Shown here in pieces: positions 1-64,000 of a DNA stretch of 64,000 nt. Made by a program: the position numbers and the translations under genes. The stretch is from Mobula hypostoma (taxonomy: Eukaryota): contig NC_086097.1 in the NCBI RefSeq assembly GCF_963921235.1, positions 80,292,001 through 80,356,000 on the forward strand. Reading direction: 5' to 3'. Positions within the stretch are counted from its first letter, which is position 1, and each line of letters begins with the position of its first letter. Under the pieces are notes generated by a model, which was not told the origin of the DNA, made no database searches, and worked only from the letters and a program-made list of their open reading frames with translations.

Positions 1-267
1 GCTGTTATACATCCAACTCACTCTGAGAAATTCCACAGGAGCTCTGATGGTACTGTATAAGCAGATGTTTTAGGTAACAGACAATCTGCCGTTTCCAAGA
101 CATCTGGGTCACACTTACGTAAAATAGTTTTTCTCCTGTGCTTATAACATTGTGTGTTGTTTTCAAATTGATTATTTCACTGAGTCTGAATTGAAACCTA
201 AAATAGGCTACCATGTTATTTCCCCCCAACTCAGTGAAGGCTAAAAACAAGAGTAACGTTGATGAAA

Positions 268-402
268 GCAACACACATAAAAATTGCTCGGCCCGAATCT
301 TCGACTGTACCTCTTCCTATAGATGCTGCCTGGCCTGCTGCGTTCACCAGCAATTTTTATGTGTGTTGCTTGAAATTCCAGCATCTGTAGATTTCCTCGT
401 GT
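268..402 (+). mobile_element. Miniature Penelope-like (Neptune-type) pLTR insertion with 5' inversion
   Basis: Carries the pLTR motif gatgctgcctggcctgctgcgttcaccagca, shared with 49327-49851. 266-288 is the exact reverse complement of 349-371. Flanked by a near-perfect 14-bp duplication (taacgttgatgaaa 254-267 / taatgttgatgaaa 403-416). Confidence 0.75.
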
Positions 403-1799
403 TAATGTTGATGAAAACTTGTTTGAAGCATTAGACTTGAGCTACAAAATTGCACAAATCAGCTCTGCAGATTACATAGAGTGTCATTTCCCCTAACATC
501 ATCCATTCTTCTTTGGTGCATACTCTTCCTTGTTCCTCTGGACTCATTAGAAACAAAAGTACCAGACTGAGAACATAAGGAAAACAGATTGAAAAATTTG
601 GCTTCAGTGTATAAAGAACTGGAACCAGTGTACTTCCAGTATTCAGAGGTTATTATAAGGGCTTTGAAAGACAACTTAGATTGGCATCATTTACACCATT
701 TGACTCAGAGGATCTGGATTAGTGTACTGAGGGTTTCAAGTATTCCTGTGATGGAATGTTTTTATAATGCATGACATCCTTCCCAATCCAGCTAAGCACT
801 TTATATTCACCTGCTGTTCTCTTAGCATGTTAAACTGGGCTCAGGTCTACTATCCTTGTAGGATGTTAAATATCCCTCATCAGCCAAAAGAAACCTACAG
901 CACTCATTGCCAGAATCATCCACTCTAATATTCCAAGCTGCTTACAGCAGTAGCTTTATTGTAAATTCCTTAGTAGCAAATTAAAACTGAAAATCAAAAT
1001 AATAGGATAACCTAGAAAAGTGAATGGTACTGAAGCACCTGGCTAGGTTCGGGACCAAAGCAGGGCTGGATGTCACCTTTTGAACCTCCTAGATGAGTAC
1101 ATATTTTCTCTCTCATCCGTTTTATCAAAGATCAGAGCTGTCATTGTTTTTTCTTATTGTTTATTTGTCCACCTTTTTAATTAGTGTTTTGTTCTTGATT
1201 AATTTAATTAATCATCCTCTGACTTAAAACACTTTTTCCAAATTCGTCAATTTCTTATACATCTGCTGTTTGTCTTCCCAACAGGCATCCTAATCTCTTT
1301 TTATCTTTTCAATCTGGCTAATCCCTGCTGAGTTTCTTCCACTGCCTGTTACTTGGCTATGCCACCTGCAATTAGACGAACAGTTTCAATTCTGTACTCT
1401 TTCTGTCAATGCAGAAATACTCTAAATTGCTCTTCCATTTCTTGCTGCTATTATGAAATCATCGGTTGACAGCCTAATAACTTGCTGAAGTTTCCATTCC
1501 CCAAAGTAAATGCTATTTAAGGTGCCTCAGCTTAAAAAGTTTTATCTGTACTTTGCTCTTTGGAAAGTAGACAGTCAAAATCTTCTCAGATGCCCTATCT
1601 TTTACTTGCTATTTTGAAGGCAAATTCAATTCCAGTTTTTTCTGTTTTGTACTTTTTCCACCAATGTTTCATTGACCTTTTATTGTTGACTCTGCTCTGT
1701 CTTGCTTATAGGAGATTCCTTGTCATTTTTTATTTTTCCTCTGTAGAGGTATAGATACTGCTTTCTAATTCAAATCAAGTGTTTACTCTAAATAGTAAA

Positions 1800-2802
1800 C
1801 AATACAGGAAGGACGTAGAGGTTTCAAGAGCTGCAGAAGAGATTCACCAGGGTGCTGCCTGGATTAGAGGGTATGAATTATAAAGAAAGGTCAGACAAAC
1901 TTGGATTGCTTTAGCTGGAGTGTTAGAGGCTGAGAGCACAGCTACATGAAACGCTGTTGCAGGAAAGCAGCATCCATCTTTGGGGGCCCCCACCACCCAG
2001 GACTGCTCTCTTCTCGCTTCTGCCATCAGGAAGGTAGTACAGGAGCCTCAGGGCTCACACCACCAGGTTCAGGAGCTGTTACTACCCTTCAACCATCAGG
2101 TTCTTGAACCAAAGGGGTTAATGACACTCAACTTCGCTTACCCCATCACTGAAATCTTCCCACAACCAATGGACTCACTTTCAAGAGCTCTTTACCTCAT
2201 GTTCTTGATATTTATTGCTTATTATTACTTTCTTTTTGTACTTGCACAGTTTACTGTCTTCTGCACACTGTTTGAATGACCAAGTTGGTGCGGTCTTTCA
2301 TTATTCTGTTATGGTAATTATCCCATAGATTTATTGAATGTCCTCAAGAAAATGAATCTCAAGGAAGTATATGGTGATATATATATATATATTTATTTAT
2401 TTATTTTGATAATACACTTTCAGTGAACTTTGAGCACTTGATCCAAATTTATATGATGATGGGAGGTATAGGTAGGATAGATGGTCAGTTTCTTTCCCTG
2501 GGTAGAAATGTCCAATACTAGAATACAGAGATTTAATATGAGGGGAGAAAGTTTAAAGGAGATGTACGGGGTAACTTTTCATAATGAAGTTTCTCATAAA
2601 TGCTGGGAACGTGCTGCTAGGGTTGGTGATGGAAGCAAACATGATAATGGAGTTTCTGTGGCATTTAGACAGGTACGTTAATGTATAGGGAGTGGAAGGA
2701 TGTGGACCATTATTAAATAGATTGGTTTGGTTCGACATTATGATTGGCACAGAAGTCATGGGCCCAAAGGGCCTATTCCTGTGTTGTGCTGTTCTATGTT
2801 CT
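1800..2802 (+). mobile_element. Decayed CR1 LINE 3' fragment, interrupted by a Rex/Babar fragment
   Basis: Resembles the 3' end of the CR1 at 8150-9160 (gagattcaccagggtgctgcctgga; RFTRxLPG-type motif) and ends in a ctgttctatgttct tail. Confidence 0.7.
1947..2432 (+). mobile_element. Rex1/Babar LINE 3' fragment
   Basis: ctgccatcaggaaggtagtacaggagcctc...accaccaggttcagg (degenerate LPSGRRYRS..TTRFR motif), followed by a 3'UTR ending tttgataat...gaactttga. Confidence 0.7.
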
Positions 2803-3799
2803 GTGATGGATTTTCAGTAAGCTTCCCTGATATCACAGGAAACAAAGTGAATCTCTTTTTCCTCTACAGAGGAAGTTTTAATAGGAAGAAACCAGAAGTT
2901 TGGTAATTGGTGCAATGGACATGTGAGATGGATCTTAATCCACTGATATTGCAATGTTTTCAGGAAGGTTTGTTTAACTAGTGGGAGTTGGACTAGTTGC
3001 ACTCAATTGTCTCAGGAGAGGTTGGTTTGCCTATTAACATGTGCTAAGCACTCAGTGTGATATGTCAGTCAGATTTTAAAGTAAACACTGAATCCATGCA
3101 CAAGAAGCTCGCTGCTGAGAGTAGGGCAAACAAGCAATGGCATTAAAAGGGATGATTAAAACTGATGAAATATTGTTATAAATCCTCAGACCTCACAGTT
3201 GCTTGCTTGGCTTCAAATGGACAAGGAGCTGACCTGAGTGCTTTTGTTGACTTTACTTTTTATGTTTATGCTGGATCAAGTATTGGCTCCGTGGCTGCCT
3301 TTAAATTTTGGATGAGGAGTTTTACAATCCTTACCTACCACAGCAGCAACTGGAAATGGGTGGCAGAGGAGGAGGAGCAGGAATGAGGGCACGGCAGAGA
3401 GAAGGGTAGGGAGTAGCACAAATTGGATGAGGTGGGCAGGGGCTTGGGGAGTGAGTGGGATAGTAGAGGGGGATACAATTTGCAGAGAGCAATACAGGCC
3501 ATGAGTGCAGAGGCAGAAATTTGATACTGTAAGTATGATGCATATTTCATTTGCTATCTCATGTTGTTCTCTCAGGTGGCAACAGACCTTAATTTCTTTC
3601 CAGGCAAGAGTTATTCCCTGTCAGATGTGGTGTTAATTGGTGCCAGAGTGATTTGCTGACCTCAGCTTTTTTTACATGTAGATCCCTCCATGATTAGCCC
3701 TAAGACATAACCAGAATCAGCCAGCCATTGGGCTTCAAACAAATTGTTGATGTTTTTCTATGTTTTCATGTGTTTTAGTTGCTTCACTAGAATCACTCA

Positions 3800-4450
3800 G
3801 CTCAGACCTTGGTTCAGAGCTGAACTTAAGAACAAGGTGCACTTGGCTGTCCTTGACATCAAGTTAGCATTTGAGTAAATGTGGCTTCAAGGAGTCCAAG
3901 GGAATAGACATCAAAATGGTAAATGATCCAATAGGAAGATGCAAAGGAAGCAAGTATTGGAGGGTAACTATTTCAACCCCAGGACGTCACTGCTGGAACT
4001 CCACAGGGAATTGTCAAAGACCTTTCCAATCTCGGCTCATTCAACAATAACCTTTTGTCCACCAATGAATCAGAATACCATTCACAATTTCCTGGAAAAT
4101 GAAGTAGTTCATATTAGCATACCTCAACATCTAGTCAACTTTCAGGCTTGTGTAATACATGGCACATAACTATCATACCCAAAAATGTCGGGCAATAACC
4201 ATCACTATTCAAAGAATCCTTGCACTGATCCATGAAATTTATCATTTATTAATCCCCTACCATCAGCAACTTGGGGGTAACCATTGATCAGAGACTTCCC
4301 AAGCTGCATAAATATTCCCCAAAGCATTCCTTTTTTCTAAGGGTATGCCAAGAGCATGATGGAATTCTCTCCATTTGATTGAACGAAAGCAGTTCAAAAA
4401 TGACTCATGTTGCTTAAAACCATTCAGGACATTGTAACCCACCCATGGCA
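3800..4450 (+). mobile_element. Very old CR1-like RT remnant
   Basis: gtccttgacatcaagttagcatttgagtaaatgtgg resembles the LDIKxAFDxVW RT motif; heavily decayed. Confidence 0.4.
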
Positions 4451-4479
4451 TCATGCAGTAGCCTCAGTATTCGTAGGTA

Positions 4480-5130
4480 CTTAACAGGGCAGCCATGTCT
4501 TGATAGTATATATGCCAGAGAACTTGGTGGTTTACAGAATCAAAGGCCATTGTCAGATCAATGAAAGCCAAATACAGGGGTTGCCTTTTGTTCATGGCAT
4601 ATGTCCTGTAAATGGCGTGCTGTGGAAATCCTCTAGATGGGCAGTAGCCACACTATGACTCAGGGAGTACTTCTTTGGATAGCAGAGGGAGTCTTGACAA
4701 ATGTAAGTGCAAACACTTTGCCTGTTGTTGATGGAGTGAGAGGCCTCTGTTAGTGCCACAATCTGACTTGTGTCCTTCTTGAATATGGCCCTATTAAAGC
4801 GTCCCTGAGCGCTGAGGGCAGTTGTTGCTTTTCCAAGACCTTCAGGAACAGGGCATGTACGTAGTGCAGGAATGCTGGTTCACCTTCCTTGAGGATTTCT
4901 GCTGGGTTTCCATCAGGACCAGTGGCTTTGTTGCCTTTCAGGCTCTCCATAGTATCATGGTTCTCTTTCATACTGGGTGCTTCCCTTATGTCTTCCGACA
5001 CAGCTCTTTGGAGGATTTGATTAGGAACCTCTGGTTTCAGCAGTGCTAACGCAGTTAAGAAGTTCTTCAAAGTGCTCTCTCCATCTATCGTGTATAGAAT
5101 GGACAGTATCTGTACCTGGCCTGTGCACAA
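4480..5130 (-). mobile_element. RTE (BovB-like) LINE RT fragment
   Basis: ORF 4750-5130 contains LKGNKATGPDGNPAEILKEG...LPSALRDALI, the N-terminal region typical of RTE-clade RT. Confidence 0.7.
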
Positions 5131-5169
5131 ATCTTCTTACTAGGGCTTTCATTCAATTAATGCTTGGGT

Positions 5170-8003
5170 GACCATGGTGGAATTGTTCAGTACTTTTGGT
5201 CGAAGTATTTATGGGACTACTATTCTTTCGACAAACATTAGGCAGGAGTCCACAGTTGAGGGTGATGTTTGACATCGATAGAAGGGTACAACATTTTCCT
5301 CAACCTTTACTGGGCAACCATCACAGACATATATGAAGGTATTTTGAAGAAGAGAATTTGTGGGTGTTTCTGCTTTGATCTTGTTGACCATGACCAGAAG
5401 ACCTTCAGCAGCCTCCAATACAACACCGGTGGACTTCAAACTCAATTGAAATCATAGCTACAACTGTATCTTCATTTTCACTAACCTGCTGGTTCATCAA
5501 TCTGGAGAGGGCATCTGCCTGACCAAGTTTCTGGGTTGTTGTGTATTTGGTTTCAATATCATAGGCTATTAACATCATTGTCCACCTTTGTAGGCGGTTA
5601 GCTGTATACACTGGGATGCCTTTCTTAGACCCAAAGATGGACAACAAAGGTTTATGATCAGTCAGGAGAGTGAAGTGTCTGCCATTAAGCACTTTTTGGG
5701 ATTCTCAAGGCTTCCTTCTCAATTTGTCCATAGTTCCTTTCATGCATGACAGCTTTTGGAACTATCAGGGAAGATATGAAATATGACATTGGGAGAGATA
5801 TGGAGTTCTGCTTGTAGTTTGGTGCAGCAACCTAAACCTTCTTGAAATACTGCTGCATAGCACTGTTGATGTATGGTCTCACATACTGATGGTGATAGTG
5901 GTGTCGACTTGACATGATTTGAACAGACAACATCTTCATGCAGACTTCAGCCAGAGGGATGCTCCAGCTTATCCATCCAGTCAATTCCAAGGACACTCAG
6001 ATCCCCCTGGTCTGTTAGGTAACACACACCATTGACTTAATTACTGTTCAGCTTCAACGTGTAGTGCAGTTCGCCAATCAGCTGGGGGGTTCTACCCATT
6101 GCACTGCAGGCAGAATGATGAGTCAACTTGACTGGTGGGGCCCCAAGTTCCCGTCAAGTGCATTTGGAAATAATGGCAATGTCTGTCCCATGTCAAGTTG
6201 TAGCTTGACCAACTAATTGTTGATAAATAGGTTGATGTACTGTCTCCTGGGGGCAAAGTCCACTTTGAACGTAACCATTAAATTCCCTGTGGATTTTGAT
6301 CGCTTTTGAAACCTCTTGTCCTTGTCAACACAGTGAAAGATGATGAAAACCTTCTTTGTGACCACAGCAATGGTACTTGCAAATGTGTTTCTTGTATTTG
6401 CAACTTTTTGCATAATACCTCATGGGAGGAGCTAAAGTTGGCACCAAATGTTTTTAGCGGACTCGGGCGACTTCTTTGAGTTCATCTGCGAAACAGTTTC
6501 AATCTTCTGTTCTCATGACTCTTTTTTCCTTTCCAAGGTGGCTGGGGCCCTGTCAGATCCCGTGATCTACAGCTGCACTCAGACTACGTTCTTCACGCGT
6601 GGTGGGTTCTTGCTCTTGGAATTCACCGAGCGGCCTGGCGCTTCGGTACCTCGAGGCGCGGCTTGGAAGGTGTATGCCTTTGGAGTGTGACCTTGTGGAT
6701 GACCCGATTCCTTGCCGATGTCGCTGACTGATGGGTCTTAGGAGATGGAAACATCGGGACAGCAGGCACAGCTGTCGGAGGCCCCTGTATTCTTTCTTGA
6801 TGGTGAGAGAGAAAGTCTGCTGGTTCTTAAGTCAGGGGGAACTTGAGTAAGTGATGCTGCAGACCGTAAAATCAAAACAGTGAGCTGTTGGCCTCCCCTC
6901 CCACTGTGTAAGGAGCAATATCTCTCTCTCCCTCATCAGTGAGAGAGAGGGCCTGTTGAGATGTTGAAGAGTTGGGATGGACAGTAGTTTTTGATGGATT
7001 CTAGGTCATGGTCTCTGGGGGCACTATTGCTTGCATGGTGGGTGGCAGTGGGGGGGCTGCGCTTTTCGCTGGAACAATTTGGGGATGGTGAGGAGGAGGG
7101 TTGATGCTTTGCTGCTGTATGTGCATAGGAGGGGGGAGGTGAGTTTAGGACCCTAACATTTTCTGTCATGCATTCTTTGGGTTTTTTCTCTCTGTTTCGT
7201 GGATGTCCGTGAAGAGTAAGGGTTTCAGATGGTATACTATGTACATTCTCTGACATTAAATTGAACCACAGTTCCAACAAGCTGTGTTTGGCCATTTGGA
7301 GATCTGCTGAGTGATGGTGTTTGGGCCATTGGACACTGCACTGACCATCGTCTTTTCAACCTGGTTGGCATCGTGTTTCAGATTGATATTCTTTAGTGAC
7401 GGCTTATAGAGTCATATCACGGTCTTGCTCCTGTCTGGCCAGGAGCCGTTTGTGAATACCTGCAGTGTCACGTGCCTGAAGTCTGCAAATAAAAATCAGA
7501 TATTTGTGTGACTGTGATTCAATCATGTTACCCAGCTTGAACTTACATTCAGGATTGATGAAACTACCATATGTGATAAAGTCATTGGCGTCTGGACAGT
7601 TTTCATCAAATGATGGGTCCCATGGGTTCTTAGTCAGAATGAAGTTGAAATACTGCTCATGTTCAACAGTACCCAATTTTCAGAGCAAAGTATGTGTTTT
7701 CCACAAGTCATCTTAAATGGCAAATTTGACCCGGAATGCATCTTCGGAGCCCTTGAACCATGATTCAAATGTAACTCCCAAAGCGACATCAAACTGGAAG
7801 TTGTAAATGGATGCAACAACTGACTCACATGAGTCCTATTCAGTATTTGACACCAACGTCGCTGGACTTACTGATAATCTGCTGGTTAACATTTCAATTA
7901 ACTTCAGCTGTGCTGCCTCAAATTGAGCTTGCTGCTGTTGCAGAGCTGTGTGTCTTCTGCTGAAATTGCCATGTTAATATAATACAGCACATCATTGCCA
8001 ATT
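5170..8003 (-). mobile_element. Gypsy/Ty3 LTR retrotransposon internal remnant (gag, protease, RNase H), pseudogenised
   Basis: ORF 5405-5692 GRHFTLLTDHKPLLSIFGSKKGIPVYTANRLQRW...GQADALSRL is Ty3 RNase H. A protease-like QLD(M)G lies near 6200 and a gag-like region at 7300-7970. A PBS-like TGGCAATGA follows the LTR on the minus strand (7992-8000). Confidence 0.85.
6432..7268 (+). mobile_element. Non-coding non-autonomous element with a Rex/Babar-like 3' tail, inserted in the Gypsy
   Basis: Starts aaagttggcaccaaatg (compare 15100 on the minus strand) and ends tttcagatggtatactatgtacattctctgacattaaattgaacc, like the Rex 3'UTR ends at about 2350-2430 and 38490-38550. No RT ORF. Confidence 0.55.
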
Positions 8004-9630
8004 TGTTATGTTCACTCACCTCTACCTACTGATGAGACCCCAAGCCAGACAGAAAATAGAACAGGCTAGAATTCAAAATAACCCTTTATTCATTAAAACT
8101 ACACTAGTCTCAAAACTCAAATCCAACTCACACTCCCTAGTATGATTATTTAGAAACAGGAACACAAAAAGCCTACAGCACAATATAGGTCCTTTGGCCC
8201 ACAAAGCTGTGCTGAACATGTCCTTATCTAAGAAATTACCTAGGGTAACCCATAGCCCTCTATTTTTCTGAGCTCCATGTACCTGTCCAGGAGTCTCTTA
8301 AAAGACTCCATTGTATCTGCCTCCACCACTGTCGCTGGGAGCCCATTCCACGCATTCATCACTCTCTGCGTAAAAAAACTTACCCCTGACATCTCCTCTG
8401 TACCGACTTCCAAGTACCTTAAAACTGTCCCCTCTTGTGCAAGTCACTTCAGTCCTGGGAAAAAGCCTCTGACTATCTACATGATCAATGCCTCTCATCA
8501 TCTTATACACCCCTATCAGGTCACCTCTCATTTCCATCGCTCCAAGGAAAAAAGGCTGAGTTCACTCAACCTATTCCCATAAGGCATGTTCCCCAATCCA
8601 GACAACATCCTTGTAAATCTCCTCTGCACCCTTTCTATGGTTTCCACATCCTTCCTATCGTGAGGTGACCAGAACTGAGCCCAGTACTCCAAGTGGGGTC
8701 TGACCAGGGTCCTATGTAGCTGCAACATTACCTCTTGACTTCTAAACTCAGTCCCACGATTGATGAAGGCCAATGCACCGTTTGCTTTCTTAACCACAGA
8801 GTCAACCTTCGCAGCAGCTTTGAGTGTCCTATGGATTCCGAACCCAAGATCCCTCTGATCCTCCACACTGCCAAGAGTCTTACCATTAATGCTATATTCT
8901 GCCATCATATTTGACCTACCAAAATGAACCACCTCACACTTATCTGGGTTGTACTCCATCTGCCACTTCTCAGCCCAGTTTTGCATCCTATCAATGTCCC
9001 GCTGTAACCTCTGACAGCCCTCCATACTATCCACAACACCCCCAACCTTTGTGTCATCAGCAAATTTACTAACCCATCCCTCCACTTCCTCATCCAGGTC
9101 ATTTATAAAAATCACAAAGAGTAGGGGTCCCAGAACAGATCCCCGAGGCACACCATTGGTCACCGACCTTCATGCAGAATATGACCCATATACAACCACT
9201 CTTTGCCTTCTGTGGGCAAGCCAGTTCTGGATCCACAAAGCAATGTCCCCTTGGATTCCATGCCTCCTTACTTTCTCAATAAACCTTGCATGGGGTACCT
9301 TATCAAATGCCTTGCTGAAATCCATGTACACTACATCTATCTACCTTCATCAATGTGTTTAGTCACGTCCTCAAAAAATTCAATCAGGCTTGTAAGGAAT
9401 GACTTGCCTTTGACAAAGCCATGCTGACTATTCCTAATCATATTATGCCTCTCCAAATCTTCATAAATCCTGCCTCTCAGGATTTTCTCCATCAACTTAT
9501 CAAGCACTGAAGTAAGACTCACTGGTTTATAATTTTCTGGGCTATCTCTACTCCCTTTCTGGAATAATGGAATAACATCTGCGACGGTCTAATCCTCCGG
9601 AACCTCTCCCATTCTCATTGATGATGCAAA

Positions 9631-10345
9631 TGTAACCCCCCGCCCCCAGCAAGCCTCAGGGTCGCTTAACTTGCTGTTGTCTAGGGAAACAGCCCTTGGC
9701 CCCGCCAAACTGAGTAATTAAGTTTGTGTGGATGCTGTGTGATGTACCCCACCCTGCCAAATAACAGACAATACACCAGATACGAATGAATTACATGAAT
9801 TACAGTTTATAGATATTACTGGAACTATAAAATTAAAAGAGATAAAATATAGAAGGAAAATAAAAGGCACCACACTTATCAAAGTTCAATCTCTTCACGC
9901 ACAACAGTTGGAGCTCTAGTAATGATCCTCTCTTCACCATCCAATCCCCTCTGCCCACCTTGACCTGCTGTCTGGGACCAACCACGGTGGTGGACCAGAT
10001 GCTCCACACGAGTCTGTCTCCGTCTCCTCTCCTTGCTGAAGATCCTGGACCTCAGACTCCTGACCCCGTTAGCTAGCCCACAGCACCTTGTCCGTTCTCT
10101 TTCTCTCCATCACGCCTTCTGCCCAAAAACCCGTGCATCACAATAACTTACAGACACCGTAGAAAGAATAACATGGACATCCATTGGTTCAATCACTCTC
10201 TTATCAACAATATAACCCAAACAAGCTGCTAGCGAGAGAACCTTCTCAGCATTTAACAAAACAAAGAAGTCATTTTAATTATAACATAAGAAAGAAGCCA
10301 TCTTAATTAGCCTACGCAGTAACATAAAAGAAGAAACCCTTTACA
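9631..10345. mobile_element. Solo LTR (715 bp) inserted in CR1 ORF2
   Basis: tgtaa...ttaca termini and an exact 4-bp TSD caaa (9627-9630, 10346-10349). CR1 sequence is continuous across it. Confidence 0.85.
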
Positions 10346-12924
10346 CAAAGATTATTGCCAGAGGCTCAGCAATCTCCTCGCTTGCCTCCCACAGTAGCCT
10401 GGGGTACATCTCGCCTGGTCTCAGTGACTTATTCAACTTGATGCTTTTCAAAAGCTCCAGCACATCCTCTATCTTAATATTTACATGCTCAAGCTTTTCA
10501 ATCCACTGTAAGTCATCCCTATAATCGGCAAGATCCTTTTCCGTAGTGAATAACTGAAACAACCTACCCATTAAGTACCTCTGCTATCTCCTCTGGTTCC
10601 ATACACACTTTTCCACTGTCACACTTGATTGGTCCGATTCTCTCACGTCTTATCCTCTTGGATTTCACATACTTGTAGAATGCATTGGGGTTTGCTTTAA
10701 TCCTGTCTGCCAAGGCCCTCTCATGGCCCCTTCTGGCTCACCTAATTTCTTTCTTAAGCTCCTTCTTGTTAGCCTTATAATCTTGTAGATCTCTATCATT
10801 ACCTGGCTTTTTGAACCTTTCGTAAGCTCTTCTTTTCTTCTGACTAGATTTACAACAGCTTTTGTTCACCACGATTCCAGTACCCTACCATCCTTTTCCT
10901 GTCTCATTGGAACGTACCTATGCAGAGCTCCATGCAAATATCCCCTGAACATTTGCCACATTTCTTCTGTACATTTCCCTGAGAACATCTGTTCCCAATT
11001 TATGCTTCCAAGTTCTTGCCTGATAGCCTCATAATTCCCCTTACGCTAATTAAAAGCTTCCCTAACTTGTTTGTTCCTATCCCTCTCCAATGCTCTGGTA
11101 AAGGAGATTGAATTGTGATCACTATCTCCAAAATGCTATCTCCACTGAGGGACCTGACACCTGACCATGTTCATTTCCAGATCAAGTACAGCCTCTCCTC
11201 TTGTAGGCTTATCTACATATTGTGTCAAGAAACCTTCCTGAACACACCTAACAAACTCCACCCCATCTAAACCCCTTGCTCTAGGGACATGCCAATTGAT
11301 ATTTAGGAAATTAAAATCTCCCACCACAACAAACCTGTTATAAACCGTTTGCAGAATCTGTCTCCCTATCTCCTCCTTGATGTCGCTGTTACTATTGGGT
11401 GGTCTATAAAAAAGCACCCAGTAGAGTTATTGACCCCTTCCTGTTCCTAACTTCCACCCACACACACTCCATAGACAATCCCTCCACGTCTTCCTCCTTT
11501 TCTGCAGCCGTGACACTATCTCTGATCAACAGTGCCACACCCCCACGCCTTTTGCCTCCCTCCCTGTCCTTTCTGAAGCATCTAAAGCCTGGCACTCAAA
11601 GTAACCATTCCTGCCCCTGAGCCATCCAAGTCTCTGTAATGGCCACAACATCATAGCTGCAAGTACTGATCCATGCTCTTAGCTCATCCGCTTTGTTCAT
11701 AATACTCCTTGCATTAAAAATAGACACATCTCAAACCATCGATCTGAGTGTGTCCCTTCTCCATCACCTGCCCATCCTCCCTCTCGCACTGTCTCCAAGC
11801 TTTCTCAATTTGTGCCCAACTGCCTCTTCCTCTGTGTCACCAGTTTGTTTCCTACCCCCCAGCAATTCTAGTTTAAACTCTCCCGAATAGCCTTAGTAAA
11901 CCTCCCCGCCAGGATATTGGCCCCCTGGGATTCAAGTACAACCCGTTCCCTCTGTACAGGTCACTCCTGCCCCGAAAGAGGTCCCAGTGATCCAGAAATC
12001 TGAATCCCTGCTCCCTGCTCCAATCCCTCAGCCAGGCATTTATCCTCCACCTCATTCTATTCTTAAACTTACTGTCACATGGCACGGGCAGTAATCCCGA
12101 GATGACTACCTTTGTGGTCCTGCTTCTCAAATTCCTTCCTAATTCCCTGTAGTCTGCTTTCAGGACCTCCTCCCTTTTCCTGCCTATGTCGTTGGTACCA
12201 ATTTTTACCACAACCTCTGGCTCTTTTCCTTCCCACTTCAGGATATCTTGGACATGATCAGAAACATCCTGGACCCTGGCACCTGGGAGGCAAACTACCA
12301 TCAATGCTTCTTTCCTGCATCCACAGAATCGCCTGTCTGACTTTCTAACTATAGAGTTCCCTGTCACTGCTGCCATCCTCTTCCTTTCCCTACCCTTCTG
12401 TGCCACAGGGCCAGACTCTGTGCCAGAGGCACAGCCACTGTTGCTTCCCCCAGGTAGGCCATTCCCCCCCCAACAGTACTCAAACAGGGGTACTTATTCT
12501 TAAGGGGTAGAGCCACTGGGGTACTCTCTAGTACCTGACTCTTGCCCTTCTCCCTCCTGACTGTTACCCACTTATCTGTCTCCCCAGGGCCCAGAGTGAC
12601 TACCTGCCTATAGCTCCTCTCTATCACCTCCTCACTCTTCCTGAGCAGACGAAGGTCATCGAGCTGCATCTCCAGTTCCCTAACATGGTCCCTAAGGAGC
12701 TGCAGCTTGACGCACCTGGTGCAGATGTGGTCGTCCAGGAGGCTGGGAGTCTCCAGGACTTCCCACATCTGACACTGAGCACAGAACACCGGCCTCACAC
12801 ACATTCTTCCTGTCTGTATTCTACACAGGCAACCTACCTCACCTTGACCTCTTATCACCGAAGCCCCGTTGAGCCAAAGCCTTTCTACCTTGTTTCCCTC
12901 TACTCTGACACCTGCTCTATAAGT

Positions 12925-13103
12925 TGTCTCCTTTTAAACTCTTCTCGCTGTTCTCACTGACTGACGTCCATGTGCTTGTGCAGTCGTGCCCCGATCAAAC
13001 CGCTGAAGAAATAATGTTCTCCTTTAAACTCTTCTCGCTGTTCTCACCGGCTGACGTCCACGCGCTTGCGCAGTCGTGCCCTGATGAAACTGCTGAAGAA
13101 ATT
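12925..13103 (-). repeat. Two tandem ~90-bp monomers in the CR1 5'UTR
   Basis: tctcctttaaactcttctcgctgttctcac..ctgacgtcca..gcagtcgtgcc..gctgaagaaat occurs twice (about 12927-13013 and 13018-13103). Confidence 0.85.
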
Positions 13104-13389
13104 TAAATCGTTTATCCCAGAACTATTGATTCCTTGAGTGGGACAATGGTCAATCAGTGAAAGTCAGTCTGGGATTGGTTACAGCTGAGCACTGGGTGCT
13201 GATTGTTTTGGCTCACCATAACAGAAACATCATCATTTGTGGATTCCTTTACATATCATACATTATCCTGGCATGGGCATATAACATGGAGTAGGGCAAT
13301 CAACGTGAGCAAGTGCATAAAAAGGGCTGCCTTTCAACCAGGTCCACGATCAACATTTAAAAGGCAGAGCTTTGTGGCAGTTTCTCTGA

Positions 13390-16300
13390 GTCAGGGAGCG
13401 GCCAATCAATGAGCGGAATTCATTGGAAAGGGCCAATAAAAATAACGCAACTGCAAGTGAGCTACAGTGACCAGGTCGCTGGCATTGAGTCTGGTGCTTA
13501 GAAGATTAGAGAAGTGAAGGGGACTACAGTGTCAGCAGAATAGAGATGAAATTCTGTGGATGTGATAGCGATACCCAGATGGTATGTTACCTCCTTGGTG
13601 CTAGAACAGGGATGTCTCGGTTCGGGTCTACAGCATTTTCAAGGATGAGAGTGAACAGCCAGAAGTCTTGGTGTATATTGGCACCAATGACATAGGTAGA
13701 CCAGGTGAGGAGGTCCTGAAGAGCGATTTTAGGGAGGTACATAAAAAATGAAAAATTGGACCTCCAGGGTAGTAATCTCTGGATCGTTTCCAGTGGCACA
13801 CACCAGTGAGGCTAAGAATAAGATGACTTGCAGGTGAATGCATGGCAGAGGAACTAGTGCAGCGGGTAGGGGTTCAGATTTACAGATCATTGGGAAATCT
13901 TCTGGGGAAGGTACGACCTGTACAAACGGGATGAGTCACACCTGAACACGAGGGGGGCAGGTTGGCTAGAGTTGTTCGGGAGGGTTTAAACTAATTTGGC
14001 AGGGGGATGGGAACCGAAGCGGTATGCTGAAGGTCAGGTAGTTGGTTTACAAATAGAGGCAATATGTAGTGAGACGCCTAGCAAGGAGAGGCAGATGATA
14101 GGGCAAATTTGCAGGCAACAGGATGAGTTGCAAAGTAAAAGGCAGACAAAATCAAATACAGTGCATACAGAACTGAAGGTGATATATTTTGATTGAGCGT
14201 AGTAGATGGAATAAGATAGGTGAGCTTGTAGCTCAAATGGTTCCATTTATTATCGAAGAGTGTATGCCGTATACAACCTGAAATACTTAAGTCTTCGCAG
14301 ATATCCACAAAAAAAAACATAAGAACCCCAAAAGATTGAAGAGCAGAAAAACATTAAAACCACAGCTCCAAGCAAGAACCCCTGCCCCATGCAAACAGCA
14401 GCAAACATCAACACACCAACCTGCCCCCACCCTCTCCCACCCATTTCAGCAAAAGAGCGTTTGTACCCACCACCCACTAAGCCACAGCAAAACATCCAAA
14501 GAGGGACCATGATCTACAGTCCACAAAAAACTATTGGTTACTGGGCAGTTCAACATGCCATAGGCGCTCTCTTTCTCACTAACAAAGGACAGAGAGATGT
14601 CACCCATTTCATAGCAAAAGGGGAAACCAACAAGCAGTCACTGTTAATGATACTACAGTCTGCCACAACGCTTTTTATTCCAAGATCCTCTGACTCAAGA
14701 ATCAGCAGCAAATTCTCCCTTCCACCGAGAGAAAGTGAGATTGCCTGACCTCAGAGACCTCTGTCTGCACATCTGCCGCAGCAAAATCCTGATGTTCCTT
14801 CTCATGCGATTCCTCAGTCGGCAACACCAGCCTGGAATCGATCATCCACAGGGATGTGCAGGGCCACACCCGGGAAGTGCCATCTTCTATGTCGTGTCTG
14901 GAGAATGTTGGAAAACGGTCAGCCGGCAAACTCCAGGAACAGGAACTCATCTGCCATTAAAAAAAAATGCAGTTTGAGTGCCATTGCAGATCAGGACCTC
15001 GATAAAACCCCAGCCACCTTGAAAAGGGGGAGAAAACATTAAACAGAGAACTTAAAGCTGTTTCTGCAGATGATTTCAAAGAGGCAGCCATTTGGTGCCA
15101 TTTTAACTGTACCCATTTACAAATTGTCATGTCTGATGTTGTAGGCATCTCTAAATCATGGCTGAAAGAAGATCATAACTGGGAGCTTAACTTCCAAGGA
15201 AACACATTGTATTGAAAGGACAGCTGGTAAGCAGAGAGGATGGCATGGCTCTGTTGGTAAAAATGGAATCCAGTCCTTAGAAAGAGGTAAGAAGGGGTCA
15301 GAAGGTATAGTATCGTTGTGAGTAGAACTGCAAGAGTAACAAGACCCCGACTGGAATTGTATACAGACCCCTAAACAGTAGTAAGGATATGGTCCAGAAA
15401 TTAGAATGAGAGATAGAAAATGCATGCCAAAAGGATGCAAAAGGATTACAATAGTCAAAGTGGATTTCAATATGCATGTAGATTGGGATGTTGGTGCAAG
15501 AGGGGGAGTTTGTAGAATGCCCATGAAATGGCTTTTTGGAGCAGCTCGTGGTTGAGCCCATTGGGAGATCAGCTATTCTGGGTTGGGTGCTGTGCAATGA
15601 AGCAGAAATGATTAGAGAGCTTAAGGAAAAAGAACCCTTAGGGGTATGTGATCATAATATGATCAAATTCACTCTGAAATTTGAGAAGGAGAAGCTTAAG
15701 TCAGATGTATCAGTATTATGGTGGAGTAAAGGGAATTACAGCTGAATGAGGGAGCAGCGGGCCAAAATTGATTAGAAAAGAACACTGGCAGGGATGATGG
15801 CAGAGCAGCAATGGCTGGAATTTCTGGAAGCAGTTTGGAGGGCACAGGAGGCATTAGTAAAGATCTTTCAAGAATCACTATAATCTGGAATGGTTCCGGA
15901 AGACTGGAAAATTGCAAGTGTCACTCCACACTTTAAGAAGGGAAAGAGGCAGATGGAAGGAAATTATAGGCCAGTTAGTCTGCCTCAGTAGTTGGGAAGA
16001 TGTTGGAGTTGATTGTTAAGGGTGTGGTTTCAGGGTACTTGGAGGCACATGATTAGATTGACTATAGTCAGTATGGTTTCCTCAAGGAAAATCTTGCCTG
16101 AGAAATCTGTTGGAATACTTCGAAGAATTACCAGGCAGGGTATTTAAAGGAGAATCAGTTGATGTTGTGTACTTGGATTTTCAGAGGACCTTTGACAGGG
16201 TGCCACATATAAGGTTGCTTAACAATTTAAGAGCCCATGGTACTACAGGAAAGATTCTAGCATGGATAAAGCAGTGGCCGATTGGCAGGAGGCAGAATAG

Positions 16301-17350
16301 GAATAAAGGGAGCCTTTTCAGACAGGCTGCAAGTGACTTGTGGTGTTCCACAGGGGTCTGTGTTGGGACTACTTTTTATTTTATATGTCAATGACTTGGA
16401 TGATGGAATTGATGGCTTTTTTGCAAAATTTGCAGATGATATGAAGATAGGTAGAGGGGCAGGTAGTTTTGAGAAAGTAGAGAGGCTAAAGAAGGACTTA
16501 GACGGATTAGGAGAATGGCCAAAGAAATGGCAGATGGAATATAGTGTTGGGAGGTGTATGGTCCTGCACTTTAGTAGAAGAAATAAAAGGGTAGACTATT
16601 TTCTAAATAGAGAGAAAATTCAAAAATCAGAGATGCAAAGGGACCTGGGAGTCCTTGTGCAGGATTCCTTTAAGGTTAATTTGCAGGTTGAGTCTGTGGT
16701 GAGGAAGGCAAATGCAATGTTATTTCAAGAAATTCAAGAAATTCATTTCAAGAGGACTGAATATAAAAGCAAGGATGCAATGTTGGGACTTGAAAAAGCA
16801 CTGGTGAGGCCTCACTTGGAGTATTGTGAGCAGGTTTGGGTCCGTTACCTTACAAAGGATATACTGAAACTTGAGAGGGTTCAAAGGAGGTTCACAAAAA
16901 TGATTCCAGGATTGGAGGGTTTGAAGAGAATTTGATGGCTCTGGGCCTGTATTCACTGGAATTCAGAAGAATGAGGAATGATCGAATTGACACCCATCAA
17001 ATTGTGAAAAACCTTGATAAAGTGGAGGCAGAGAGGATGCTTCCTATGGTGGGAGAGTCTCAGACCAGTAGACATAGCCTCAGAATAGAGGGGCATCCTT
17101 TTAGAACAGAGTTGAGGTGGAAATTATTTCACTAGTAAATGGCATATCTGTGGAATTCTTTGCCACAGGCAGCTGTGGAGGCCAAGTCTTTATGTATATT
17201 TAAGGCAGAGGTTGATAGATTCTTGATTAGTCAGGGCATGAAGGGATATGGGGAGAAGGCAGGAGACTGGGGCTGAGAGAAAAAAATGGATCAGCCATAA
17301 TGAAATGGCAGAGCAGAATCAATGGGTACAATGGCCTAATTCTGCTCCTA
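13390..17350 (+). mobile_element. Second, older CR1 LINE family (esterase ORF1 remnant, APE, RT)
   Basis: Esterase-like IGTNDIGR coding near 13677-13700; APE remnants at 15140-15750; ORFs 16110-16935 YLDFQRTFDRVPH, GVPQGSVLG, KFADD; 3' end ggcctaattctgctccta. Confidence 0.9.
14232..15108 (-). mobile_element. Non-coding non-autonomous element with a Rex/Babar-like tail, inserted in the CR1
   Basis: Minus strand begins aaaatggcaccaaatgg and ends ttcaggttgtatacggcatacactcttcgataataaatggaacc; interrupts the CR1 APE region. Confidence 0.55.
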
Positions 17351-18596
17351 TACTGTATTTTACCAGAATAGGATTATAAGAATGGTCTTATAATCTTCAT
17401 TCCTTTAATGTTTCAGTGTCTAAACCCTGGAACTCCATACTTAACAGCACTGTTCACGTATCTTCTCCAATCGATCAAAGTCAGCTCACTTTTACCTTGA
17501 AAGAGGAAAGAAATGATAGTGAGACCCACATCGTGTAAACAATAAAAACATAGGAGTTTGAAATGTTCTAAAGTCAGGTGTGATTGGATGGGACAGATGG
17601 ACAGAAATTTGATTGTGCAACAATGAAAGGCAGGCCACTTGTAGGTTGAGCAGGTGTGGGGAGTGATGTTCAGGAGCAGATTTGTTGGTGCAGAAAAAGG
17701 GGATGTGTAGCAAGCTGTCAGTGAATATGTAACTTGCTACTGCTTTCCGGAGATGGCGAGGTCATTAAAGGAGGTCGCTGCACTAAATTCAGGAGTGTGG
17801 CTCAGTTCTTTTGTTGCAGTCCTCCCTGGTTCTGGCGGTGGCAGTTTGCTCCTCTAGTATTTCACTCTACAGCCTTCAGTGTTTTGACAGGGAAGATATC
17901 ACTGAACTGGACATGATCTATGAGTGATTTTAATCCTGTGGTATGGATTATAGTGCTGTCCAACACCATTGCACGGATCAGCGTGACGCTGACTTCTTTG
18001 CCTGCGCATTGCAGTGCAGAAGTCAGGAACAACTGGAAGTCAGATGCCAGAGCAATTATCCTTCTGTTCTACTATTGGACTGAGTCCAGAGCAAAACTCA
18101 GTCATGCTTAGCTGAGGGACAGGATATGCTTCATGCCTGATCCTTTAACTTTACCACAGCTGCGGCTGATGCATGTAACACAACCCCATTTATTTAACTG
18201 CAGTCCTGACCTGGATTGTATGCATGGAAAAAAATAGATATTTTTCTTTATTATACACATTAATATCTTTTAACCAATATATCTCAGGTATATACATTTT
18301 AAACAAATTTATTCTTCAATTTTAAGACATTTGAGGTGTTTTCCTAATTTATTACAATCTCTTGAAATATTTAAGATCTCTGAAGATCAGTGACATTTAA
18401 GAAACATTCACTGGTCTCTACAAAGAGTGAGCGATCAAAGGGTCAGTAAAACTGTCTGAGGATGGGTCGTCAGCATCTGCCGCCTGAGGACCAGGTGGTA
18501 CTTTCACACCACTCCACAGTGGAGGGTGGTTCTGGCAGAAAGGCCTGGAGTTTGATCTAAACCATGGTCTGCAAAACATTCGAAAAGATGGACGAA

Positions 18597-18962
18597 TAAT
18601 GCATAAGATGATGAGAGGCATTGATCGTGTGGATAGTCAGAGGCTTTTCCCCAGGGCTGAAATGGCTAGCATGAGAGGGCACAGTTTTAAGGTGCTTGGA
18701 AGTAGGTACAGAGGAGATGTCAGGGGTAAGTTTTTTTTATACGCAGAAAGTGGTGAGTATGTGGAATGGGCTGCCGGTGATGGTGGTGGAAGCGGATGCG
18801 ATAGGGTCTTTTAAGAGACTCCTGGATAGGTGCATGGAGCTTAGAAAAATAGAGGGCTATGAGTAACCCTCGGTAATTTCTAAAGTAAGGACATGTTCGG
18901 CACAGCTTTGTGGGCCGAAGGGCCTGTATTGTGCCATAGGTTTTCTATGTTGCTATGTTTCT
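18597..18962 (+). mobile_element. CR1 3' fragment, same family as 8150-13103
   Basis: KMMRGIDRVDSQRLFPRAEMASMRGHSFKVLGSRYRGD, with a (ctatgttt)-type tail. Confidence 0.9.
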
Positions 18963-19475
18963 AATAGTGTGTGTATGAACTATGGTACTGGACAGATCTA
19001 GCATAATCTATCCTACCGTCCTAACTTGCTTCTCTCACTTCTTACTTCTTCAAATTCCTTTTGGTCATGAAAAGTCAGAGTTCAGCTTGTATCATGCTGA
19101 TCATGATTGTCCCCATTTCTACCTGGTTGTTTCCAAACATGGAAACACAATGACAATGATGTGGCTGGATTGAAATGGCACTGACAAATGGTCTGATTTC
19201 AGACCTTTTCACTCAATCGCCCATGGAACTGCCTCAGGATCCCAGTGCATAACTAAAATAAAATATAGTCCCTAGAAAGGAAGCAGTCACAAGTATGTTT
19301 TGAATTTCATAACTAAGTTTCACACAACAAAGGAATATCCAAAGGCTGCCACCCCTATGATAATGATTATCCAGCCTGGTAGTTCTGACATTAGAAGTGA
19401 AATGAATTGCCAGCTTTACCTATGTTAAATGAGAGGTATTTTGGCCAGAACTTTAGCAAGGTTTAGTATACAATA

Positions 19476-20135
19476 GAATTGAATTGACTTTATTTCTTAC
19501 ATCCTTCACATACATGAGTAAAAATCTTTATGTTACGCCTCCATCTGAATATGCAATGTGCAATCATAGTAATTTATAATAATTTATTATAATTTATAAT
19601 AAATAGAACAATCAGTGCAACATAGAGTGCACTCAAATCAGCGTGAGTTCATCAGTCTGATGGCCTGGTGGAAGAAGCTGTCCCGGAGCCTGTTGGTCCT
19701 GGCTTTTATGCTGCGGTACTGCTTCCCGGATGGTAGCAGCTGGAATAGATTGCGGTTGGGATGGCTTGGGTCACCAATGATCCTATGGGCCCCTTTTACA
19801 CAACTGTCCTTGTAAATGTCCTGAATAGTTGGAAGTTCACATCTACAGATGCGCTGGGCTGTCCACACCACTCTCTGCAGAGTCCTGCGATTGAGGGAGG
19901 TACAGTTCCCATACCAGGCAGTGATGCAGCCAGTCAGGATGCTCTCAATTGTGCCCCTGTAGAAAGTTCTTAGAATTTTGGGACCCATGCTGAACTCTTT
20001 CAACTTTCTGAGGTGAAAGAGGTGCTGTTGTGACTTTTTCACCACACATCCGGTAAATACAGACCACGTGAGATCCTCGGTGATGTTTATGCCAAGGAAC
20101 TTAAAGCTGCTCACACTCAACCCCAGATCCACAGA
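19476..20135 (-). mobile_element. Rex1/Babar LINE 3' fragment
   Basis: ORF 19638-20201 SFKFLGINITEDLTWS...IESILTGCITAWYG...LLPSGKQYRS...DSFFHQAIRLMN, with a (tcaat)n tail near 19477. Confidence 0.9.
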
Positions 20136-21109
20136 TGTCCTGTCCAGTGCCTGTGGAGGGAAGGAGTACTGAATTAGGGTTTCAACCCAAAATGTCAACA
20201 ATTCCTTTCTCCCCAGCAGATCCTGCTTGAGCTGCTGAGTTCCTCCAGAAAATTCTTTGTTTACCGTCGACAGTACTTCTATGTGCTTGGAAGTTTTCTG
20301 TTAACATATTTTTAGTTAGTATTCTTTTTTTTAGTAGCTTTTTAAAATGTAACTTTGATGCTTGTGGCAGACATCAAAGCATGGTTGGGGTATTGCCGTC
20401 TGTCAAAGGGTTCCAGATGGTTTCTATTAACGTGGATTGATTTGACGCCTCCACATCAGCAGTCCATTATATTGTTCATGGTCCTGCTGTCACTCAGGAA
20501 TATCAGGGACAGTGAGTGTGGCTTCCTGGATCTGGAGAGAATGTATTTGTGTGAAAATGGAGGGATGCTATGGTAGATGGGGTGTGCTTCTCTCAGGAAA
20601 ATCAAAACCAAATTATTTCTAACAAGACTACTCAGTGCTCTGTTGTAATCTGACATTCTATATTCTAGATCTACCCACAACCCAACTGTTATTGAATTTC
20701 TTCAGTTTGGAACATCTTGAGAGGGATGAGCAAATCACAATTTAAAGAAAATTATTCTGCTACAGTATATTCAAAATACAGAATGTCAGGGTTGTCCTGT
20801 TAGAAATAATCACATTTCTTTACAACAGGTTCACTTTTCACGATGCTCTTTAAAATCTTTTTCATCATTGATTTTTAGTTTGCCTCTCATGGATTGTGCA
20901 TCTGTTTTCCTTAACATCTGGAGCAGTCAGATATTTACCTATGTTAAATATATTGTATTAATTAAAATTTCTGTTGTGTTTTTGGAAAGTATTTTATCAT
21001 GTCATGTAAGCAATTTACTTTTCATGATTTACATTTAAATAGATAAGTTTTCATTTGAATTCAACAACAACTCAATTACACACAGTTGCCTGCTGAATAA
21101 TCTTTCATT

Positions 21110-21440
21110 ATTCAAAGTTCAAGGTACATTTATTACCATAGTACACATACCATATGCAACCTTGAAATTCGTCTTCTTGCAGGCAGCCACAAAACAAAGT
21201 AATTCAATAGAATCCATGAACGACCCCCAAGCAACAAAGACCTTCAAACAACAACTTATGCAAATAATAAAAAAAGTAAAGAAGTAACACACAGAACATG
21301 ACTTGCAGGGTTTCAAAATGAATCCACAACCACCGAGCCAGTTCAGTGCTGCGGCAATTGCAGCCAGTCCAGGAGCCTGACAGCAGAAGGGTAACAACTA
21401 TACTTGCACCTGGCTGCGTTGACCCAAGACTCCTGCAGAC
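21110..21440 (-). mobile_element. Rex/Babar-type 3'UTR fragment or non-autonomous derivative
   Basis: Minus strand ends ttcaaggttgcatatggtatgtgtactatggtaataaatgtaccttgaactttga, the same tail type as 2350-2430 and 38490-38550. Confidence 0.6.
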
Positions 21441-22580
21441 CTGAAACTCTACATTTTTCTCTGTAGATACTGCTTGAACTGCTGAGTATTTTAACCATTT
21501 TCTGTTTATTTCCTAGTTATAATATCTTTGGTACTTTGCGTTTGAGAAATGGAAACAATTCTCAAGGGCAGAGAGGGATTGGTGAAATGGGCAGGCATGT
21601 GGCAGGTGAAATTTAATGCAGAGAAATGTTGTTATCATTAGGAAAGCACCATAGAAATCATTTAGAAAGGAGTTCAAGATCAGGAGTTGAACATATTGAA
21701 GGCTTTGAAAGTTGGAAAAGAATTGAACAGCCAGTTAAAATAAATGGGAAAGCATTGGCATTACCTTTAGTATTAAAACAGCCTTGTGCGTGATTTTTAA
21801 AAAAACACATAAAAAGTGAGAACATCAGTTGCAAGGTTCACAGATCAAGGATTTCTGGTTCCATTGTTGAATATGATGCTGAACCTGACACTGATGTTCC
21901 CCACTGAGGTGCTGTGATTTCTCACTGTTCACAGAGTGAAGCACAGCAAGTGCAGTCTTTGCAAGCAATCTTAAGACGCCCATTAAAATGCAAACAACAG
22001 CCTTTTCAGACCACCAGTTAGACCTCACTTAGTACTGGGTGAATTTCTCATTACCTCACTATAAGAAGGATATGATTCACCAGGATTCTGCCAAGATTGG
22101 AAGACTTTAGTTATGAAGAGAGATTGGGACAGGCTGGGTGTGTTACGCTAGAGCAGTGGTCACCAACCTTTTTAAGCCCAAGATCCCCTACCTCGACCTT
22201 AGTGAAATGCAAGATCTACCTACTAAATCGTTTAGAGAAAAAACAGCTCAGATTGTACTTCCAATTTGAGGCCTTTTATTTGTGCGAATTGCATTTGAAT
22301 TACACAAAATACTTATGTCAAACTTTCAAATTAATTCAAACAAGAAAACACTGTAACTAGCATATCAAACAGGCCATAGCTGTCTTTCTTTAAGAATATT
22401 ACAATACTTCACACCTTTAAATCTAAGTTTCATTATTTAATTTTATTTCAACGTGAAAAATAAATGAATAAGTATTGACTGTTGCATTTAGTGTGATGAC
22501 TGGGGCTGAATACTTTCTGCTAGTTCCCTGAAATTTGGCTCATAACTACAGACAGCCAGTCTGAGACAATCTGTAAGGTG

Positions 22581-25500
22581 AAGTGTTGCCAACTGTCACA
22601 TATTCCCCCCGCTAAGGTAGAGCGTTCCTAAGAAAACATTCGTGCCGAAATGCTTTATGCAGAAGAAGCGATGTATATGGAAAAAATTTTTGTGCGTTCC
22701 CAGAGCCAAAAAAATAACCTACCAAATCATACCAAATAACACATAAAACCTAAAATTGTCACAATGGGATGGCATTAGGAGCAAGGGTGGACCCAAATGC
22801 AAGACACATCTTGTGAGGTTACTTAAATTTAGTTTATTGTTTGAAACCAGGAGAGCAAGGCAGGAGTAGGAATAGTGAACTGAACAAGGACTGAGGACTA
22901 CAACTAGGCTGGGACCAAGGGTCTGGGCTAGGACTCGGAATCGGCTCCCAGAACTAGAGGAGACATGAGGAGGCTAGGGTATGGACTCTGAGCCAGAGAC
23001 TGGGCAAGGACCCAGTACCTGGGTCTTGCCTGGGGCTCGGACCCCAGAACCAGGCATGGACATGACATGGGCGAGGGAGAGGAGGAACATGGGAACACAG
23101 AGCCTCGGTCTCGGGAGAGCAGGTACATGGAACCATGGACACATACACAGAACACAGAGCCGGGACCCCTCCTTGGGTACAGGACATAGGGCCGGGACTC
23201 ACACACAGAACAGAGAGCTGGGACCCATCCTTGGGTACAGGACATAGGGCCAGGGCTCATGACTCGTGACCCCCCGTGGGGCAACGGCAAGACGGCCTGA
23301 CTTACCCCATGGAGGCGAGGACAAGACACGACAAGACATGATCCCTGTGGGGCAACGGCAAGACGGCCTGACTTACCCCACGGAGGCGAGGACAAGACAC
23401 GACCAACACGAAAGAACACCAGACAGTAGGACAGGAATCACAGACCACCAGGGCCAGGACTTGACTCGGAACGTGGTTGCCGCCAGGGGCAGGACTTGAC
23501 TCGGTACTTGAATGCCGCCGGAACCAGGACTTGACTTGGAGCCTCCGGGTAGTGGCGAGCTCTCAACTCGGCCCGGGAACAGTAGATAGCGGTTCCTGAT
23601 TCCTTCCAGCAGGTTAACTGACGGACCCACCTTAGTGAGGAAAATGTGCAGGCTCGCTTTGGTGAGGTTACTTGACAGGGTTGCTCCGGTGAGGAAAAGC
23701 AAATTACCGGCACTCGCTTTGGGTGGAGACTAGGCTTGCTGCGGCCAGATAACATTGGCACGCCGTACCTTAGTGACTTTGCAAATGATCTCGCGCCGAA
23801 CAGCTGAAAGCTGGAGACTATAAACTACTGGTTCAGTCGAGAGTAAATTGCCTCTAATCACCAAGGCCAAGGGATACGGGAAAACAGGGAACCAAAGGGA
23901 AACAGGGAGTCAACGGTCCGGATCATAACATAAACAAAATAAATTTAAAGGGACCCCGATCTGGACCATGACAGTACCCCCCGCTCAATGGGAGCCTCCA
24001 GGTGACCAACAGATTTGCCTGTATTATCGATGACCCGGGTGAGTGGGAGGGATTTGGCTGGTGGGCAAAACAGAACAACACCTTGACTTTCAGGCTGACA
24101 AGAGTTTGGAAAAACAGTTTGTGTCTGCTGGGTCCACGTTTGGCGAAAGTGTTCTATCACAATGGGATGACATTGGGAGCAAGGGTGGACCCAAATGCAA
24201 GACACATCTTGTGAGGTTAATTAGATTTAGTTTATTGTTCGATATCAGGAGAGCAAGGCAGGAGCAGGAATAGCGAACTGGACAAGGACTCAGGACTACG
24301 GCTAGGCTGGGACCAGGGGTCTGGGCTTGGACTCGGAATTGGCTCCCAGAACTAGAGGAGACATGAAGAGGCTACAGTATAGACTCCGAGCCAAGGACTG
24401 GGCAAGGACCCAGTACTTGGGTCTTGTCTTGGGCTCGGACCCCAGAACCAGGCAAGGACATGACATGGGCTAGGGAGAGGAGGAACATGGGAACACAGCG
24501 CCTCGGTCTCGAGAGAGCAGGTACATGGAACCATGGACACATACACAGAACACAGAGTCAGGACCCCTCCTTGGCTACAGGACATAGGGCCGGGACTCAC
24601 ACACAGAACAGAGAGCCGGGACCCCTCCTTGGGTACAGGACATAGGGCCGAGACTCATGACTCATGACCCCCCCGTGGGGCAACGGCAAGATGGCCTGAC
24701 TTACTCCATGGAGATGAGGATAAGACATGACAAGACATGCCCCCCCCCCGCGGAGCAACGGCAAGACGGCCTGACTTACCCCACGGAGGCGAGGACAAGA
24801 CACGACCAACACGAAAGAACACCAGACAGTACCTATCTAGCTCCGGTGATAGAACTAGACCGAGGTGCATGCGAGGGCTGAAGACGAGGGCTAGAGGCGA
24901 GAGGGGCAGAGAAGGGATTCAGACGGGAGTAAGAGAGGAATCACAGACCGCCAGGACCAGGACTTGACTCGGAACTTGGATGCCGCCAGGGCTGGGACTT
25001 GACTTGGTACTTGGATGCCACCAGGGCCAGGACTTGACTTGGAGCCTCCGGGTAGTGGCGAGCTCTCGACTCGGCCCGAGAATAGTAGACAGCGGTTCTT
25101 GATTCCCTCTGGCGGGTTAACTGACGGACCCACCTCGGTGAGGAATCTTTGCAGGCTCGCTTTGGCGAGGTAACTTGACAGGGTTGCTCTGGTGAGGAAA
25201 GGCAAACTACCGGCACTCGCTTTGGGCAGAGACTAGGCTTGCTCCGGCCTGATGACATTGGCATGCCGTACCTTTGGTGACTTTGCAAACGCTCTCGCGC
25301 CGAACAGCTGAAAGCCGAGGCTATAAACTACCGGTTCAGCCGAGAGTAAATTGCCTCTAATCACCAAGGCCAAGGGATACGGGAAAACAGGGAACCAAAG
25401 GGAAACAGGGAGTCAACGGTCCAGATTGTAACATAAACAAAGTAAATTTAAAGGGACCCCGATCCGGACCATGACAAAAATGACACTAACATATAGTAAA

Positions 25501-25727
25501 AGCAGGAATGATATGATAAATACGCAGCCTATATAAAGCAGAAATAATGAAGGTTAAGCCAAAACCGATTTGTGGGGTAAAAAATTCGGCACGTACACGC
25601 TTGCGCACACAGGTGCCCGTGCAAGACTTCATGGCCATGGTAGTCTTTCTCCGGGTAAACACAAGTGTCCCGGGATTTGACAGCTACTTTTGTCCCTTAT
25701 TTGGGAGTGAGAAAGTTGGCAACCCTA
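22581..25727. mobile_element. hAT-type MITE (about 420 bp without the LTR insert) inside the transposase C-terminus
   Basis: TIRs aagtgttgccaact / agttggcaacccta; imperfect 8-bp TSD gtaaggtg (22573-22580) / gtgaggta (25728-25735). Confidence 0.7.
22757..25476 (-). mobile_element. Non-autonomous LTR retroelement: LTR 22757-23973, 181-bp internal region, LTR 24155-25476
   Basis: Two ~1.2-1.3 kb direct repeats with tgtca..tgaca termini and an exact 5-bp TSD aaaat (22752-22756, 25477-25481). PPT gagcggggggtac lies next to the 3' LTR. A PBS and gtggacccagcagac (MDPAD-like gag start) lie next to the 5' LTR. Confidence 0.92.
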
Positions 25728-25839
25728 GTGAGGTATCTGTCAGTAAGTCAGCTCCTGTACTTAGATTTAATAATTTTCATCTGTGAAAATGCAATTTCAC
25801 ATAGATAAGTTGACCCAAAGTAGGCACTGACTTTTAGTT

Positions 25840-26601
25840 CTATAAAACTAATGCACACACCGCGCGTTGCTTGGCTCCATCAGTAGTAATTGCCACCAGT
25901 TTATGAATGGGGATGTCATTTTCACGGACATATTTTTTAAACTCATTGTAAATATCCTCACCTCTCGTTCTTTCCTTTAATTGCAAAAGAGTGAGGAAGT
26001 CCTCCTTTGTTGTAAAATCCTGGAAAGCCATTCTGACAAATACAACAAGCTGAGCTGTTTGCATTACATCCACGGATTCATCGAACTGCAGTGAAAAATA
26101 TTCACATCCTCTGACAGTGACTCTACCCTCCTTGTCACTGTTGCAGGGCCAGGCAGCATATTACGTATTGCGGTTGTGATGCTGTTTTTGTTTTTTAAAG
26201 TCATTAAAAACAGTCTCTGCGGTAATGTCCATTGCTTCCCTGAATAAGTCGCCATCTGTAAAAGGCTTCTTGTGTTTAGCCAAAAGGTGACTTACATGAA
26301 ATGATATTTCAATAGCAGCCTTATTTTGAGCAGCATGTTTTGTGGAAAACGATCGCTGGGCCTTCAACCCTGATTTCAGCTCAACTTTCCAGGCACGAAT
26401 TGCGCTCTTTGGGAGGTAGGTGTCTTTAAATTTCTGGTGGTTGGTGTTGTGGTGCCGCTCCAGATTCCCTCTTTTAGTCAGTGATTGTGTTTGGTGGCAC
26501 AACATACATACACACTTGTCTTTCACCAAGGTAAACAGAAATTCTTCTTCCCATTCTGGATGGAATTTGTATGTTTTTGCCTTCTTTCGTGGAGCCTCCA
26601 C
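25840..26601 (-). pseudogene. hAT transposase remnant (GTF2IRD2/SPIN-like), frameshifted
   Basis: FHPEWEEEFLF..CVCMLC..NLERHH...H (BED-like zinc finger), KPFTDGD, AQLVVFVR..TRGEDIY..ITTDGA. A C-terminal STYLCE..FS dimerisation motif lies at about 25730-25830 and continues at 22490-22580. Confidence 0.9.
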
Positions 26602-27896
26602 TATGCTATCGGGATATCACGAGCGATTGCTGATTGCGTCGCCACTGATCTGGGCCGACATTCACGTGCCAGGTGGCACCTAATTAATTAGCTGGTTTAT
26701 TTCGGCTTTTTTTCTTAAAGATGTGCTGTGTGCATCTCGACTACAGCTGCACCGCTGCTTGCTTCGCGGCCCGGAGGTTGGGGACCACTGCCGTATATGG
26801 ATGTTTGTGACAGTCTGTACTCTTATCTAATCTGATTGGTCACTTTGATGCAGCACAGGCTACGCTGAAAACGTGGTGCCTGGCGGGGGAGCTACACACA
26901 TGCACACTGTGCAGAAAGAACGGAACTAAACCCCACAACCAGGAAACAATCTCTCTTTACAAACAGCTTTTTAGCGAAAATATTGCTATATTACCATTAT
27001 CCTAATTAGTATTACTTACTTTTATAATGCTCACATTACAACAGTATTTGTGTATTTGTTTTTGATTTTTCTTCAGGATCTACTGGGAAAGTCTCAAAGC
27101 TCGACCTGTCGATCGCGATCAACGGGTTGGCGACCCCTACCCTAGAGTGAAAGAGCTGAGGAATAACCTGATAGAGATACACAAAATAGTAGAGGCAAAG
27201 ATGAGAGGCATAAACTCTTTATCTCATGGTGGGGGTGGGGTATGAAAAGGCACACGTTTAAGATGAGAGGAAAGAAAGATGAGGCCCAAGTATTTTTGCT
27301 CAGAGAGTGGATCATACCTGCCAGAGCAGGTGATGAAACTGGATTCAATTACTATTTTTGTGACATACTTAAACAAGCACTTGAATAAAGAAGTCATAGA
27401 ACAATACAGTCTCAACATGAGGAAATGGAATTAGTATAGATGGGCAAGAATGGGTGGGATGAGCTGAAAGACTTGTTCCTGTGTTGTATGATTCTTTGAC
27501 TCTTTCTTTAATTGGGGAGAGTTGCTACTAACTACATGAATGCTGCAGTCTTGGGAGGAGAGTGCTCCCATCTGGTCTAAGGGGTCAGAACTATTTGATG
27601 GAAAGCAATGTCTGCAGGAGGTGAGTCTGTGCATTGGGGACATTGACATTTCCACAGATAAAATGCCTTTGCCCACTCTTGCTCTTGTAGCCCGAACGCA
27701 AAGGTAGATGAAGTTCCTTCTCATTGAGAATGGAGTCTGGGTGGGTCTCCCTAACAGAACACTGAGTCGCAAACTGTAAGATATGACAGAGATCATTAGC
27801 CTGAATAGCTATTGTGGTGACGATACTGAAAGTGATTGTAATCCTGATCTCCGTGGGTAAGGCAGTCCAGGAACATACACAAGGTTGTGTTTGTGG

Positions 27897-28728
27897 TGCG
27901 AGTCCACAATCCCTTATCCGAAATCCTTGGGGCCAGTTGCATTTCGGATTTCAGAATTTTTTGGATTTCAGACCCCTCCCACCACCCCGATACCAAAAAA
28001 CTCATATGCTCAAGTCCCTTATTTAACCTGTCTCAGTGAGGTGGATTTTAGGACCCAGCAGCACACCAAACCTACGTACATCCTCCCGTATACTTTAAAT
28101 CATCTCTAGATTACTTATAATACCTAATACAATGTAAATGCTATGTAAATAATTGTTATACTGTATTGTTTAGGGAATAATGACAAGAAGAAATTTTATT
28201 TCCAACAAAAACATTCAATAAAACATAAAAATATACAGCTTCAGACGAACCGAATCAAACACATGGTAAATGTCTTATTGGAATAAATGTAGAACGTCAC
28301 TGTCACTGTCACTATAAAACTTCAGTAACTTGTCTTTCTGTTTATTTAAATCATACACAGTGGTAGTTCTGACAGTATTTTCTACAGTAAGATGCCGCAC
28401 AGACATACCACAATCAAGCTTCTGCAATAACTCCACTTTCTGCGTTATTGATAGAGGAGATTCCTTCTCTTTTTCTCATTGTTACCCATAGGGGTATCTG
28501 CAGCTCTTTTTGACATTTTCACAGTGAAATTAAACAGTGAGCATAAAATGTCAGTGAACAGCAAATGCACGTGTAACCAGTACGAGCGCTGAGCCACAAC
28601 TGACGTCTGGTGGCCTCTGCTAGTGCTGCCACGTCACACCTGAGTGATGTCAGCTGTTGGCGAAAAAACTTCGGTCTTCAGAGCTTTTTGGATTTCAGAA
28701 TTTCGGATAAAGAAATGTGCACCTGTAT
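27897..28728 (-). mobile_element. Tigger/pogo-family non-autonomous element with a CENP-B-type HTH remnant
   Basis: TIR-like cacaatcccttatccgaaat / atttcggataaagaaatgtgcacctgta. Minus strand 28380-28520 reads MSKRAADTPMGNNEKKRR..SITQKVELLQKLDCGMSVRHL across a frameshift (psq HTH). Confidence 0.75.
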
Positions 28729-29058
28729 TAGAAGTCAGAGACCTCAATAAGAGCAATGGCTGTAGTTTGACTTTTAGCATTTGAAACAGCAAGTACATTG
28801 GTATTTTCAATTTTGGTAAATTCAATTAAGAACAGTTGTTTCTCAGACCAGTGAGGCTGAAAATCTGATGGGAGACTGTTTTTGCATGATGTCACTTGAT
28901 AAAATTTTATTCAAGGAAGTAATGCAACGGGGGAGTAAAGTTGCATCAAGAAATGAGAAGGGACGTTTACTGAAGGGGCTTAGGTATGTAAAGTGAGTGT
29001 ATAATTATAAATAAACTCTCTTTTTGGGCTTCCAGCCAGGTACAGGGATCGATTATAG

Positions 29059-29097
29059 CCGACATTTCGATGACAAGCTCTGCCATCTTCTTCAGGG
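29059..29097 (-). ncRNA. Minimal type-I hammerhead ribozyme motif in the Poseidon-type pLTR
   Basis: Minus strand reads cc-CUGAAGA-a-GAUGGCA-gagcu-UGUCAUC-GAAA-ug-UC-gg: full core and a 7-bp stem II, but stem I is only 2 bp. Confidence 0.6.
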
Positions 29098-31907
29098 ATG
29101 ATGCCTGGGCGTCCAGTTGAGTGGTATTTATACCACCATAGTCATCCCTCCTGATTGATAGTCCTCATCCAATCAGGTTTCCACCCTCCCATGTTGTTTA
29201 TAATCGAATTCCAGTTCTTACTTGGAGTGAGAATTTTGTATTTGTTAAAACTTTTTTTCCTCTAGTTTTATTTCAATGACTTTCTTTACCAGGCAGTCCC
29301 AAAAGTCATTGGCATGGCACTGTAGTTTTGTGCCATCGAAGTCGATCCAATTGCCATTGTGAATGCAGTGGTCTGCTACCGCTGATTTCACCGGATAACA
29401 GCTCCTGTGCTCCTTGATGCGAGTTTCCACCGTGAGTCCAGTCTGGCCAACATATGCCACTCTGCATTCACAGGGAATCCTGTAAATGCCAGCGGACCCG
29501 AGTCCCAGGTCATCTTTGATTCGCGTAAGCTGTGACTTGAGCTTTCTTATGGGTTTGTGGATGGAATTAATTCAGTATTTCTTCAGGATCCTGGTGATCC
29601 TTCCAGAAACTGTGGAAATTAGGGAATACAGGCGGTAGTGATGGTTCCTCCTCATTGTTAAGTTACCTGATTTTTCTGCCAGCCCTTTTCAGGGCCGATT
29701 GATTTCCTTCACATTCTGTAGGATCATCATGCATAATTGTCTCGGGGAGACTCTCTGGGCCCAAAATAGTTTTCACATGGTTAATCAAGATAGAAAGAAC
29801 CGCTCTACATTGGGAGGTGTGATGGTGGCTGTTATTGTTGAGTTATAAGTCCGTGTGAGTAGGTTTCCAACAGATGCTATGTCCAAGGCTACCGTCCAGT
29901 TTCTATCGCATTAAGATGTCCAAGAACAGGAAGCAACCATTCTTCTCCATCTCCATCATAAATTGAATGTTTGGATGGATGCTGTTCAGATGGTCATGGA
30001 ACTGCTGGAGTGCTGGTGACCCTGAGGCCACATGATGAAGGTGTCATGGACATATCTGAGGAAGCATTTGGGACATAAGGGTGATAAACTCAGAGCCCTC
30101 TCCTCAAAGTCCTCCATGTAGAAATTAGCAATAGCCAGCAACAAGGGTGACCCCATGGCCACTACTTCTGTTTGTTCATGGTAGTCCCCCTTGTAGAGGA
30201 AGTACGTCGCTGTAAGGGTGTGTTCATGAAGGTACCCTTATCTAACCACGATCACGAGAGGACCAAGCTGTCCTTAATGGGAGCTCTTGTGAACAGGGAC
30301 ACCACATTGAAACTCACCATTATGTCGTCCGGGTTCAGCTAGTTGAAATCAGTCAAATTTGTGACGTGATTCTCACAGCCCCCAACAAAGGGAGACAGCA
30401 TGGTTATCATATGTTTAGCAAGGCAGTAAGTCAGAAAATCTATCGCACTGATGATAGGCCTCAGGGGGGAACCTTCCTTGTGTATCTTAGGGAGCCTGTA
30501 AAGTCTTGGTGGTTCCGGCAGTATGTGTCTGCTGGCAGCCCAGATTTCTTCAGTAAAGCAGAGGTCATCCTGACAATCAAAACTATGGGACCCCGCTGTA
30601 GAACTCTGTAGGCAGGATTGTCCAGAATCTGTTGGACTTTCCTGTGATATTCCTTGGACAACATCAGGACCATTGCATTTCCTTTGTCCGCTGGTAAAAT
30701 CATGATGGCTGGGTTTCACCGTGGTGCCTGGAGGGCCAGTCGCTCTCCTTTTGTAATGTCCAGTTTCGGCAAAATGGCTCTTTTTAGGGCAAGGTAACCT
30801 CCATCCTTACCTCCTCCGTAGTATCCGTTGGGAGTTTTCAGGTTGCTTGCTCTACTCCGCCAGTGTGGTCCCAATAAAGTATGGCCCAGGGGACTGGAGT
30901 GAAGTTTAACCCCTTGGCGAGGACCGATCTAGTCGCTTTGTTGATGCTTCGTCCTGTTTGATTGATGACAATCCTTTCTGGGTCCAATGGTGGGATGGCT
31001 GCACTTCAACTGGATAGTTTGATGTATTTCCTGACATGCTTTGGTCATATTCCTTCATGAAACTAGTTCACCTTGGGCAGCTGTGGACCTGTCAATGTAC
31101 TCCCAATCACCAGGAGACAAGAAGGCTGACAGTCCCAGGTGAAGGGACAATCATCTGTTCGCGTTGATGTCCAGAGCAGATCTAATGTAATGGATACACT
31201 CCCTGATCAACACTCGGCCAGTTCATCATAGATTGTGTTAAGCCTCTGGAGAAATCAGCGTGGAACGCAACCTCACGAACATAGGAATGATGTCCTTGCC
31301 CCAGCATCTCAGAAGGAAGGCTAAAGGACAAAGAATCCTTGCCTTCTCTTTATACAATGATTCAAAACGATGGATATTGCGGTGAACTACCTTCCCATAG
31401 AGGTAAGTGAAAAAGGATCTACTGCTTTCCTGGCGTATATGAACTCTTCTTGGGCTTCCAACCACGTACAAATATTGATTATAACCAAAGATTCGATGAT
31501 AAACTCTGCCATCTTCTTCAGGGATGATGCCTGGGCAAGTCTAGTCCGGTGGCATTTATAACCTTGTGTTCCATCCCTCCTGATTGGTTAGTCCTTATCC
31601 AATCAGGTTTCCGCTCTCCAACATTGTTTACAATCGAATTCCAGTTCTTACTTAGAGCGAGACCTTTGTCTTTGTTAAAACTCTTTTCCTCTAGTTTTAT
31701 TTCAATGTCTTCCTTTACCAGGCAGTCCAAAAAGCCATTGGCATGGTACAATGGTTTTGCGCTGTCAAGGTCAATTCTATGGCCATTGCAAAAGTAGTGT
31801 TCCGCTATCACTGATTTCTCTAGGTAATCCAAATAGATACACCTCTTGTGCTCCTTGATGCGGATTTCCCACCACATGTCCCGTCGGGCCCGATATATGC
31901 TGCTCCA

Positions 31908-32460
31908 TATTGGACATGGTGGAGGATTACAAATATCTGGGGATACGAATTGACAATAAACTGGACTGGTCAAAGAACACTGAGGCTGTCTATAAGAAGG
32001 GTCAGAGCCGTCTCTACTTCCTGAGGAGACTGAGGTCCTTTAACATCTGCCGGACGATGCTGAGGATGTTCTACGAATCTGTGGTGGCCAGTGCTATCAT
32101 GTTTGCTGTTGTGTGCTGGGGCAGCAGGCTGAGGGTAGCAGACACCAAAAGAATCAACAAACTCATTCGTAAGGCCAGTGATGTTGTGGGGATGGAACTG
32201 GACTCTCTGACGGTGGTGTCTGAAAAGAGGATGCTGTCCAAGTTGCATGCCATCTTGGTCAATGTCTCCCATCCACTACATAATGTACTGGGTGGGCACA
32301 GGAGTACATTCAGCCAGAGGCTCATTCCACCGAGCTGCAGCACAGAGCGTCATAGGAAGTCATTCCTGCCTGTAGCCATCAAACTTTACAACTCCTCCCT
32401 TGGAGGGTCAGACACCCTGAGCTGGAGATCAATAAAGTATGACTATGACTATGACTATAT
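31908..32460 (+). mobile_element. Young Rex1/Babar LINE 3' fragment inserted in the Penelope element
   Basis: Uninterrupted frame YKYLGIRIDNKLDWSKN..RLYFLRRLRSF..SFLPVAIKLYN, then aataaa and a (tatgac)n tail. Confidence 0.9.
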
Positions 32461-32546
32461 TTACAAGAGATCCTGTAAACGCCAGCTGACCCGACTCTCA
32501 AGTCATCTTTGACCCACATAAACTGTGGCTTGAGCTTCCTTATGAT

Positions 32547-33677
32547 TTATACCTCAACAATAACAGCCACTATCACACCTCCCAATGTATTTTTGTTTTT
32601 TTTCTACTTTGATTAAATAAGATTATTATCCACAATGTTCCTACAGAATGGTTACAATGTTAAGGAAATCAGTTGGACCATTAAAAGGGCTGATGGAAAA
32701 ACCAGGAAACCTAACAATGAGGAGGATCCGTTGCTACCTCCTATCTTCCCTATATTTCCATTATTTTTGGAATAATCCCCAGGGTCCTGAACAAATACCA
32801 TCCACAAACCCGTAAGGAAGCTCAAGTCACAGCTCATGCGGGTCAAACGTGACCTGGTTTCAGGGTGGCTGGTGTTTACAGAATTCCCTGTCAATGCAGA
32901 GCAGTGTATATCAGCCAGCTGGGACGCACAGTGGAAACCCGCATCAAGGAGCACAGGAAGTGTACCCGTTTGGGTTACCCAGAGAAATTGCCAGTAGCAG
33001 AGTACTGCATTCGCAATAGTCATAGGATTGACTTCGATGAGCCAATGACTGGTAGAGGAAGCCATTGAAATAAAACGAGAGGAAGAGTCTTAACAAAGAT
33101 GAAGCTCTCGCTCTAAGTAAGGACTGGAATTCGATTGTAAACAAGATGGGAGAGTGGAAACCTGATTGGATAAGGACTAACCAATCAGAACGGATGGAAT
33201 GCAGGGGTATAACTACCACTGGACTAGACTTGCCCCGGCATCATTCTTGAAGAAGTTCTTGGTTCTTGGTTCTTGGTTCTTGATCCTCCAAAATATTCTG
33301 CATGGAATTTAAACTGGGGGTGGCGGAGGGTGGGCTTAAGAAGCAGATTTTTGAAGAAGAAAAGCTGCCTTAAATTTAATTGGGTTTGGTTGTGTGACTG
33401 TGTTAGGATTAAGATTATTCCATGCTATAATTGTGCGGGGGAAAAATGAATTGCTGTACACATCTAACTTGGTAGTTAGTATCTCAAATTTAGTTGAGTG
33501 CCCTCGTCTGCTCCTAATAGGTTTGGGTTTGATGTGGGATTGGTAGTCTATGTTGAGTTGACCATTTAACATTTTGTAAAGTTGGCTAAGTTTATCATTG
33601 AAACATCAGTTATAATTGATACTTGCACCCGGCTGGAAGCCTGAGAAGAGTTTACTCGTCATATGTGCCGGGAAAGG
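32547..33677 (+). mobile_element. Inverted 3' copy of the Poseidon-type Penelope element
   Basis: Reverse-complement similarity to 29012-29850; ORF 32865 AGVYRIPCQCRAVYISQLGRTVETRIKEH (GIY-YIG). Confidence 0.85.
33256..33580 (-). mobile_element. CR1/L2-group LINE 3' end with (ccaagaa)n tail, inserted into the pLTR
   Basis: ORF 33336-33572 RSRRGHSTKF..YSNSFFPRTIIAWNNL; ttcttgg repeats at about 33256-33282. Confidence 0.7.
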
Positions 33678-34054
33678 TTTTTGAGCATATAATTGCACAA
33701 CTCCATGTTAATCTGATTTGCAACTGCATTGTAGATTTACTTCAGGAGTTCTGTGAATGAGTTTTGTGGTGAGATCCCAGCTGGAGTAATATAGCAAGTT
33801 ATTGGCACCACTCATTAAGAATATTGTCATGTTCTTGAAAAGAGAACAACAAAACAGAATGAATCTTGCTAGCTTCAGTGTGTGGATAGAATAGAGGAAT
33901 TAGGGTCATTACTACAACAGAGAATATTTGGGTGTGATTTGAGAGAAATGCTTAAAATGATGAAAGCTTTGGAGAAAGAGCAACTATTTTCAGTTTCAAT
34001 TAGAAATGAGATGGAAGCCAAGCGAGGAAAACAATCACACATCGAGTGCTAATC

Positions 34055-34190
34055 ACAAACACAAGAGGTTCTGCAGATGCTAGAAATCGAAAACAACAAA
34101 CACAAAATGCTAGAGGAGCTCAACAGGCTAGGTAGCATCTATGGAGGGGAATAAGCAGTCAGCTTTTCAGGTCAGGACCCCTCATCAGGC
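34055..34190 (-). mobile_element. Neptune-type pLTR fragment with a degenerate hammerhead
   Basis: ctgcagatgctagaaat..aatgctagaggagctcaacagg; minus strand CTGATGA-ggggtcctgacct-GAAA-agct-gactg. Confidence 0.7.
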
Positions 34191-34567
34191 GTAAAGGGCT
34201 GTAGCAGTGTGACGTAATGCACAGAGAAGCAAATTTACTTATAGTATTATTCAAAGAGCAATCTGACAAATACTTATTGGAAAAAAATTCAGGACTATGG
34301 GATAAGGTTATCAGATGACTCCTTCAAAGGACCAGAACAAGGATAGAAAACCAAATGGCCTACCCGGAATGTATAGGATCAAATAAGTTACAACATTTCA
34401 CAATGTCTTGTTTTGTTTGATTGAGATACCAGGTTGGAGAATAAAATTAGCATCGATGGAGCAGAGTTTTCTTTCAAATGAAGAATGTTATGGTATAATA
34501 TGTCTTCACTACTATATAAACAAGTGTTCCCCATGGAATGCAGAGGCTGAGCTATCAGAGCTCTCAA

Positions 34568-36547
34568 GTCAGATGCTGTTTCTGGATTTCAGTTCAGTAT
34601 TTAACACTATTGTACCCCAGACCTTAATCAACAAACTACTTCTCCTTGGTCTAAAACCAAGTAGGTCAAATATGATGGCAGAATATAGCACTAATGGCAA
34701 GACTCTTGGCAGTGTGGAGGATCAGAGGGGTCTTGGGGTCCGAGTCTATAGGACACTCAAAGCTGCTACACAGGTTGACTCTGTGGTTGAGCAGGGATAT
34801 GGTGTATTGGCCTTCATCAATCGTGGGATTGAGTTTAAGATATATAGCACCCTGTTGCATCTATCTAGCACCCTGGTCAGACCCCACTTGGAGTACGGTG
34901 CTCAATTCTGGTCACCTCACTATAGGAAGGATGTGAAAGCTATAGAAAGGGTGCAGAGGAGATCTACAAGGATGTTGCCTGGATTGGGAAGCATGTCTTA
35001 CGAGAATAGGTAGAGTGAACTTGGCCTTTTCTCCTTGGAGCGACGGAGGATGAGAGGTGACCTGATAAAGGTGTATAAGATGATGAGAAGCATTGATTGT
35101 GTGGATAGTCAGAGGCTTTTTCCCAGGGCTGAAATGGCTAGCATGAGAGGGCATAGCTTTAAGGTGCTTGGAAGTAGGTACAGAGGAGATGTCAGGGGTA
35201 AGTTCTTTACGCAGAGAGTGGTAAGTGCGTGGAATGGGCTGCCAGTGGCAGTGGTGGAGGCAGATACGATGGGGTCTTTTAAGAAACTCCTGGATGGATA
35301 CATGGAGCTTAGAAAAATAGAGGGCTATGGGTAAGCCTAGGTAGTTCTAAGGTAGGGACGTGTTCGGCACAGCCTTGTGGGCCGAAGGGCCTGTATTGTG
35401 CTGTAGGTTTTCTATGTTTCTATGTTTCTTAAAACCACCACTATGTAACTGGGTGTTGGACTTCCTAATGAGCACACCCCAGGTAGTCAGGATGAACAAC
35501 TCCTCACTCCCCATCATCCTCAACAAGGACAAGGGGACCCCCAAGGCTGTATGCTGAGCCCATTGCTGTATACGCTACTCACTCATGACTGCATGGCCAA
35601 ACTCCCGCACAAGCACACCATCGCGTTCACTGATGACATAGCAGCGGTGGGGCTCAGCACCAACAGTGACAAGATGGCCTACAGAGAGGAGATGGAAGAG
35701 CTCAAGGACTGATGTCAGGCAAATAACCTCCTCGACAAGGCAAAGGGGATGGATATCAACTTCAGGAGAGCTCGCACCATTCACACCCCTCGTTACACTG
35801 GCAACACAGCAGTGTAAACCACAAGCAGTTTCAAACTCCTGGGAATTCACAACACACATATCCTCTCATGGTCTCAGAACACATCCTACACAGTCAAGAA
35901 AGCTCACTAATGCCTCTCTTTTCTGAGGAGACTGTTGAGAGCAGGACTTTGCACATATTCATGTTATTCTACCGATATACAGTAGAGAGCATCCTGACAA
36001 GCTGCATTACTGCTTGGTACAGAAACTGCACTGTGGTGGACAGGAAGGCTCTGCAACGGGTAGTCAAAACTGCCCAAAGCATCACCGGCACCAGCCTACC
36101 GCCATCAAGGACATATATACAGAAAGGTGCAGGAAAAGGGTCATTAACATCATGAAAAACCCTATTTACCTTGTTCATGGACTGTTTGTCCCAGTCCCAT
36201 TAGGGAGGAGGCTATGTCAGGACCACCAGACTCAAAAACAGTTACTTTCCCCAAGCAATAAGACTGATCAAAACCTCCACTCACTAACTCCACCACTATT
36301 TTATTATTTCCTGTGAGTTACCTTACGTACAGCCTTGCATCACTTTATGGACGTACAAGCAATCTAGGTAGACAAGATATCTTGTGTATTTATATGTATT
36401 TGTATGTTTTATTATTAATATTATTATAGTGTTCTCTATCTTTTGTCGTTTATTTTGTGCTACATCGGATCTGGAGTAACAATTACTTCATTCCCCTTTA
36501 CACTTGAGTGCCAGAAATGACATTAAACAATCTTCAATCTTGAATCT
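34568..36547 (+). mobile_element. Rex1/Babar LINE fragment (RT and 3' end), split by a CR1
   Basis: MLFLDFSSVFNTIVPQTL at 34574; GTPQGCMLSPLLY-like and FTDD near 35530-35640; FYRYTVESILTSCITAWY; tail attaaacaatcttcaatcttgaat. Confidence 0.85.
34660..35429 (+). mobile_element. CR1 3' fragment with 8-bp TSD
   Basis: Matches 8150-8920 in reverse; TSD taaaacca at 34652-34659 and 35430-35437; (ctatgttt)n tail. Confidence 0.92.
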
Positions 36548-38139
36548 GTTCTATCAACAGCAGAAGTTTTTAAATCAAAAATATTCAAAGAGTAAAGTTT
36601 CACCAAGTATTTAAAATACCATAATCTATGAAATGATGTTTATAGATAGTGTTGAAAGTACCTCTGGACACCTGTCCACTCCTTTCCAGTTTCTTTAACT
36701 CCAGAGGCTGAACAAACTTGTATAATCTATTATTCAGTGAAAATATATTTTATTCAGGAAGCCCTCAAAAGTATTAGACATGCAGAAACATACATTTCAA
36801 GATTCTCTGTATTTAATTAACTAGGATTGTTGTTCAGTAGTTTGAACTTACTTCTTCCCTCTCTTAGACTTTATGTTTCAGATAACCAAAGAGAAAATCT
36901 TGTCTCTGGTGCTTGGTAGCTTAAATATTTCAGATATTTAGTTTTGATTGATGTTTCCTTTACTGCATCTGGGGAAGTGCTACTGTTACCTATTTAAAAG
37001 AAAAGACTGCTACTTAACTCAGTTCTTATTTTCTGAAGTGCTCATGATTACACAAGTCCAGGAATTTGCTTCCTTTCCTGTGTTTCCTTAATGAGAATGA
37101 AATTTTAAATAACGTAGTCACAAAAAAAGCTGCGATTTTGTCCACAATCGGAATTTAGAATGTGTATTTAATTTTTATCATGATACTTCTAGTCAAGTTC
37201 CTTTAATGCAGCGATGAAATGTTTCTCAATATGCAAGCATCTGTTCTTGGAGTATCCAACAGGAGTAGTAACAGAAAGAATGCTAGTAAGAAAAGTCTGA
37301 TCATTTCCATTGATCTTTATAGCTAGATTTAGAAACTAAGACAAATTGTGCCTGGCGATAGAAAATGGTTGTGGAATAATAATTTTTAACCAGAATATGG
37401 CACTCTGGAGTGATGAACCTGGTCCACACTACCCACGTTATTCTGGTAACCAGTGAATTAAGCAGCTGGTAACCATCCAATGGAACTGTAAGGGATTACT
37501 ATGGAAAAGAAAGGAGGATGCGAAAAGAAAAAAAAAACATCTAACACCCTCTACAGTATATCAATCTATTCTAGCCCCATTTTTTACTGGGCAAGTTGCA
37601 ACAGAGATGAAGTCGGAGAGACATCAGTGACCTAAGCTATTCTGCTCTCCTTGCCTGGAGATAACTCGTGACAAGTGAAAGTGAATGAAAATGAGGAAGA
37701 AAATCAAACTAATGAGAACCATTTATACATAATTCGCCCTTGAGCATCTTCTGAGTTTATCACAAGATTCTGGATTATTTAACAAAAAACTGATGAACTC
37801 TGCAGATGGCAGCAGTACTTAATAATTATATAAAAATAATTCTCTGTGACAAGAATACTGGAAACAACAGTTTCTGAGAAAGAGGAATTAAAATGTACTT
37901 TTTAAGGAAGATTGGAAATATCGTGAATGACGTCGTGTTTGTGGGGTGAACTAATCAGCACAGGATTGGCGTAGGCAGAGACGAGATAAATGTTTTGAGT
38001 TGGATTTATTTTAACATTAGTTGACAACATAATTTGTTGTTATATTGTAGTATGCTGCTATTCTGAAATATTAGCTTCAGTGAAGATCCCGGCTTAGGTT
38101 GTGCTAGATATACCATATATCCGTTTAAAGAATCAATTA

Positions 38140-38550
38140 TTAGCCACCTAGGACATGCTCTCTTCTTGATGCTGCCATCAGGAAGGAGGTACAGGAGCCG
38201 TAGGACTCTCACCACCAGGTTCAGGAACAGTTTGTGCCCCTCAACCATCATACTCTCGAACCAGATTGGATAACTTCACTCAACTTCACTTGCCCCATCA
38301 TTGCCACAACCAATGGACTCACTTGTCTCATGACCTCGATATTTATTGCATATTTATTTAATATTATTATTATTTCTTTCTTTTTGTGCAGTTTGTTGTC
38401 TTTTGCACACTCGTGGTATGCCAAGTTGGTGAGGTCTTCAATTGATTCTGCTGTGGTTATTATTGGATGGATCTATTGAGTATGTCCACCAGAAAATAAA
38501 TCTTGGGGTTGTATATGTACTTTGATAATAACTTTACTTTGAACTTTGCC
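38140..38550 (+). mobile_element. Rex1/Babar 3' fragment
   Basis: ctgccatcaggaaggaggtacaggagc..accaccaggttcaggaacag; same family as 1947-2432. Confidence 0.8.
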
Positions 38551-39074
38551 AAGATTTTCATCTAAATGGGGAGTGTGAACGTCAACCATAATTCCACCAC
38601 TTTCTATATAGTTGCTCGAGTGGAGGAGATTCAACACTCTCATTTCATATTGTTTCAAATTGATCTTAAACACAAAAGAAACATGATTCTAATTTCTCCT
38701 ATAGATGACCAAATTAAAAAATCTGAATTAAGCTATTGTGACCCCCCCCCCCAAAACTGCCCCAGTGTTAGTTTTCTGCTCCGTGCCAGCCTGATCCTCG
38801 GTGGTGAAGGCACTGCACAGCAGTGGAGTTTCTGCACACAGATAAGATGGAGTGGAAGCTGCAGAACAAGACACGTTTTAAAAACTGCTAAAAAAAACAT
38901 CAAAAGTTGACACATGTGATTTGATTTTGCCAGATATCAAACCTATCAAAATCTTAACATGTTTCTTAATGTCTCTCACACTCAGAAACATTCAAAACAA
39001 TTTTAAAGTATTAGAAGTCAAATAATTAAAATACTTTGAGACTTATAAGAAATAAATAAAACAACCATTATGAA

Positions 39075-39170
39075 TACAAGAGATTCTGTAGATGCTGGAA
39101 ATCCTGAGCAATACACACACACACACACACACACAATTCTGGAGGAACTCAGTAAGTCAGGCACCATTTA
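39075..39170 (-). mobile_element. Neptune-type pLTR fragment with an expanded (CA)n
   Basis: gattctgtagatgctggaaat..(ac)n..ctggaggaactcag. Similar fragments lie at about 20170-20260, 21450-21510, 47940-48060, 50105-50170 and 58805-58865. Confidence 0.65.
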
Positions 39171-39631
39171 TGAACACTTGAAAACATTAAAGATTCAATT
39201 AAACCCAAATTAAAATAAAGGTATTGTAAATTATTTAGTACTTAACTTGTTTGCTTATAGTTGTTTCTTCCCATTAAATGAATGGAGTTGCTGTTTGTGA
39301 TTGTAAGCTGTGCATTGATATCTGGTGAGTACAGAGCACTGTGCAATGGTAAATGTTGGCAATGGTACTCTATTGTAGCTGCCAGCCGGAAAGTCCCTTT
39401 TCTTGTATAAAAACATAAAGAAATACAAGCAGTGTTAAACCAAATTACCCAACTGCTTTATGCTTAAGGTCCTGAAATTTTACCCTGATCACTGTTTACT
39501 GAACAGTTCAGTGAGTAGATTACAGTTCTTAGAAGATAGACAGCTACTCATCTGGTTGCTGTTTTGAAAAATAATTCAGATATTTCAGACAAATGGACAG
39601 GGAGAGGTGGTAATCTGTACAGATTGGTGAT

Positions 39632-40640
39632 AACATCTCCTTGCTGTCGATCAACACTGGTGCACCTTAGGGTTTTGTGCTTAGCCCACTGCTCTACTCT
39701 CTCTATACCCATGACTGTATGTCTAGGCATAGCTCAAATACCATCTATAAATTTGCTGATGATACAACCATTGTTGGTAGAGTCTCAGATGGTGATGAGT
39801 GGGTGTAGAGGAGTGAGATATGCCAACTAGTGAAGTGGTGCTGCAGCAACAACCTGGCACTCAACATCAGTAAGACGAAAGAGCTGATTGTGGACTTCAG
39901 GAAGGGTAAGATGAAGGAATACATACCAATCCTCACAGAGGGATCAGAAGTGGAGAAAGTGTGCAGTTTCAAGTTCCTGGGTGTCAAGATCTCTGAGGAC
40001 CTAACCTGATCACTGATGCGTTTATAAAGAAGGCAAGACAGTGGCTATACTTCATTAGGAGTTTGAAGAGATTTGGCATGTCACCAAATACACTCAAAAA
40101 TTTCTATAGTTGTACTGTGGAGACCTTTCTGACAGGCTGCATCACTGTCTGGTACGGGGTGGGCACTGCACAGGACCGGAAGAAGCTGCAGAGGGTTGTA
40201 AATTTAGTCGGCTCCATCTTGGGTACTAGCCTACAAAGTACCCACGACATCTTCAAGGAGCTGTGTCTCAGAGAGGCAGCGTCCATTATTGAGGACTTCC
40301 AGCATGCAGTGCATGCCCTTTTCTCACTGTTACCATCAGGTAGAAGGTACAGAAGCCTGAAGGCACACACTCAGTGATTCAGGAACAACTTCTTCCCCTC
40401 TGCCATCCAATTCCTAAATGGACATTAAATCCTTGAACACTATCTCAAGTTTTAAATATACCGTTTGTATATTATTTCTGGTTTGCAAGATTTTTAATCT
40501 GTTCAATATACATATACTATAATTTATTTATTTGTTATTATTTTTCTTCTATGTTATGTATTGCATTGAACTGCTGCTACTAAGTTAACAAATTTCACAA
40601 ACATGCTAGTGATAATAAACCTGATTCTGATCCTGATTCT
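39632..40640 (+). mobile_element. Rex1/Babar LINE RT and 3' fragment
   Basis: aaatttgctgatgatacaacc (KFADDTT), KTKELIVDFRK, LLPSGRRYRSLKAHT; aataaacctgattctgat tail. Confidence 0.9.
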
Positions 40641-41222
40641 GGTAGAGTAGACAGGGAGAGGTGGTAGAGAGGAGGTAGAGAGGACAGGGAGAGGAGGTAG
40701 AGAGGACTGGGAGAGGAGGTAGAAAGGACTGGGAGAGGAGGTAGAGTGGACTGGGAGAGATGGTAGAGAGGACAGGGAGTGGAGATAGAGAGGACAGGGA
40801 GAGGAGGTAGAGAGGACGGTGAGGCAGTAGAGAGGACAGGGAGAGGAGGTAGAGAGGACTGGGAGTGGAGGTAGAGAGGACTGGAAGAGGAGGTAGAGTG
40901 GACTGGAAGAGGAGGTAAAGAGGACTGGGAGTGGAGGTAGAGTGGACTGGATGAGGAGGTAGAGAGGACTGGGGGAGGCGGTAGAGTGGACTGGGAGAGG
41001 TGGTAGAGAGGACAGGGAGAGGAGGTAGAGAGGACTGGGGAGGCGGTAGAGTGGACTGGGAGAGGTGGTAGAGAGGACAGGGAGAGGAGGTAGAGAGGAC
41101 TGGGGGAGGAGGTAGAGAGGACTGGGGGAGGCGGTAGAGAGGACAGGGAGAGGAGGTAGAGAGGACTGGGGGAGGCGGTAGAGAGGACAGGGAGAGGAGG
41201 TAGAGAGGACTGGGGGAGGCTT
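40641..41222. repeat. Purine-rich minisatellite, ~22-bp unit gtagagaggactgggagaggag, about 26 copies
   Basis: Directly visible tandem array with variant units. Confidence 0.95.
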
Positions 41223-41249
41223 TGAGTGGACAATGATGAAGGTGATAAA

Positions 41250-41962
41250 AATTACAAGAGGATCTTGATCAGCTGACTAAGGAGGCTAAGGAAGGGTTAA
41301 TGGAGTTTAATTCAGTTAAGTGTGAGGTAGTGCATTTTGGAAAGTAAAATCACGGTAGCACTTTGGTAGGATCCTGGGAGTGTTCTAAAATAGAGGGACC
41401 TTCAAGTTCAAGTGCATGGTTCCCTGAAAGTGATGTGTTAGGTAGACAAGAAGATGAAGGACAGTTTAGACACCTGAGCCTTATTTAATTTGGTTGTCCT
41501 GCTATAGGAAGGATGTTATTAAACTGGAAAGAGTGCAGAAAATATTGACAAGGATTTTGCCAGGACTTGAGGGAGAGGTTGGATAGGCTCGGACTTTATT
41601 TCCTTGAGTGGGGGAGACTTAGGTACGATCCTATAGATGTGTATAAAATGATATGGGGCATAGACAGTGTGAATGCACACAGTTTTTTTCCTGGGAATAG
41701 GAATCAAGAACAAGAGGGCATAGATTTAAGGCGGCCAGGGAAAGATTTATTAGGAGCATGAGGTCAACTTTTTTACACCACGGGTGATATATGTGTGGAA
41801 TGAGCCTCCTGAGGGAGTGGTTGAGGCAGATCCAGTAACAACTGGTAAAGGACAATTGGACAGGTACATGTATTGCAAAGGATATGGGCCAAAGCCTGGA
41901 AAAGCTCGAGCTGGCACCGACCAGTTGGGCTGAAGGACGTGTTCCCATGCTGTATGACTCTG
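41250..41962 (+). mobile_element. Old CR1 3' fragment
   Basis: atggagtttaattcagttaagtgtgaggtagtgcattttgg (MEFNSVKCEVVHF); ends ccatgctgtatgactct. Confidence 0.75.
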
Positions 41963-43084
41963 TGGCTTTGATCTGCATGGCACAACTTTGTCAGGTTAAC
42001 AAGAGAAAAGCAACACAATCCGAACAGCACAGCCACCACGTCATCCTCTTCCGAGTGTTGGCTATCATTGGTTTTCTTGTACTGATAGGAGACCAGATGC
42101 TTCGTGACAACAGGAGGGAAATTGTAAAGCAGAAACAGATGTATCTAATTCCACCATAATATTGATTTGGTTATAATGGCAATGTGAGAAAATGTGTTCA
42201 AACAGAGCCTATTGTTTACAGTACAACACAAGAAATGGTTTTGCTGAGAGCTCTGAAAATCAGTTAGTCTCAACATTACAACCAATTGAATTATATTTTA
42301 TCCTTCCACAGCAAATTTAAAATAGAAGCATTCATATTCTGTTTCATCATTTCCCATCAGACCTCCTGTGCATTCTGTGTTAGACTGGAACAATTCTCCG
42401 AGGGAGTTGGACTGGCACAGGGGCCAAGTGCACCTTTATGTATTCGATGATTCTACATGCTGCTCTTTGAAAATGACCTATAAGTACTACATCTATTTCT
42501 TGTCACACATTTTTCATCATGCTTCATTGATAACATTGCATTGAAACTGCATATGCTCAGACTAAGAGTTTCAAAACAGTCAGTAAGCCTGACAATGAAA
42601 TGAATAGGCACGGCTTGAAAATAGATTCACACTTGCAAATATCAGCTTGTTTTTATCTTTCCAAAGATGTTATTGGTGCTACTCAGATCAGTGTTTACTA
42701 AAGTGTTCAACACATACAGGCAGAGAAAATCAGAAAGGGAGAAAATGTACAAAAGAGCTGTTATTTTGAGTGATGATTCTGCATGCACAGGAACTGTGCA
42801 TCTTTCATGTTGACAATTGTGTCATGTTATCCGCAGCAAGCTCCACTAGTTGCCAATTGTGGGTTGTAAAATTCTAGGAATTACTCACAACTCACCCTGT
42901 GACCCATGAAAGGAGCCTGCTCATAGCTTACCAACAGAGGTTTACTGTATTCCACACCAAGTCAAATTTCCTGATCTCACCTTGAATCACCAGGTTTCTG
43001 CATTTTGGATGTAGGGGCTTAGAATATAGACTTCTTTTCAGTCATATAGTTTTTTTGTATTCTGTGTTTTTCGCCTGATCTTTC

Positions 43085-43292
43085 TTGTTTATTTTGTGCA
43101 GGAGGAGGGATTTGTGGTCGATGTACCTGTTCCATTCTGATGTTATTTTGTGCGGGGAGGGGGGATTTGGGGGTCGATGTGCCTGTTCCATTTTTGTTCA
43201 TTTTTTTTTGGGTGGGAGGAGGGATTTGGCGGTTGATATGCCTGTTTCATTTTGTATGTCTTTTTTATGTAGGGAAAGGGAATTTGGGAGAG
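43085..43292 (+). repeat. Three to four degenerate ~55-60 bp tandem units, probably within a non-autonomous LINE-tail element (about 43018-43340)
   Basis: Unit ttttgtgc..gagggatttg..ggtcgatgt.cctgttccatt is repeated. Confidence 0.65.
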
Positions 43293-45525
43293 GTTAAATG
43301 ACCGTGCTACCTTTCTTTTCCTTCTTAGTTTTACGGCTAAGAAGAATGAAGTTATAGTCACTGCAAAAAAATTATGTGCCTACAAACGTCAATGTAAAGG
43401 AAACAACTGTGCATCTGGCCCATGTCATTAAAATTACTGACATTTCTAAATTCTTAGCAACATTGGAAAGTTTCTACTTGGACCTTTTGGTTTTCATTCA
43501 CAGCAGGATTAAGCTACTTTGAGTATTAAATGTATTTTCCTGGCATACCTTTCCACTTCACTGTGCCTTTGGTAGTCAGATAGTTACCTTGACTCTTTGG
43601 AAGTCCCTTCCTCAGCCTTTTGTCACCTCAGTCTTTGGCTTCAACAGCCTCAGAAGAACCATTGCGATGTTATGCCATCCAATTCCTTCCCAATTTTGTT
43701 TGCTCCCTATCGTGGCTGCATGGTCTTTTATTATGCTGTATGCCTCTTGTTATCACCCCGTAATGATGACCTTCATGCGTAAACGTGCCACTGCAATTCA
43801 GGTTCCACCCACTTGACTGATTTCAATGCCCTTTTTGTGAAGGCACCATTTTTTTTAACACGCATTCTGCAATAGAAATCAGAGGCTATTTTCTTTGATG
43901 TTGCTGCAGATTTTAAAAGCATCCATTGTGAATTGTGTGCAGAACGAGTTGAGGCCAATCTAAGTACTCCCAACAACTGGCTGTCAGAACTACTTTTGGA
44001 GGCTCATTGCTGTGTACGGTGTTTATTATTATTTAACTGTGTGATGATAACAAGATACTATGCTTTCAAAATAAGAAGTGAACAGCTATATATCTATGCA
44101 TATGAATTGAAGAGAACCAAAACTGGCCCTTTTCTGACAGATTATCAGTTTCTGTGGTTTGACATGTAAGAATTTGCTCACATCAATAATTTAACAGAGA
44201 TGAAGATATTCTTAACAGAAAGGCAAGTGCACTGTAGCACCAGGAAAGCACAGGACAGCAAAACTTGGGCAGAGAGTTTAAATACTCAAAGTACCTCAAT
44301 CCTGTTAGGAATGAAAACCAAATGATTTGGGTAGAAACTCTCAAATGTTGTGAATAATTTTAATGGAATGGGCCAGACGCACAGTTTTTTTATATACTCT
44401 TATTTCTAGTTTTTTTTACAGAGACTGTCAAAAGTCAGACCAGGAAACCTGAATTAGACGTTATTCTGCACTGCAGGTGTAGATTTTGTTGTGACTTATA
44501 AACTGCAGTCCTTGTATCTTTAACTCTGGCTTTTCCGCTGTCGTATGCCAACCAGTGCCAAAAGCAATGCGGGCACTCAGAGAGGTTGTGCTATAGACTC
44601 CAGCTTTTAAAGTCAACTCTCAGTAAAGTGAAAAGCAAAACAAATATCATTAGACCAATCACAGCACAATGCTCTCAGGAACCATATTTATTAGTGAGTA
44701 TCAATGGGATAGATCGGTAAAGGCGGCTCCTGTGAGGATAATAAAAAATAGAATCAAGATATTGCCACACACATAAGCCTCTGTCAGCTGCTCTTTGAAA
44801 GCTAAATACATGAGTACGTTCTCATTCCTCATCCCAGTGATGCAATATCTGATCTATTTTAATTTAAATCTTGGATGATTGTTTTTGACAACATTTCAAT
44901 GAATGGATTTAACATCTTTAAACTTTGAGTGAAAGAGGCAAGAGTCCAATTTGCCTATCATTTTCCTTCCTGGCACTGCATTTTTAAAGTAAGTTATTAG
45001 CATGAAGGGATATTTTTCCCTCATATACCTTCAGCAAATGAGGACTGAAGGCAGAATAACACTAACTGGAGTTTGAGAAAGCAGATTTAATGTACATCAG
45101 TGCTGAGGAAGGATGATCAGTGTCAGGCAAAGAAAACGACACCTACATTGCAAACCTTCAGAGACCAAAGTGAAAGAAAATTGAATTTTCACTGCAAATG
45201 TCACTTACAATTTTTCCCATGATATTTCATCAGGTTCAGCTTATTCCTGGATATAGATTTAGGCTCAGTCATTAAAAGTTTCCCCATTGTCACAAACATC
45301 CTTGTGGAAAGCAAGAAGTGCTAAATCTCAATGGGGGACTATTTTTAATCCTGTCGACCTCTTCAGATGTATCTAAGTGATGGCCCGTGGCGTATGGTGA
45401 GATCCAAGACATTGCTTAATGAGGAAAATAATTTAGAATCAATAGTGAGTCCAGAATCATGTCACCCTGAGAACAGAACTCCAGATGGCAGAACATTTAA
45501 GAGTATTTCTCCTGTCATTTACAGG

Positions 45526-46233
45526 TGTAATTACTTGGTTAACATTTTTAGAATGTTTTGGTTTTGGCTAAAGATATGGAACCGTATTGTTCAACTTAGG
45601 GATGTTGTGTCAGCCATTCAGGATGGTGGGATCAGGAGAAGGCTCTAGAGAGAGCTGGGCAGAGAGAGATTTGTGAAGACTCGTGGTCGTTTGGTGGGAG
45701 ATGTGGAGAAGAGAAGATTGGAAAGATGCCCATAGGATTTGATCTGATGGGAAGAGGCTGTTGCAAGGAGTACTCTGCAAGACAATGGAGTCCAAGGTGG
45801 AAAGTTCTACTGGTGAATGGCGATGGAGAAATCAGCACTGTGAGTAACATTTATACTCAGCTTTTGGAAGAGATGAGCGCCAACAGTTTTATGCACATTT
45901 AGCTGGTCTAACTGTAATAGGCTGCTTTATTTTTTTCTTTATTTTCTTTCCATTCATAACTGCTTGACAAAGCTGAAATTGGTAAATATACTTACTTTAT
46001 AATTTTATGCGGTGTATGATTTGTCATTTCTTGGTGACCAGTAATTCTGTATCAGTAGTATTTACACAGCATTTGCTCAAATCTAGGTTCTGTTAATCAG
46101 AACGTCCCAAATTGTACTGATCTGAGACATATGCTGTTTATGGAAGGTGGCCTTCTCACCGCTAAACCGCGTGGCTGTTGGCAGAGTTTGCTAACGAGCC
46201 AAGTTTGCATACGGGCCCAGTGAGAGCGTTACA
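45526..46233. mobile_element. Probable old solo LTR (708 bp)
   Basis: tgtaa...ttaca termini, imperfect 4-bp TSD cagg / ctgg, and length and motif order similar to the reverse complement of 9631-10345. Confidence 0.55.
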
Positions 46234-46301
46234 CTGGTGAATTTAATGTTATGCGAGCACTTAACATGGATTATGCCACATGTTCATTTCCATTACATTC
46301 A

Positions 46302-46970
46302 TATAGTCAGTGGCCACTTCACTAGGTGCAACTGTACACCTACTCATTAATGCAAATGTCTAATCAGCCAGTCATGTGGCAGCAACTCAATGCATGAAAG
46401 AATGCAGACACGGTCAAGAGGTTCAGTTGTTTTTCAAACCAAGCCATCAGAATGGGGAAGAAATGTGATCTAAGGGACTTTGACGGTGGAATAATTTTTG
46501 GTACCAGAGGGGATGGTTTGAATATGTCACAAACTACTGATCTCCTGGGATTTTCATGCACAACAGTCTCTAAGACAAGGGTCCCCAACCTTTTTAATAC
46601 TTTGGACCCCTACCATTAACCGAGGTGTCTGTGGAACCCAGGTTGGGAAAACCCGATCTAGAGTTTACATAGAATGGTGCAAAAAAACAAATAAAACTCC
46701 TTTGAGAAGCATTTCAGTTGGTTCAGAAGCCTTTGTTAATGCAAAAGGTCAGAGGAGAATGGCCAGACTGGATCAGCTGACCAGAAGATAGCAGTAACCG
46801 AAATAACCGTGTGTTACAACAATAATGTACAGAAGAGCATCTCTGAATGCACAACACCTCGAATCTTTAACTGGCTGTGCTATAGCAGCAGAAGACCATG
46901 AAAATACAGGTGGACATGATGGCCACCTTATTAGGTACAGGAGGTACATAATAAAATGGCCTCTGAGCTT
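46302..46970 (+). mobile_element. Tc1/mariner internally deleted element
   Basis: TIR tcagtggccacttcactaggtgca / gtacataataaaatggcctctga; transposase N-terminus MGKKCDLRDFDGGIIFGTRGDGLNMSQTTDLLGFSCTTVS from about 46452. Confidence 0.8.
46576..46655. mobile_element. ~80-bp hAT-Charlie-like MITE nested in the Tc1
   Basis: caagggtccccaacc...ggttgggaaaacccg, with tcta on both flanks; Tc1 coding sequence resumes afterwards. Confidence 0.65.
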
Positions 46971-49326
46971 ATGTCATCTAGCTTTATTTAAATTCTTATC
47001 AGTGGGAAAATTACATGTAGTCTTTCTGACCTATGCCCCTCAAAATTGAATATACCTGAGTCACATTTCCTTTTAACCTTCCTCTCTTCACATAAAACAG
47101 ACCTCACCTCTCCAGACTTCCTTCATAATTGAAAAGCTGGCAACATCTTGGTGAATCTCTTCCACTCTTTGTCACATCTTTTCTATAGTGTGGTGATCAA
47201 AACAGTTTCCAATACTCTACCTGAGATCTGATCAATGTTTTATAAAGTTGGTGCATAACTCCGTTTTGAGATGCATGCTCTCAGGTGCTAAGGGTTCAAG
47301 CTCTAGAATTCCCTTCCAAAACCCCTCGGTCTCTCTGCTCCTATTTTCACTTTGAAGATCATCCTTAAAGCCTCCCTTACTGGCCAAGCTGGTCAGCTGT
47401 GCTGATATTTCTTCATACACTTCAGTGTCAAAGATTGTTTAATGATAATCCTGCGAAATGCCTTGGAATGTTTGCTTTGCTAGAGTGCTGTACATATGAG
47501 AGGTGATGTCACCGTGGTTTTCTAGTTGCAAAATCACGTGTTCTAAATTGAATTCAACCCCATTGAGCCAAAGCAGGAAATTTACTGTAATATCCAGTGC
47601 ATTAGTCATATCCATCTATAAATCCATTCCTTGCCATTTCTGTATACACCCCTCCACACTACTTAACCTCAGCCTCCTCCCCCACCCCCACCACCAGTTT
47701 CTGGGTATTTCAGTTTTAAGGCACTTTTCAGAAAAAAAGAGTTACTGAGTGTAGCTAACATTGCAGTCTGGGAAAACTTGCTGCTCACATCACTGAAAGC
47801 TTACAAAGTCAAATTTAAAATTGTGCTTTTTCCTGCAGTCCATTTGGAATTGAAAGTCTTGTCTACAACAATAGTGCAAGTGGGAATGACACTGTCAGAG
47901 AGGCTGCCCAGTAACAGGTCAAGTCCAATATTGGGAGTGGACACACAAGAGACAGTAGAGGCTGGAAACCAAAGCTACATTAGGTGTAAGAGGAACTCAA
48001 TAGGTCAGGCAGCATCTGTAGAGGGAAATGGACAGTCACTGTTTTTGATTGAGACCTATTGTATGTAATAGACAGGGCTGTTAAACAGCAGATGGGTGGA
48101 ATGTAGCTAAATGTGGCTCTAACCATAGTCAGAAGATACAGACTTGAAATACTTACTGATGTGTCCTCTGGAGTATAAGTCAAAACCCCACCACCCTATC
48201 CCTTTCGGTCCTTTGAAATATTCTTGGAAAACAGCCTTGCACAATGGTTTTAACAGCAAGTCATAGTCCATGCACTTGCCCCCTCCCGAGCTATATCGTC
48301 AGAACATTTTCAGTGTATTAGATGTACTCCATTTTTGGAGAAACTTAATAATTAGCATTACTTATTTACAGTAAGACCCACAAACAGTAATGCAACAATT
48401 AATCATTTAGAAGGCTACAAATAATGCACCCGTAAAACAGACACTGGGAGTTGAGATGATTAATGCAGGCAGTGTGCAAACTTCAAGCACCCTGCTTTCG
48501 CAATGATTGGAACATTCAGCCGCTGCTAATTGTGCTGCTCAGCAGCTAAACGCTTTACTGGTTAAAATAAGCTGCATCATTTAAAGCTGACTTGCTTCTT
48601 ATAAAGGGAAGGTGTAACGTGGCTGGTGCAGAAGTTGCCAAATTATCTGTAACTTTAAGTATTTGCACATTTGAGAAGGTTGCCATGGTCCTCCATTAGC
48701 TCTGAGTCTAAATCCTGAAACTCCCGACTCAGAAACACAGTGGGAGTACCGTCAACAGAACATCTGTATCAGTCCAGATAGATAGCTCACTGTAACCTCT
48801 TCAGCTGCAATCAGGATGGACAGCAATACCTTAACACGTACTCAAAAATGAATAATTCGAAAGTAAAAATGGAACTAAATAGGGAGTATGGATTTTGCAG
48901 ATTTCAGCACAGAAGAAGTGGACAGTACAAAAGATGTCCTCAACCCAGAGTAAGCCAGAAAACAGCATGAGCAGATAACCCATTGATTCAATGTCAGCAG
49001 TCAAACTCTGTGGACCCAGACACAGAGCTGCAAACACTTCACTGACCCCACTCAGTGACACAGGATATTACAGGTATCTTCAAATCTGCACACGAGAAAC
49101 ATGTCAGATTGACACATCCTATCGCTGATCTCCATCAGCAGTCAGAGAGTCCCTTGTACTTTAGCTTTGCACCCACCCCACAACTGGATGCACTGACATC
49201 ATTTCACCCATGCCAACCATATCCCCTAAAACAATATGTGACTTTTGTACTTCCCATTTTGCTTCGACTGCAGAATCTGTGGAAGGAGATATGTGGTTGT
49301 GGGAAAAACGAACTGGCTTTAAGATT

Positions 49327-49851
49327 CAAACAACAGGAATTCTGCAGATGCTGGAAATTCAAGCAACACACATCAAAGTTGCTGGTGAACGCAGCAGGCC
49401 AAGCAGCATCTGTAGGAAGAGGCGCAGTCGACGTTTCAGGCCAAGACCCTTCATCAGGACTAACTGAAGGAAGAGTGAGTAAGGGATTTGAAAGTTGGAG
49501 GGGGAGGGGAGATCCAAAATGATAGGAGAAGACAGGAGGGGGAGGGATAGAGCCAAGAGCTGGATAGGTGATTGGCAAAAGGGGATATGAGAGGATCATG
49601 GGATAGGAGGTCCGGGAAGAAAGACAAGGGGGGGGGACCCAGAGAATGGGCAAGAGGTATATTCAGAGGGACAGAGGGAGAAAATGGAGAGTGAGAGAAA
49701 GAATGTGTGCATAAAAATGAGTAACAGATGGAGAACGAGGGGGAGGTGGGGCCTTAGCGGAAGTTAGAGAAGTCGATGTTCATGCCATCAGGTTGGAGGC
49801 TACCCAGACGGAATATAAGATGTTGTTCCTCCAACCTGAGTGTGGCTTCAT
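49327..49851 (-). mobile_element. Young Neptune-type Penelope-like 3' fragment
   Basis: DEATLRLEEQHLIFRLGSLQPDGMNIDFSNFR* (GIY-YIG C-terminus) followed by the pLTR; flanked by ctttaagatt at 49317-49326 and 49852-49861. Confidence 0.85.
49425..49462 (-). ncRNA. Minimal type-I hammerhead ribozyme, apparently intact
   Basis: Minus strand reads UAGUC-CUGAUGA-AGG-gucuugg-CCU-GAAA-CG-UC|GACUG. Stem I UAGUC/GACUG, stem II present, palindromic ACGU in place of stem III, GUC cleavage triplet. Confidence 0.8.
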
Positions 49852-50654
49852 CTTTAAGATTTTCTGCTTCTGAGGTTAAGTCTGAAGGAAGGGCTGAAGA
49901 CAATGAGGATGACATTCCTGTACCGAAGCTTCCTTCTTTCATTCCAATTCCTTCTCATTTCATGTTCCCAGGACTTGCAACTTTTGGATAGTGAAAGTGT
50001 GCAGCTCTTGTTTTCTCACATTCACTACATAACCACCTTGCTGTTAGTCATTATTTCAGACTTCTAACTTGATAGTACTGGAAGAGGAAAAAAAAAGCAT
50101 TAATTGATGTGTGTGTTCCTCCAGTATTTTGTGTGTGCCGTTCAAAATTCCTACATCTGCAGGATCTCTTGTGGCTTGTGTATACAGACACTGACTCAGA
50201 TACTGTGCATTATATAGAGGGAGAAACTGCATGTAGAGGGATACTAAAATTAGATTTACCATGAATGGATACAGACTGTGACACCTTTAACTAATGATTA
50301 ACAAATACAATTATTTCTGGTGTAGGAATGAGGGAGTCAATGAGATTAAAGTTTATTGTTAAGGTCAACTTCCCATGCAGTCCTTTCCCTGGTTTGAGGT
50401 TGAAATTGTGGCAGAATTCAATGAAAAGGCTGAATTCTGAAACTATGTGAGATTCATATGGGAAGAATGTTCCTTGCAGACTTTGTGTGGAGATCAATAT
50501 GCTTTTGCGCCCTCTTCTTTCAGCAGGTCATCTTGTTCTACAAGCCATCTGGCCATTCTTCCCCTCATATTACTCTCTGTAGACATTGTCTTTTTAATGC
50601 AGTAATGTTCAGGAACAGAGTGATGCGTGGAGCCAGGGAAAGGTCCTGCATACC

Positions 50655-50860
50655 TCTGGGGCGGCATAACACTCATACAGCACCAGTGACCTAGGTTCCG
50701 GTCTGTAAGGAGCTTGTACATTTTCCCTGTGACCATCTGGGTTTCCTCTGGGTTCCCCAGATTCCTCCCACAGTCCAAAGACATATGGGTTAGTAGGTTA
50801 ATTGGTCACATCAGTGTATTTGGGTGATGCACGCTTGCTGGGCTCAAAGTGCTTGTATGT
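50655..50860 (+). mobile_element. HE1/V-SINE remnant
   Basis: ggagcttgtacattttccctgtgacc..tgggtttcctctggg..ttcctcccacagtccaaagaca resembles the V-SINE central domain (from recall). Confidence 0.7.
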
Positions 50861-50924
50861 CTTAATCATATTTATCCAGCAGCGCATTATACAACCAATC
50901 AGTTCAAATCATATTTATCCAGCA

Positions 50925-51607
50925 TCACATTAGATTATGAGAACACTCAGTCCTCTTTTATTGTCATTTAGAAATGCATACATGCATTGAGAAATGATAC
51001 AATGTTTCTCCGGAGTGATATCACAGAAAACAGGACAAACCAAAGACTAACACTGACAGAACCACATAATTATGACACGTAGTTACAGCAGTGCAAAGCA
51101 ATACCACAATTAGATGAAGAGCAAACCATGGGCACGGTAAAAAAAAGACTCAAAGTCCCTGAGTTGATCGACTCCCGAGTTCCCGATAGCAGGCGGCAAA
51201 AGGGAGAAACTCCCTGCCATAAACCTTCGGGCACCGTCAACTTGCCAATACCTCGGAAGCAGCCGACCACAGCTGACACTGAGTCCATCCATCCAAAAAC
51301 TTCGAGCCTCTGACCAGCCCCTCCAATACAGCCTCCCGAGCGACATCCTCTGCCAAGCGCCTTTGACCTTGCCCCGACTGCTGAAACAAGCAAAGCTGAG
51401 GATTCGGGGTCTTCTGCTCCGGAGAATCCGGTTACCACACAGTAGCAGCGGCAGCGAAGCGGGCATTTCAGAAGTTTTCCAGATGTTTCTCCGTACTCTC
51501 ACGTCTGTCTCCATCAAATCAGGATTGTGCATGGTCCCCTACCTGACAGATTACAGATATCATTCTCCGGACAGGCCGCGCGTGCTGTCGTCGTGCTGCC
51601 ATCTTTT
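50925..51607 (-). mobile_element. CpG-rich non-coding element with an aagatggc 5' start and a LINE-like 3' end
   Basis: Minus strand starts aaaagatggcagcacgacg and ends gacaataaaagaggactgagtgttctcataatct; no recognisable coding domain. Confidence 0.55.
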
Positions 51608-52152
51608 CCTCCATTATACAACCAATTTGATCATCCTCAAAGATCGAGCCATCCTAACACTGAATACTCGGCAGCTCTGCCTTGGAAGAAAGTTCCATTT
51701 CAGGAATGCCGGAGGGTGGAACAACATCCACATCGAACATAGAGCATAAATGAAGCAGAAAACCAAAATAAGAGGACCAATGAAAACCACAGTTGTTTTT
51801 GAAATATAAGTAGTGAGAAAACTTATGTTAAGATTGTTAGAGCCAGAGATTAGACTTGCACTTAGCATTTAACATCTGCCTTGTACACTGTCTAAAAATG
51901 TGGGGGGAATAATCTCATAATGTCTGTATGTAAAGTATTGATTTCTTCATACAACTACAACAGCTAATAACACAAACTAATCAGACCGGGGTAACAATAT
52001 TCCAATATTATAAATTTCTAAATGCTTTCCTTGTATAAAATATGCATTTGGCTAAGTGTATTTTCCAGACATACTGTAGGATGTAACATCGCTATACATT
52101 AATCTTAATAAAACTGCTCATTATAAATTGTAAGTCCCAAAACCCCTCGTGC

Positions 52153-53727
52153 TTTTTTTTTTAATTTTATTTTTATTTGGATAAGGAGTTCACAATTATC
52201 ATGTACTTTTTTCACACATATAACCTTTTCCATTTTTTTATATGTATAAAACTACAATTATTTATACATTCTTAAGTACACATTGAGATGATATAAAAGC
52301 AAAATAAACATTTAAATAGATAATTATGTACTGTGGTAAATCTAACCTATTTGGCTAGGTAATGAAATTAGTTGTTAAGAAAAATGGTAATAATAGTTTC
52401 CATACAACCCTTCTGGACCATTTCCACTGGTCCAAAATGTTGCATACAAGCCTATATACCAACCATTGTAGGTGTTTATATCCCAATTTGTTCGTGCTTG
52501 TTCCTGCCCGCAGACATAATTATCCAATCCCTATGTACTTATTTACTTAATTTTTTCATTTTTTTTTATCCCTTTTCCAAATCTTTCCCTTTACTTGTGT
52601 TAATTCTCTATTTTCCAAAAAAAAACAACAACAAACATTTAGACTAGGGGTGCTTACGTTAGCAATATTACTGTGTTGATGAGAAGAGCAATATAAATCA
52701 TTAGGAGAGTCATCTAAAGTCTGCTCGCATTGGGGTTATATATTCAATCCATTTATTCCAAATTCGATAGAATGTTTCTTTTTGAGTTCTCAGGGAGTAG
52801 GTCAACTTTTCCATTTTAAATATTTCCAAGATAATTTCGTACCAATCTTCTAATGTAGGTGGTATTGGATTTAGCCATTTTCTAGTGATTGATTTCTTAC
52901 TTGCCGCTAAGAGGGCCTGTAGCAACTTTATATCTTCCTTCTGTTCAAGGAACAATACATGCCCCAAATAGAGCGTCTCAAAGTTCAGAGGTATCTGGGA
53001 CCTAAGTACCTTAACTAATGTTCTATGAATACCTTCCCAAAATAGACTTAATTTAGGGCAATCCCAGAAAATATGAAAATGATTTGCCTCCTTAGAGCCG
53101 CACCTTCTCCAACACATCACATTTGTATCTTTATATTTTTCCTGATATGGGGTCTTGAAGTATCTTATAATGTTTTTCCAACAATGTTCTCTCCAAGTCA
53201 AAGAATTAGTCGAGGACCATTGAAAGCTGCAGATTTTCCCCCAAGCCTCCTCTGAAAGTACCAACCCCGCTTCTTTTTCCCACTTCTCTTTAATATACAG
53301 TGTATTTACATTTTTAGCATGGGAGAGTGCATTATATAGGCGAGAAACTGCTTTACTAGGTATTGAACTGCAAGCCGAATTCAGAATCTTGAAAAATTCT
53401 AATTCTACTGTTGATAGGTCTGTATATCTACAACTCTGGTTAACATAGTTTCGTATTTGAAGGTACCTAAAAAAGTCATTATGTTCTAGGCCATGTTTGT
53501 CCTGCAGGATTTGGAAACTTTGTAATACTCTTTTATCTATAAATGAGAGGTAGGTTGTAAGACCTTTCTTTATCCATAGCTCAAATCTTTTATCTCCTCT
53601 GTTGGGAAGGAATTCGGTATCATATGCACACCATCTAAAGAGTTTTAGCATGTTATTAATTCCACATGAATTAACCACCTTCTGCCATACTTTTAATGTA
53701 AGATTTATCCAAGCATTATTAAATTTT
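52153..53727 (-). mobile_element. Young 5'-truncated L1/Tx1 LINE with poly(A) tail and TSD
   Basis: Open 322-aa frame 52710-53678 with CWRRCGSKEANHFHIFWDC zinc knuckle; T-tract at 52153-52162; TSD ccctcgtgctttt at 52144 and 53728-53740. Confidence 0.92.
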
Positions 53728-56700
53728 CCCTCGTGCTTTTAACTACATAATGCAGGTTTTCAACTGAAATATCCTGATGAATTGGATTTGTTCTCCCCAG
53801 AGATACACAGACTGGTCAATGTCAGCAGAAGAGATATTAAGTGGTTTGTCACTGCATAAATTATGTTATTTACCATCCTTGCATTTTTCTCAACAAAACC
53901 TTGTCTAAAAGCCTGCATAGATTGCTTGATTGGTGTCAACAATTTTCAAAGCAGCACTGCTCTAGTTTGCTTCAAATTACCAGTGGAGTATTCCTTCTAA
54001 ATGTCTTGACAGAAAAATACATATGACCAAGGGTGATAGCTTCTTCTCTAACCAAGTAAAAACTTCTGAAGAGCTGATTTATACTTTGTCCAGTTTCAAA
54101 GCATGTCACAAAATTACAAATATCACATTTTAAGGGATTATACATTTTAAATTGAAAAAGACTGTTGATTTAATTCCATGTACTATTTTATATGGGTCTG
54201 CACCATTTTGCTTCATTATAAGTCAAGTCAATGAATAACAGTCTACCTGGGGGATGGTCATAATCAATAACAGTTGTAAATTGGAGATCAATGAGGTGGA
54301 ATTGCTTCATAATTCATTGCTCTCCTAAAATTAATGCTCTCATTTCTCAATTATGTTTTTTTTTCACAGCGGCATTTGAACAAGCTGTTGACATGTTTTA
54401 CCTCTGATATCATTGTTTTACAGTACTAGGATCATACAGAACATAGTTTTATCAGATTAAATCACTGTAGATTGTTCTTACATGTAAAACACCAACTGTT
54501 TCATGGTTTGTATTTTTCTGATCAGTGATAGTCCTTCCAATGGATTTAAGAAGTGAATATTTAGAATGCAAAAAGTCAACTTTTGTACGTATAAAGCACA
54601 TAAATTTGATTTATTTGGTTAACGTTGATAGTGCACTTGTTAAATCAATTGTAGTGACAGCATTATAACAGAGTATAAAATGTAATAGCATCCTAGCAAG
54701 GGAAGCTCTTTAAGTTGTCTTTAATAATTATAGTTGGAAATTCCAACTCCTGAAAGTAAGTGTATCATAAAGTATGAGTGCTTTTTACCTCTGTCAAGTT
54801 TGGTGCTTGGATTCCAATATTAAATCAAGCAAAACATTTTGTAATGCCTTTTAGGTCTTCAGCATGATCAAGGTGCCAAACAAGGAGTTGAAGAGGAAAG
54901 TCTGCAGAACTGGGCCCATTTCCAGTGGTCTCTCCGTACCTGACTAACCCAGAACAAAGGCAAAGGTGGGACCTCTGCACCAAACAGACTTCAATTAGGC
55001 ATGGCAAGAGTGGTTGGAATTTATTCAATTATAAAAGGCCAAGTTAAAGGGCAGGTCTGCTGTCAAAATTGTGAACAGATATAAAGATTTTTAAATGCCT
55101 GACAATGCTTTTGTGTCTCTTAAACAGAGGTCAATATTCAGAACAGATGCCCTCTCCACTACTGGAAATATTTTAAATTTGGTCTTTTCTGATTCTGCAG
55201 AGTTTCACTACACATTCCCAGTGTCTACCTGTGCTTGTTCCAAGTGTCTTTGGAAGTGTAATATAGAATTTGAAGAATGAAGGAGCCTAGAACAGTGTGG
55301 CAAGTAGGAACTGGAGAAGGGTTTGAGAAACATGCACTGCACATATGTGCCTTGGAGTTTAACCCCAAATGGTAACACTTGTGGAGGTATGTAGTAGAAC
55401 TGGTACACATGAAAACAAATATATATGGCCATCTTGTGTGGTTACAGTTTGTGCATGTGTTGACAGATGTGTGGGTGTTAAGTGGTTTGTGTTAGGGCAA
55501 CTTCTGGAGTTATGGAATATAGCAAATATTAATTTCATCAGCAACCAGTCTACAGATCTGAATATGGACTGTAGATTGAGTTTAAAATGTAGCTCAGAAC
55601 AAAGGTGTTCTTAGAGCTGCAGAGTAGGGTTGATTGTAAACCAGGAAATACCCCATTGACCTGAGATCTTTGCATATGCATGAATGTAGCAACAATGGTG
55701 ATTAACACTGATATTGGGTGTGTTGGTGTGAAGATATAGGTGTTTTAAAATTATGTGCAACTCAAAGGAAGTATTATGAATGCATTGTAACGATAGAAAT
55801 TGTCCTGTTCTTACCTTTGTTCTTTAACATATAAAAATGTTATGTAATATTGAGTCAAGGATCCTCTATCCAGAGTGACTCCTAATGTTGTCATTTTGTG
55901 TGCCAAGTAAAGACTTTTATACTACCAGATGCATCTCTCCAGTGGCTTTCATTTACAGCCAAATGAGTCTCCAATTGTGTTAGAATTCCTTGACAAGACC
56001 AACACCTCACTCTGCTAAGTCTGTGTGATAGTTTGTTGTCAATAGATATCCCATGTTAAAATAATTCATCTTCCATTTCTTACACCTGGAGTGGAAGTAA
56101 AATCATCTTCAACCTCAAAGAACTATCAAAGAAGTAATTGTACCAGTAGTAGGAGCTGAGGGGCACTGGGATCTCCTCAGCTCCTAACCAATTGTTACCT
56201 TTCAACCAAACTAAAATGTCACTAAACTAAAAGATCAGTTCATTCATTTGGGCTTTTGAGTTTATTTTAAGCAAATTGACTTTTATGTTCAACAATGTAA
56301 TAGGGACAACAGTTCAAAACTAATTCATTGGTTAAGGAAGACAATAGGATACTGTCAGCATAACGATGATTCCTAAGTCTCACCAATGTCCACTAATAAA
56401 TAGCAATTAGTGTGCAGAACTTATGTTTGTAAATTTGGAGTTATTAGCATCTGGTGCCATGAGGCATAAATTTAGAGTAGATGTAGGTGGGACGTTGTTT
56501 TAAAAATCAGTTTTTCAGCGAGGTTTTTTAGTCTCTTTTCTGTTGTTAGGGAACAAGCAAGAGGATGAGAAAGATGAGACAGAAAAGCTTCATCATCTCA
56601 CTGAGTGGTGGAGCAGGTTTAAGAGTCCATGCGCCTTACTTCTGCTCCTTGTCATACATTCATATTCCGCTGCAAGACTCGGTCTCAGTTTGATTGAACA

Positions 56701-57744
56701 GTTGTTACTGTCATCGGTCTACCATCTTGTTCAGACTCAGAATAAGATGTCTGAGATACCAGATCCTTGTGCTACTGTTGATAGGTTTTCCTTTGGGAAG
56801 CACTTCTTGCAGCCTGGCAGCCAATTATTGTTGATACCTTTGAATTGATTAATGGGATGCCAGGTGCTAAGTGTATACAGCTTCCTATTATGTCACCCAG
56901 CTCTGCAATATAGGTACTGAAGCGGGAGACTTAGTGATCTATTCATAAAGAGGCTGAGTTTTTTACTAGCTGCAACAAAATAAAATTACCTCATGGAATG
57001 TGGACAACCTCTATGTTCAGAGAAAGGAATTTTAACAGACACTCAATCAAAATAAGGAACAATAAATTCACTACGAAGAAATTCTTCTGCTTTCTTCTTC
57101 AACTTAAATGAAGAGGATAAGACCAAACCTGCCTCTGCTCTCACATTCTTGGTTGGTTCACCTGTATTTCACAAGGTAAAATAAAAAAAAAACCTCGAGA
57201 AAGCTGTTCTTTTGCTTTTCTTTTGGAATTGGGAAGAAAAACCCACTCCAAATAGAACTTCAGCTGAGCACCCGATGGCAAGATATGCCTTGATAGCTTT
57301 CAATTCCTGCATGCTGGGAAATTATGCAAACTGGCACAGACTCGGAATGAACAGATGTAATTGAAAGCTCAGGATGACAGTTGGGAGATAAAAATACCCA
57401 GTTTAAATCATGGCTTTTGAAAAAAGCTAACAGTTTGAATTACAAACTTGTATGTGATGTTTTGTGAAAAGCACATCAAACTCAACAGGTAAATAAGACC
57501 CTATAATATAAAACATTGAATTTTCTTTGAGTTTTCTTAATTTAACATTTTATTTTTTAATTTATAGCTTTCCAATGTAAAAGAAATGGCAGAAGAAAAT
57601 ATTTTGAAACTGCTTTTATTTCTTTAGATTGGATCATCAATAAATTGTTCATTAAATAATTCAAAGTATATAAACTCACAGAAAGAATTGTAATGTTAAA
57701 TATATTAATATATGAAAATTTATGACAAGTTATCTTAAGTTTGT

Positions 57745-58770
57745 GAACAGAAAATGGCTGGAGGAACCCAGCAGGCCAGGCAGCATCGATGGAAAAAGTA
57801 CAGGCGATGTTTTGGGCTGAAACCCTTCGACAGGACTGGAGGAAAAAAATGCTGAGAAGTAGATTTAAAAGGTATGGGGAGGGGTGAGAAAAACGCCAGA
57901 TGATGAAAGGGGAGGGATGAAGCAAAGAGATGGAAGTCGATTAGTGAAAGAGACAGAAGGCCATGGAAGAAAGAAAAAGGGGGGAGCACCAGAGGGAGGC
58001 GATCGGTGAGCAAGGAGATAAGGTGAGAGACGGAAAAGGGAATGGAAAATAGTGAAGCAGGGTGGGGGGGGGCATTACCAAAGTTTGAGAACTCAATGTT
58101 TATGCCATCAGGTTGGAGGCTATCCAAATGGAATATAAGGTGTCGTTCCTCCAACCTGAGTGTGGCTGCATCACGAGAGTGGAGGAGGCCATGGATGGAC
58201 ATACCGGAATGGGAATGGGATGTGGAATTAAAATGGGTGGCCATTGGGAGATCCTGCTTGTTCTGGTGGACAGAGCGTAGATGCTCAGTGAAGCAGTCTC
58301 ACAAACTATGTTGGGTCTCACCGATACACAGGAGGCCACACTGGGAGTACCGAACACAGTAAATGACACCAACACAGGTGAAGTTTCGCCTCACCTGGAA
58401 GGACTGTTTGGGGCCCTGAATGGTAGTGAGGGAGGTGGTGTAGGCGCAGGTGTAGCACTTGTTCCGCTTGCAAGGGTAAGTTCCAGGAGGGAGATCAGTG
58501 GGGAGGAACAAATGGACAAGGGAGTCACATAAGGAATGATCCCTTTGGAAAGCAGAAATTGGGGGGAGGGAAAGATGTGCTTGGTGGTGGGATCCCGCTG
58601 GAGGTTGTGAGTCTGTCAAATTCTTTTTTCTCCAGTCCTGCCGAAGGATTTCAGCCCAAAATATCGACAGTACTTTTTTCCCTAGATGCTGCTTGGCCTG
58701 CTGAGTTCTTCCAGCATTTTGTGCGTGTGTTGCTTGGATTTCCAGCACCTGCAGATGTTCTCTTGTCCTT
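57745..58770 (-). mobile_element. Neptune-type Penelope-like GIY-YIG fragment with an inverted pLTR (58620-58770, +)
   Basis: GTYPCKRNKCYTC..VIYCVRYSQCGLLCIGET..HFNSTSHS..LRLEERHLIFHLDSLQPDGIN. 57745-57850 is inversely repeated at 58620-58730. Confidence 0.88.
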
Positions 58771-60305
58771 GGCTGCATAGAGAAGTTCTTAAAAGAACAT
58801 CTGAGCAACTCACACAAAATGCTGGAGGAATTCAGCAGGTCAAACAGTATCTATGGAGCAGATAAGTTAGCTGCCTGATCAGTCTGGCCTTAATTCTGAT
58901 GCGCGTGCATTCAATGGCACCTGCACTTGTAGTGGGAAACCAACCAGTCCCGTGCTACTTTTCTTCATCCCTTTCAGCAAGATGGAGTGGCACGACAGAA
59001 GCCCACACATCTTGTAGATTTTGTGGAGTAGTTTGGAAAAAGCCCCTTGCTTCTCTCTACTTATTTACTCTGATTCCTTCCACCTTGTCACTACCAACTT
59101 TCCCTTCAACCAGTCCTTTGAACACCCTGGTCAACTCTGTCATCGGGTGCTGTCACATACTTTTGACATATGCCTGCTCCCACAGTAGTGTGCAGGAAAC
59201 CTGACTCCTGACAGGATTGCTTGATTTATAAATTTATTAGGAAGAAAAAGAAATCAATTATTCAAGGAAATAAGGTTTGCCTATCCCTCTATTGGTGCTT
59301 TCTGCCCATGATATTCTTTTCCCTGTGCCTTTTCTTATCATTTTGCAGCTCTTTGAAGCCTCAGATATTTGGATGAGCATGCTGTTTCATTGCCTACCCT
59401 GTTGATAACTGAATGGGAATGTTTGGCAGAGTATGTAGGCCAGGGACTGGGGTCATTTGTCGGCTGAACCGGGTTACAATATGGCACATTTTTTTTTACC
59501 AAAGAACATGCTTAGGTATTCAGTTAGGCCTTTAGTGGCCGCTTTCACTGTCAGTTTGTTTCCATTTACAGAATTTTTTTTTACAAAACGGTGAAACAAA
59601 GCTGTGCCATCATGGGACATGAACTTTGTTATACAGATTATTAAATTGTCAGCGCAGTATCATAACCACCACACAACCGTACTTGGCTGCTAAGCTAATA
59701 AGCAAACATATCAACTTTATTTCCTGCTCTTGTATTGAGTAATTTCGCTCCTGTGAGAGGAAAGCAAATAACATGTTACTATTTAAGGAGATTTACTAGT
59801 TGGTGTCCTGTGATGTTGCACATAGGGAGTCAGCAGCAAATGTAGTAGAGATCAGAGAATCAGAAGGACCAGGGAAAGAAAATTAAAAAAAGAAATAGTT
59901 AAGAACTCCCAAATGTAGCTTCATAAGTTGTTAAAAAATCTATTTGGATATTAAAATACTTAAGAAAATTTTGGGTCATGAGAGCTCTGGATTTTTGGGC
60001 TGCAGCTCCATGTGCCAAATACCACGTGGGCCATTTGAAGTCTCTTGTCCTCAGGGTTGATCCATGGAAAATATCCTACTTTTGGAGATAGGAGAGGGAG
60101 AGGTGGAAAACAGACACTACTAGAATGAAGTAAAGGGAGCAGGGGATTGTAACATGTGAATGCATAGGAATGGGTACAGTGACAAAGATGGGGAGAAGCT
60201 TAGTGGAAGGGTTGACAGCAAAGGGGTTCAGGTCACTTCGAAAATCCCACTAGAAATGTCACTTGTTCTTTGTCAATCTCAAAAGATGTGGAAATGAGAA
60301 AAACA

Positions 60306-60384
60306 TATAGTATGCAAAAGTCTTAGGTATATAATATAGATACATAGATAGCTTGGGTGCTTAAGAGGTTTGCACAGTACTGTA
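60306..60384. mobile_element. ~80-bp Tc1-type MITE
   Basis: tatgcaaaagtcttaggtat...gtgcttaagaggtttgcacagtactgta is an imperfect inverted repeat ending in TA. Confidence 0.55.
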
Positions 60385-60794
60385 TTTGTCAATGTGGAGT
60401 GGAGAGCGAGACTGTAAATCTGATGGGGGCAAAGAATGTTGGGAATAACGAGGGTGGAGTGCCAGGGAGGGGATGTGGGACAGATGGCAGAGAAAGAGTG
60501 CCAGGGTTGTGGGTGGCACAGGTGCAGACATACCAATTCCTGAGACACCAGGCAAGGTCATCTGACTCCAAACAATTGGTTTATTGATCATCACAGAATG
60601 TCCCTCTGGTGCTTCCTGCTCCCTCTTGTCTCCCTTCTCCTTTTCCCAACCATGGTTCCCCTCTGCCTGCCCCCATCCCCCTCTCAATCCACAATAGAGA
60701 CCCAGATCAGAATCAGATTTATCATCACTCACATGTCATGATATTTTTATTTGCTGCAGCAGTTTAGTGCAATACATAAAATCACTACAGTACG

Positions 60795-60816
60795 CACACA
60801 TACATACACACACACA

Positions 60817-60899
<83 letters not shown>
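60795..60899. repeat. (CA)n microsatellite, about 50 units with interruptions
   Basis: Directly visible. Confidence 0.98.
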
Positions 60900-60901
<2 letters not shown>

Positions 60902-61149
60902 ATATGTATAGAAAATACAATGAAAGATGTTCTGGTAACCAGCACAGAAGCAAAAGTTCACGAAGCTGGTTCCAGGATGAAGAATTTGTCTAATAAGCGG
61001 TGGTTGAGGAGCTTGGGGGCTATTTTCATTGAACTTTAGGAGAAAGAGAAATAATTTCATTGAAACACACAAGACTTTTAGAAGCTGCTGTACAGGGTGG
61101 AAGGTGAGAGAATTTTATTCCCCTTCTGAAGAAGGCTAGAACTAGAAGG

Positions 61150-61700
61150 TTTGGTATATATCAATTGCAAAAAGGCAGAATGTATGGTGATATCAAAAAA
61201 GAAGGAGAATCCTATCTGCAGGCTGAGAATAAATGGAGAAGACATAAAACAAGTACAAAACTTTTGCTATTTAGGAAGCTGGGTGACATCAGATGGCAGG
61301 TGCGACATGGACATCAAAAGAAGAATAGGGATGGCAAAAGATACCTTTACGAGAATGAAGAGTATACTGACCAACACTAAACTAGGCATGACAACCCACT
61401 TCAGAATACTGAAATGTTACCTTTATCCAGTTATGTTATATGGTTCAGAATGTTGGACAATATCTAGTAATATAAGGAAACGAATTGAAGCTGCAGAGAT
61501 GTGGTTTTTGAGGAGGATGCAAAGAATATCATGGACGAAACGAATATCTAAGGAGGATGTCATGAACAGAACAAACACAAAAAAAGAAATAATGTATGAG
61601 ATCATGAAAAGGCAATGTAACTGCCTGCTGCATTCACCAGCAACTTTGATGTGTGTAACTTCATTGGACCTGTGATTAGGAAAGAGGAGTTAGAATGCAT
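61150..61700 (+). mobile_element. RTE LINE 3' RT fragment
   Basis: INCKKAECMVI..IKQVQNFCYLGS..DIKRRIGMAK..MLYGSECWT..RIEAAEMWFLRRM. Confidence 0.88.
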
Positions 61701-61702
61701 GG

Positions 61703-64000
61703 TCTTCTTCTTATCGTGTCCACGGACAGTCTATACATGGCCCAGCCAGAAATGGACATATTTTTGCGCCTTGTTATTGAATTCAGCAAGATCTGCAACA
61801 GTACGGGGTTCCTCTAGTGATGGGCATTGCAGGAGAAGTTGCATAGTTTGTGGCTCAGTTCCACATTCACAAGTTGTCGGGCTGATTGTATATGCCCATT
61901 TGCTTAGTGACACCTTGGAACGACCTACAGCAGTCCTAAGTCTGTTAAAGCACTTCCAGGTTGCCCAGTTGCAATTAGCTCCTGGGGGAAGGCTTTCATC
62001 CATGGAATTTCCATCGCTGGGGGTTGTTTGAGACTGGTGAGCTGGTCTTTCCACAAGGCAATGCGGGCTTCAGATGAGGTTGATTGTAATGGAACATGAA
62101 GCTCTTCCTTGACTTTAGGCAGCTGGGTGTAGGAGTATGACCATGTAGAGGGTACCTCTCATCAGATGTTTGACGGAATCATTCTTTCTTGCTGGGTACC
62201 ATTCTTATATCAGGGGGAGTGATACCCGCCAGGATATATAGGCTGTTGGTGTTTGTTGGTTTTAAACAACTTTTGATAAGTCGGCAGCTTGCATTCAGAA
62301 TGGCATCCATCTTCTTAGCATGAGTAGATCTTTCCCATGCAGGATTGGTGTGTTCAGCAGTGGAATAGCAAAGAGCAAGTGCACTGGTTCGCAATGTTTT
62401 CGAGCTTGCTCCCCATTTTGTGTTAGTGAGCTTATTCAGGATGTTGTTTCGTGTGCTCACTTTTGCCTTTGTCTTATTGATGTGGTTCTTGAAAGGGAGG
62501 CATCTGTTAAGGGTGACTGCTAAGTAGATCGGGTGCTCACAATGTGTCAGTGGTGCTTCACACCAGGTTACTTTAAGCTGTCGTTTGGCTTCACAGTTCC
62601 TGAGGTGGAATGCACAAACCTGTGTCTTTGATGGGTTTGTGCGGAGGTGGTTTTCTTCATAGTAGGATGTTAGTCCCTCCAAGGCCTCAGAAAGCGTTTC
62701 CTCCAGGGTGTTAAAATCAGTGCTTTGGGCAGTGATGCATAAGTCATTAGCATATATAAAACGGCGTGTGACATCATCTATAAGTTGGCCATTGGTGTAG
62801 ATGTTGTTCAGCAGTGGTGTAAGAACACGTCCCTGAGGAAAACCATTCTTCTGAATACGCCATCTGCTACGCTTTCCACCCAGTTCAACATAGAACCGGT
62901 GATTCTGAAGCATGCTTTCTAACAGCTCTGTTAAGTGAGTATCTTTTGTCATCTCTAGGATCTTGCAGAGGAGACGTCTCTGGTTCACTGTATCGTAAGC
63001 TGCTGGCAAGTCTACAAAAACAGCACCTGTTACCATCCCTTGCTCAAAACCATCTTCGATATATTGTGTGAGGTTGAGCAGTTGACTTGTTGTTGATTTG
63101 CCGGGGCGGAAACCTGCTTGCTCTGGAATGATCTTCTCATCTACAGTTGGTGCTATCCTATTGAGTATCAGGCGTTCAAACAGCTTAATGTGGCAAAGCA
63201 GTGAGAGTGGCCGTAAATTCTTAGGATCTGAGGGATCTTTTCCAGGCTTTAATAGTGCTATTACATGTGACTTCTTCCAAATATTAGGTAGCTTGTGTGT
63301 TGCCAGACAGTGGTTGAACAATTGTAGGAGCCATTTCTTTGCTTGCTGTCCAAAATACTTTATCTGCTCCGCTGGAATGTTGTCAAGACCAATTGCTTTC
63401 ACGTGTTTTAGACTAGATATACCAATTTCCAGCTCTTCCATGGTGAGTGGTCCAGTGAAGCCAGGGTCATCGCTGTACTTCTTCCTATCTAGTTGTGCTC
63501 TTGGTTGTTTCTTGTTGGTTTTTCCATTTAGGAGCAACTGGTATGCAGCTTGGTCAGCAGACACATTGGGATGTTGGGCAGCTTTCTTGGAATCGCCTCC
63601 AAGTTTTCCCATGAGAGACCATGCCTTCTTGCTGTTTTTTGTAAGATATATTGTCTCTATCAAGGTGTTGCAGGTGTTTTGACGCTCTTGAGAGATGCTT
63701 AACATCACCCTCTCACCGGTAGACATTGTTTCCTCTGAGAAGGGGCCAGATTCAAACATTGAGACATACTCTCTGTGGAGTTCAGCATTCTCTTTGGTGA
63801 GACCAGAGATGTAGTGTGCTCTACAACCTCGGGGGAACTTCCTTTTGGCTGGTTTCTGGACAGTTTTTGCAAACAGGTTGTAGTGCTCAGGTAGTGATTT
63901 AATACGTTTAACCTTATGGGCAAGTGCTCTTGTAAACCCGTTCCAATCGACCTTCTTGTAGTTGAAGCGTCTTTTGAATGGTACGATGGTTGGTAACACG
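61703..64000 (-). mobile_element. Vingi (Ingi-related) LINE; RT region runs off the window end
   Basis: 606-aa open frame with KPGKDPSDPKNLRPLSLL, EQAGFRPGKST, FVDLPAAYDTV, GFPQG and FIYAND; C-terminal CECG..QT..C; no RNase H; 3' end ggacacgataagaagaaga. The family name is from recall. Confidence 0.8.

Follow-up and report, generated by a model that had tools for sequence, protein, structure and literature searches.

The locus examined here, within a window of 64 kb (the whole stretch of DNA that was analysed), raises the question of whether an LTR element with almost no interior is the relic of a longer retrotransposon that lost its coding region by chance, or a copy of a non-autonomous family that moved in this short form. 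The element amounts to 2720 bp in total and lies on the minus strand, as do all of its signals and coding remnants described below. It consists of a 5′ LTR of 1322 bp (24155..25476), an interior of 181 bp (23974..24154) and a 3′ LTR of 1217 bp with TG...CA ends (22757..23973), flanked by the target site duplication (TSD) AAAAT. The left copy of the TSD (22752..22756) was recognised in the sequence and in empty-site contigs, and the right copy (25477..25481) in the sequence. The exact 5-bp duplication, the two long LTRs and the short interior were all found at the positions proposed in the initial annotation. Contigs in which the left flank ran straight into position 25477 numbered 57, 57, 7 and 145 across four sequencing runs, and the TSD was independently confirmed, since empty sites were present in all four. 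The TG...CA termini and the 4-6 bp TSD of a non-autonomous LTR retrotransposon were thus both found, with one of the four LTR ends decayed (the 5′ LTR terminates in TA where the other LTR has CA), together with a primer binding site (PBS) and a polypurine tract (PPT) at the ends of an interior that has no enzyme-coding capacity.

The 5′ LTR was divided into a predicted U3 of approximately 178 nt, an R region of approximately 1.09 kb and a short U5, all with predicted borders. The predicted poly(A) signal AATAAA is located at 22833..22838 in the 3′ LTR, 82 nt from the LTR end, where it is the sole hexamer of this kind, and at 24231..24236 in the 5′ LTR; a hexamer so near the 3′ terminus of the LTR is described as typical of Sushi LTRs (PMC3601003). 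The internal tandem modules noticed earlier were present in both LTRs. They comprise a 58-bp unit (2.1 copies) and a 75-bp unit (1.9 copies) at 24535..24806, corresponding to 23137-23259 and 23272-23403 in the left LTR, the second unit measuring 71-75 bp over both LTRs, and a 35-bp unit (2.7 copies) at 24948..25043, corresponding to 23448-23540. Many joints in the contigs of relatives skipped or repeated the 58-bp and 71-75-bp modules, and module number is therefore variable among LTR copies. An indel between the LTRs had been placed at about 24830-24935 with a length of roughly 100 bp; its existence was confirmed, and its limits were corrected to exactly 100 bp at 24828..24927, with a 4-bp microhomology. 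The two bins of this segment, absent from the left LTR, were covered at 0.70-1.27 times the median LTR depth in runs X1, X5 and X9. In the more distant X19 they reached 0.18 and 0 of the median, where LTR bins without coverage were not counted as absence. On the depth in three runs an insertion into the right LTR was rejected; the left LTR has most likely lost this segment. Of the 1216 positions at which the two LTRs could be aligned, 1113 (91.5%) carried the same letter, which corresponds to a K2P distance of 0.091 with 79 transitions and 24 transversions. The differences affected 70 of 1084 non-CpG sites and 33 of 130 CpG sites and were spread evenly along the LTR. Since the LTRs differ by 8.5%, the copy is old.

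The element was inserted into other mobile DNA. Its immediate host is a MITE (22581..25727), which would measure 422 bp without the insert and has terminal inverted repeats matching at 14 of 17 positions; this MITE is a high-depth, high-copy sequence whose empty sites are common in the contigs. The MITE lies in turn within an outer hAT-type DNA transposon on the minus strand (22154..27139; terminal inverted repeats 12/16, TSD 7/8), which contains a Spin-doc zinc-finger remnant at 26161-26616, so that the nest has three levels. An additional hAT-type terminal repeat was observed within the outer element at approximately 26660-26790, ending at 26790. The repeat types suggest that the host is a cartilaginous fish.

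The interior had been described as a PBS, a vestigial MDPAD-like gag start, a spacer of about 140 nt and a PPT. This order was found again, and the spacer itself resembles coding remnants. Behind the PBS, the first 15 gag codons (VDPADT...) and a stop occupy 24090..24137. The stretch 24023..24087 holds a probable remnant of the linker between integrase and chromodomain, VLFCPPAKSLPLTRVIDN, with an upper boundary uncertain by approximately 20 nt. It is followed at 23985..24020 by a stretch that probably derives from the pol tail following the chromodomain and that ends in a stop; the resemblance of this tail is weak and was judged by eye and by motif. The PPT, with 3 nt ahead of the 3′ LTR, is found at 23974..23986. 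The chromodomain is absent from the interior, where the short tail with its stop precedes the PPT. In zebrafish, Pol sequences just ahead of the chromodomain read VLYSPL...PPPPRLVDG or VLSSPF...PPPPRIIDG (PMC8672886), and the linker remnant resembles them by eye. The spacer thus probably consists of pol coding remnants, the linker and then the tail. A zebrafish gag-pol element (Table S1, row 24, PMC8672886) has the AATAAA, a similar U5 word, the LTR end, a PBS starting with GAAC and the MDPA start, and shares its layout of U5, PBS and gag start with the present element; the gag start codon has decayed in the present copy (VDPADT versus MDPA in zebrafish). If these assignments are right, the joining of linker to tail without a chromodomain implies two deletions. 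The sequence suggests that the chromodomain was lost first, before the bulk of gag-pol, because pieces from run X19 (organism F) retain the linker-tail junction with unlike sequence upstream. Protein searches with the interior frames returned five and two candidates, with none at E values up to 10, and a further one returned four matches, the three inspected being unrelated repeat proteins. An Atlas search with these frames gave no match, another protein search gave one weak match to a ribosomal protein, and Pfam gave one weak match below the cut-off. All six interior frames scored negatively against a profile of seven integrase-chromodomain proteins.

The PBS, formed by the first 12 nt of the interior (24143..24154), is predicted to be of the self-priming type. 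Eleven of its 12 nt can pair with the predicted first 12 nt of the RNA (25287..25298), and no other 12-mer of the LTR reaches even 10 pairs. A TATA-like hexamer (25322..25327), the only match among four TATA-like words scanned, lies 29 nt before the predicted start. Within a window 25 to 36 nt downstream of this hexamer, 2 of 2000 shuffled PBS sequences equalled the observed pairing. Without the TATA prior the match is unremarkable, because 100 of 2000 shuffles equalled it by pair count anywhere in the LTR and 31 of 100 were as good in an energy-based test without a position prior, which was not significant. At two of the three imperfect primer positions, the letter that would restore Watson-Crick pairing made up 92-98% of the X1 and X5 depth, and the primer of the left LTR was more decayed than that of the right. 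Priming by a tRNA 3′ end was rejected because TGG is missing from the beginning of the PBS. Elements of the Tf1/sushi group are characterised by a PBS that complements the 5′ end of their own RNA instead of a tRNA 3′ end, a trait found here relative to a predicted start. A second predicted duplex pairs the U5 arm (24185..24206) with the gag-start codons at 24120-24137, most pair probabilities being 0.97-1.0, and none of 1000 shuffles gave a stem as stable. When the 1204-nt RNA of the present decayed copy was folded, the primer duplex was not formed in the prediction. Compared with the three-duplex "pretzel" structure, the U5-leader duplex was strong, the primer duplex was complementary yet unfolded, and the third duplex did not emerge clearly. 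Self-priming through such a structure is described as common to the Tf1/sushi group (bioRxiv 10.1101/2022.12.06.519325, PMC6317226, PMC4600332), and the present element probably primes reverse transcription with its own RNA rather than with a host tRNA. This layout, together with that of the zebrafish gag-pol element, supports the origin from a sushi-like Gypsy element put forward in the initial annotation. Its further statement that all cis signals were retained proved too strong: the PBS and PPT are kept, while one LTR end reads TA, the gag start has decayed and three of the twelve primer pairs are imperfect.

Contigs from four of 23 sequencing runs (X1, X5, X9 and X19) were aligned to 23914-25713 at 80% likeness. 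The pieces considered individually are the 32 longest, with 45,370 further pieces beyond them, and may be biased towards diverged copies; sums of contig depth are not copy numbers. Seven of the 32 pieces touched the interior, and two bridged both interior junctions with at least 31 letters on each side. Record 1 of X1 spans 23989-24223 with 34 differences in 235 positions (14.5%), and record 25 of X9 spans 23944-24219, from LTR to LTR, with 20 differences in 276 (7.2%); the latter could be an orthologue of the present copy. X1 record 2, X5 record 17 and X9 record 26 cross the first junction with margins that are possibly too short. Six interior positions showed an alternative letter, supported by 12-22 contigs for X1 and by 15-30 for X5 and accounting for 82-99% of the depth, where one diploid locus could yield two. 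Interior depth exceeded the single-locus level throughout in X1 and X5, and the median LTR depth was 48- to 121-fold that of the middle interior bin in the three organisms. The outer LTR end gave 100 loose ends in X1 and 100 in X5 with an agreement of 0.34-0.35, as expected of many different neighbours. The contigs are short and no listed piece spans the whole stretch, which places the flanks and TSDs of the relatives themselves outside their reach. The short interior was thus found in contigs from three organisms, 7-15% diverged and with many distinct contigs per individual, so that the short structure is common to several copies, as in a non-autonomous family. We claim its presence at several to tens of loci, without an exact count. 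The interior junction is accordingly not unique to this locus, and the view that the element is not a chance deletion held; of the proposed test for a multi-locus family, half was borne out: the same short interior occurs in diverged relatives, and neither different target sites of the other copies nor an autonomous partner was encountered.

Relatives derived from the present locus should differ from this copy by no more than the 8.5% that separates its LTRs. X1 record 1 exceeded this value (P = 0.0016, uncorrected), and X5 record 17 did so weakly (P = 0.035), while for the other three of the five X1, X5 and X9 pieces the divergence did not significantly surpass that between the two LTRs (P = 0.09, 0.80 and 0.57). 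Because record 1 diverges more than the LTR pair, the interior junctions probably predate the present insertion. The left LTR carried the majority letter at 19 of 24 scorable sites at which the right LTR departs from the majority, which implies that most LTR differences arose after insertion. Gene conversion is able to make LTR pairs appear young (PMC7251063); no long conversion tracts were detected between these LTRs, with 5-15 differences in every one of 11 full 110-bp blocks. The argument for a deletion before insertion is supportive, not decisive.

Three other histories were weighed against these data. In the first, a single element was shortened after insertion and then multiplied at the DNA level, as MITE or hAT cargo, through segmental duplications or as tandem LTR-interior-LTR arrays. 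The nesting of the element in a high-copy MITE, itself carried by a hAT-type transposon with recognisable ends, would suit such a course, and tandem arrays are described as common for TRIMs (PMC4717578). We nevertheless regard it as unlikely: descent from the present insertion does not predict a relative whose divergence exceeds that of the two LTRs, the junction between LTR and flank is not bridged with 31 letters in any listed piece whereas empty sites are frequent, and the sequence that remains comprises exactly the cis signals of retrotransposition. A second reading, which we consider quite improbable, attributes most of the interior depth to longer elements, autonomous or cargo-bearing, and supposes that only a few loci came to share both junctions, by repeated deletion or by gene conversion. 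The small number of listed pieces that firmly bridge both junctions would agree with it, as would two X19 pieces that keep the linker-tail junction and then run into unlike sequence upstream for 153 and 298 letters. These X19 pieces hint at longer relatives of the element. In X1, X5 and X9, however, the middle interior bin was not depleted, the depth of the three bins varying 1.4- to 2.7-fold, unlike the 39-fold in X19. The same reading is also opposed by a 3-nt insertion next to the first junction, found in 4, 9 and 2 contigs at 37-100% of the local depth, and by the absence of a loose-end cluster at the interior junctions among the entries listed, beyond which there are 1923 more. In the third, a full-length element was inserted and then lost its interior in a chance event unique to this locus. 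This would accord with an old copy that has suffered at least one other deletion (of 100 bp), yet it is very improbable given bridging contigs that differ by 7-15% from the present copy in more than one organism, provided that these are not assembly chimeras.

The element was inserted as a unit with its 5-bp TSD, and its short interior recurs in diverged relatives. In our judgement it is most likely a dead copy of a non-autonomous family that originated through internal deletion in a Gypsy element of the Tf1/sushi type (a chromovirus) and was mobilised in trans. An ancestor would have lost the chromodomain segment, and a descendant would then have lost nearly all of gag-pol. U3 would drive a transcript of approximately 2.5 kb starting at about 25298, whose first 12 nt would anneal to the PBS, next to the U5-leader stem, and thereby start reverse transcription with no tRNA involved. 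The first gag codons may have been retained because they form part of that stem. Gag, reverse transcriptase/RNase H and integrase would be supplied in trans by an autonomous relative, and integration would generate the 5-bp TSD. The long LTRs would reflect the long R region of the parent and not LTR growth. After insertion the copy would have decayed, and the left LTR would have lost its 100 bp. The excess of LTR over interior depth in the present family fits a trend described in a grass, where solo LTRs form more readily if long LTRs enclose a short interior (bioRxiv 10.1101/710657).

Searches of proteins and sequence collections did not find an autonomous partner that shares the LTR ends. 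Gypsy pol was not encountered elsewhere in the window, where there was one weak match (E 0.04) at 5468-5704. One repeat is present at 29018-33255 in three partial copies, of which one is inverted relative to the other two, with reading frames that we take to be Penelope-like; a 22-bp minisatellite with strong strand asymmetry lies at 40600-41285; and the longest open frame in the window, a 342-aa stretch at 52710-53738, is presumably the C-terminal part of an L1/Tx1-type ORF2. A collection scan with the motif spanning the PPT and the LTR gave no viral match and one metagenome match, L001, which is what remains of a Gypsy element and includes a Tf2-like SH3 domain. Positions 3577-3603 of L001 share 25 of 27 nt with the PPT-LTR junction, of which a 20-nt portion is identical, which hints at a conserved plus-strand priming end; its likeness to the window is limited to these 27 nt. 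We assume the relatives of L001 to be fungal. L002-L005 were rejected as relatives; they are chance matches with no Gypsy content and no further similarity. Among titles and abstract openings, a scope that leaves Repbase, Dfam and subscription journals outside, neither a self-priming non-autonomous vertebrate family nor the present family in rays was encountered, which is a weak negative.

With the Tf1/sushi group the element shares a PBS complementary to the predicted RNA 5′ end, a duplex formed between the LTR and sequence next to the PBS, an AATAAA not far from where the LTR ends on its 3′ side, an MDPA gag start directly behind the PBS and a proline-rich linker ending in R-x-D (PMC8672886). 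It differs in having no gag, protease, reverse transcriptase, RNase H, integrase core or chromodomain, and its coding remnants resemble the group, as judged by eye, through linker and tail only, the domains being absent. Its LTRs of 1.2-1.3 kb are about twice the mean of 572 nt of a Sushi training set (PMC3601003). TRIMs, including the fish Helenus, likewise have two LTRs, a PBS, a PPT, a TSD and a non-coding interior, and an origin by internal deletion with mobilisation in trans has been proposed for them (PMC4717578, PMC10886601); TRIMs are shorter than 1 kb (1.5 kb at most), whereas the present element measures 2.72 kb. LARDs share non-autonomy and LTRs and, unlike the present element, exceed 4 kb with a long non-coding interior, and TR-GAGs keep a gag ORF where the present element has 15 codons and a stop (PMC13570524). 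The ribozyme, tRNA or 5S sequences of retrozymes and TRIMp3 (Helenus, Ajax, Cassandra) were not found, with no Rfam match at E values up to 1 and no tRNA gene in the element. The element therefore works like a TRIM and stands outside the size or content limits of TRIMs, LARDs and TR-GAGs. Its proportions, at first described as the opposite of those of TRIMs and LARDs, are not new: in sugar beet, 65 of 115 non-autonomous LTR families have short interiors, most markedly the long-LTR ones (Maiwald et al. 2026, PMC13570524). The same source regards the classes that have names as the extremes of a continuous range, in which the non-autonomous class of 1.5-4 kb lacks a name. The beet families resemble the present element in lacking coding capacity, in keeping PBS and PPT and, in some, in decayed pol or chromodomain remnants; they are plant elements with tRNA-derived PBS motifs, while the present one is an animal element with predicted self-priming (PMC13570524). 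Non-autonomous LTR families also occur in fish (PMC10886601).

A broader proposal, which we put forward tentatively and consider rather doubtful, is that the family is a natural minimal replicon of a vertebrate self-priming Gypsy element, with all cis signals including packaging contained in the LTR and 181 nt. The promoter, self-primer, U5-leader stem and PPT would all lie within the LTR and 181 nt, and the packaging signal would reside in the 1.1-kb R region, in which case the LTRs could not shrink as they did in TRIMs. The short family may also have supplied a large share of the solo LTRs of this LTR family, because the three interior segments are about evenly deep in three organisms and LTR depth is so many fold higher. 

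The present finding leaves the knowledge of what kinds of non-autonomous LTR element exist unchanged. In annotation terms, an element of 1.5-4 kb with a tiny interior is too long for the TRIM size class and too short for that of LARDs (PMC13570524). If our reading is true, the family would mark the cis sequences required by a vertebrate sushi-type retrotransposon, its copy-to-copy variation would support self-priming in the sushi-type group, and an apparent gag remnant could persist as RNA structure.

What the first reader, a model, noticed from the sequence alone, without database searches (positions are those of the whole stretch)
24143..25327. tRNA-independent self-priming signature in the mini-LTR element
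Seen: the PBS position (24154-24143, minus: GAACACUUUCGC) does not start with TGG. It can pair with GCGAGAGCGUUU (25298-25287, minus) with 9 Watson-Crick pairs, 2 G-U pairs and 1 mismatch at a likely CpG-decay site. That partner starts 29 nt downstream of a TTTATA box (25327-25322), where a TSS is expected. Established: Tf1/sushi-group elements prime reverse transcription with their own mRNA 5' end. Inference: a non-autonomous self-priming element that would need to close a loop of about 1.1 kb.
Basis: partly seen in the sequence, partly recalled or inferred. Interest (0 to 1): 0.75.

Follow-up and report, generated by a model that had tools for sequence, protein, structure and literature searches.

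The report
Gene-less self-priming sushi-type retrotransposon
This is an old, decayed copy of an abundant gene-less jumping element whose primer site pairs with a stretch of its own end-repeat instead of a tRNA end, so it likely started copying itself with its own RNA, a trick already known from yeast Tf1 and its fish relatives.

Summary
Observation confirmed and refined. A 2,720-bp LTR element (minus strand, 25476-22757) has a 5-bp target duplication, 1.2-1.3-kb LTRs and a 181-bp interior made of the gag start and pol end of a chromodomain-bearing Gypsy family in the same genome. Its primer site lacks TGG in 81 of 81 junctions. Its best complement in the LTR starts 29 nt after TTTATA. The conserved duplex is 10-11 bp (24153-24143 with 25298-25288); the mismatch and inner G-U are decay in this copy. 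Gene-bearing relatives and sibling mini-families keep the pairing at the same place with different letters, and a U5-leader stem like Tf1's 'pretzel' flanks the site. One extra: a PBS variant that turns the family's G-U into G-C is frequent (17 of 65) and scattered on the copy tree, as expected if reverse transcriptase copied the self-primer; the copy-by-copy association is not significant. The transcription start is unmapped. Host tRNA-Phe nt 18-28 pairs 10/11 with the PBS but leaves no footprint (0 of 65). Self-priming is known for Tf1/sushi elements, and the scan noted it before on other DNA, including this genome. Variant of a known kind.

The parts
22757..25476 (-). whole non-autonomous LTR element, 2,720 bp
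   Evidence: ends TG...CA (5' LTR of this copy ends TA by a private change); other copies of the host repeat lack the insert (loose ends equal the right flank)
25477..25481 (-). left target-site duplication ATTTT
22752..22756 (-). right target-site duplication ATTTT
24155..25476 (-). 5' LTR, 1,322 bp
   Evidence: K2P distance to the 3' LTR 0.091 over 1,215 columns
22757..23973 (-). 3' LTR, 1,217 bp (lacks about 100 bp present in the 5' LTR)
25322..25327 (-). TATA-like box TTTATA, 29 nt before the predicted start
   Evidence: AT-rich boxes at -29 to -32 in related families; function inferred
25288..25298 (-). predicted RNA 5' end and self-primer (11 nt, GCGAGAGCGTT in this copy)
   Evidence: best complement of the PBS in the LTR; start site not mapped
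24231..24236 (-). only AATAAA of the LTR; implies a long R (about 1.08 kb) and a short U5 (about 60 nt)
   Evidence: cleavage site not mapped (uninformative)
24186..24206 (-). 5' arm of the U5-leader stem
24160..24175 (-). short hairpin CAATG/CATTG at the LTR end (U5-IR-like)
   Evidence: predicted only
24143..24153 (-). primer-binding site, 11 nt, after a one-base G spacer at 24154; two private changes in this copy (24150, 24147)
24120..24136 (-). 3' arm of the U5-leader stem; also the remnant of the gag start
   Evidence: 25 of 28 identical to the gag start of L258/L088
23974..24054 (-). remnant of the pol 3' end just behind the chromodomain region, ending in the polypurine tract
   Evidence: 81 of 102 identical to L258, E 8e-18; also L253, L254, L255, L261
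23977..23986 (-). polypurine tract GAGCGGGGGG, 3 nt before the 3' LTR
24535..25043 (-). tandem duplications (35-, 58- and 75-bp units) that make up part of the long R

Best explanation
This is a decayed copy of a gene-less LTR retrotransposon derived from a sushi-type chromovirus, and its family likely primed reverse transcription with the first 10-11 bases of its own RNA, as Tf1 does. Inferred cycle: transcription starts about 29 nt after TTTATA (25298); a helper chromovirus supplies Gag and Pol; a U5-leader stem holds the PBS open in a loop; the RNA's 5' end, about 1.1 kb upstream, pairs with it; the helper's RNase H cuts at the end of the duplex; the freed piece primes minus-strand DNA. Plus-strand synthesis would then copy the primer into the PBS of some progeny, which would explain the recurrent T-to-C variant that repairs the family's G-U pair. 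Shown: anatomy, copy family, pairing, covariation between families, origin of the interior. Inferred: start site, cleavage, helper identity, primer copying, and whether the pairing is within one RNA.
For: (1) No TGG in the first 8 nt after the LTR in 81 of 81 distinct junctions. (2) Copies pair better than this one: 9 or more of 11 positions in 42 of 64 5' LTRs and 44 of 67 3' LTRs; the commonest PBS pairs 11/11 with this window's own 5' partner. (3) Gag-bearing loci: junction called in 21 of 30; the complement just behind an AT-rich box was the top hit in 16, second in 2, absent in 3, with four different PBS sequences. (4) Sibling mini-families with homologous LTRs (67-72% identity) have other PBS letters and matching changes at the same LTR place (AACGGTCTAGC with GCTAGACCGTC; AACGATCTAGC with ACTAGATCGTC). 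Read across families, at least five of 11 positions change on both sides. (5) U5-leader stem: z -3.87, 0 of 200 shuffles; 1,071 of 1,106 cells paired in 79 copies; both arms change together in other families (read by eye). Tf1's three-duplex 'pretzel' is described in bioRxiv 2022.12.06.519325. (6) Interior derives from elements with gag, RT, RNase H, integrase, SH3_Tf2-1 and Chromo domains. (7) PBS position 8 is C in 17 of 65 hits of a search with the PBS left free (hand count; 17 of 61 distinct stored junctions) against 2 of 65 at position 6 (p 3e-4) and 2 or 4 of 46 at T positions of the perfectly paired gene-bearing family (p 0.002, 0.026); it needs 18 changes on a 66-copy tree (shuffles 16.9), whereas primer position 4 needs 5 (shuffles 12.2, 0 of 300 as low). 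For tRNA-primed retroviruses the progeny PBS is inherited from either primer or genome (PMC4549124).
Against: No start-site, cleavage or poly(A) data. The match alone is reached by 14-23 of 300 shuffles somewhere in the LTR. Primer nt 11 is C opposite A in 101 of 131 LTRs, so the usual duplex is 10 bp, not Tf1's 11. The C8 variant is not significantly tied to a G at primer position 4 copy by copy (15 of 51 against 2 of 15, p 0.32); two copies with A in both LTRs carry C8, and 16 of 53 in the G4 clade is below the 50% that simple templating predicts (p 0.005). The copy tree is star-like (7 of 63 inner branches well supported). Families share letters, so some non-cognate pairs also reach 10-11 of 11. 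The junction fold reaches z -2 or lower in only 11 of 22 junctions; most gene-bearing group A and B copies do not. No coding element with this family's own LTR was seen, so the helper is unidentified.
Confidence: 0.85

Rival explanations
1. Sub-case of the best explanation: the same duplex forms between the two RNAs packaged together, so no 1.1-kb loop has to close and R is free to grow.
For: Primer-to-PBS distance varies freely in this family (341-1,732 nt, median 1,174, 64 copies) against mostly 145-431 nt in gene-bearing relatives. Two copies with A at primer position 4 carry C8, which a partner RNA with G4 could have templated. LTR elements package RNA dimers (PMC7175516).
Against: Sequence cannot separate the two routes. 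The stems that present the PBS are local and work either way. Length variation may also come from deletions and insertions after integration (L075's 1,258 nt is due to an insert in its 5' LTR).
Confidence: 0.3
2. A 5' fragment of host tRNA-Phe ending near nt 28 primes the element; the LTR match is incidental.
For: tRNA-Phe(GAA) nt 18-28, GGGAGAGCGTT, pairs 10 of 11 with the commonest PBS. Half-tRNA priming exists in some copia lineages (PMC6317226).
Against: Copying that primer would put C at PBS position 10: 0 of 65, while the change that fits the self-primer is at 17 of 65. Related families have other PBS sequences, each with its own LTR partner. The match lies inside the D arm, not at a tRNA end; 3' ends of the tRNAs in hand pair at most 6 of 11.
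Confidence: 0.04
3. The pairing is a relic inherited from the coding ancestor and was not used by the mini-element, which spread by another primer (for example the helper's RNA end) or partly by DNA-level duplication.
For: Some copies sit in tandem arrays or share identical junctions (L026/L027, L048-L050, L207/L208). The family tolerated a G-U and a terminal A-C mismatch.
Against: The mini PBS differs from that of every gene-bearing family seen and pairs best with its own partner (10-11 of 11 against 4-9); sibling mini-families changed both sides together; dispersed solo LTRs have their own 5-bp duplications (19 of 30 exact), the mark of integrase.
Confidence: 0.07

Closest known systems
Tf1/Tf2 of Schizosaccharomyces pombe (self-priming shown by experiment)
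   Same: PBS right after the 5' LTR, complementary to about 11 nt at the predicted RNA start; flanking duplexes of the 'pretzel' type (PMC7175516 and bioRxiv 2022.12.06.519325, passages).
   Different: No genes; the usual duplex is 10 bp with a G-U; primer and PBS lie about 1.15 kb apart (Tf1's whole LTR is about 360 bp, recalled); nothing tested by experiment here.
Vertebrate Tf1/sushi chromoviruses (sushi-ichi, V-clade; Butler et al. 2001, not read, cited through)
   Same: Interior derives from gag and pol ends of chromodomain-bearing Gypsy elements; AATAAA close to the LTR 3' end and T-rich U3, as reported for Sushi LTRs (PMC3601003; U3 38% T); self-priming signature.
   Different: Non-autonomous, with LTRs about seven times longer than the interior; no RT tree was built, so placement in the V-clade rests on domain content and host.
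TRIMs (terminal-repeat retrotransposons in miniature)
   Same: Non-coding interior of about 180 bp with PBS and polypurine tract; solo LTRs and tandem arrays.
   Different: TRIMs are under 1 kb with 100-250-bp repeats and a tRNA-complementary PBS (PMC6934838); this element is 2.7 kb, has 1.2-1.3-kb LTRs and no tRNA PBS.
Primer-dictated PBS polymorphism of HIV/SIV (PMC4549124)
   Same: A recurrent single-base PBS variant explained by copying the primer into the plus strand.
   Different: There the primer is a variant host tRNA; here it would be the element's own RNA end, and the reading is inferred from genomic copies only.

Membership tests
LTR retrotransposon (non-autonomous) | Two LTRs with TG...CA ends, target duplication, PBS position and polypurine tract, dispersed copies | tested here: met
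   560 LTRs match one strict 22-letter pattern
Tf1/sushi group | No tRNA-type PBS (no TGG after the LTR) | tested here: met
   0 of 81 junctions
Tf1/sushi group | PBS complementary to a stretch of the own 5' LTR at the expected start site | tested here: met
   covariation across families
Tf1/sushi group | That stretch is the true 5' end of the RNA | tested here: inconclusive
   only contigs of runs guessed to be RNA were available; they cannot show a start
Tf1/sushi group | Flanking duplexes ('pretzel') around the PBS | tested here: met
   U5-leader stem, (prediction, not probing); the second, short hairpin is weaker
Tf1/sushi group | RNase H cleavage after nt 11 creates the primer | not testable with these tools
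   sequence suggests 10 nt in most copies (A-C mismatch at nt 11 in 101 of 131 LTRs)
Tf1/sushi group | Chromodomain integrase in the element or its parent | tested here: met
   not in this element; Chromo and SH3_Tf2-1 in L254, L261 (L255 Chromo below cut-off), whose gag start or pol end match the interior
Tf1/sushi group | Placement in the clade on an RT-integrase tree | not tested
   no reference sequences fetched, no tree of RT built
TRIM | Under 1 kb with 100-250-bp terminal repeats | tested here: not met
   2,720 bp, LTRs 1,322 and 1,217 bp; definition from PMC6934838
TRIM | PBS complementary to a tRNA 3' end | tested here: not met
Half-tRNA-primed elements | PBS complementary to the end of a tRNA fragment | tested here: inconclusive
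   only four tRNA types in hand (Lys, Phe, Cys, Thr; 33 sequences); tRNA-Phe nt 18-28 pairs 10/11 but its diagnostic base is in 0 of 65 PBS

The most novel reading that the evidence does not exclude
The recurrent C at PBS position 8 is a fossil print of reverse transcriptase copying the element's own RNA 5' end: direct genomic evidence that a vertebrate sushi-type lineage self-primed, with a mostly 10-nt primer, across more than a kilobase of R, in a gene-less passenger. The same count could serve as a general sequence test of which primer any extinct LTR family used.
Probability: 0.55. Interest if true: 0.6.

Novelty: new variant of a known kind. Interest (0 to 1): 0.4.

Why it matters
Self-priming has been shown by experiment in fission yeast; for vertebrate sushi elements it is inferred from complementarity. 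This family adds covariation across several lineages of one genome and, more usefully, a possible footprint of the primer in the progeny's PBS, which can be tested on genome sequence alone. It also suggests that priming tolerates a kilobase between primer and PBS and needs no match to the helper's own primer, which would let gene-less passengers diversify. The mechanism itself is not new, and this copy is an old fossil.

Tried and rejected
No RNA holder listed: the run search gave nine contig sets, eight only guessed to be RNA; laying five of them on the 5' LTR or the LTR end showed no start, end or poly(A) tail, which contigs cannot show. Folding the whole 1.2-kb leader does not pair primer with PBS, but that pairing crosses the U5-leader stem (a pseudoknot), which the program cannot draw, so it is no test. 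Sampling by the A-type primer gave mostly solo LTRs (4 of 30 with a junction), too few for a strong copy-by-copy test. A coding element with this family's LTR was looked for among PBS-pattern hits: seven checked copies without the normal interior were interrupted by unrelated DNA or continued as minis, none ran into gag. The Rfam tRNA search returned mostly tRNA-Lys, so a full tRNA set was not tested; the genome-wide tRNA-like pattern covered only the A-type complement (53 hits, all reading as tRNA-Phe). A short extra pairing between the bases after the primer (GTCAC) and the LTR end (GTGAC) was seen but is too short to claim. In-25 locus L072 was read on the wrong strand by a slip and is one of the nine uncalled loci; L086 and L087 are near-identical and count as one. 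The partner of L008's 5' LTR was mis-anchored (one of 64). Literature: eight searches found no paper on a non-autonomous self-priming vertebrate element or on primer-templated PBS change in Tf1-type elements; the library lacks most subscription papers, including the original Tf1 and sushi papers, so this is not proof of absence.

Full report
The observation. On the minus strand 24154-24143 reads GAACACTTTCGC and 25298-25287 reads GCGAGAGCGTTT; TTTATA starts 29 nt before 25298. The two pair with 9 Watson-Crick pairs, 2 G-U and 1 mismatch. The partner is the best complement in the 5' LTR. Shuffles reach that score somewhere in the LTR in 23 of 300 (12-mer) or 14 of 300 (11-mer) trials, and at a rate of 4-6 x 10^-4 within a 10-nt window. 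So the place of the match, not its strength, makes it unusual.

Anatomy. The element runs 25476-22757: 5' LTR 1,322 bp, interior 181 bp, 3' LTR 1,217 bp, flanked by ATTTT on both sides. Contigs that cover the left flank run straight into the right flank, so other copies of the host repeat lack the insert. The LTRs differ by 0.091 (K2P): an old copy. The only AATAAA lies at 24236, so if transcription starts at 25298 then U3 is 178 nt, R about 1.08 kb and U5 about 60 nt; R holds tandem duplications of 35, 58 and 75 bp. AATAAA near the LTR end and a T-rich U3 are reported for Sushi LTRs (PMC3601003, passages).

Family. The genome is 3.48 Gb in 200 contigs; earlier AI notes call it a ray, which I did not test. 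The junction query had 2,259 candidates, 40 scored; one strict LTR pattern has 560 matches. Of 30 LTRs sampled by the partner sequence, 19 were solo LTRs with an exact 5-bp duplication, 2 with 4 of 5, 4 belonged to two-LTR elements and 5 were unresolved. From all family loci fetched I got 81 distinct junctions (part of the sample was selected by PBS letters). The interior is 151-232 bp in 58 measured. None has TGG in the first 8 nt; 80 have a single G between LTR and PBS. The commonest PBS is AACGCTCTCGC and the commonest partner GCGGGAGCGTC: 10 pairs with one G-U, and an A-C mismatch at nt 11. An outlying group of copies, near which this copy sits, has A at partner position 4 and often T at 11; the window's 5' partner is the exact complement of the commonest PBS. 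The window's mismatch and inner G-U are private changes (G in 77 and C in 76 of 81).

Origin. A search with the DUF4939 gag profile found many gag-bearing elements (2,121 candidates, 150 scored, 30 fetched). Ten were extended. Pieces of L253, L254, L255, L259 and L261 hit Retrotrans_gag, RVT_1, RT_RNaseH, integrase, SH3_Tf2-1 and Chromo (11 of 12 pieces hit a family). The mini's first 38 interior bases match their gag start and its last 80 match their pol end. It is therefore a deletion derivative of a chromovirus. In vertebrates these are the sushi/V-clade elements (PMC6317226 and bioRxiv 2022.12.06.519325, passages); no RT tree was built.

Covariation. For 21 of the 30 gag loci a junction could be called; the PBS complement just behind an AT-rich box was the top hit in 16, second in 2 and missing in 3. 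The pairs differ: AACGATCTGGC/GCCAGATCGTT, AACGAACTGGC/GCCAGTTCGTY, TACGATTGAGC/GCTCAATCGTA (two copies of one group), AATGTGTGAAC/GTTCACTCATC. Boxes lie at -29 to -32 in 9 of the 13 loci listed before the extra family copies. Sibling mini-families with LTRs 67-72% like this one changed both sides at the homologous place. This is the strongest evidence. Caveat: families share letters, so some cross pairs also score 10-11 of 11; the mini PBS scores 10-11 with most mini partners and 4-9 with the others.

Structure around the PBS. U5 (24206-24186) pairs with the leader (24136-24120), z -3.87, leaving the PBS in a loop beside a small hairpin. In 79 copies 1,071 of 1,106 cells pair (no double changes within the family). 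Other families change both arms, but only 11 of 22 junctions reach z -2. Tf1 needs a three-duplex structure of this kind and is cut between bases 11 and 12 (PMC7175516, passages). The primer duplex crosses the stem, so ordinary folding of the full leader cannot show it.

A possible footprint of the primer. In tRNA-primed retroviruses progeny inherit the PBS from either primer or genome (PMC4549124, first half of the text). If the self-primer is copied, the G-U at PBS position 8 should be repaired to C again and again. With the PBS left free in the search, C8 is in 17 of 65 family hits (hand count), against 2 of 65 at position 6, 0 of 65 for C at position 10, and 2-4 of 46 at T positions in the perfectly paired gene-bearing family. 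On a tree of 66 copies built without PBS and partner, C8 needs 18 changes (shuffles 16.9) while partner position 4 needs 5 (12.2). Against: the tree is star-like; the association with G4 is 15 of 51 against 2 of 15 (p 0.32); two A4 copies carry C8; 16 of 53 is below one half. An old polymorphism spread by recombination is not excluded. I put primer copying at about 0.55.

tRNA rival. Host tRNA-Phe nt 18-28 pairs 10 of 11 with the commonest PBS. It is internal, its diagnostic base is in 0 of 65 PBS, and it cannot explain the other families. Only four tRNA types were compared directly.

The loop. Primer to PBS is 341-1,732 nt (median 1,174) in 64 copies, 539-1,442 nt in sibling minis, and mostly 145-431 nt in gene-bearing relatives. 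The long span is real and heritable. Whether it is closed within one RNA or bridged by the second packaged RNA cannot be told from sequence.

RNA. No raw RNA reads were available; contigs gave no start or end.

Known or new. Self-priming in the Tf1/sushi group is established; TRIMs are the known gene-less small LTR elements, but they are under 1 kb and tRNA-primed (PMC6934838, passages). PMC5006619 (passages) added only background. Butler 2001, Levin 1995-97 and Atwood-Moore 2006 were not read. The scan has noted the same kind of element before on other DNA, once in this genome (e1-8034992); a look-up by sequence found nothing. Verdict: a real, well-supported signature in a gene-less variant of a known group; interest 0.4, higher if the primer footprint holds at genome scale.

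Noticed in passing
window 24236-24186 (minus): The GT-rich stretch just after AATAAA is also the 5' arm of the U5-leader stem, which can form only at the 5' LTR. It could hide the downstream poly(A) element there and stop early termination after the long R. Untested idea.
   Followed up: no
L183, L185-L187, L213-L221 (for example G000:C50:40853313, C1:35644653, C22:4567106): At least two sibling mini-families with short interiors, long repeat-filled LTRs and their own PBS/partner pairs; some form tandem arrays.
   Followed up: partly
L258 (same element as L088): A deleted gag-bearing element whose 3' end skips the chromodomain and matches the mini's interior over 102 nt at 79%; a possible intermediate between coding element and mini.
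   Followed up: partly
L021 and L028: Two unrelated copies carry both changes (positions 1 and 8) that make the PBS the exact complement of an 11-nt primer; the other C8 copies keep A at position 1, as if the primer were usually 10 nt.
   Followed up: partly
window 26616-25480 and 22750 downwards (minus): The element is inserted in a high-copy repeat; a frame at 26164-26616 hits the Spin-doc zinc finger (PF18658), which suggests a DNA-transposon remnant.
   Followed up: partly
window 8149-8919, 18600-18964, 34661-35432; 11873-12490; 16270-16932; 19641-20300; 29018-33255: LINE fragments (RVT_1, GDSL/SGNH esterase-type ORF1, ALKBH8_N-type C-terminal hits) scattered through the window.
   Followed up: no
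window 40656-41219, 43086-43287, 60795-60899: An 11/22-bp purine-rich minisatellite, a 59-bp tandem repeat and a CA microsatellite.
   Followed up: no
G000:C67:53.38-53.69 Mb and C90:4.02-4.33 Mb: Large clusters of tRNA-Phe and tRNA-Lys genes.
   Followed up: no

What the first reader, a model, noticed from the sequence alone, without database searches (positions are those of the whole stretch)
49425..49462. Apparently intact minimal hammerhead ribozyme in a widespread Penelope pLTR family
Seen: all core nucleotides (CUGAUGA, GAAA, UC), a 5-bp stem I, stem II, and a self-complementary ACGU replacing stem III. Predicted cleavage is between 49430 and 49429 on the minus strand. Decayed homologues lie at about 289-307, 20170-20200, 34156-34189, 57801-57838 and 58633-58670. 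Established: PLEs carry minimal type-I hammerheads thought to cleave as dimers. Inference: this genome holds very many such motifs, and an intact copy could cut a host pre-mRNA transcribed on the minus strand.
Basis: partly seen in the sequence, partly recalled or inferred. Interest (0 to 1): 0.75.

Follow-up and report, generated by a model that had tools for sequence, protein, structure and literature searches.

The report
Penelope-element hammerhead, young solo copy
The 38-base motif has every catalytic letter of a minimal hammerhead ribozyme, but it sits in a short, broken-off copy of a very abundant Penelope-like jumping gene, a combination described in 2014, and this lone copy is predicted to misfold and likely does not cut RNA.

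Summary
49462-49425 (-) carries CUGAUGA, an extra A, a 4-bp helix II, GAAA-C-GU-C and a 5-bp helix I, with the cut site at 49430|49429; there were no chance hits in 100 shuffles. All five named homologues exist and each has lost core letters. The motif lies in a 525-bp 5'-truncated Penelope-like element (49851-49327; likely Neptune clade) with a 10-bp target-site duplication. A related organism has the empty site, so the insertion is likely young and is not a conserved host ribozyme. The family is huge (167,306 contigs of one DNA run lie on it), and divergent relatives share the hammerhead but not its flanks. Cutting of host pre-mRNA is unsupported: no host gene was found, no intact partner lies in the window, upstream bases are predicted to sequester the core, and the element ends 103 nt past the cut site, so its template was likely uncut. 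Published minimal hammerheads were inactive as monomers or needed element protein. This is a known class; the scan has noted it many times elsewhere in this genome.

The parts
49425..49462 (-). Minimal type-I hammerhead motif, all core positions present
49458..49462 (-). Helix I, 5' strand (outer pair U.G; C-G in 2 of 5 aligned in-window copies)
49450..49457 (-). CUGAUGA core (C3-A9) plus the extra unpaired A before helix II
   Evidence: feature listed by Cervera 2014
49438..49449 (-). Helix II, 4 bp (G.U, G-C, G-C, U.G) with 4-nt loop; bulged-A register predicted at P 0.87-0.96 versus 0.03 for the A-U register in the 38-mer
49430..49437 (-). GAAA core, ACGU palindrome in place of helix III, GUC triplet; predicted cut after 49430
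49425..49429 (-). Helix I, 3' strand
49327..49851 (-). 5'-truncated Penelope-like element, 525 bp (endonuclease end, 3' spacer, hammerhead, tail)
49754..49852 (-). Last 32 codons and stop of the GIY-YIG endonuclease ORF; 30 of 32 aa identical to P0004
49463..49753 (-). Pyrimidine-rich spacer (79% pyrimidine over 49463-49756) between stop codon and hammerhead
49464..49475 (-). Segment predicted to pair with the core (49457-49447) and block the hammerhead fold; it ends in an acceptor-like CAG (49466-49464)
49327..49424 (-). 3' tail; the family's 3' end maps to 49327, 103 nt past the predicted cut
   Evidence: table 7
49317..49326 (.). Target-site duplication, copy at the element's 3' end (10 bp, exact)
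   Evidence: single copy in organism B
49852..49861 (.). Target-site duplication, copy at the 5' end; family contigs match through 49856 (5-nt microhomology)
57754..58600 (-). Older, longer copy with CX4CxxC linker and GIY-YIG remnant; its hammerhead (57838-57801) has lost A6 and G12; upper boundary approximate
58633..58765 (+). Inverted terminal-repeat piece at the 5' side of the older copy; hammerhead has lost A6 and G12
34058..34198 (-). Decayed homologue; U16.1 changed and helix I broken
20164..20260 (+). Decayed homologue; G8, A9 and G12 changed
286..402 (+). Close homologue that begins in helix II and lacks the 5' core
47953..48059 (-).

Best explanation
The motif is the minimal hammerhead of a 525-bp, 5'-truncated Penelope-like retroelement copy that is absent from the same site in a related organism, and as a lone copy it is likely inert. 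Shown: the motif, the element boundaries, the 10-bp duplication, the empty site in organism B, the endonuclease end, the family's fixed 3' end 103 nt past the cut site, and the sharing of just this motif by divergent relatives. Inferred: an active Neptune-type element was transcribed, reverse transcription began in the tail downstream of an uncut hammerhead, primed at an AT-rich nick, and stopped after about 525 nt with a 5-nt microhomology. Inferred from published work: the hammerhead is kept by selection on active master elements, where two copies pair their ACGU palindromes into a shared helix III, or element protein helps folding, and GUC is cut slowly. Predicted: at this locus there is no partner, and the upstream pyrimidine tract pairs with the core, so any host RNA running through would mostly stay uncut.
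For: Exact 10-bp duplication. Organism B contig 25 runs from 49852 straight into 49316 with 7 differences in 426 flank bases, while organism A contigs 1 and 8 enter the element from both flanks with 0 differences (table 8). The ORF end is 30 of 32 aa identical to P0004, which has a CX4CxxC linker and a GIY-YIG match at E 4.6e-4, just under Pfam's cut-off. 167,306 (X1) and 95,284 (X5) contigs were laid on the stretch; loose ends at 49425 are listed in 4 of 4 runs and at 49461 in 3 of 4. The motif fits the published consensus. A Schistosoma monomer showed no cleavage and dimers low cleavage. The anole Poseidon hammerhead needed protein, was dispensable for insertion, uncut RNA was the main template, and no RNA-seq reads began or ended at its cut site; there reverse transcription starts 85-92 nt past the cut, like the 103 nt here. 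The open-core fold has predicted probability 0.011 in the 38-mer and about 1e-5 to 1e-7 in native context; the active dimer is -11.5 kcal/mol against -18.4 for two monomers and -28.5 for an inactive duplex.
Against: No cleavage assay was run. ViennaRNA ignores tertiary contacts, co-transcriptional folding and proteins. The core is complete; the only two variant rows shown inside the motif (49443, 49453) are at loop II and N7 (40 rows shown, 50 hidden). Family sequence is abundant in two runs guessed to be RNA (12,052 and 8,087 contigs), so trans partners may exist in cells. The five-copy alignment shows no covariation above shuffles. Neptune versus Nematis was not resolved by a tree. The empty site could in principle be a precise deletion or an old polymorphism; this copy differs from the majority letter at 14 or more of 525 positions (rows shown).
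Confidence: 0.85

Rival explanations
1. The copy lies on the sense strand of a host intron or UTR and cuts the host RNA, helped by a trans partner from the very large family or by element protein.
For: Complete core; family sequence abundant in runs guessed to be RNA; protein-assisted cleavage shown for the anole element; intronic type-I hammerheads with proposed host roles exist in amniotes; tandem hammerhead retrozymes are depleted in Xenopus genes.
Against: No host exon identified (weak negative). Core predicted sequestered. No intact partner among 7 pieces. Absent in organism B, so no conserved role. Family pieces in the window lie 4 on + and 5 on -, too few to test bias. No cut-site reads were seen for the anole element.
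Confidence: 0.06
2. The hammerhead is switchable: the upstream pyrimidine tract is a selected off-switch that also serves as a 3' splice site, so splicing, an internal start or protein binding frees the core only in master-element RNA.
For: 49475-49464 pairs with the core at P 0.94-0.99 in 81-274-nt fragments. Core-upstream pairing is 0.86; 3 of 400 upstream shuffles and 0 of 22 spacer windows reach it. An acceptor-like CAG lies just before helix I. In D. virilis Penelope the intron ends at helix I.
Against: Post-hoc test on one copy. The free-energy penalty (7.7 kcal/mol) is reached by 57 of 400 shuffles and 1 of 22 control windows. Pairing falls to P 0.3-0.8 in the whole element. The spacer is 79% pyrimidine, and a U-rich upstream flank is already in the published consensus. 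No RNA-only joint or loose end at this acceptor appears among the rows shown (15 joints shown, 184 hidden).
Confidence: 0.1
3. The piece is a non-autonomous retrozyme-like unit that spreads through self-cleaved or circular RNA, not a truncated autonomous element.
For: Non-LTR retrozymes are proposed to derive from Penelope terminal repeats and occur in the one chondrichthyan sampled; relatives with a short spacer between stop codon and hammerhead exist (joints).
Against: Single copy with no tandem unit; it starts inside the endonuclease ORF, and family contigs continue 5' of it (loose ends behind 49856 in 4 of 4 runs); neither end lies at the cut site.
Confidence: 0.04
4. The motif is a chance hairpin or is conserved for a non-catalytic reason (protein-binding or DNA signal).
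For: No Rfam match; folding z-score of the 38-mer only -1.19; no covariation in five copies; Cervera 2014 does not exclude other functions.
Against: 0 chance hits; exact fit to the published consensus; position in the terminal repeat as in other Penelope-like elements; conservation breaks at the ends of helix I.
Confidence: 0.03

Closest known systems
Minimal hammerheads (min-HHR) in pLTRs of metazoan Penelope-like elements (Cervera and De la Pena 2014, PMC4209133)
   Same: Type-I layout, CUGANGA plus one extra base, GAAA, C-GU-H with no helix III, palindromic 15.1-16.1, short helix I, U-rich upstream flank, mostly solo truncated copies, opposite-strand pairs a few hundred bases apart (as at 57.8 and 58.6 kb).
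   Different: Helix II is short (4 bp) and closes with G.U (also seen in some published rows, e.g. Xenopus tropicalis 1 and Malawi cichlids). No cartilaginous fish appears in the part of the alignment I read. Copy number looks far above the 4,000-9,000 reported for coelacanth and Xenopus.
Poseidon element PAc of Anolis carolinensis (Frangieh et al. 2024, PMC11167929)
   Same: Hammerhead in the pLTR, insertions ending about 100 nt past the cut site, AT-rich targets.
   Different: PAc is Penelope/Poseidon clade; this family has the Cys linker of Neptune/Nematis. Protein-assisted cleavage was shown there and is untested here. The ORF start of this family was not located.
Neptune-clade Penelope-like elements (definition as in Craig et al. 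2021, PMC8557442)
   Same: C-terminal GIY-YIG preceded by a CX2-5CxxC linker; inverted 5' repeat piece in the 57.7-58.8 kb copy; hammerhead in the pLTR.
   Different: No reverse-transcriptase tree was built, so Nematis is excluded only by its reported absence from the vertebrates sampled in the 2026 preprint.
Metazoan non-LTR retrozymes (Cervera and de la Pena 2020, PMC7229834; bioRxiv 10.64898/2026.07.22.740005)
   Same: Type-I hammerheads that work better as dimers; up to 120,000 copies in axolotl, a precedent for 1e5 hammerheads in one vertebrate genome.
   Different: Retrozymes are tandem, non-coding units; this is a solo fragment of a coding element with a target-site duplication.
Conserved intronic hammerheads of amniotes (RECK, CTCL, DTNB; as reviewed in PMC6155905)
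   Same: Type-I hammerhead of likely retroelement origin.
   Different: Those are conserved across species; this one is minimal, absent in a close relative, and not shown to lie in a gene.

Membership tests
min-HHR of Penelope-like elements | Core boxes CUGANGA and GAAA, U16.1 and H17 | tested here: met
min-HHR of Penelope-like elements | [quoted passage not shown] | tested here: met
   A at 49450; register favoured in the 38-mer; helix II 95% paired in 5 copies
min-HHR of Penelope-like elements | No helix III; palindromic 15.1-16.1 | tested here: met
   ACGU at 49434-49431
min-HHR of Penelope-like elements | G10.1-C11.1 closing pair | tested here: inconclusive
   G.U here; G-C in 3 and G.U in 2 of 5 in-window copies; G.U occurs in published rows; family share at 49438 not among the rows shown
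min-HHR of Penelope-like elements | Helices I and II supported by compensatory changes | tested here: inconclusive
   0 double-sided changes and 3 pairs with single-sided changes in 5 mostly decayed copies; not above shuffles
min-HHR of Penelope-like elements | Located in the pLTR downstream of the RT-EN ORF | tested here: met
   292 nt after the stop codon of the endonuclease end
min-HHR of Penelope-like elements | Self-cleavage as a dimer or with protein help | not testable with these tools
   needs an in vitro assay; folding model disfavours it
EN+ Penelope-like element, Neptune clade | C-terminal GIY-YIG endonuclease | tested here: met
   30 of 32 aa identical to P0004; P0004 matches PF01541 at E 4.6e-4, 20.9 bits against a cut-off of 22.6; window fragments alone gave no Pfam match
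EN+ Penelope-like element, Neptune clade | CX2-5CxxC linker before the endonuclease | tested here: met
   present in the 58.5-kb copy and in P0003/P0004; lost by truncation in the 49-kb copy
EN+ Penelope-like element, Neptune clade | Placement by reverse-transcriptase phylogeny | not tested
   no reference set fetched
Non-LTR retrozyme | Tandem non-coding repeats with a hammerhead in each unit | tested here: not met
   solo copy with ORF remnant and target-site duplication
Domesticated host hammerhead (RECK type) | Conserved at the orthologous site across species | tested here: not met
   empty site in organism B

The most novel reading that the evidence does not exclude
A ray-like genome carries on the order of 1e5 Neptune-type hammerhead motifs. 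Core-intact copies on the sense strand of host introns are held off by an upstream pyrimidine tract that pairs with the catalytic core, and they cut host pre-mRNA only when element protein, splicing at the adjacent acceptor or a trans partner frees them. That would be a genome-wide, element-controlled RNA cutting system, visible as selection against intact sense-strand copies.
Probability: 0.06. Interest if true: 0.6.

Novelty: new member of a known kind. Interest (0 to 1): 0.15.

Why it matters
The locus itself is ordinary. The family is of some use: what Penelope hammerheads do is still open (dispensable for insertion in vitro; absent from successful Naiads). A genome with a very large number of copies, young insertions and a related species with empty sites would allow a well-powered test of whether intact motifs are selected against on the sense strand of genes. 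If they were, it would be indirect evidence that these minimal ribozymes cut RNA in living cells.

Tried and rejected
No whole genome is held for the window, so no genome-wide count or strand-bias test was possible. Rfam gave one irrelevant match at E 2 and no hammerhead. Host gene: three exon scans with rough splice and codon scores, a Pfam scan of 18 hand-picked frames, mostly from the 79 long frames (no match at curated cut-off), and protein searches with 2 candidate exons (28637-28762; 17416-17535) found nothing; other candidates were not searched, so a gene is not excluded. No RNA holder was listed for 46000-52000, and the two runs guessed to be RNA left the unique flanks uncovered; neither is evidence on expression. 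Searches for further family copies were empty in metagenome contigs and viral contigs. The 25 genome-contig hits are not family members: 24 of 25 had no match to the element and 1 matched only the motif, and the two genomes searched had no match. The covariation count on 5 copies was not above shuffles. My first idea, that U11.1 is private CpG decay that disables this copy, is not established: G.U occurs in 2 of 5 in-window copies and in published families, and the family share at 49438 was not shown. Summed depth over the motif is about 3.1e5 (X1) and 2.7e5 (X5) times the flank, but the tool states this is not a copy number, so I use it only as an order of magnitude. Lunse et al. 2017 could not be read; I saw only its title and a review's summary.

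Full report
Observation. The minus strand at 49462-49425 reads as a minimal type-I hammerhead: a 5-bp helix I with an outer U.G pair, CUGAUGA, one unpaired A (49450), a 4-bp helix II (G.U, G-C, G-C, U.G), GAAA, then C-G-U-C, so that ACGU replaces helix III and the cut falls between 49430 and 49429. A pattern search found 1 match in the window and none in 100 shuffles; my structural descriptor found 1 hit and none in 300 Markov replicates. Rfam reported no hammerhead. Seven reach the hammerhead region and only the 49-kb copy keeps the whole core; four of the other six have lost G12.

The element. The motif lies in a 525-bp insertion, 49851-49327, flanked by an exact 10-bp duplication. Its 5' end encodes 32 residues, 30 identical to the end of the endonuclease of P0004, a protein named from Mobula hypostoma. 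P0004 has a CX4CxxC linker and a GIY-YIG match just below Pfam's cut-off. The older copy at 57.7-58.6 kb retains that linker and has an inverted repeat piece at its 5' side, an arrangement described as typical. By the linker this is Neptune or Nematis; only Neptune and Poseidon were found in the vertebrates of a 2026 preprint. No tree was built. The protein hits point to a ray-like host.

Age and abundance. Four of the 24 listed runs were laid on 49120-50080 at 85% likeness. In organism B one contig joins 49852 to 49316, with 7 differences in 426 flank bases: the empty site with one copy of the duplication. In organism A two contigs enter the element from both flanks with no difference. The insertion is therefore likely young and lineage-specific; precise deletion or an old polymorphism is not excluded. 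X1 may be the window's own sample and is not independent. 167,306 contigs of X1 and 95,284 of X5 were laid. Summed depth over the motif is about 3e5 times the flank; the tool warns that this is not a copy number, so I take only an order of 1e4-1e5 or more. Family contigs end at 49327 and continue 5' beyond 49856, so this copy is 5'-truncated with a 5-nt microhomology.

Conservation. Among the loose ends listed (24 shown, 1,931 hidden), contigs stop matching at 49425 in 4 of 4 runs (1,177, 1,070, 195 and 125 contigs) and at 49461 in 3 of 4 (851, 811, 81): divergent relatives share the hammerhead and not its flanks. Other joints show relatives with a much shorter spacer before the same motif. 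Of 40 variant rows shown (50 hidden), two fall inside the motif, at loop II (49443) and N7 (49453), both outside the conserved core. A pair count on five in-window copies gave helix II 95% and helix I 72% paired, with no double-sided change and no excess over shuffles; it adds nothing either way. Pair 10.1-11.1 is G.U here, G-C in 3 of 5 copies; whether U is a subfamily trait or decay is unresolved.

Would it cut? The family's 3' end lies 103 nt past the cut site, so the RNAs that were copied into the genome likely spanned the site uncut (inference). This matches the anole element, where the cut is at +26, reverse transcription starts at +111 to +118, uncut RNA is the main template, cleavage needs the element protein, and no RNA-seq reads ended at the site. 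A Schistosoma minimal motif did not cleave as a monomer and cleaved weakly as a dimer or trimer. In folding models the open-core structure has probability 0.011 in the bare 38-mer and 7e-6 to 6e-8 with native flanks, because 49475-49464 pairs with 49457-49447; the active dimer (-11.5 kcal/mol) is less stable than two monomers (-18.4) or an inactive duplex (-28.5). The upstream pairing (0.86) is reached by 3 of 400 shuffles and 0 of 22 spacer windows, but its energy penalty is reached by 57 of 400 and 1 of 22, so composition explains much of it. These models omit tertiary contacts and proteins.

Host gene. I found no host exon. These are weak negatives, and the RNA data are uninformative for the locus. 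The premise of a minus-strand pre-mRNA is neither shown nor excluded. With the empty site in a close relative, a conserved host role is excluded; incidental cutting is possible but unlikely.

Comparison and novelty. The motif fits the consensus of Cervera and De la Pena 2014. Paper searches on hammerhead with Penelope, Penelope with elasmobranch, hammerhead ribozyme with shark and Penelope with ray names listed no title or abstract describing this family in rays; I read only the listings for most hits. 'Shark', 'Callorhinchus', 'skate' and 'Leucoraja' had no hits in the searched supplements of the 2014 paper (file 1 not searched). The 2026 preprint reports hammerhead retrozymes in one chondrichthyan, and axolotl has up to 120,000 retrozyme copies. 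What I saw: PMC4209133 main text parts 1-2 of 4 and supplement file 2 part 2 of 3; the preprint part 1 of 5 plus passages; passages of PMC11167929, PMC8557442, PMC6765202, PMC6155905 and PMC7229834; Lunse et al. 2017 only by title and a review's summary. Hammerhead numbering is from established knowledge. The scan's earlier notes list 92 entries fitting these words in this genome with the same reading; they are unchecked AI notes and not independent support.

Verdict. A real, correctly read motif; a new member of a known kind; likely inert at this locus. Interest 0.15.

Noticed in passing
window 49475-49464 (-): A pyrimidine tract ending in CAG directly precedes helix I: it is predicted to pair with the catalytic core and also looks like a 3' splice site, recalling the intron end at helix I in D. 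virilis Penelope. No RNA-only joint there among the rows shown.
   Followed up: partly
window 57754-58856: Older Neptune-type copy (-) with an inverted terminal-repeat piece (58633-58765, +) and a further weak piece near 58856-58798 (-); both hammerheads have lost G12.
   Followed up: partly
window 49120-50080, runs X17 and X14: In the two runs guessed to be RNA, the family-majority letter is more frequent than in same-organism DNA runs at 5 of 8 hand-picked positions (e.g. 49443: 0.90 versus 0.67-0.68), a weak hint that less-decayed copies are over-represented.
   Followed up: no
window 49456-49461 joined to 49759-49779 (joints): Relatives exist in which only about 25 bases separate the endonuclease end from the same hammerhead, seen in both DNA and RNA-guess runs.
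   Followed up: no
L001, L003, L004, L007, L009-L011, L014, L016, L017, L019-L022, positions about 395-445: One assembly labelled Gammaproteobacteria holds 14 loci with a repeated type-I hammerhead-like motif that has a 6-bp helix I and a full 4-bp helix III; unrelated to the window element. It may be a eukaryotic repeat binned into the assembly.
   Followed up: no
L006, L012, L013, positions about 395-435: Single minimal hammerhead-like motifs with matching helix I arms in other assemblies of the prokaryote collection.
   Followed up: no
window 29245-32039 (-): Remnants that look like a second Penelope-like family of Penelope/Poseidon type (GIY-YIG-like and RT-like frames; assignment from recall), with no intact hammerhead found by the descriptor.
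   Followed up: no
window 28722-28640 (-) and about 17500-17413 (-): Exon-like open stretches with acceptor-like starts; protein searches found no relatives.
   Followed up: yes
window 25840-26616 (-): Frames resembling a hAT/SPIN-type DNA transposase (assignment from recall), in a region with raised CpG content.
   Followed up: no
window 52710-53738 (-) and 40554-41276: A 342-aa frame resembling the end of an L1-type ORF2, and a purine/pyrimidine-skewed tandem repeat near 40.6-41.2 kb (assignments from recall).
   Followed up: no
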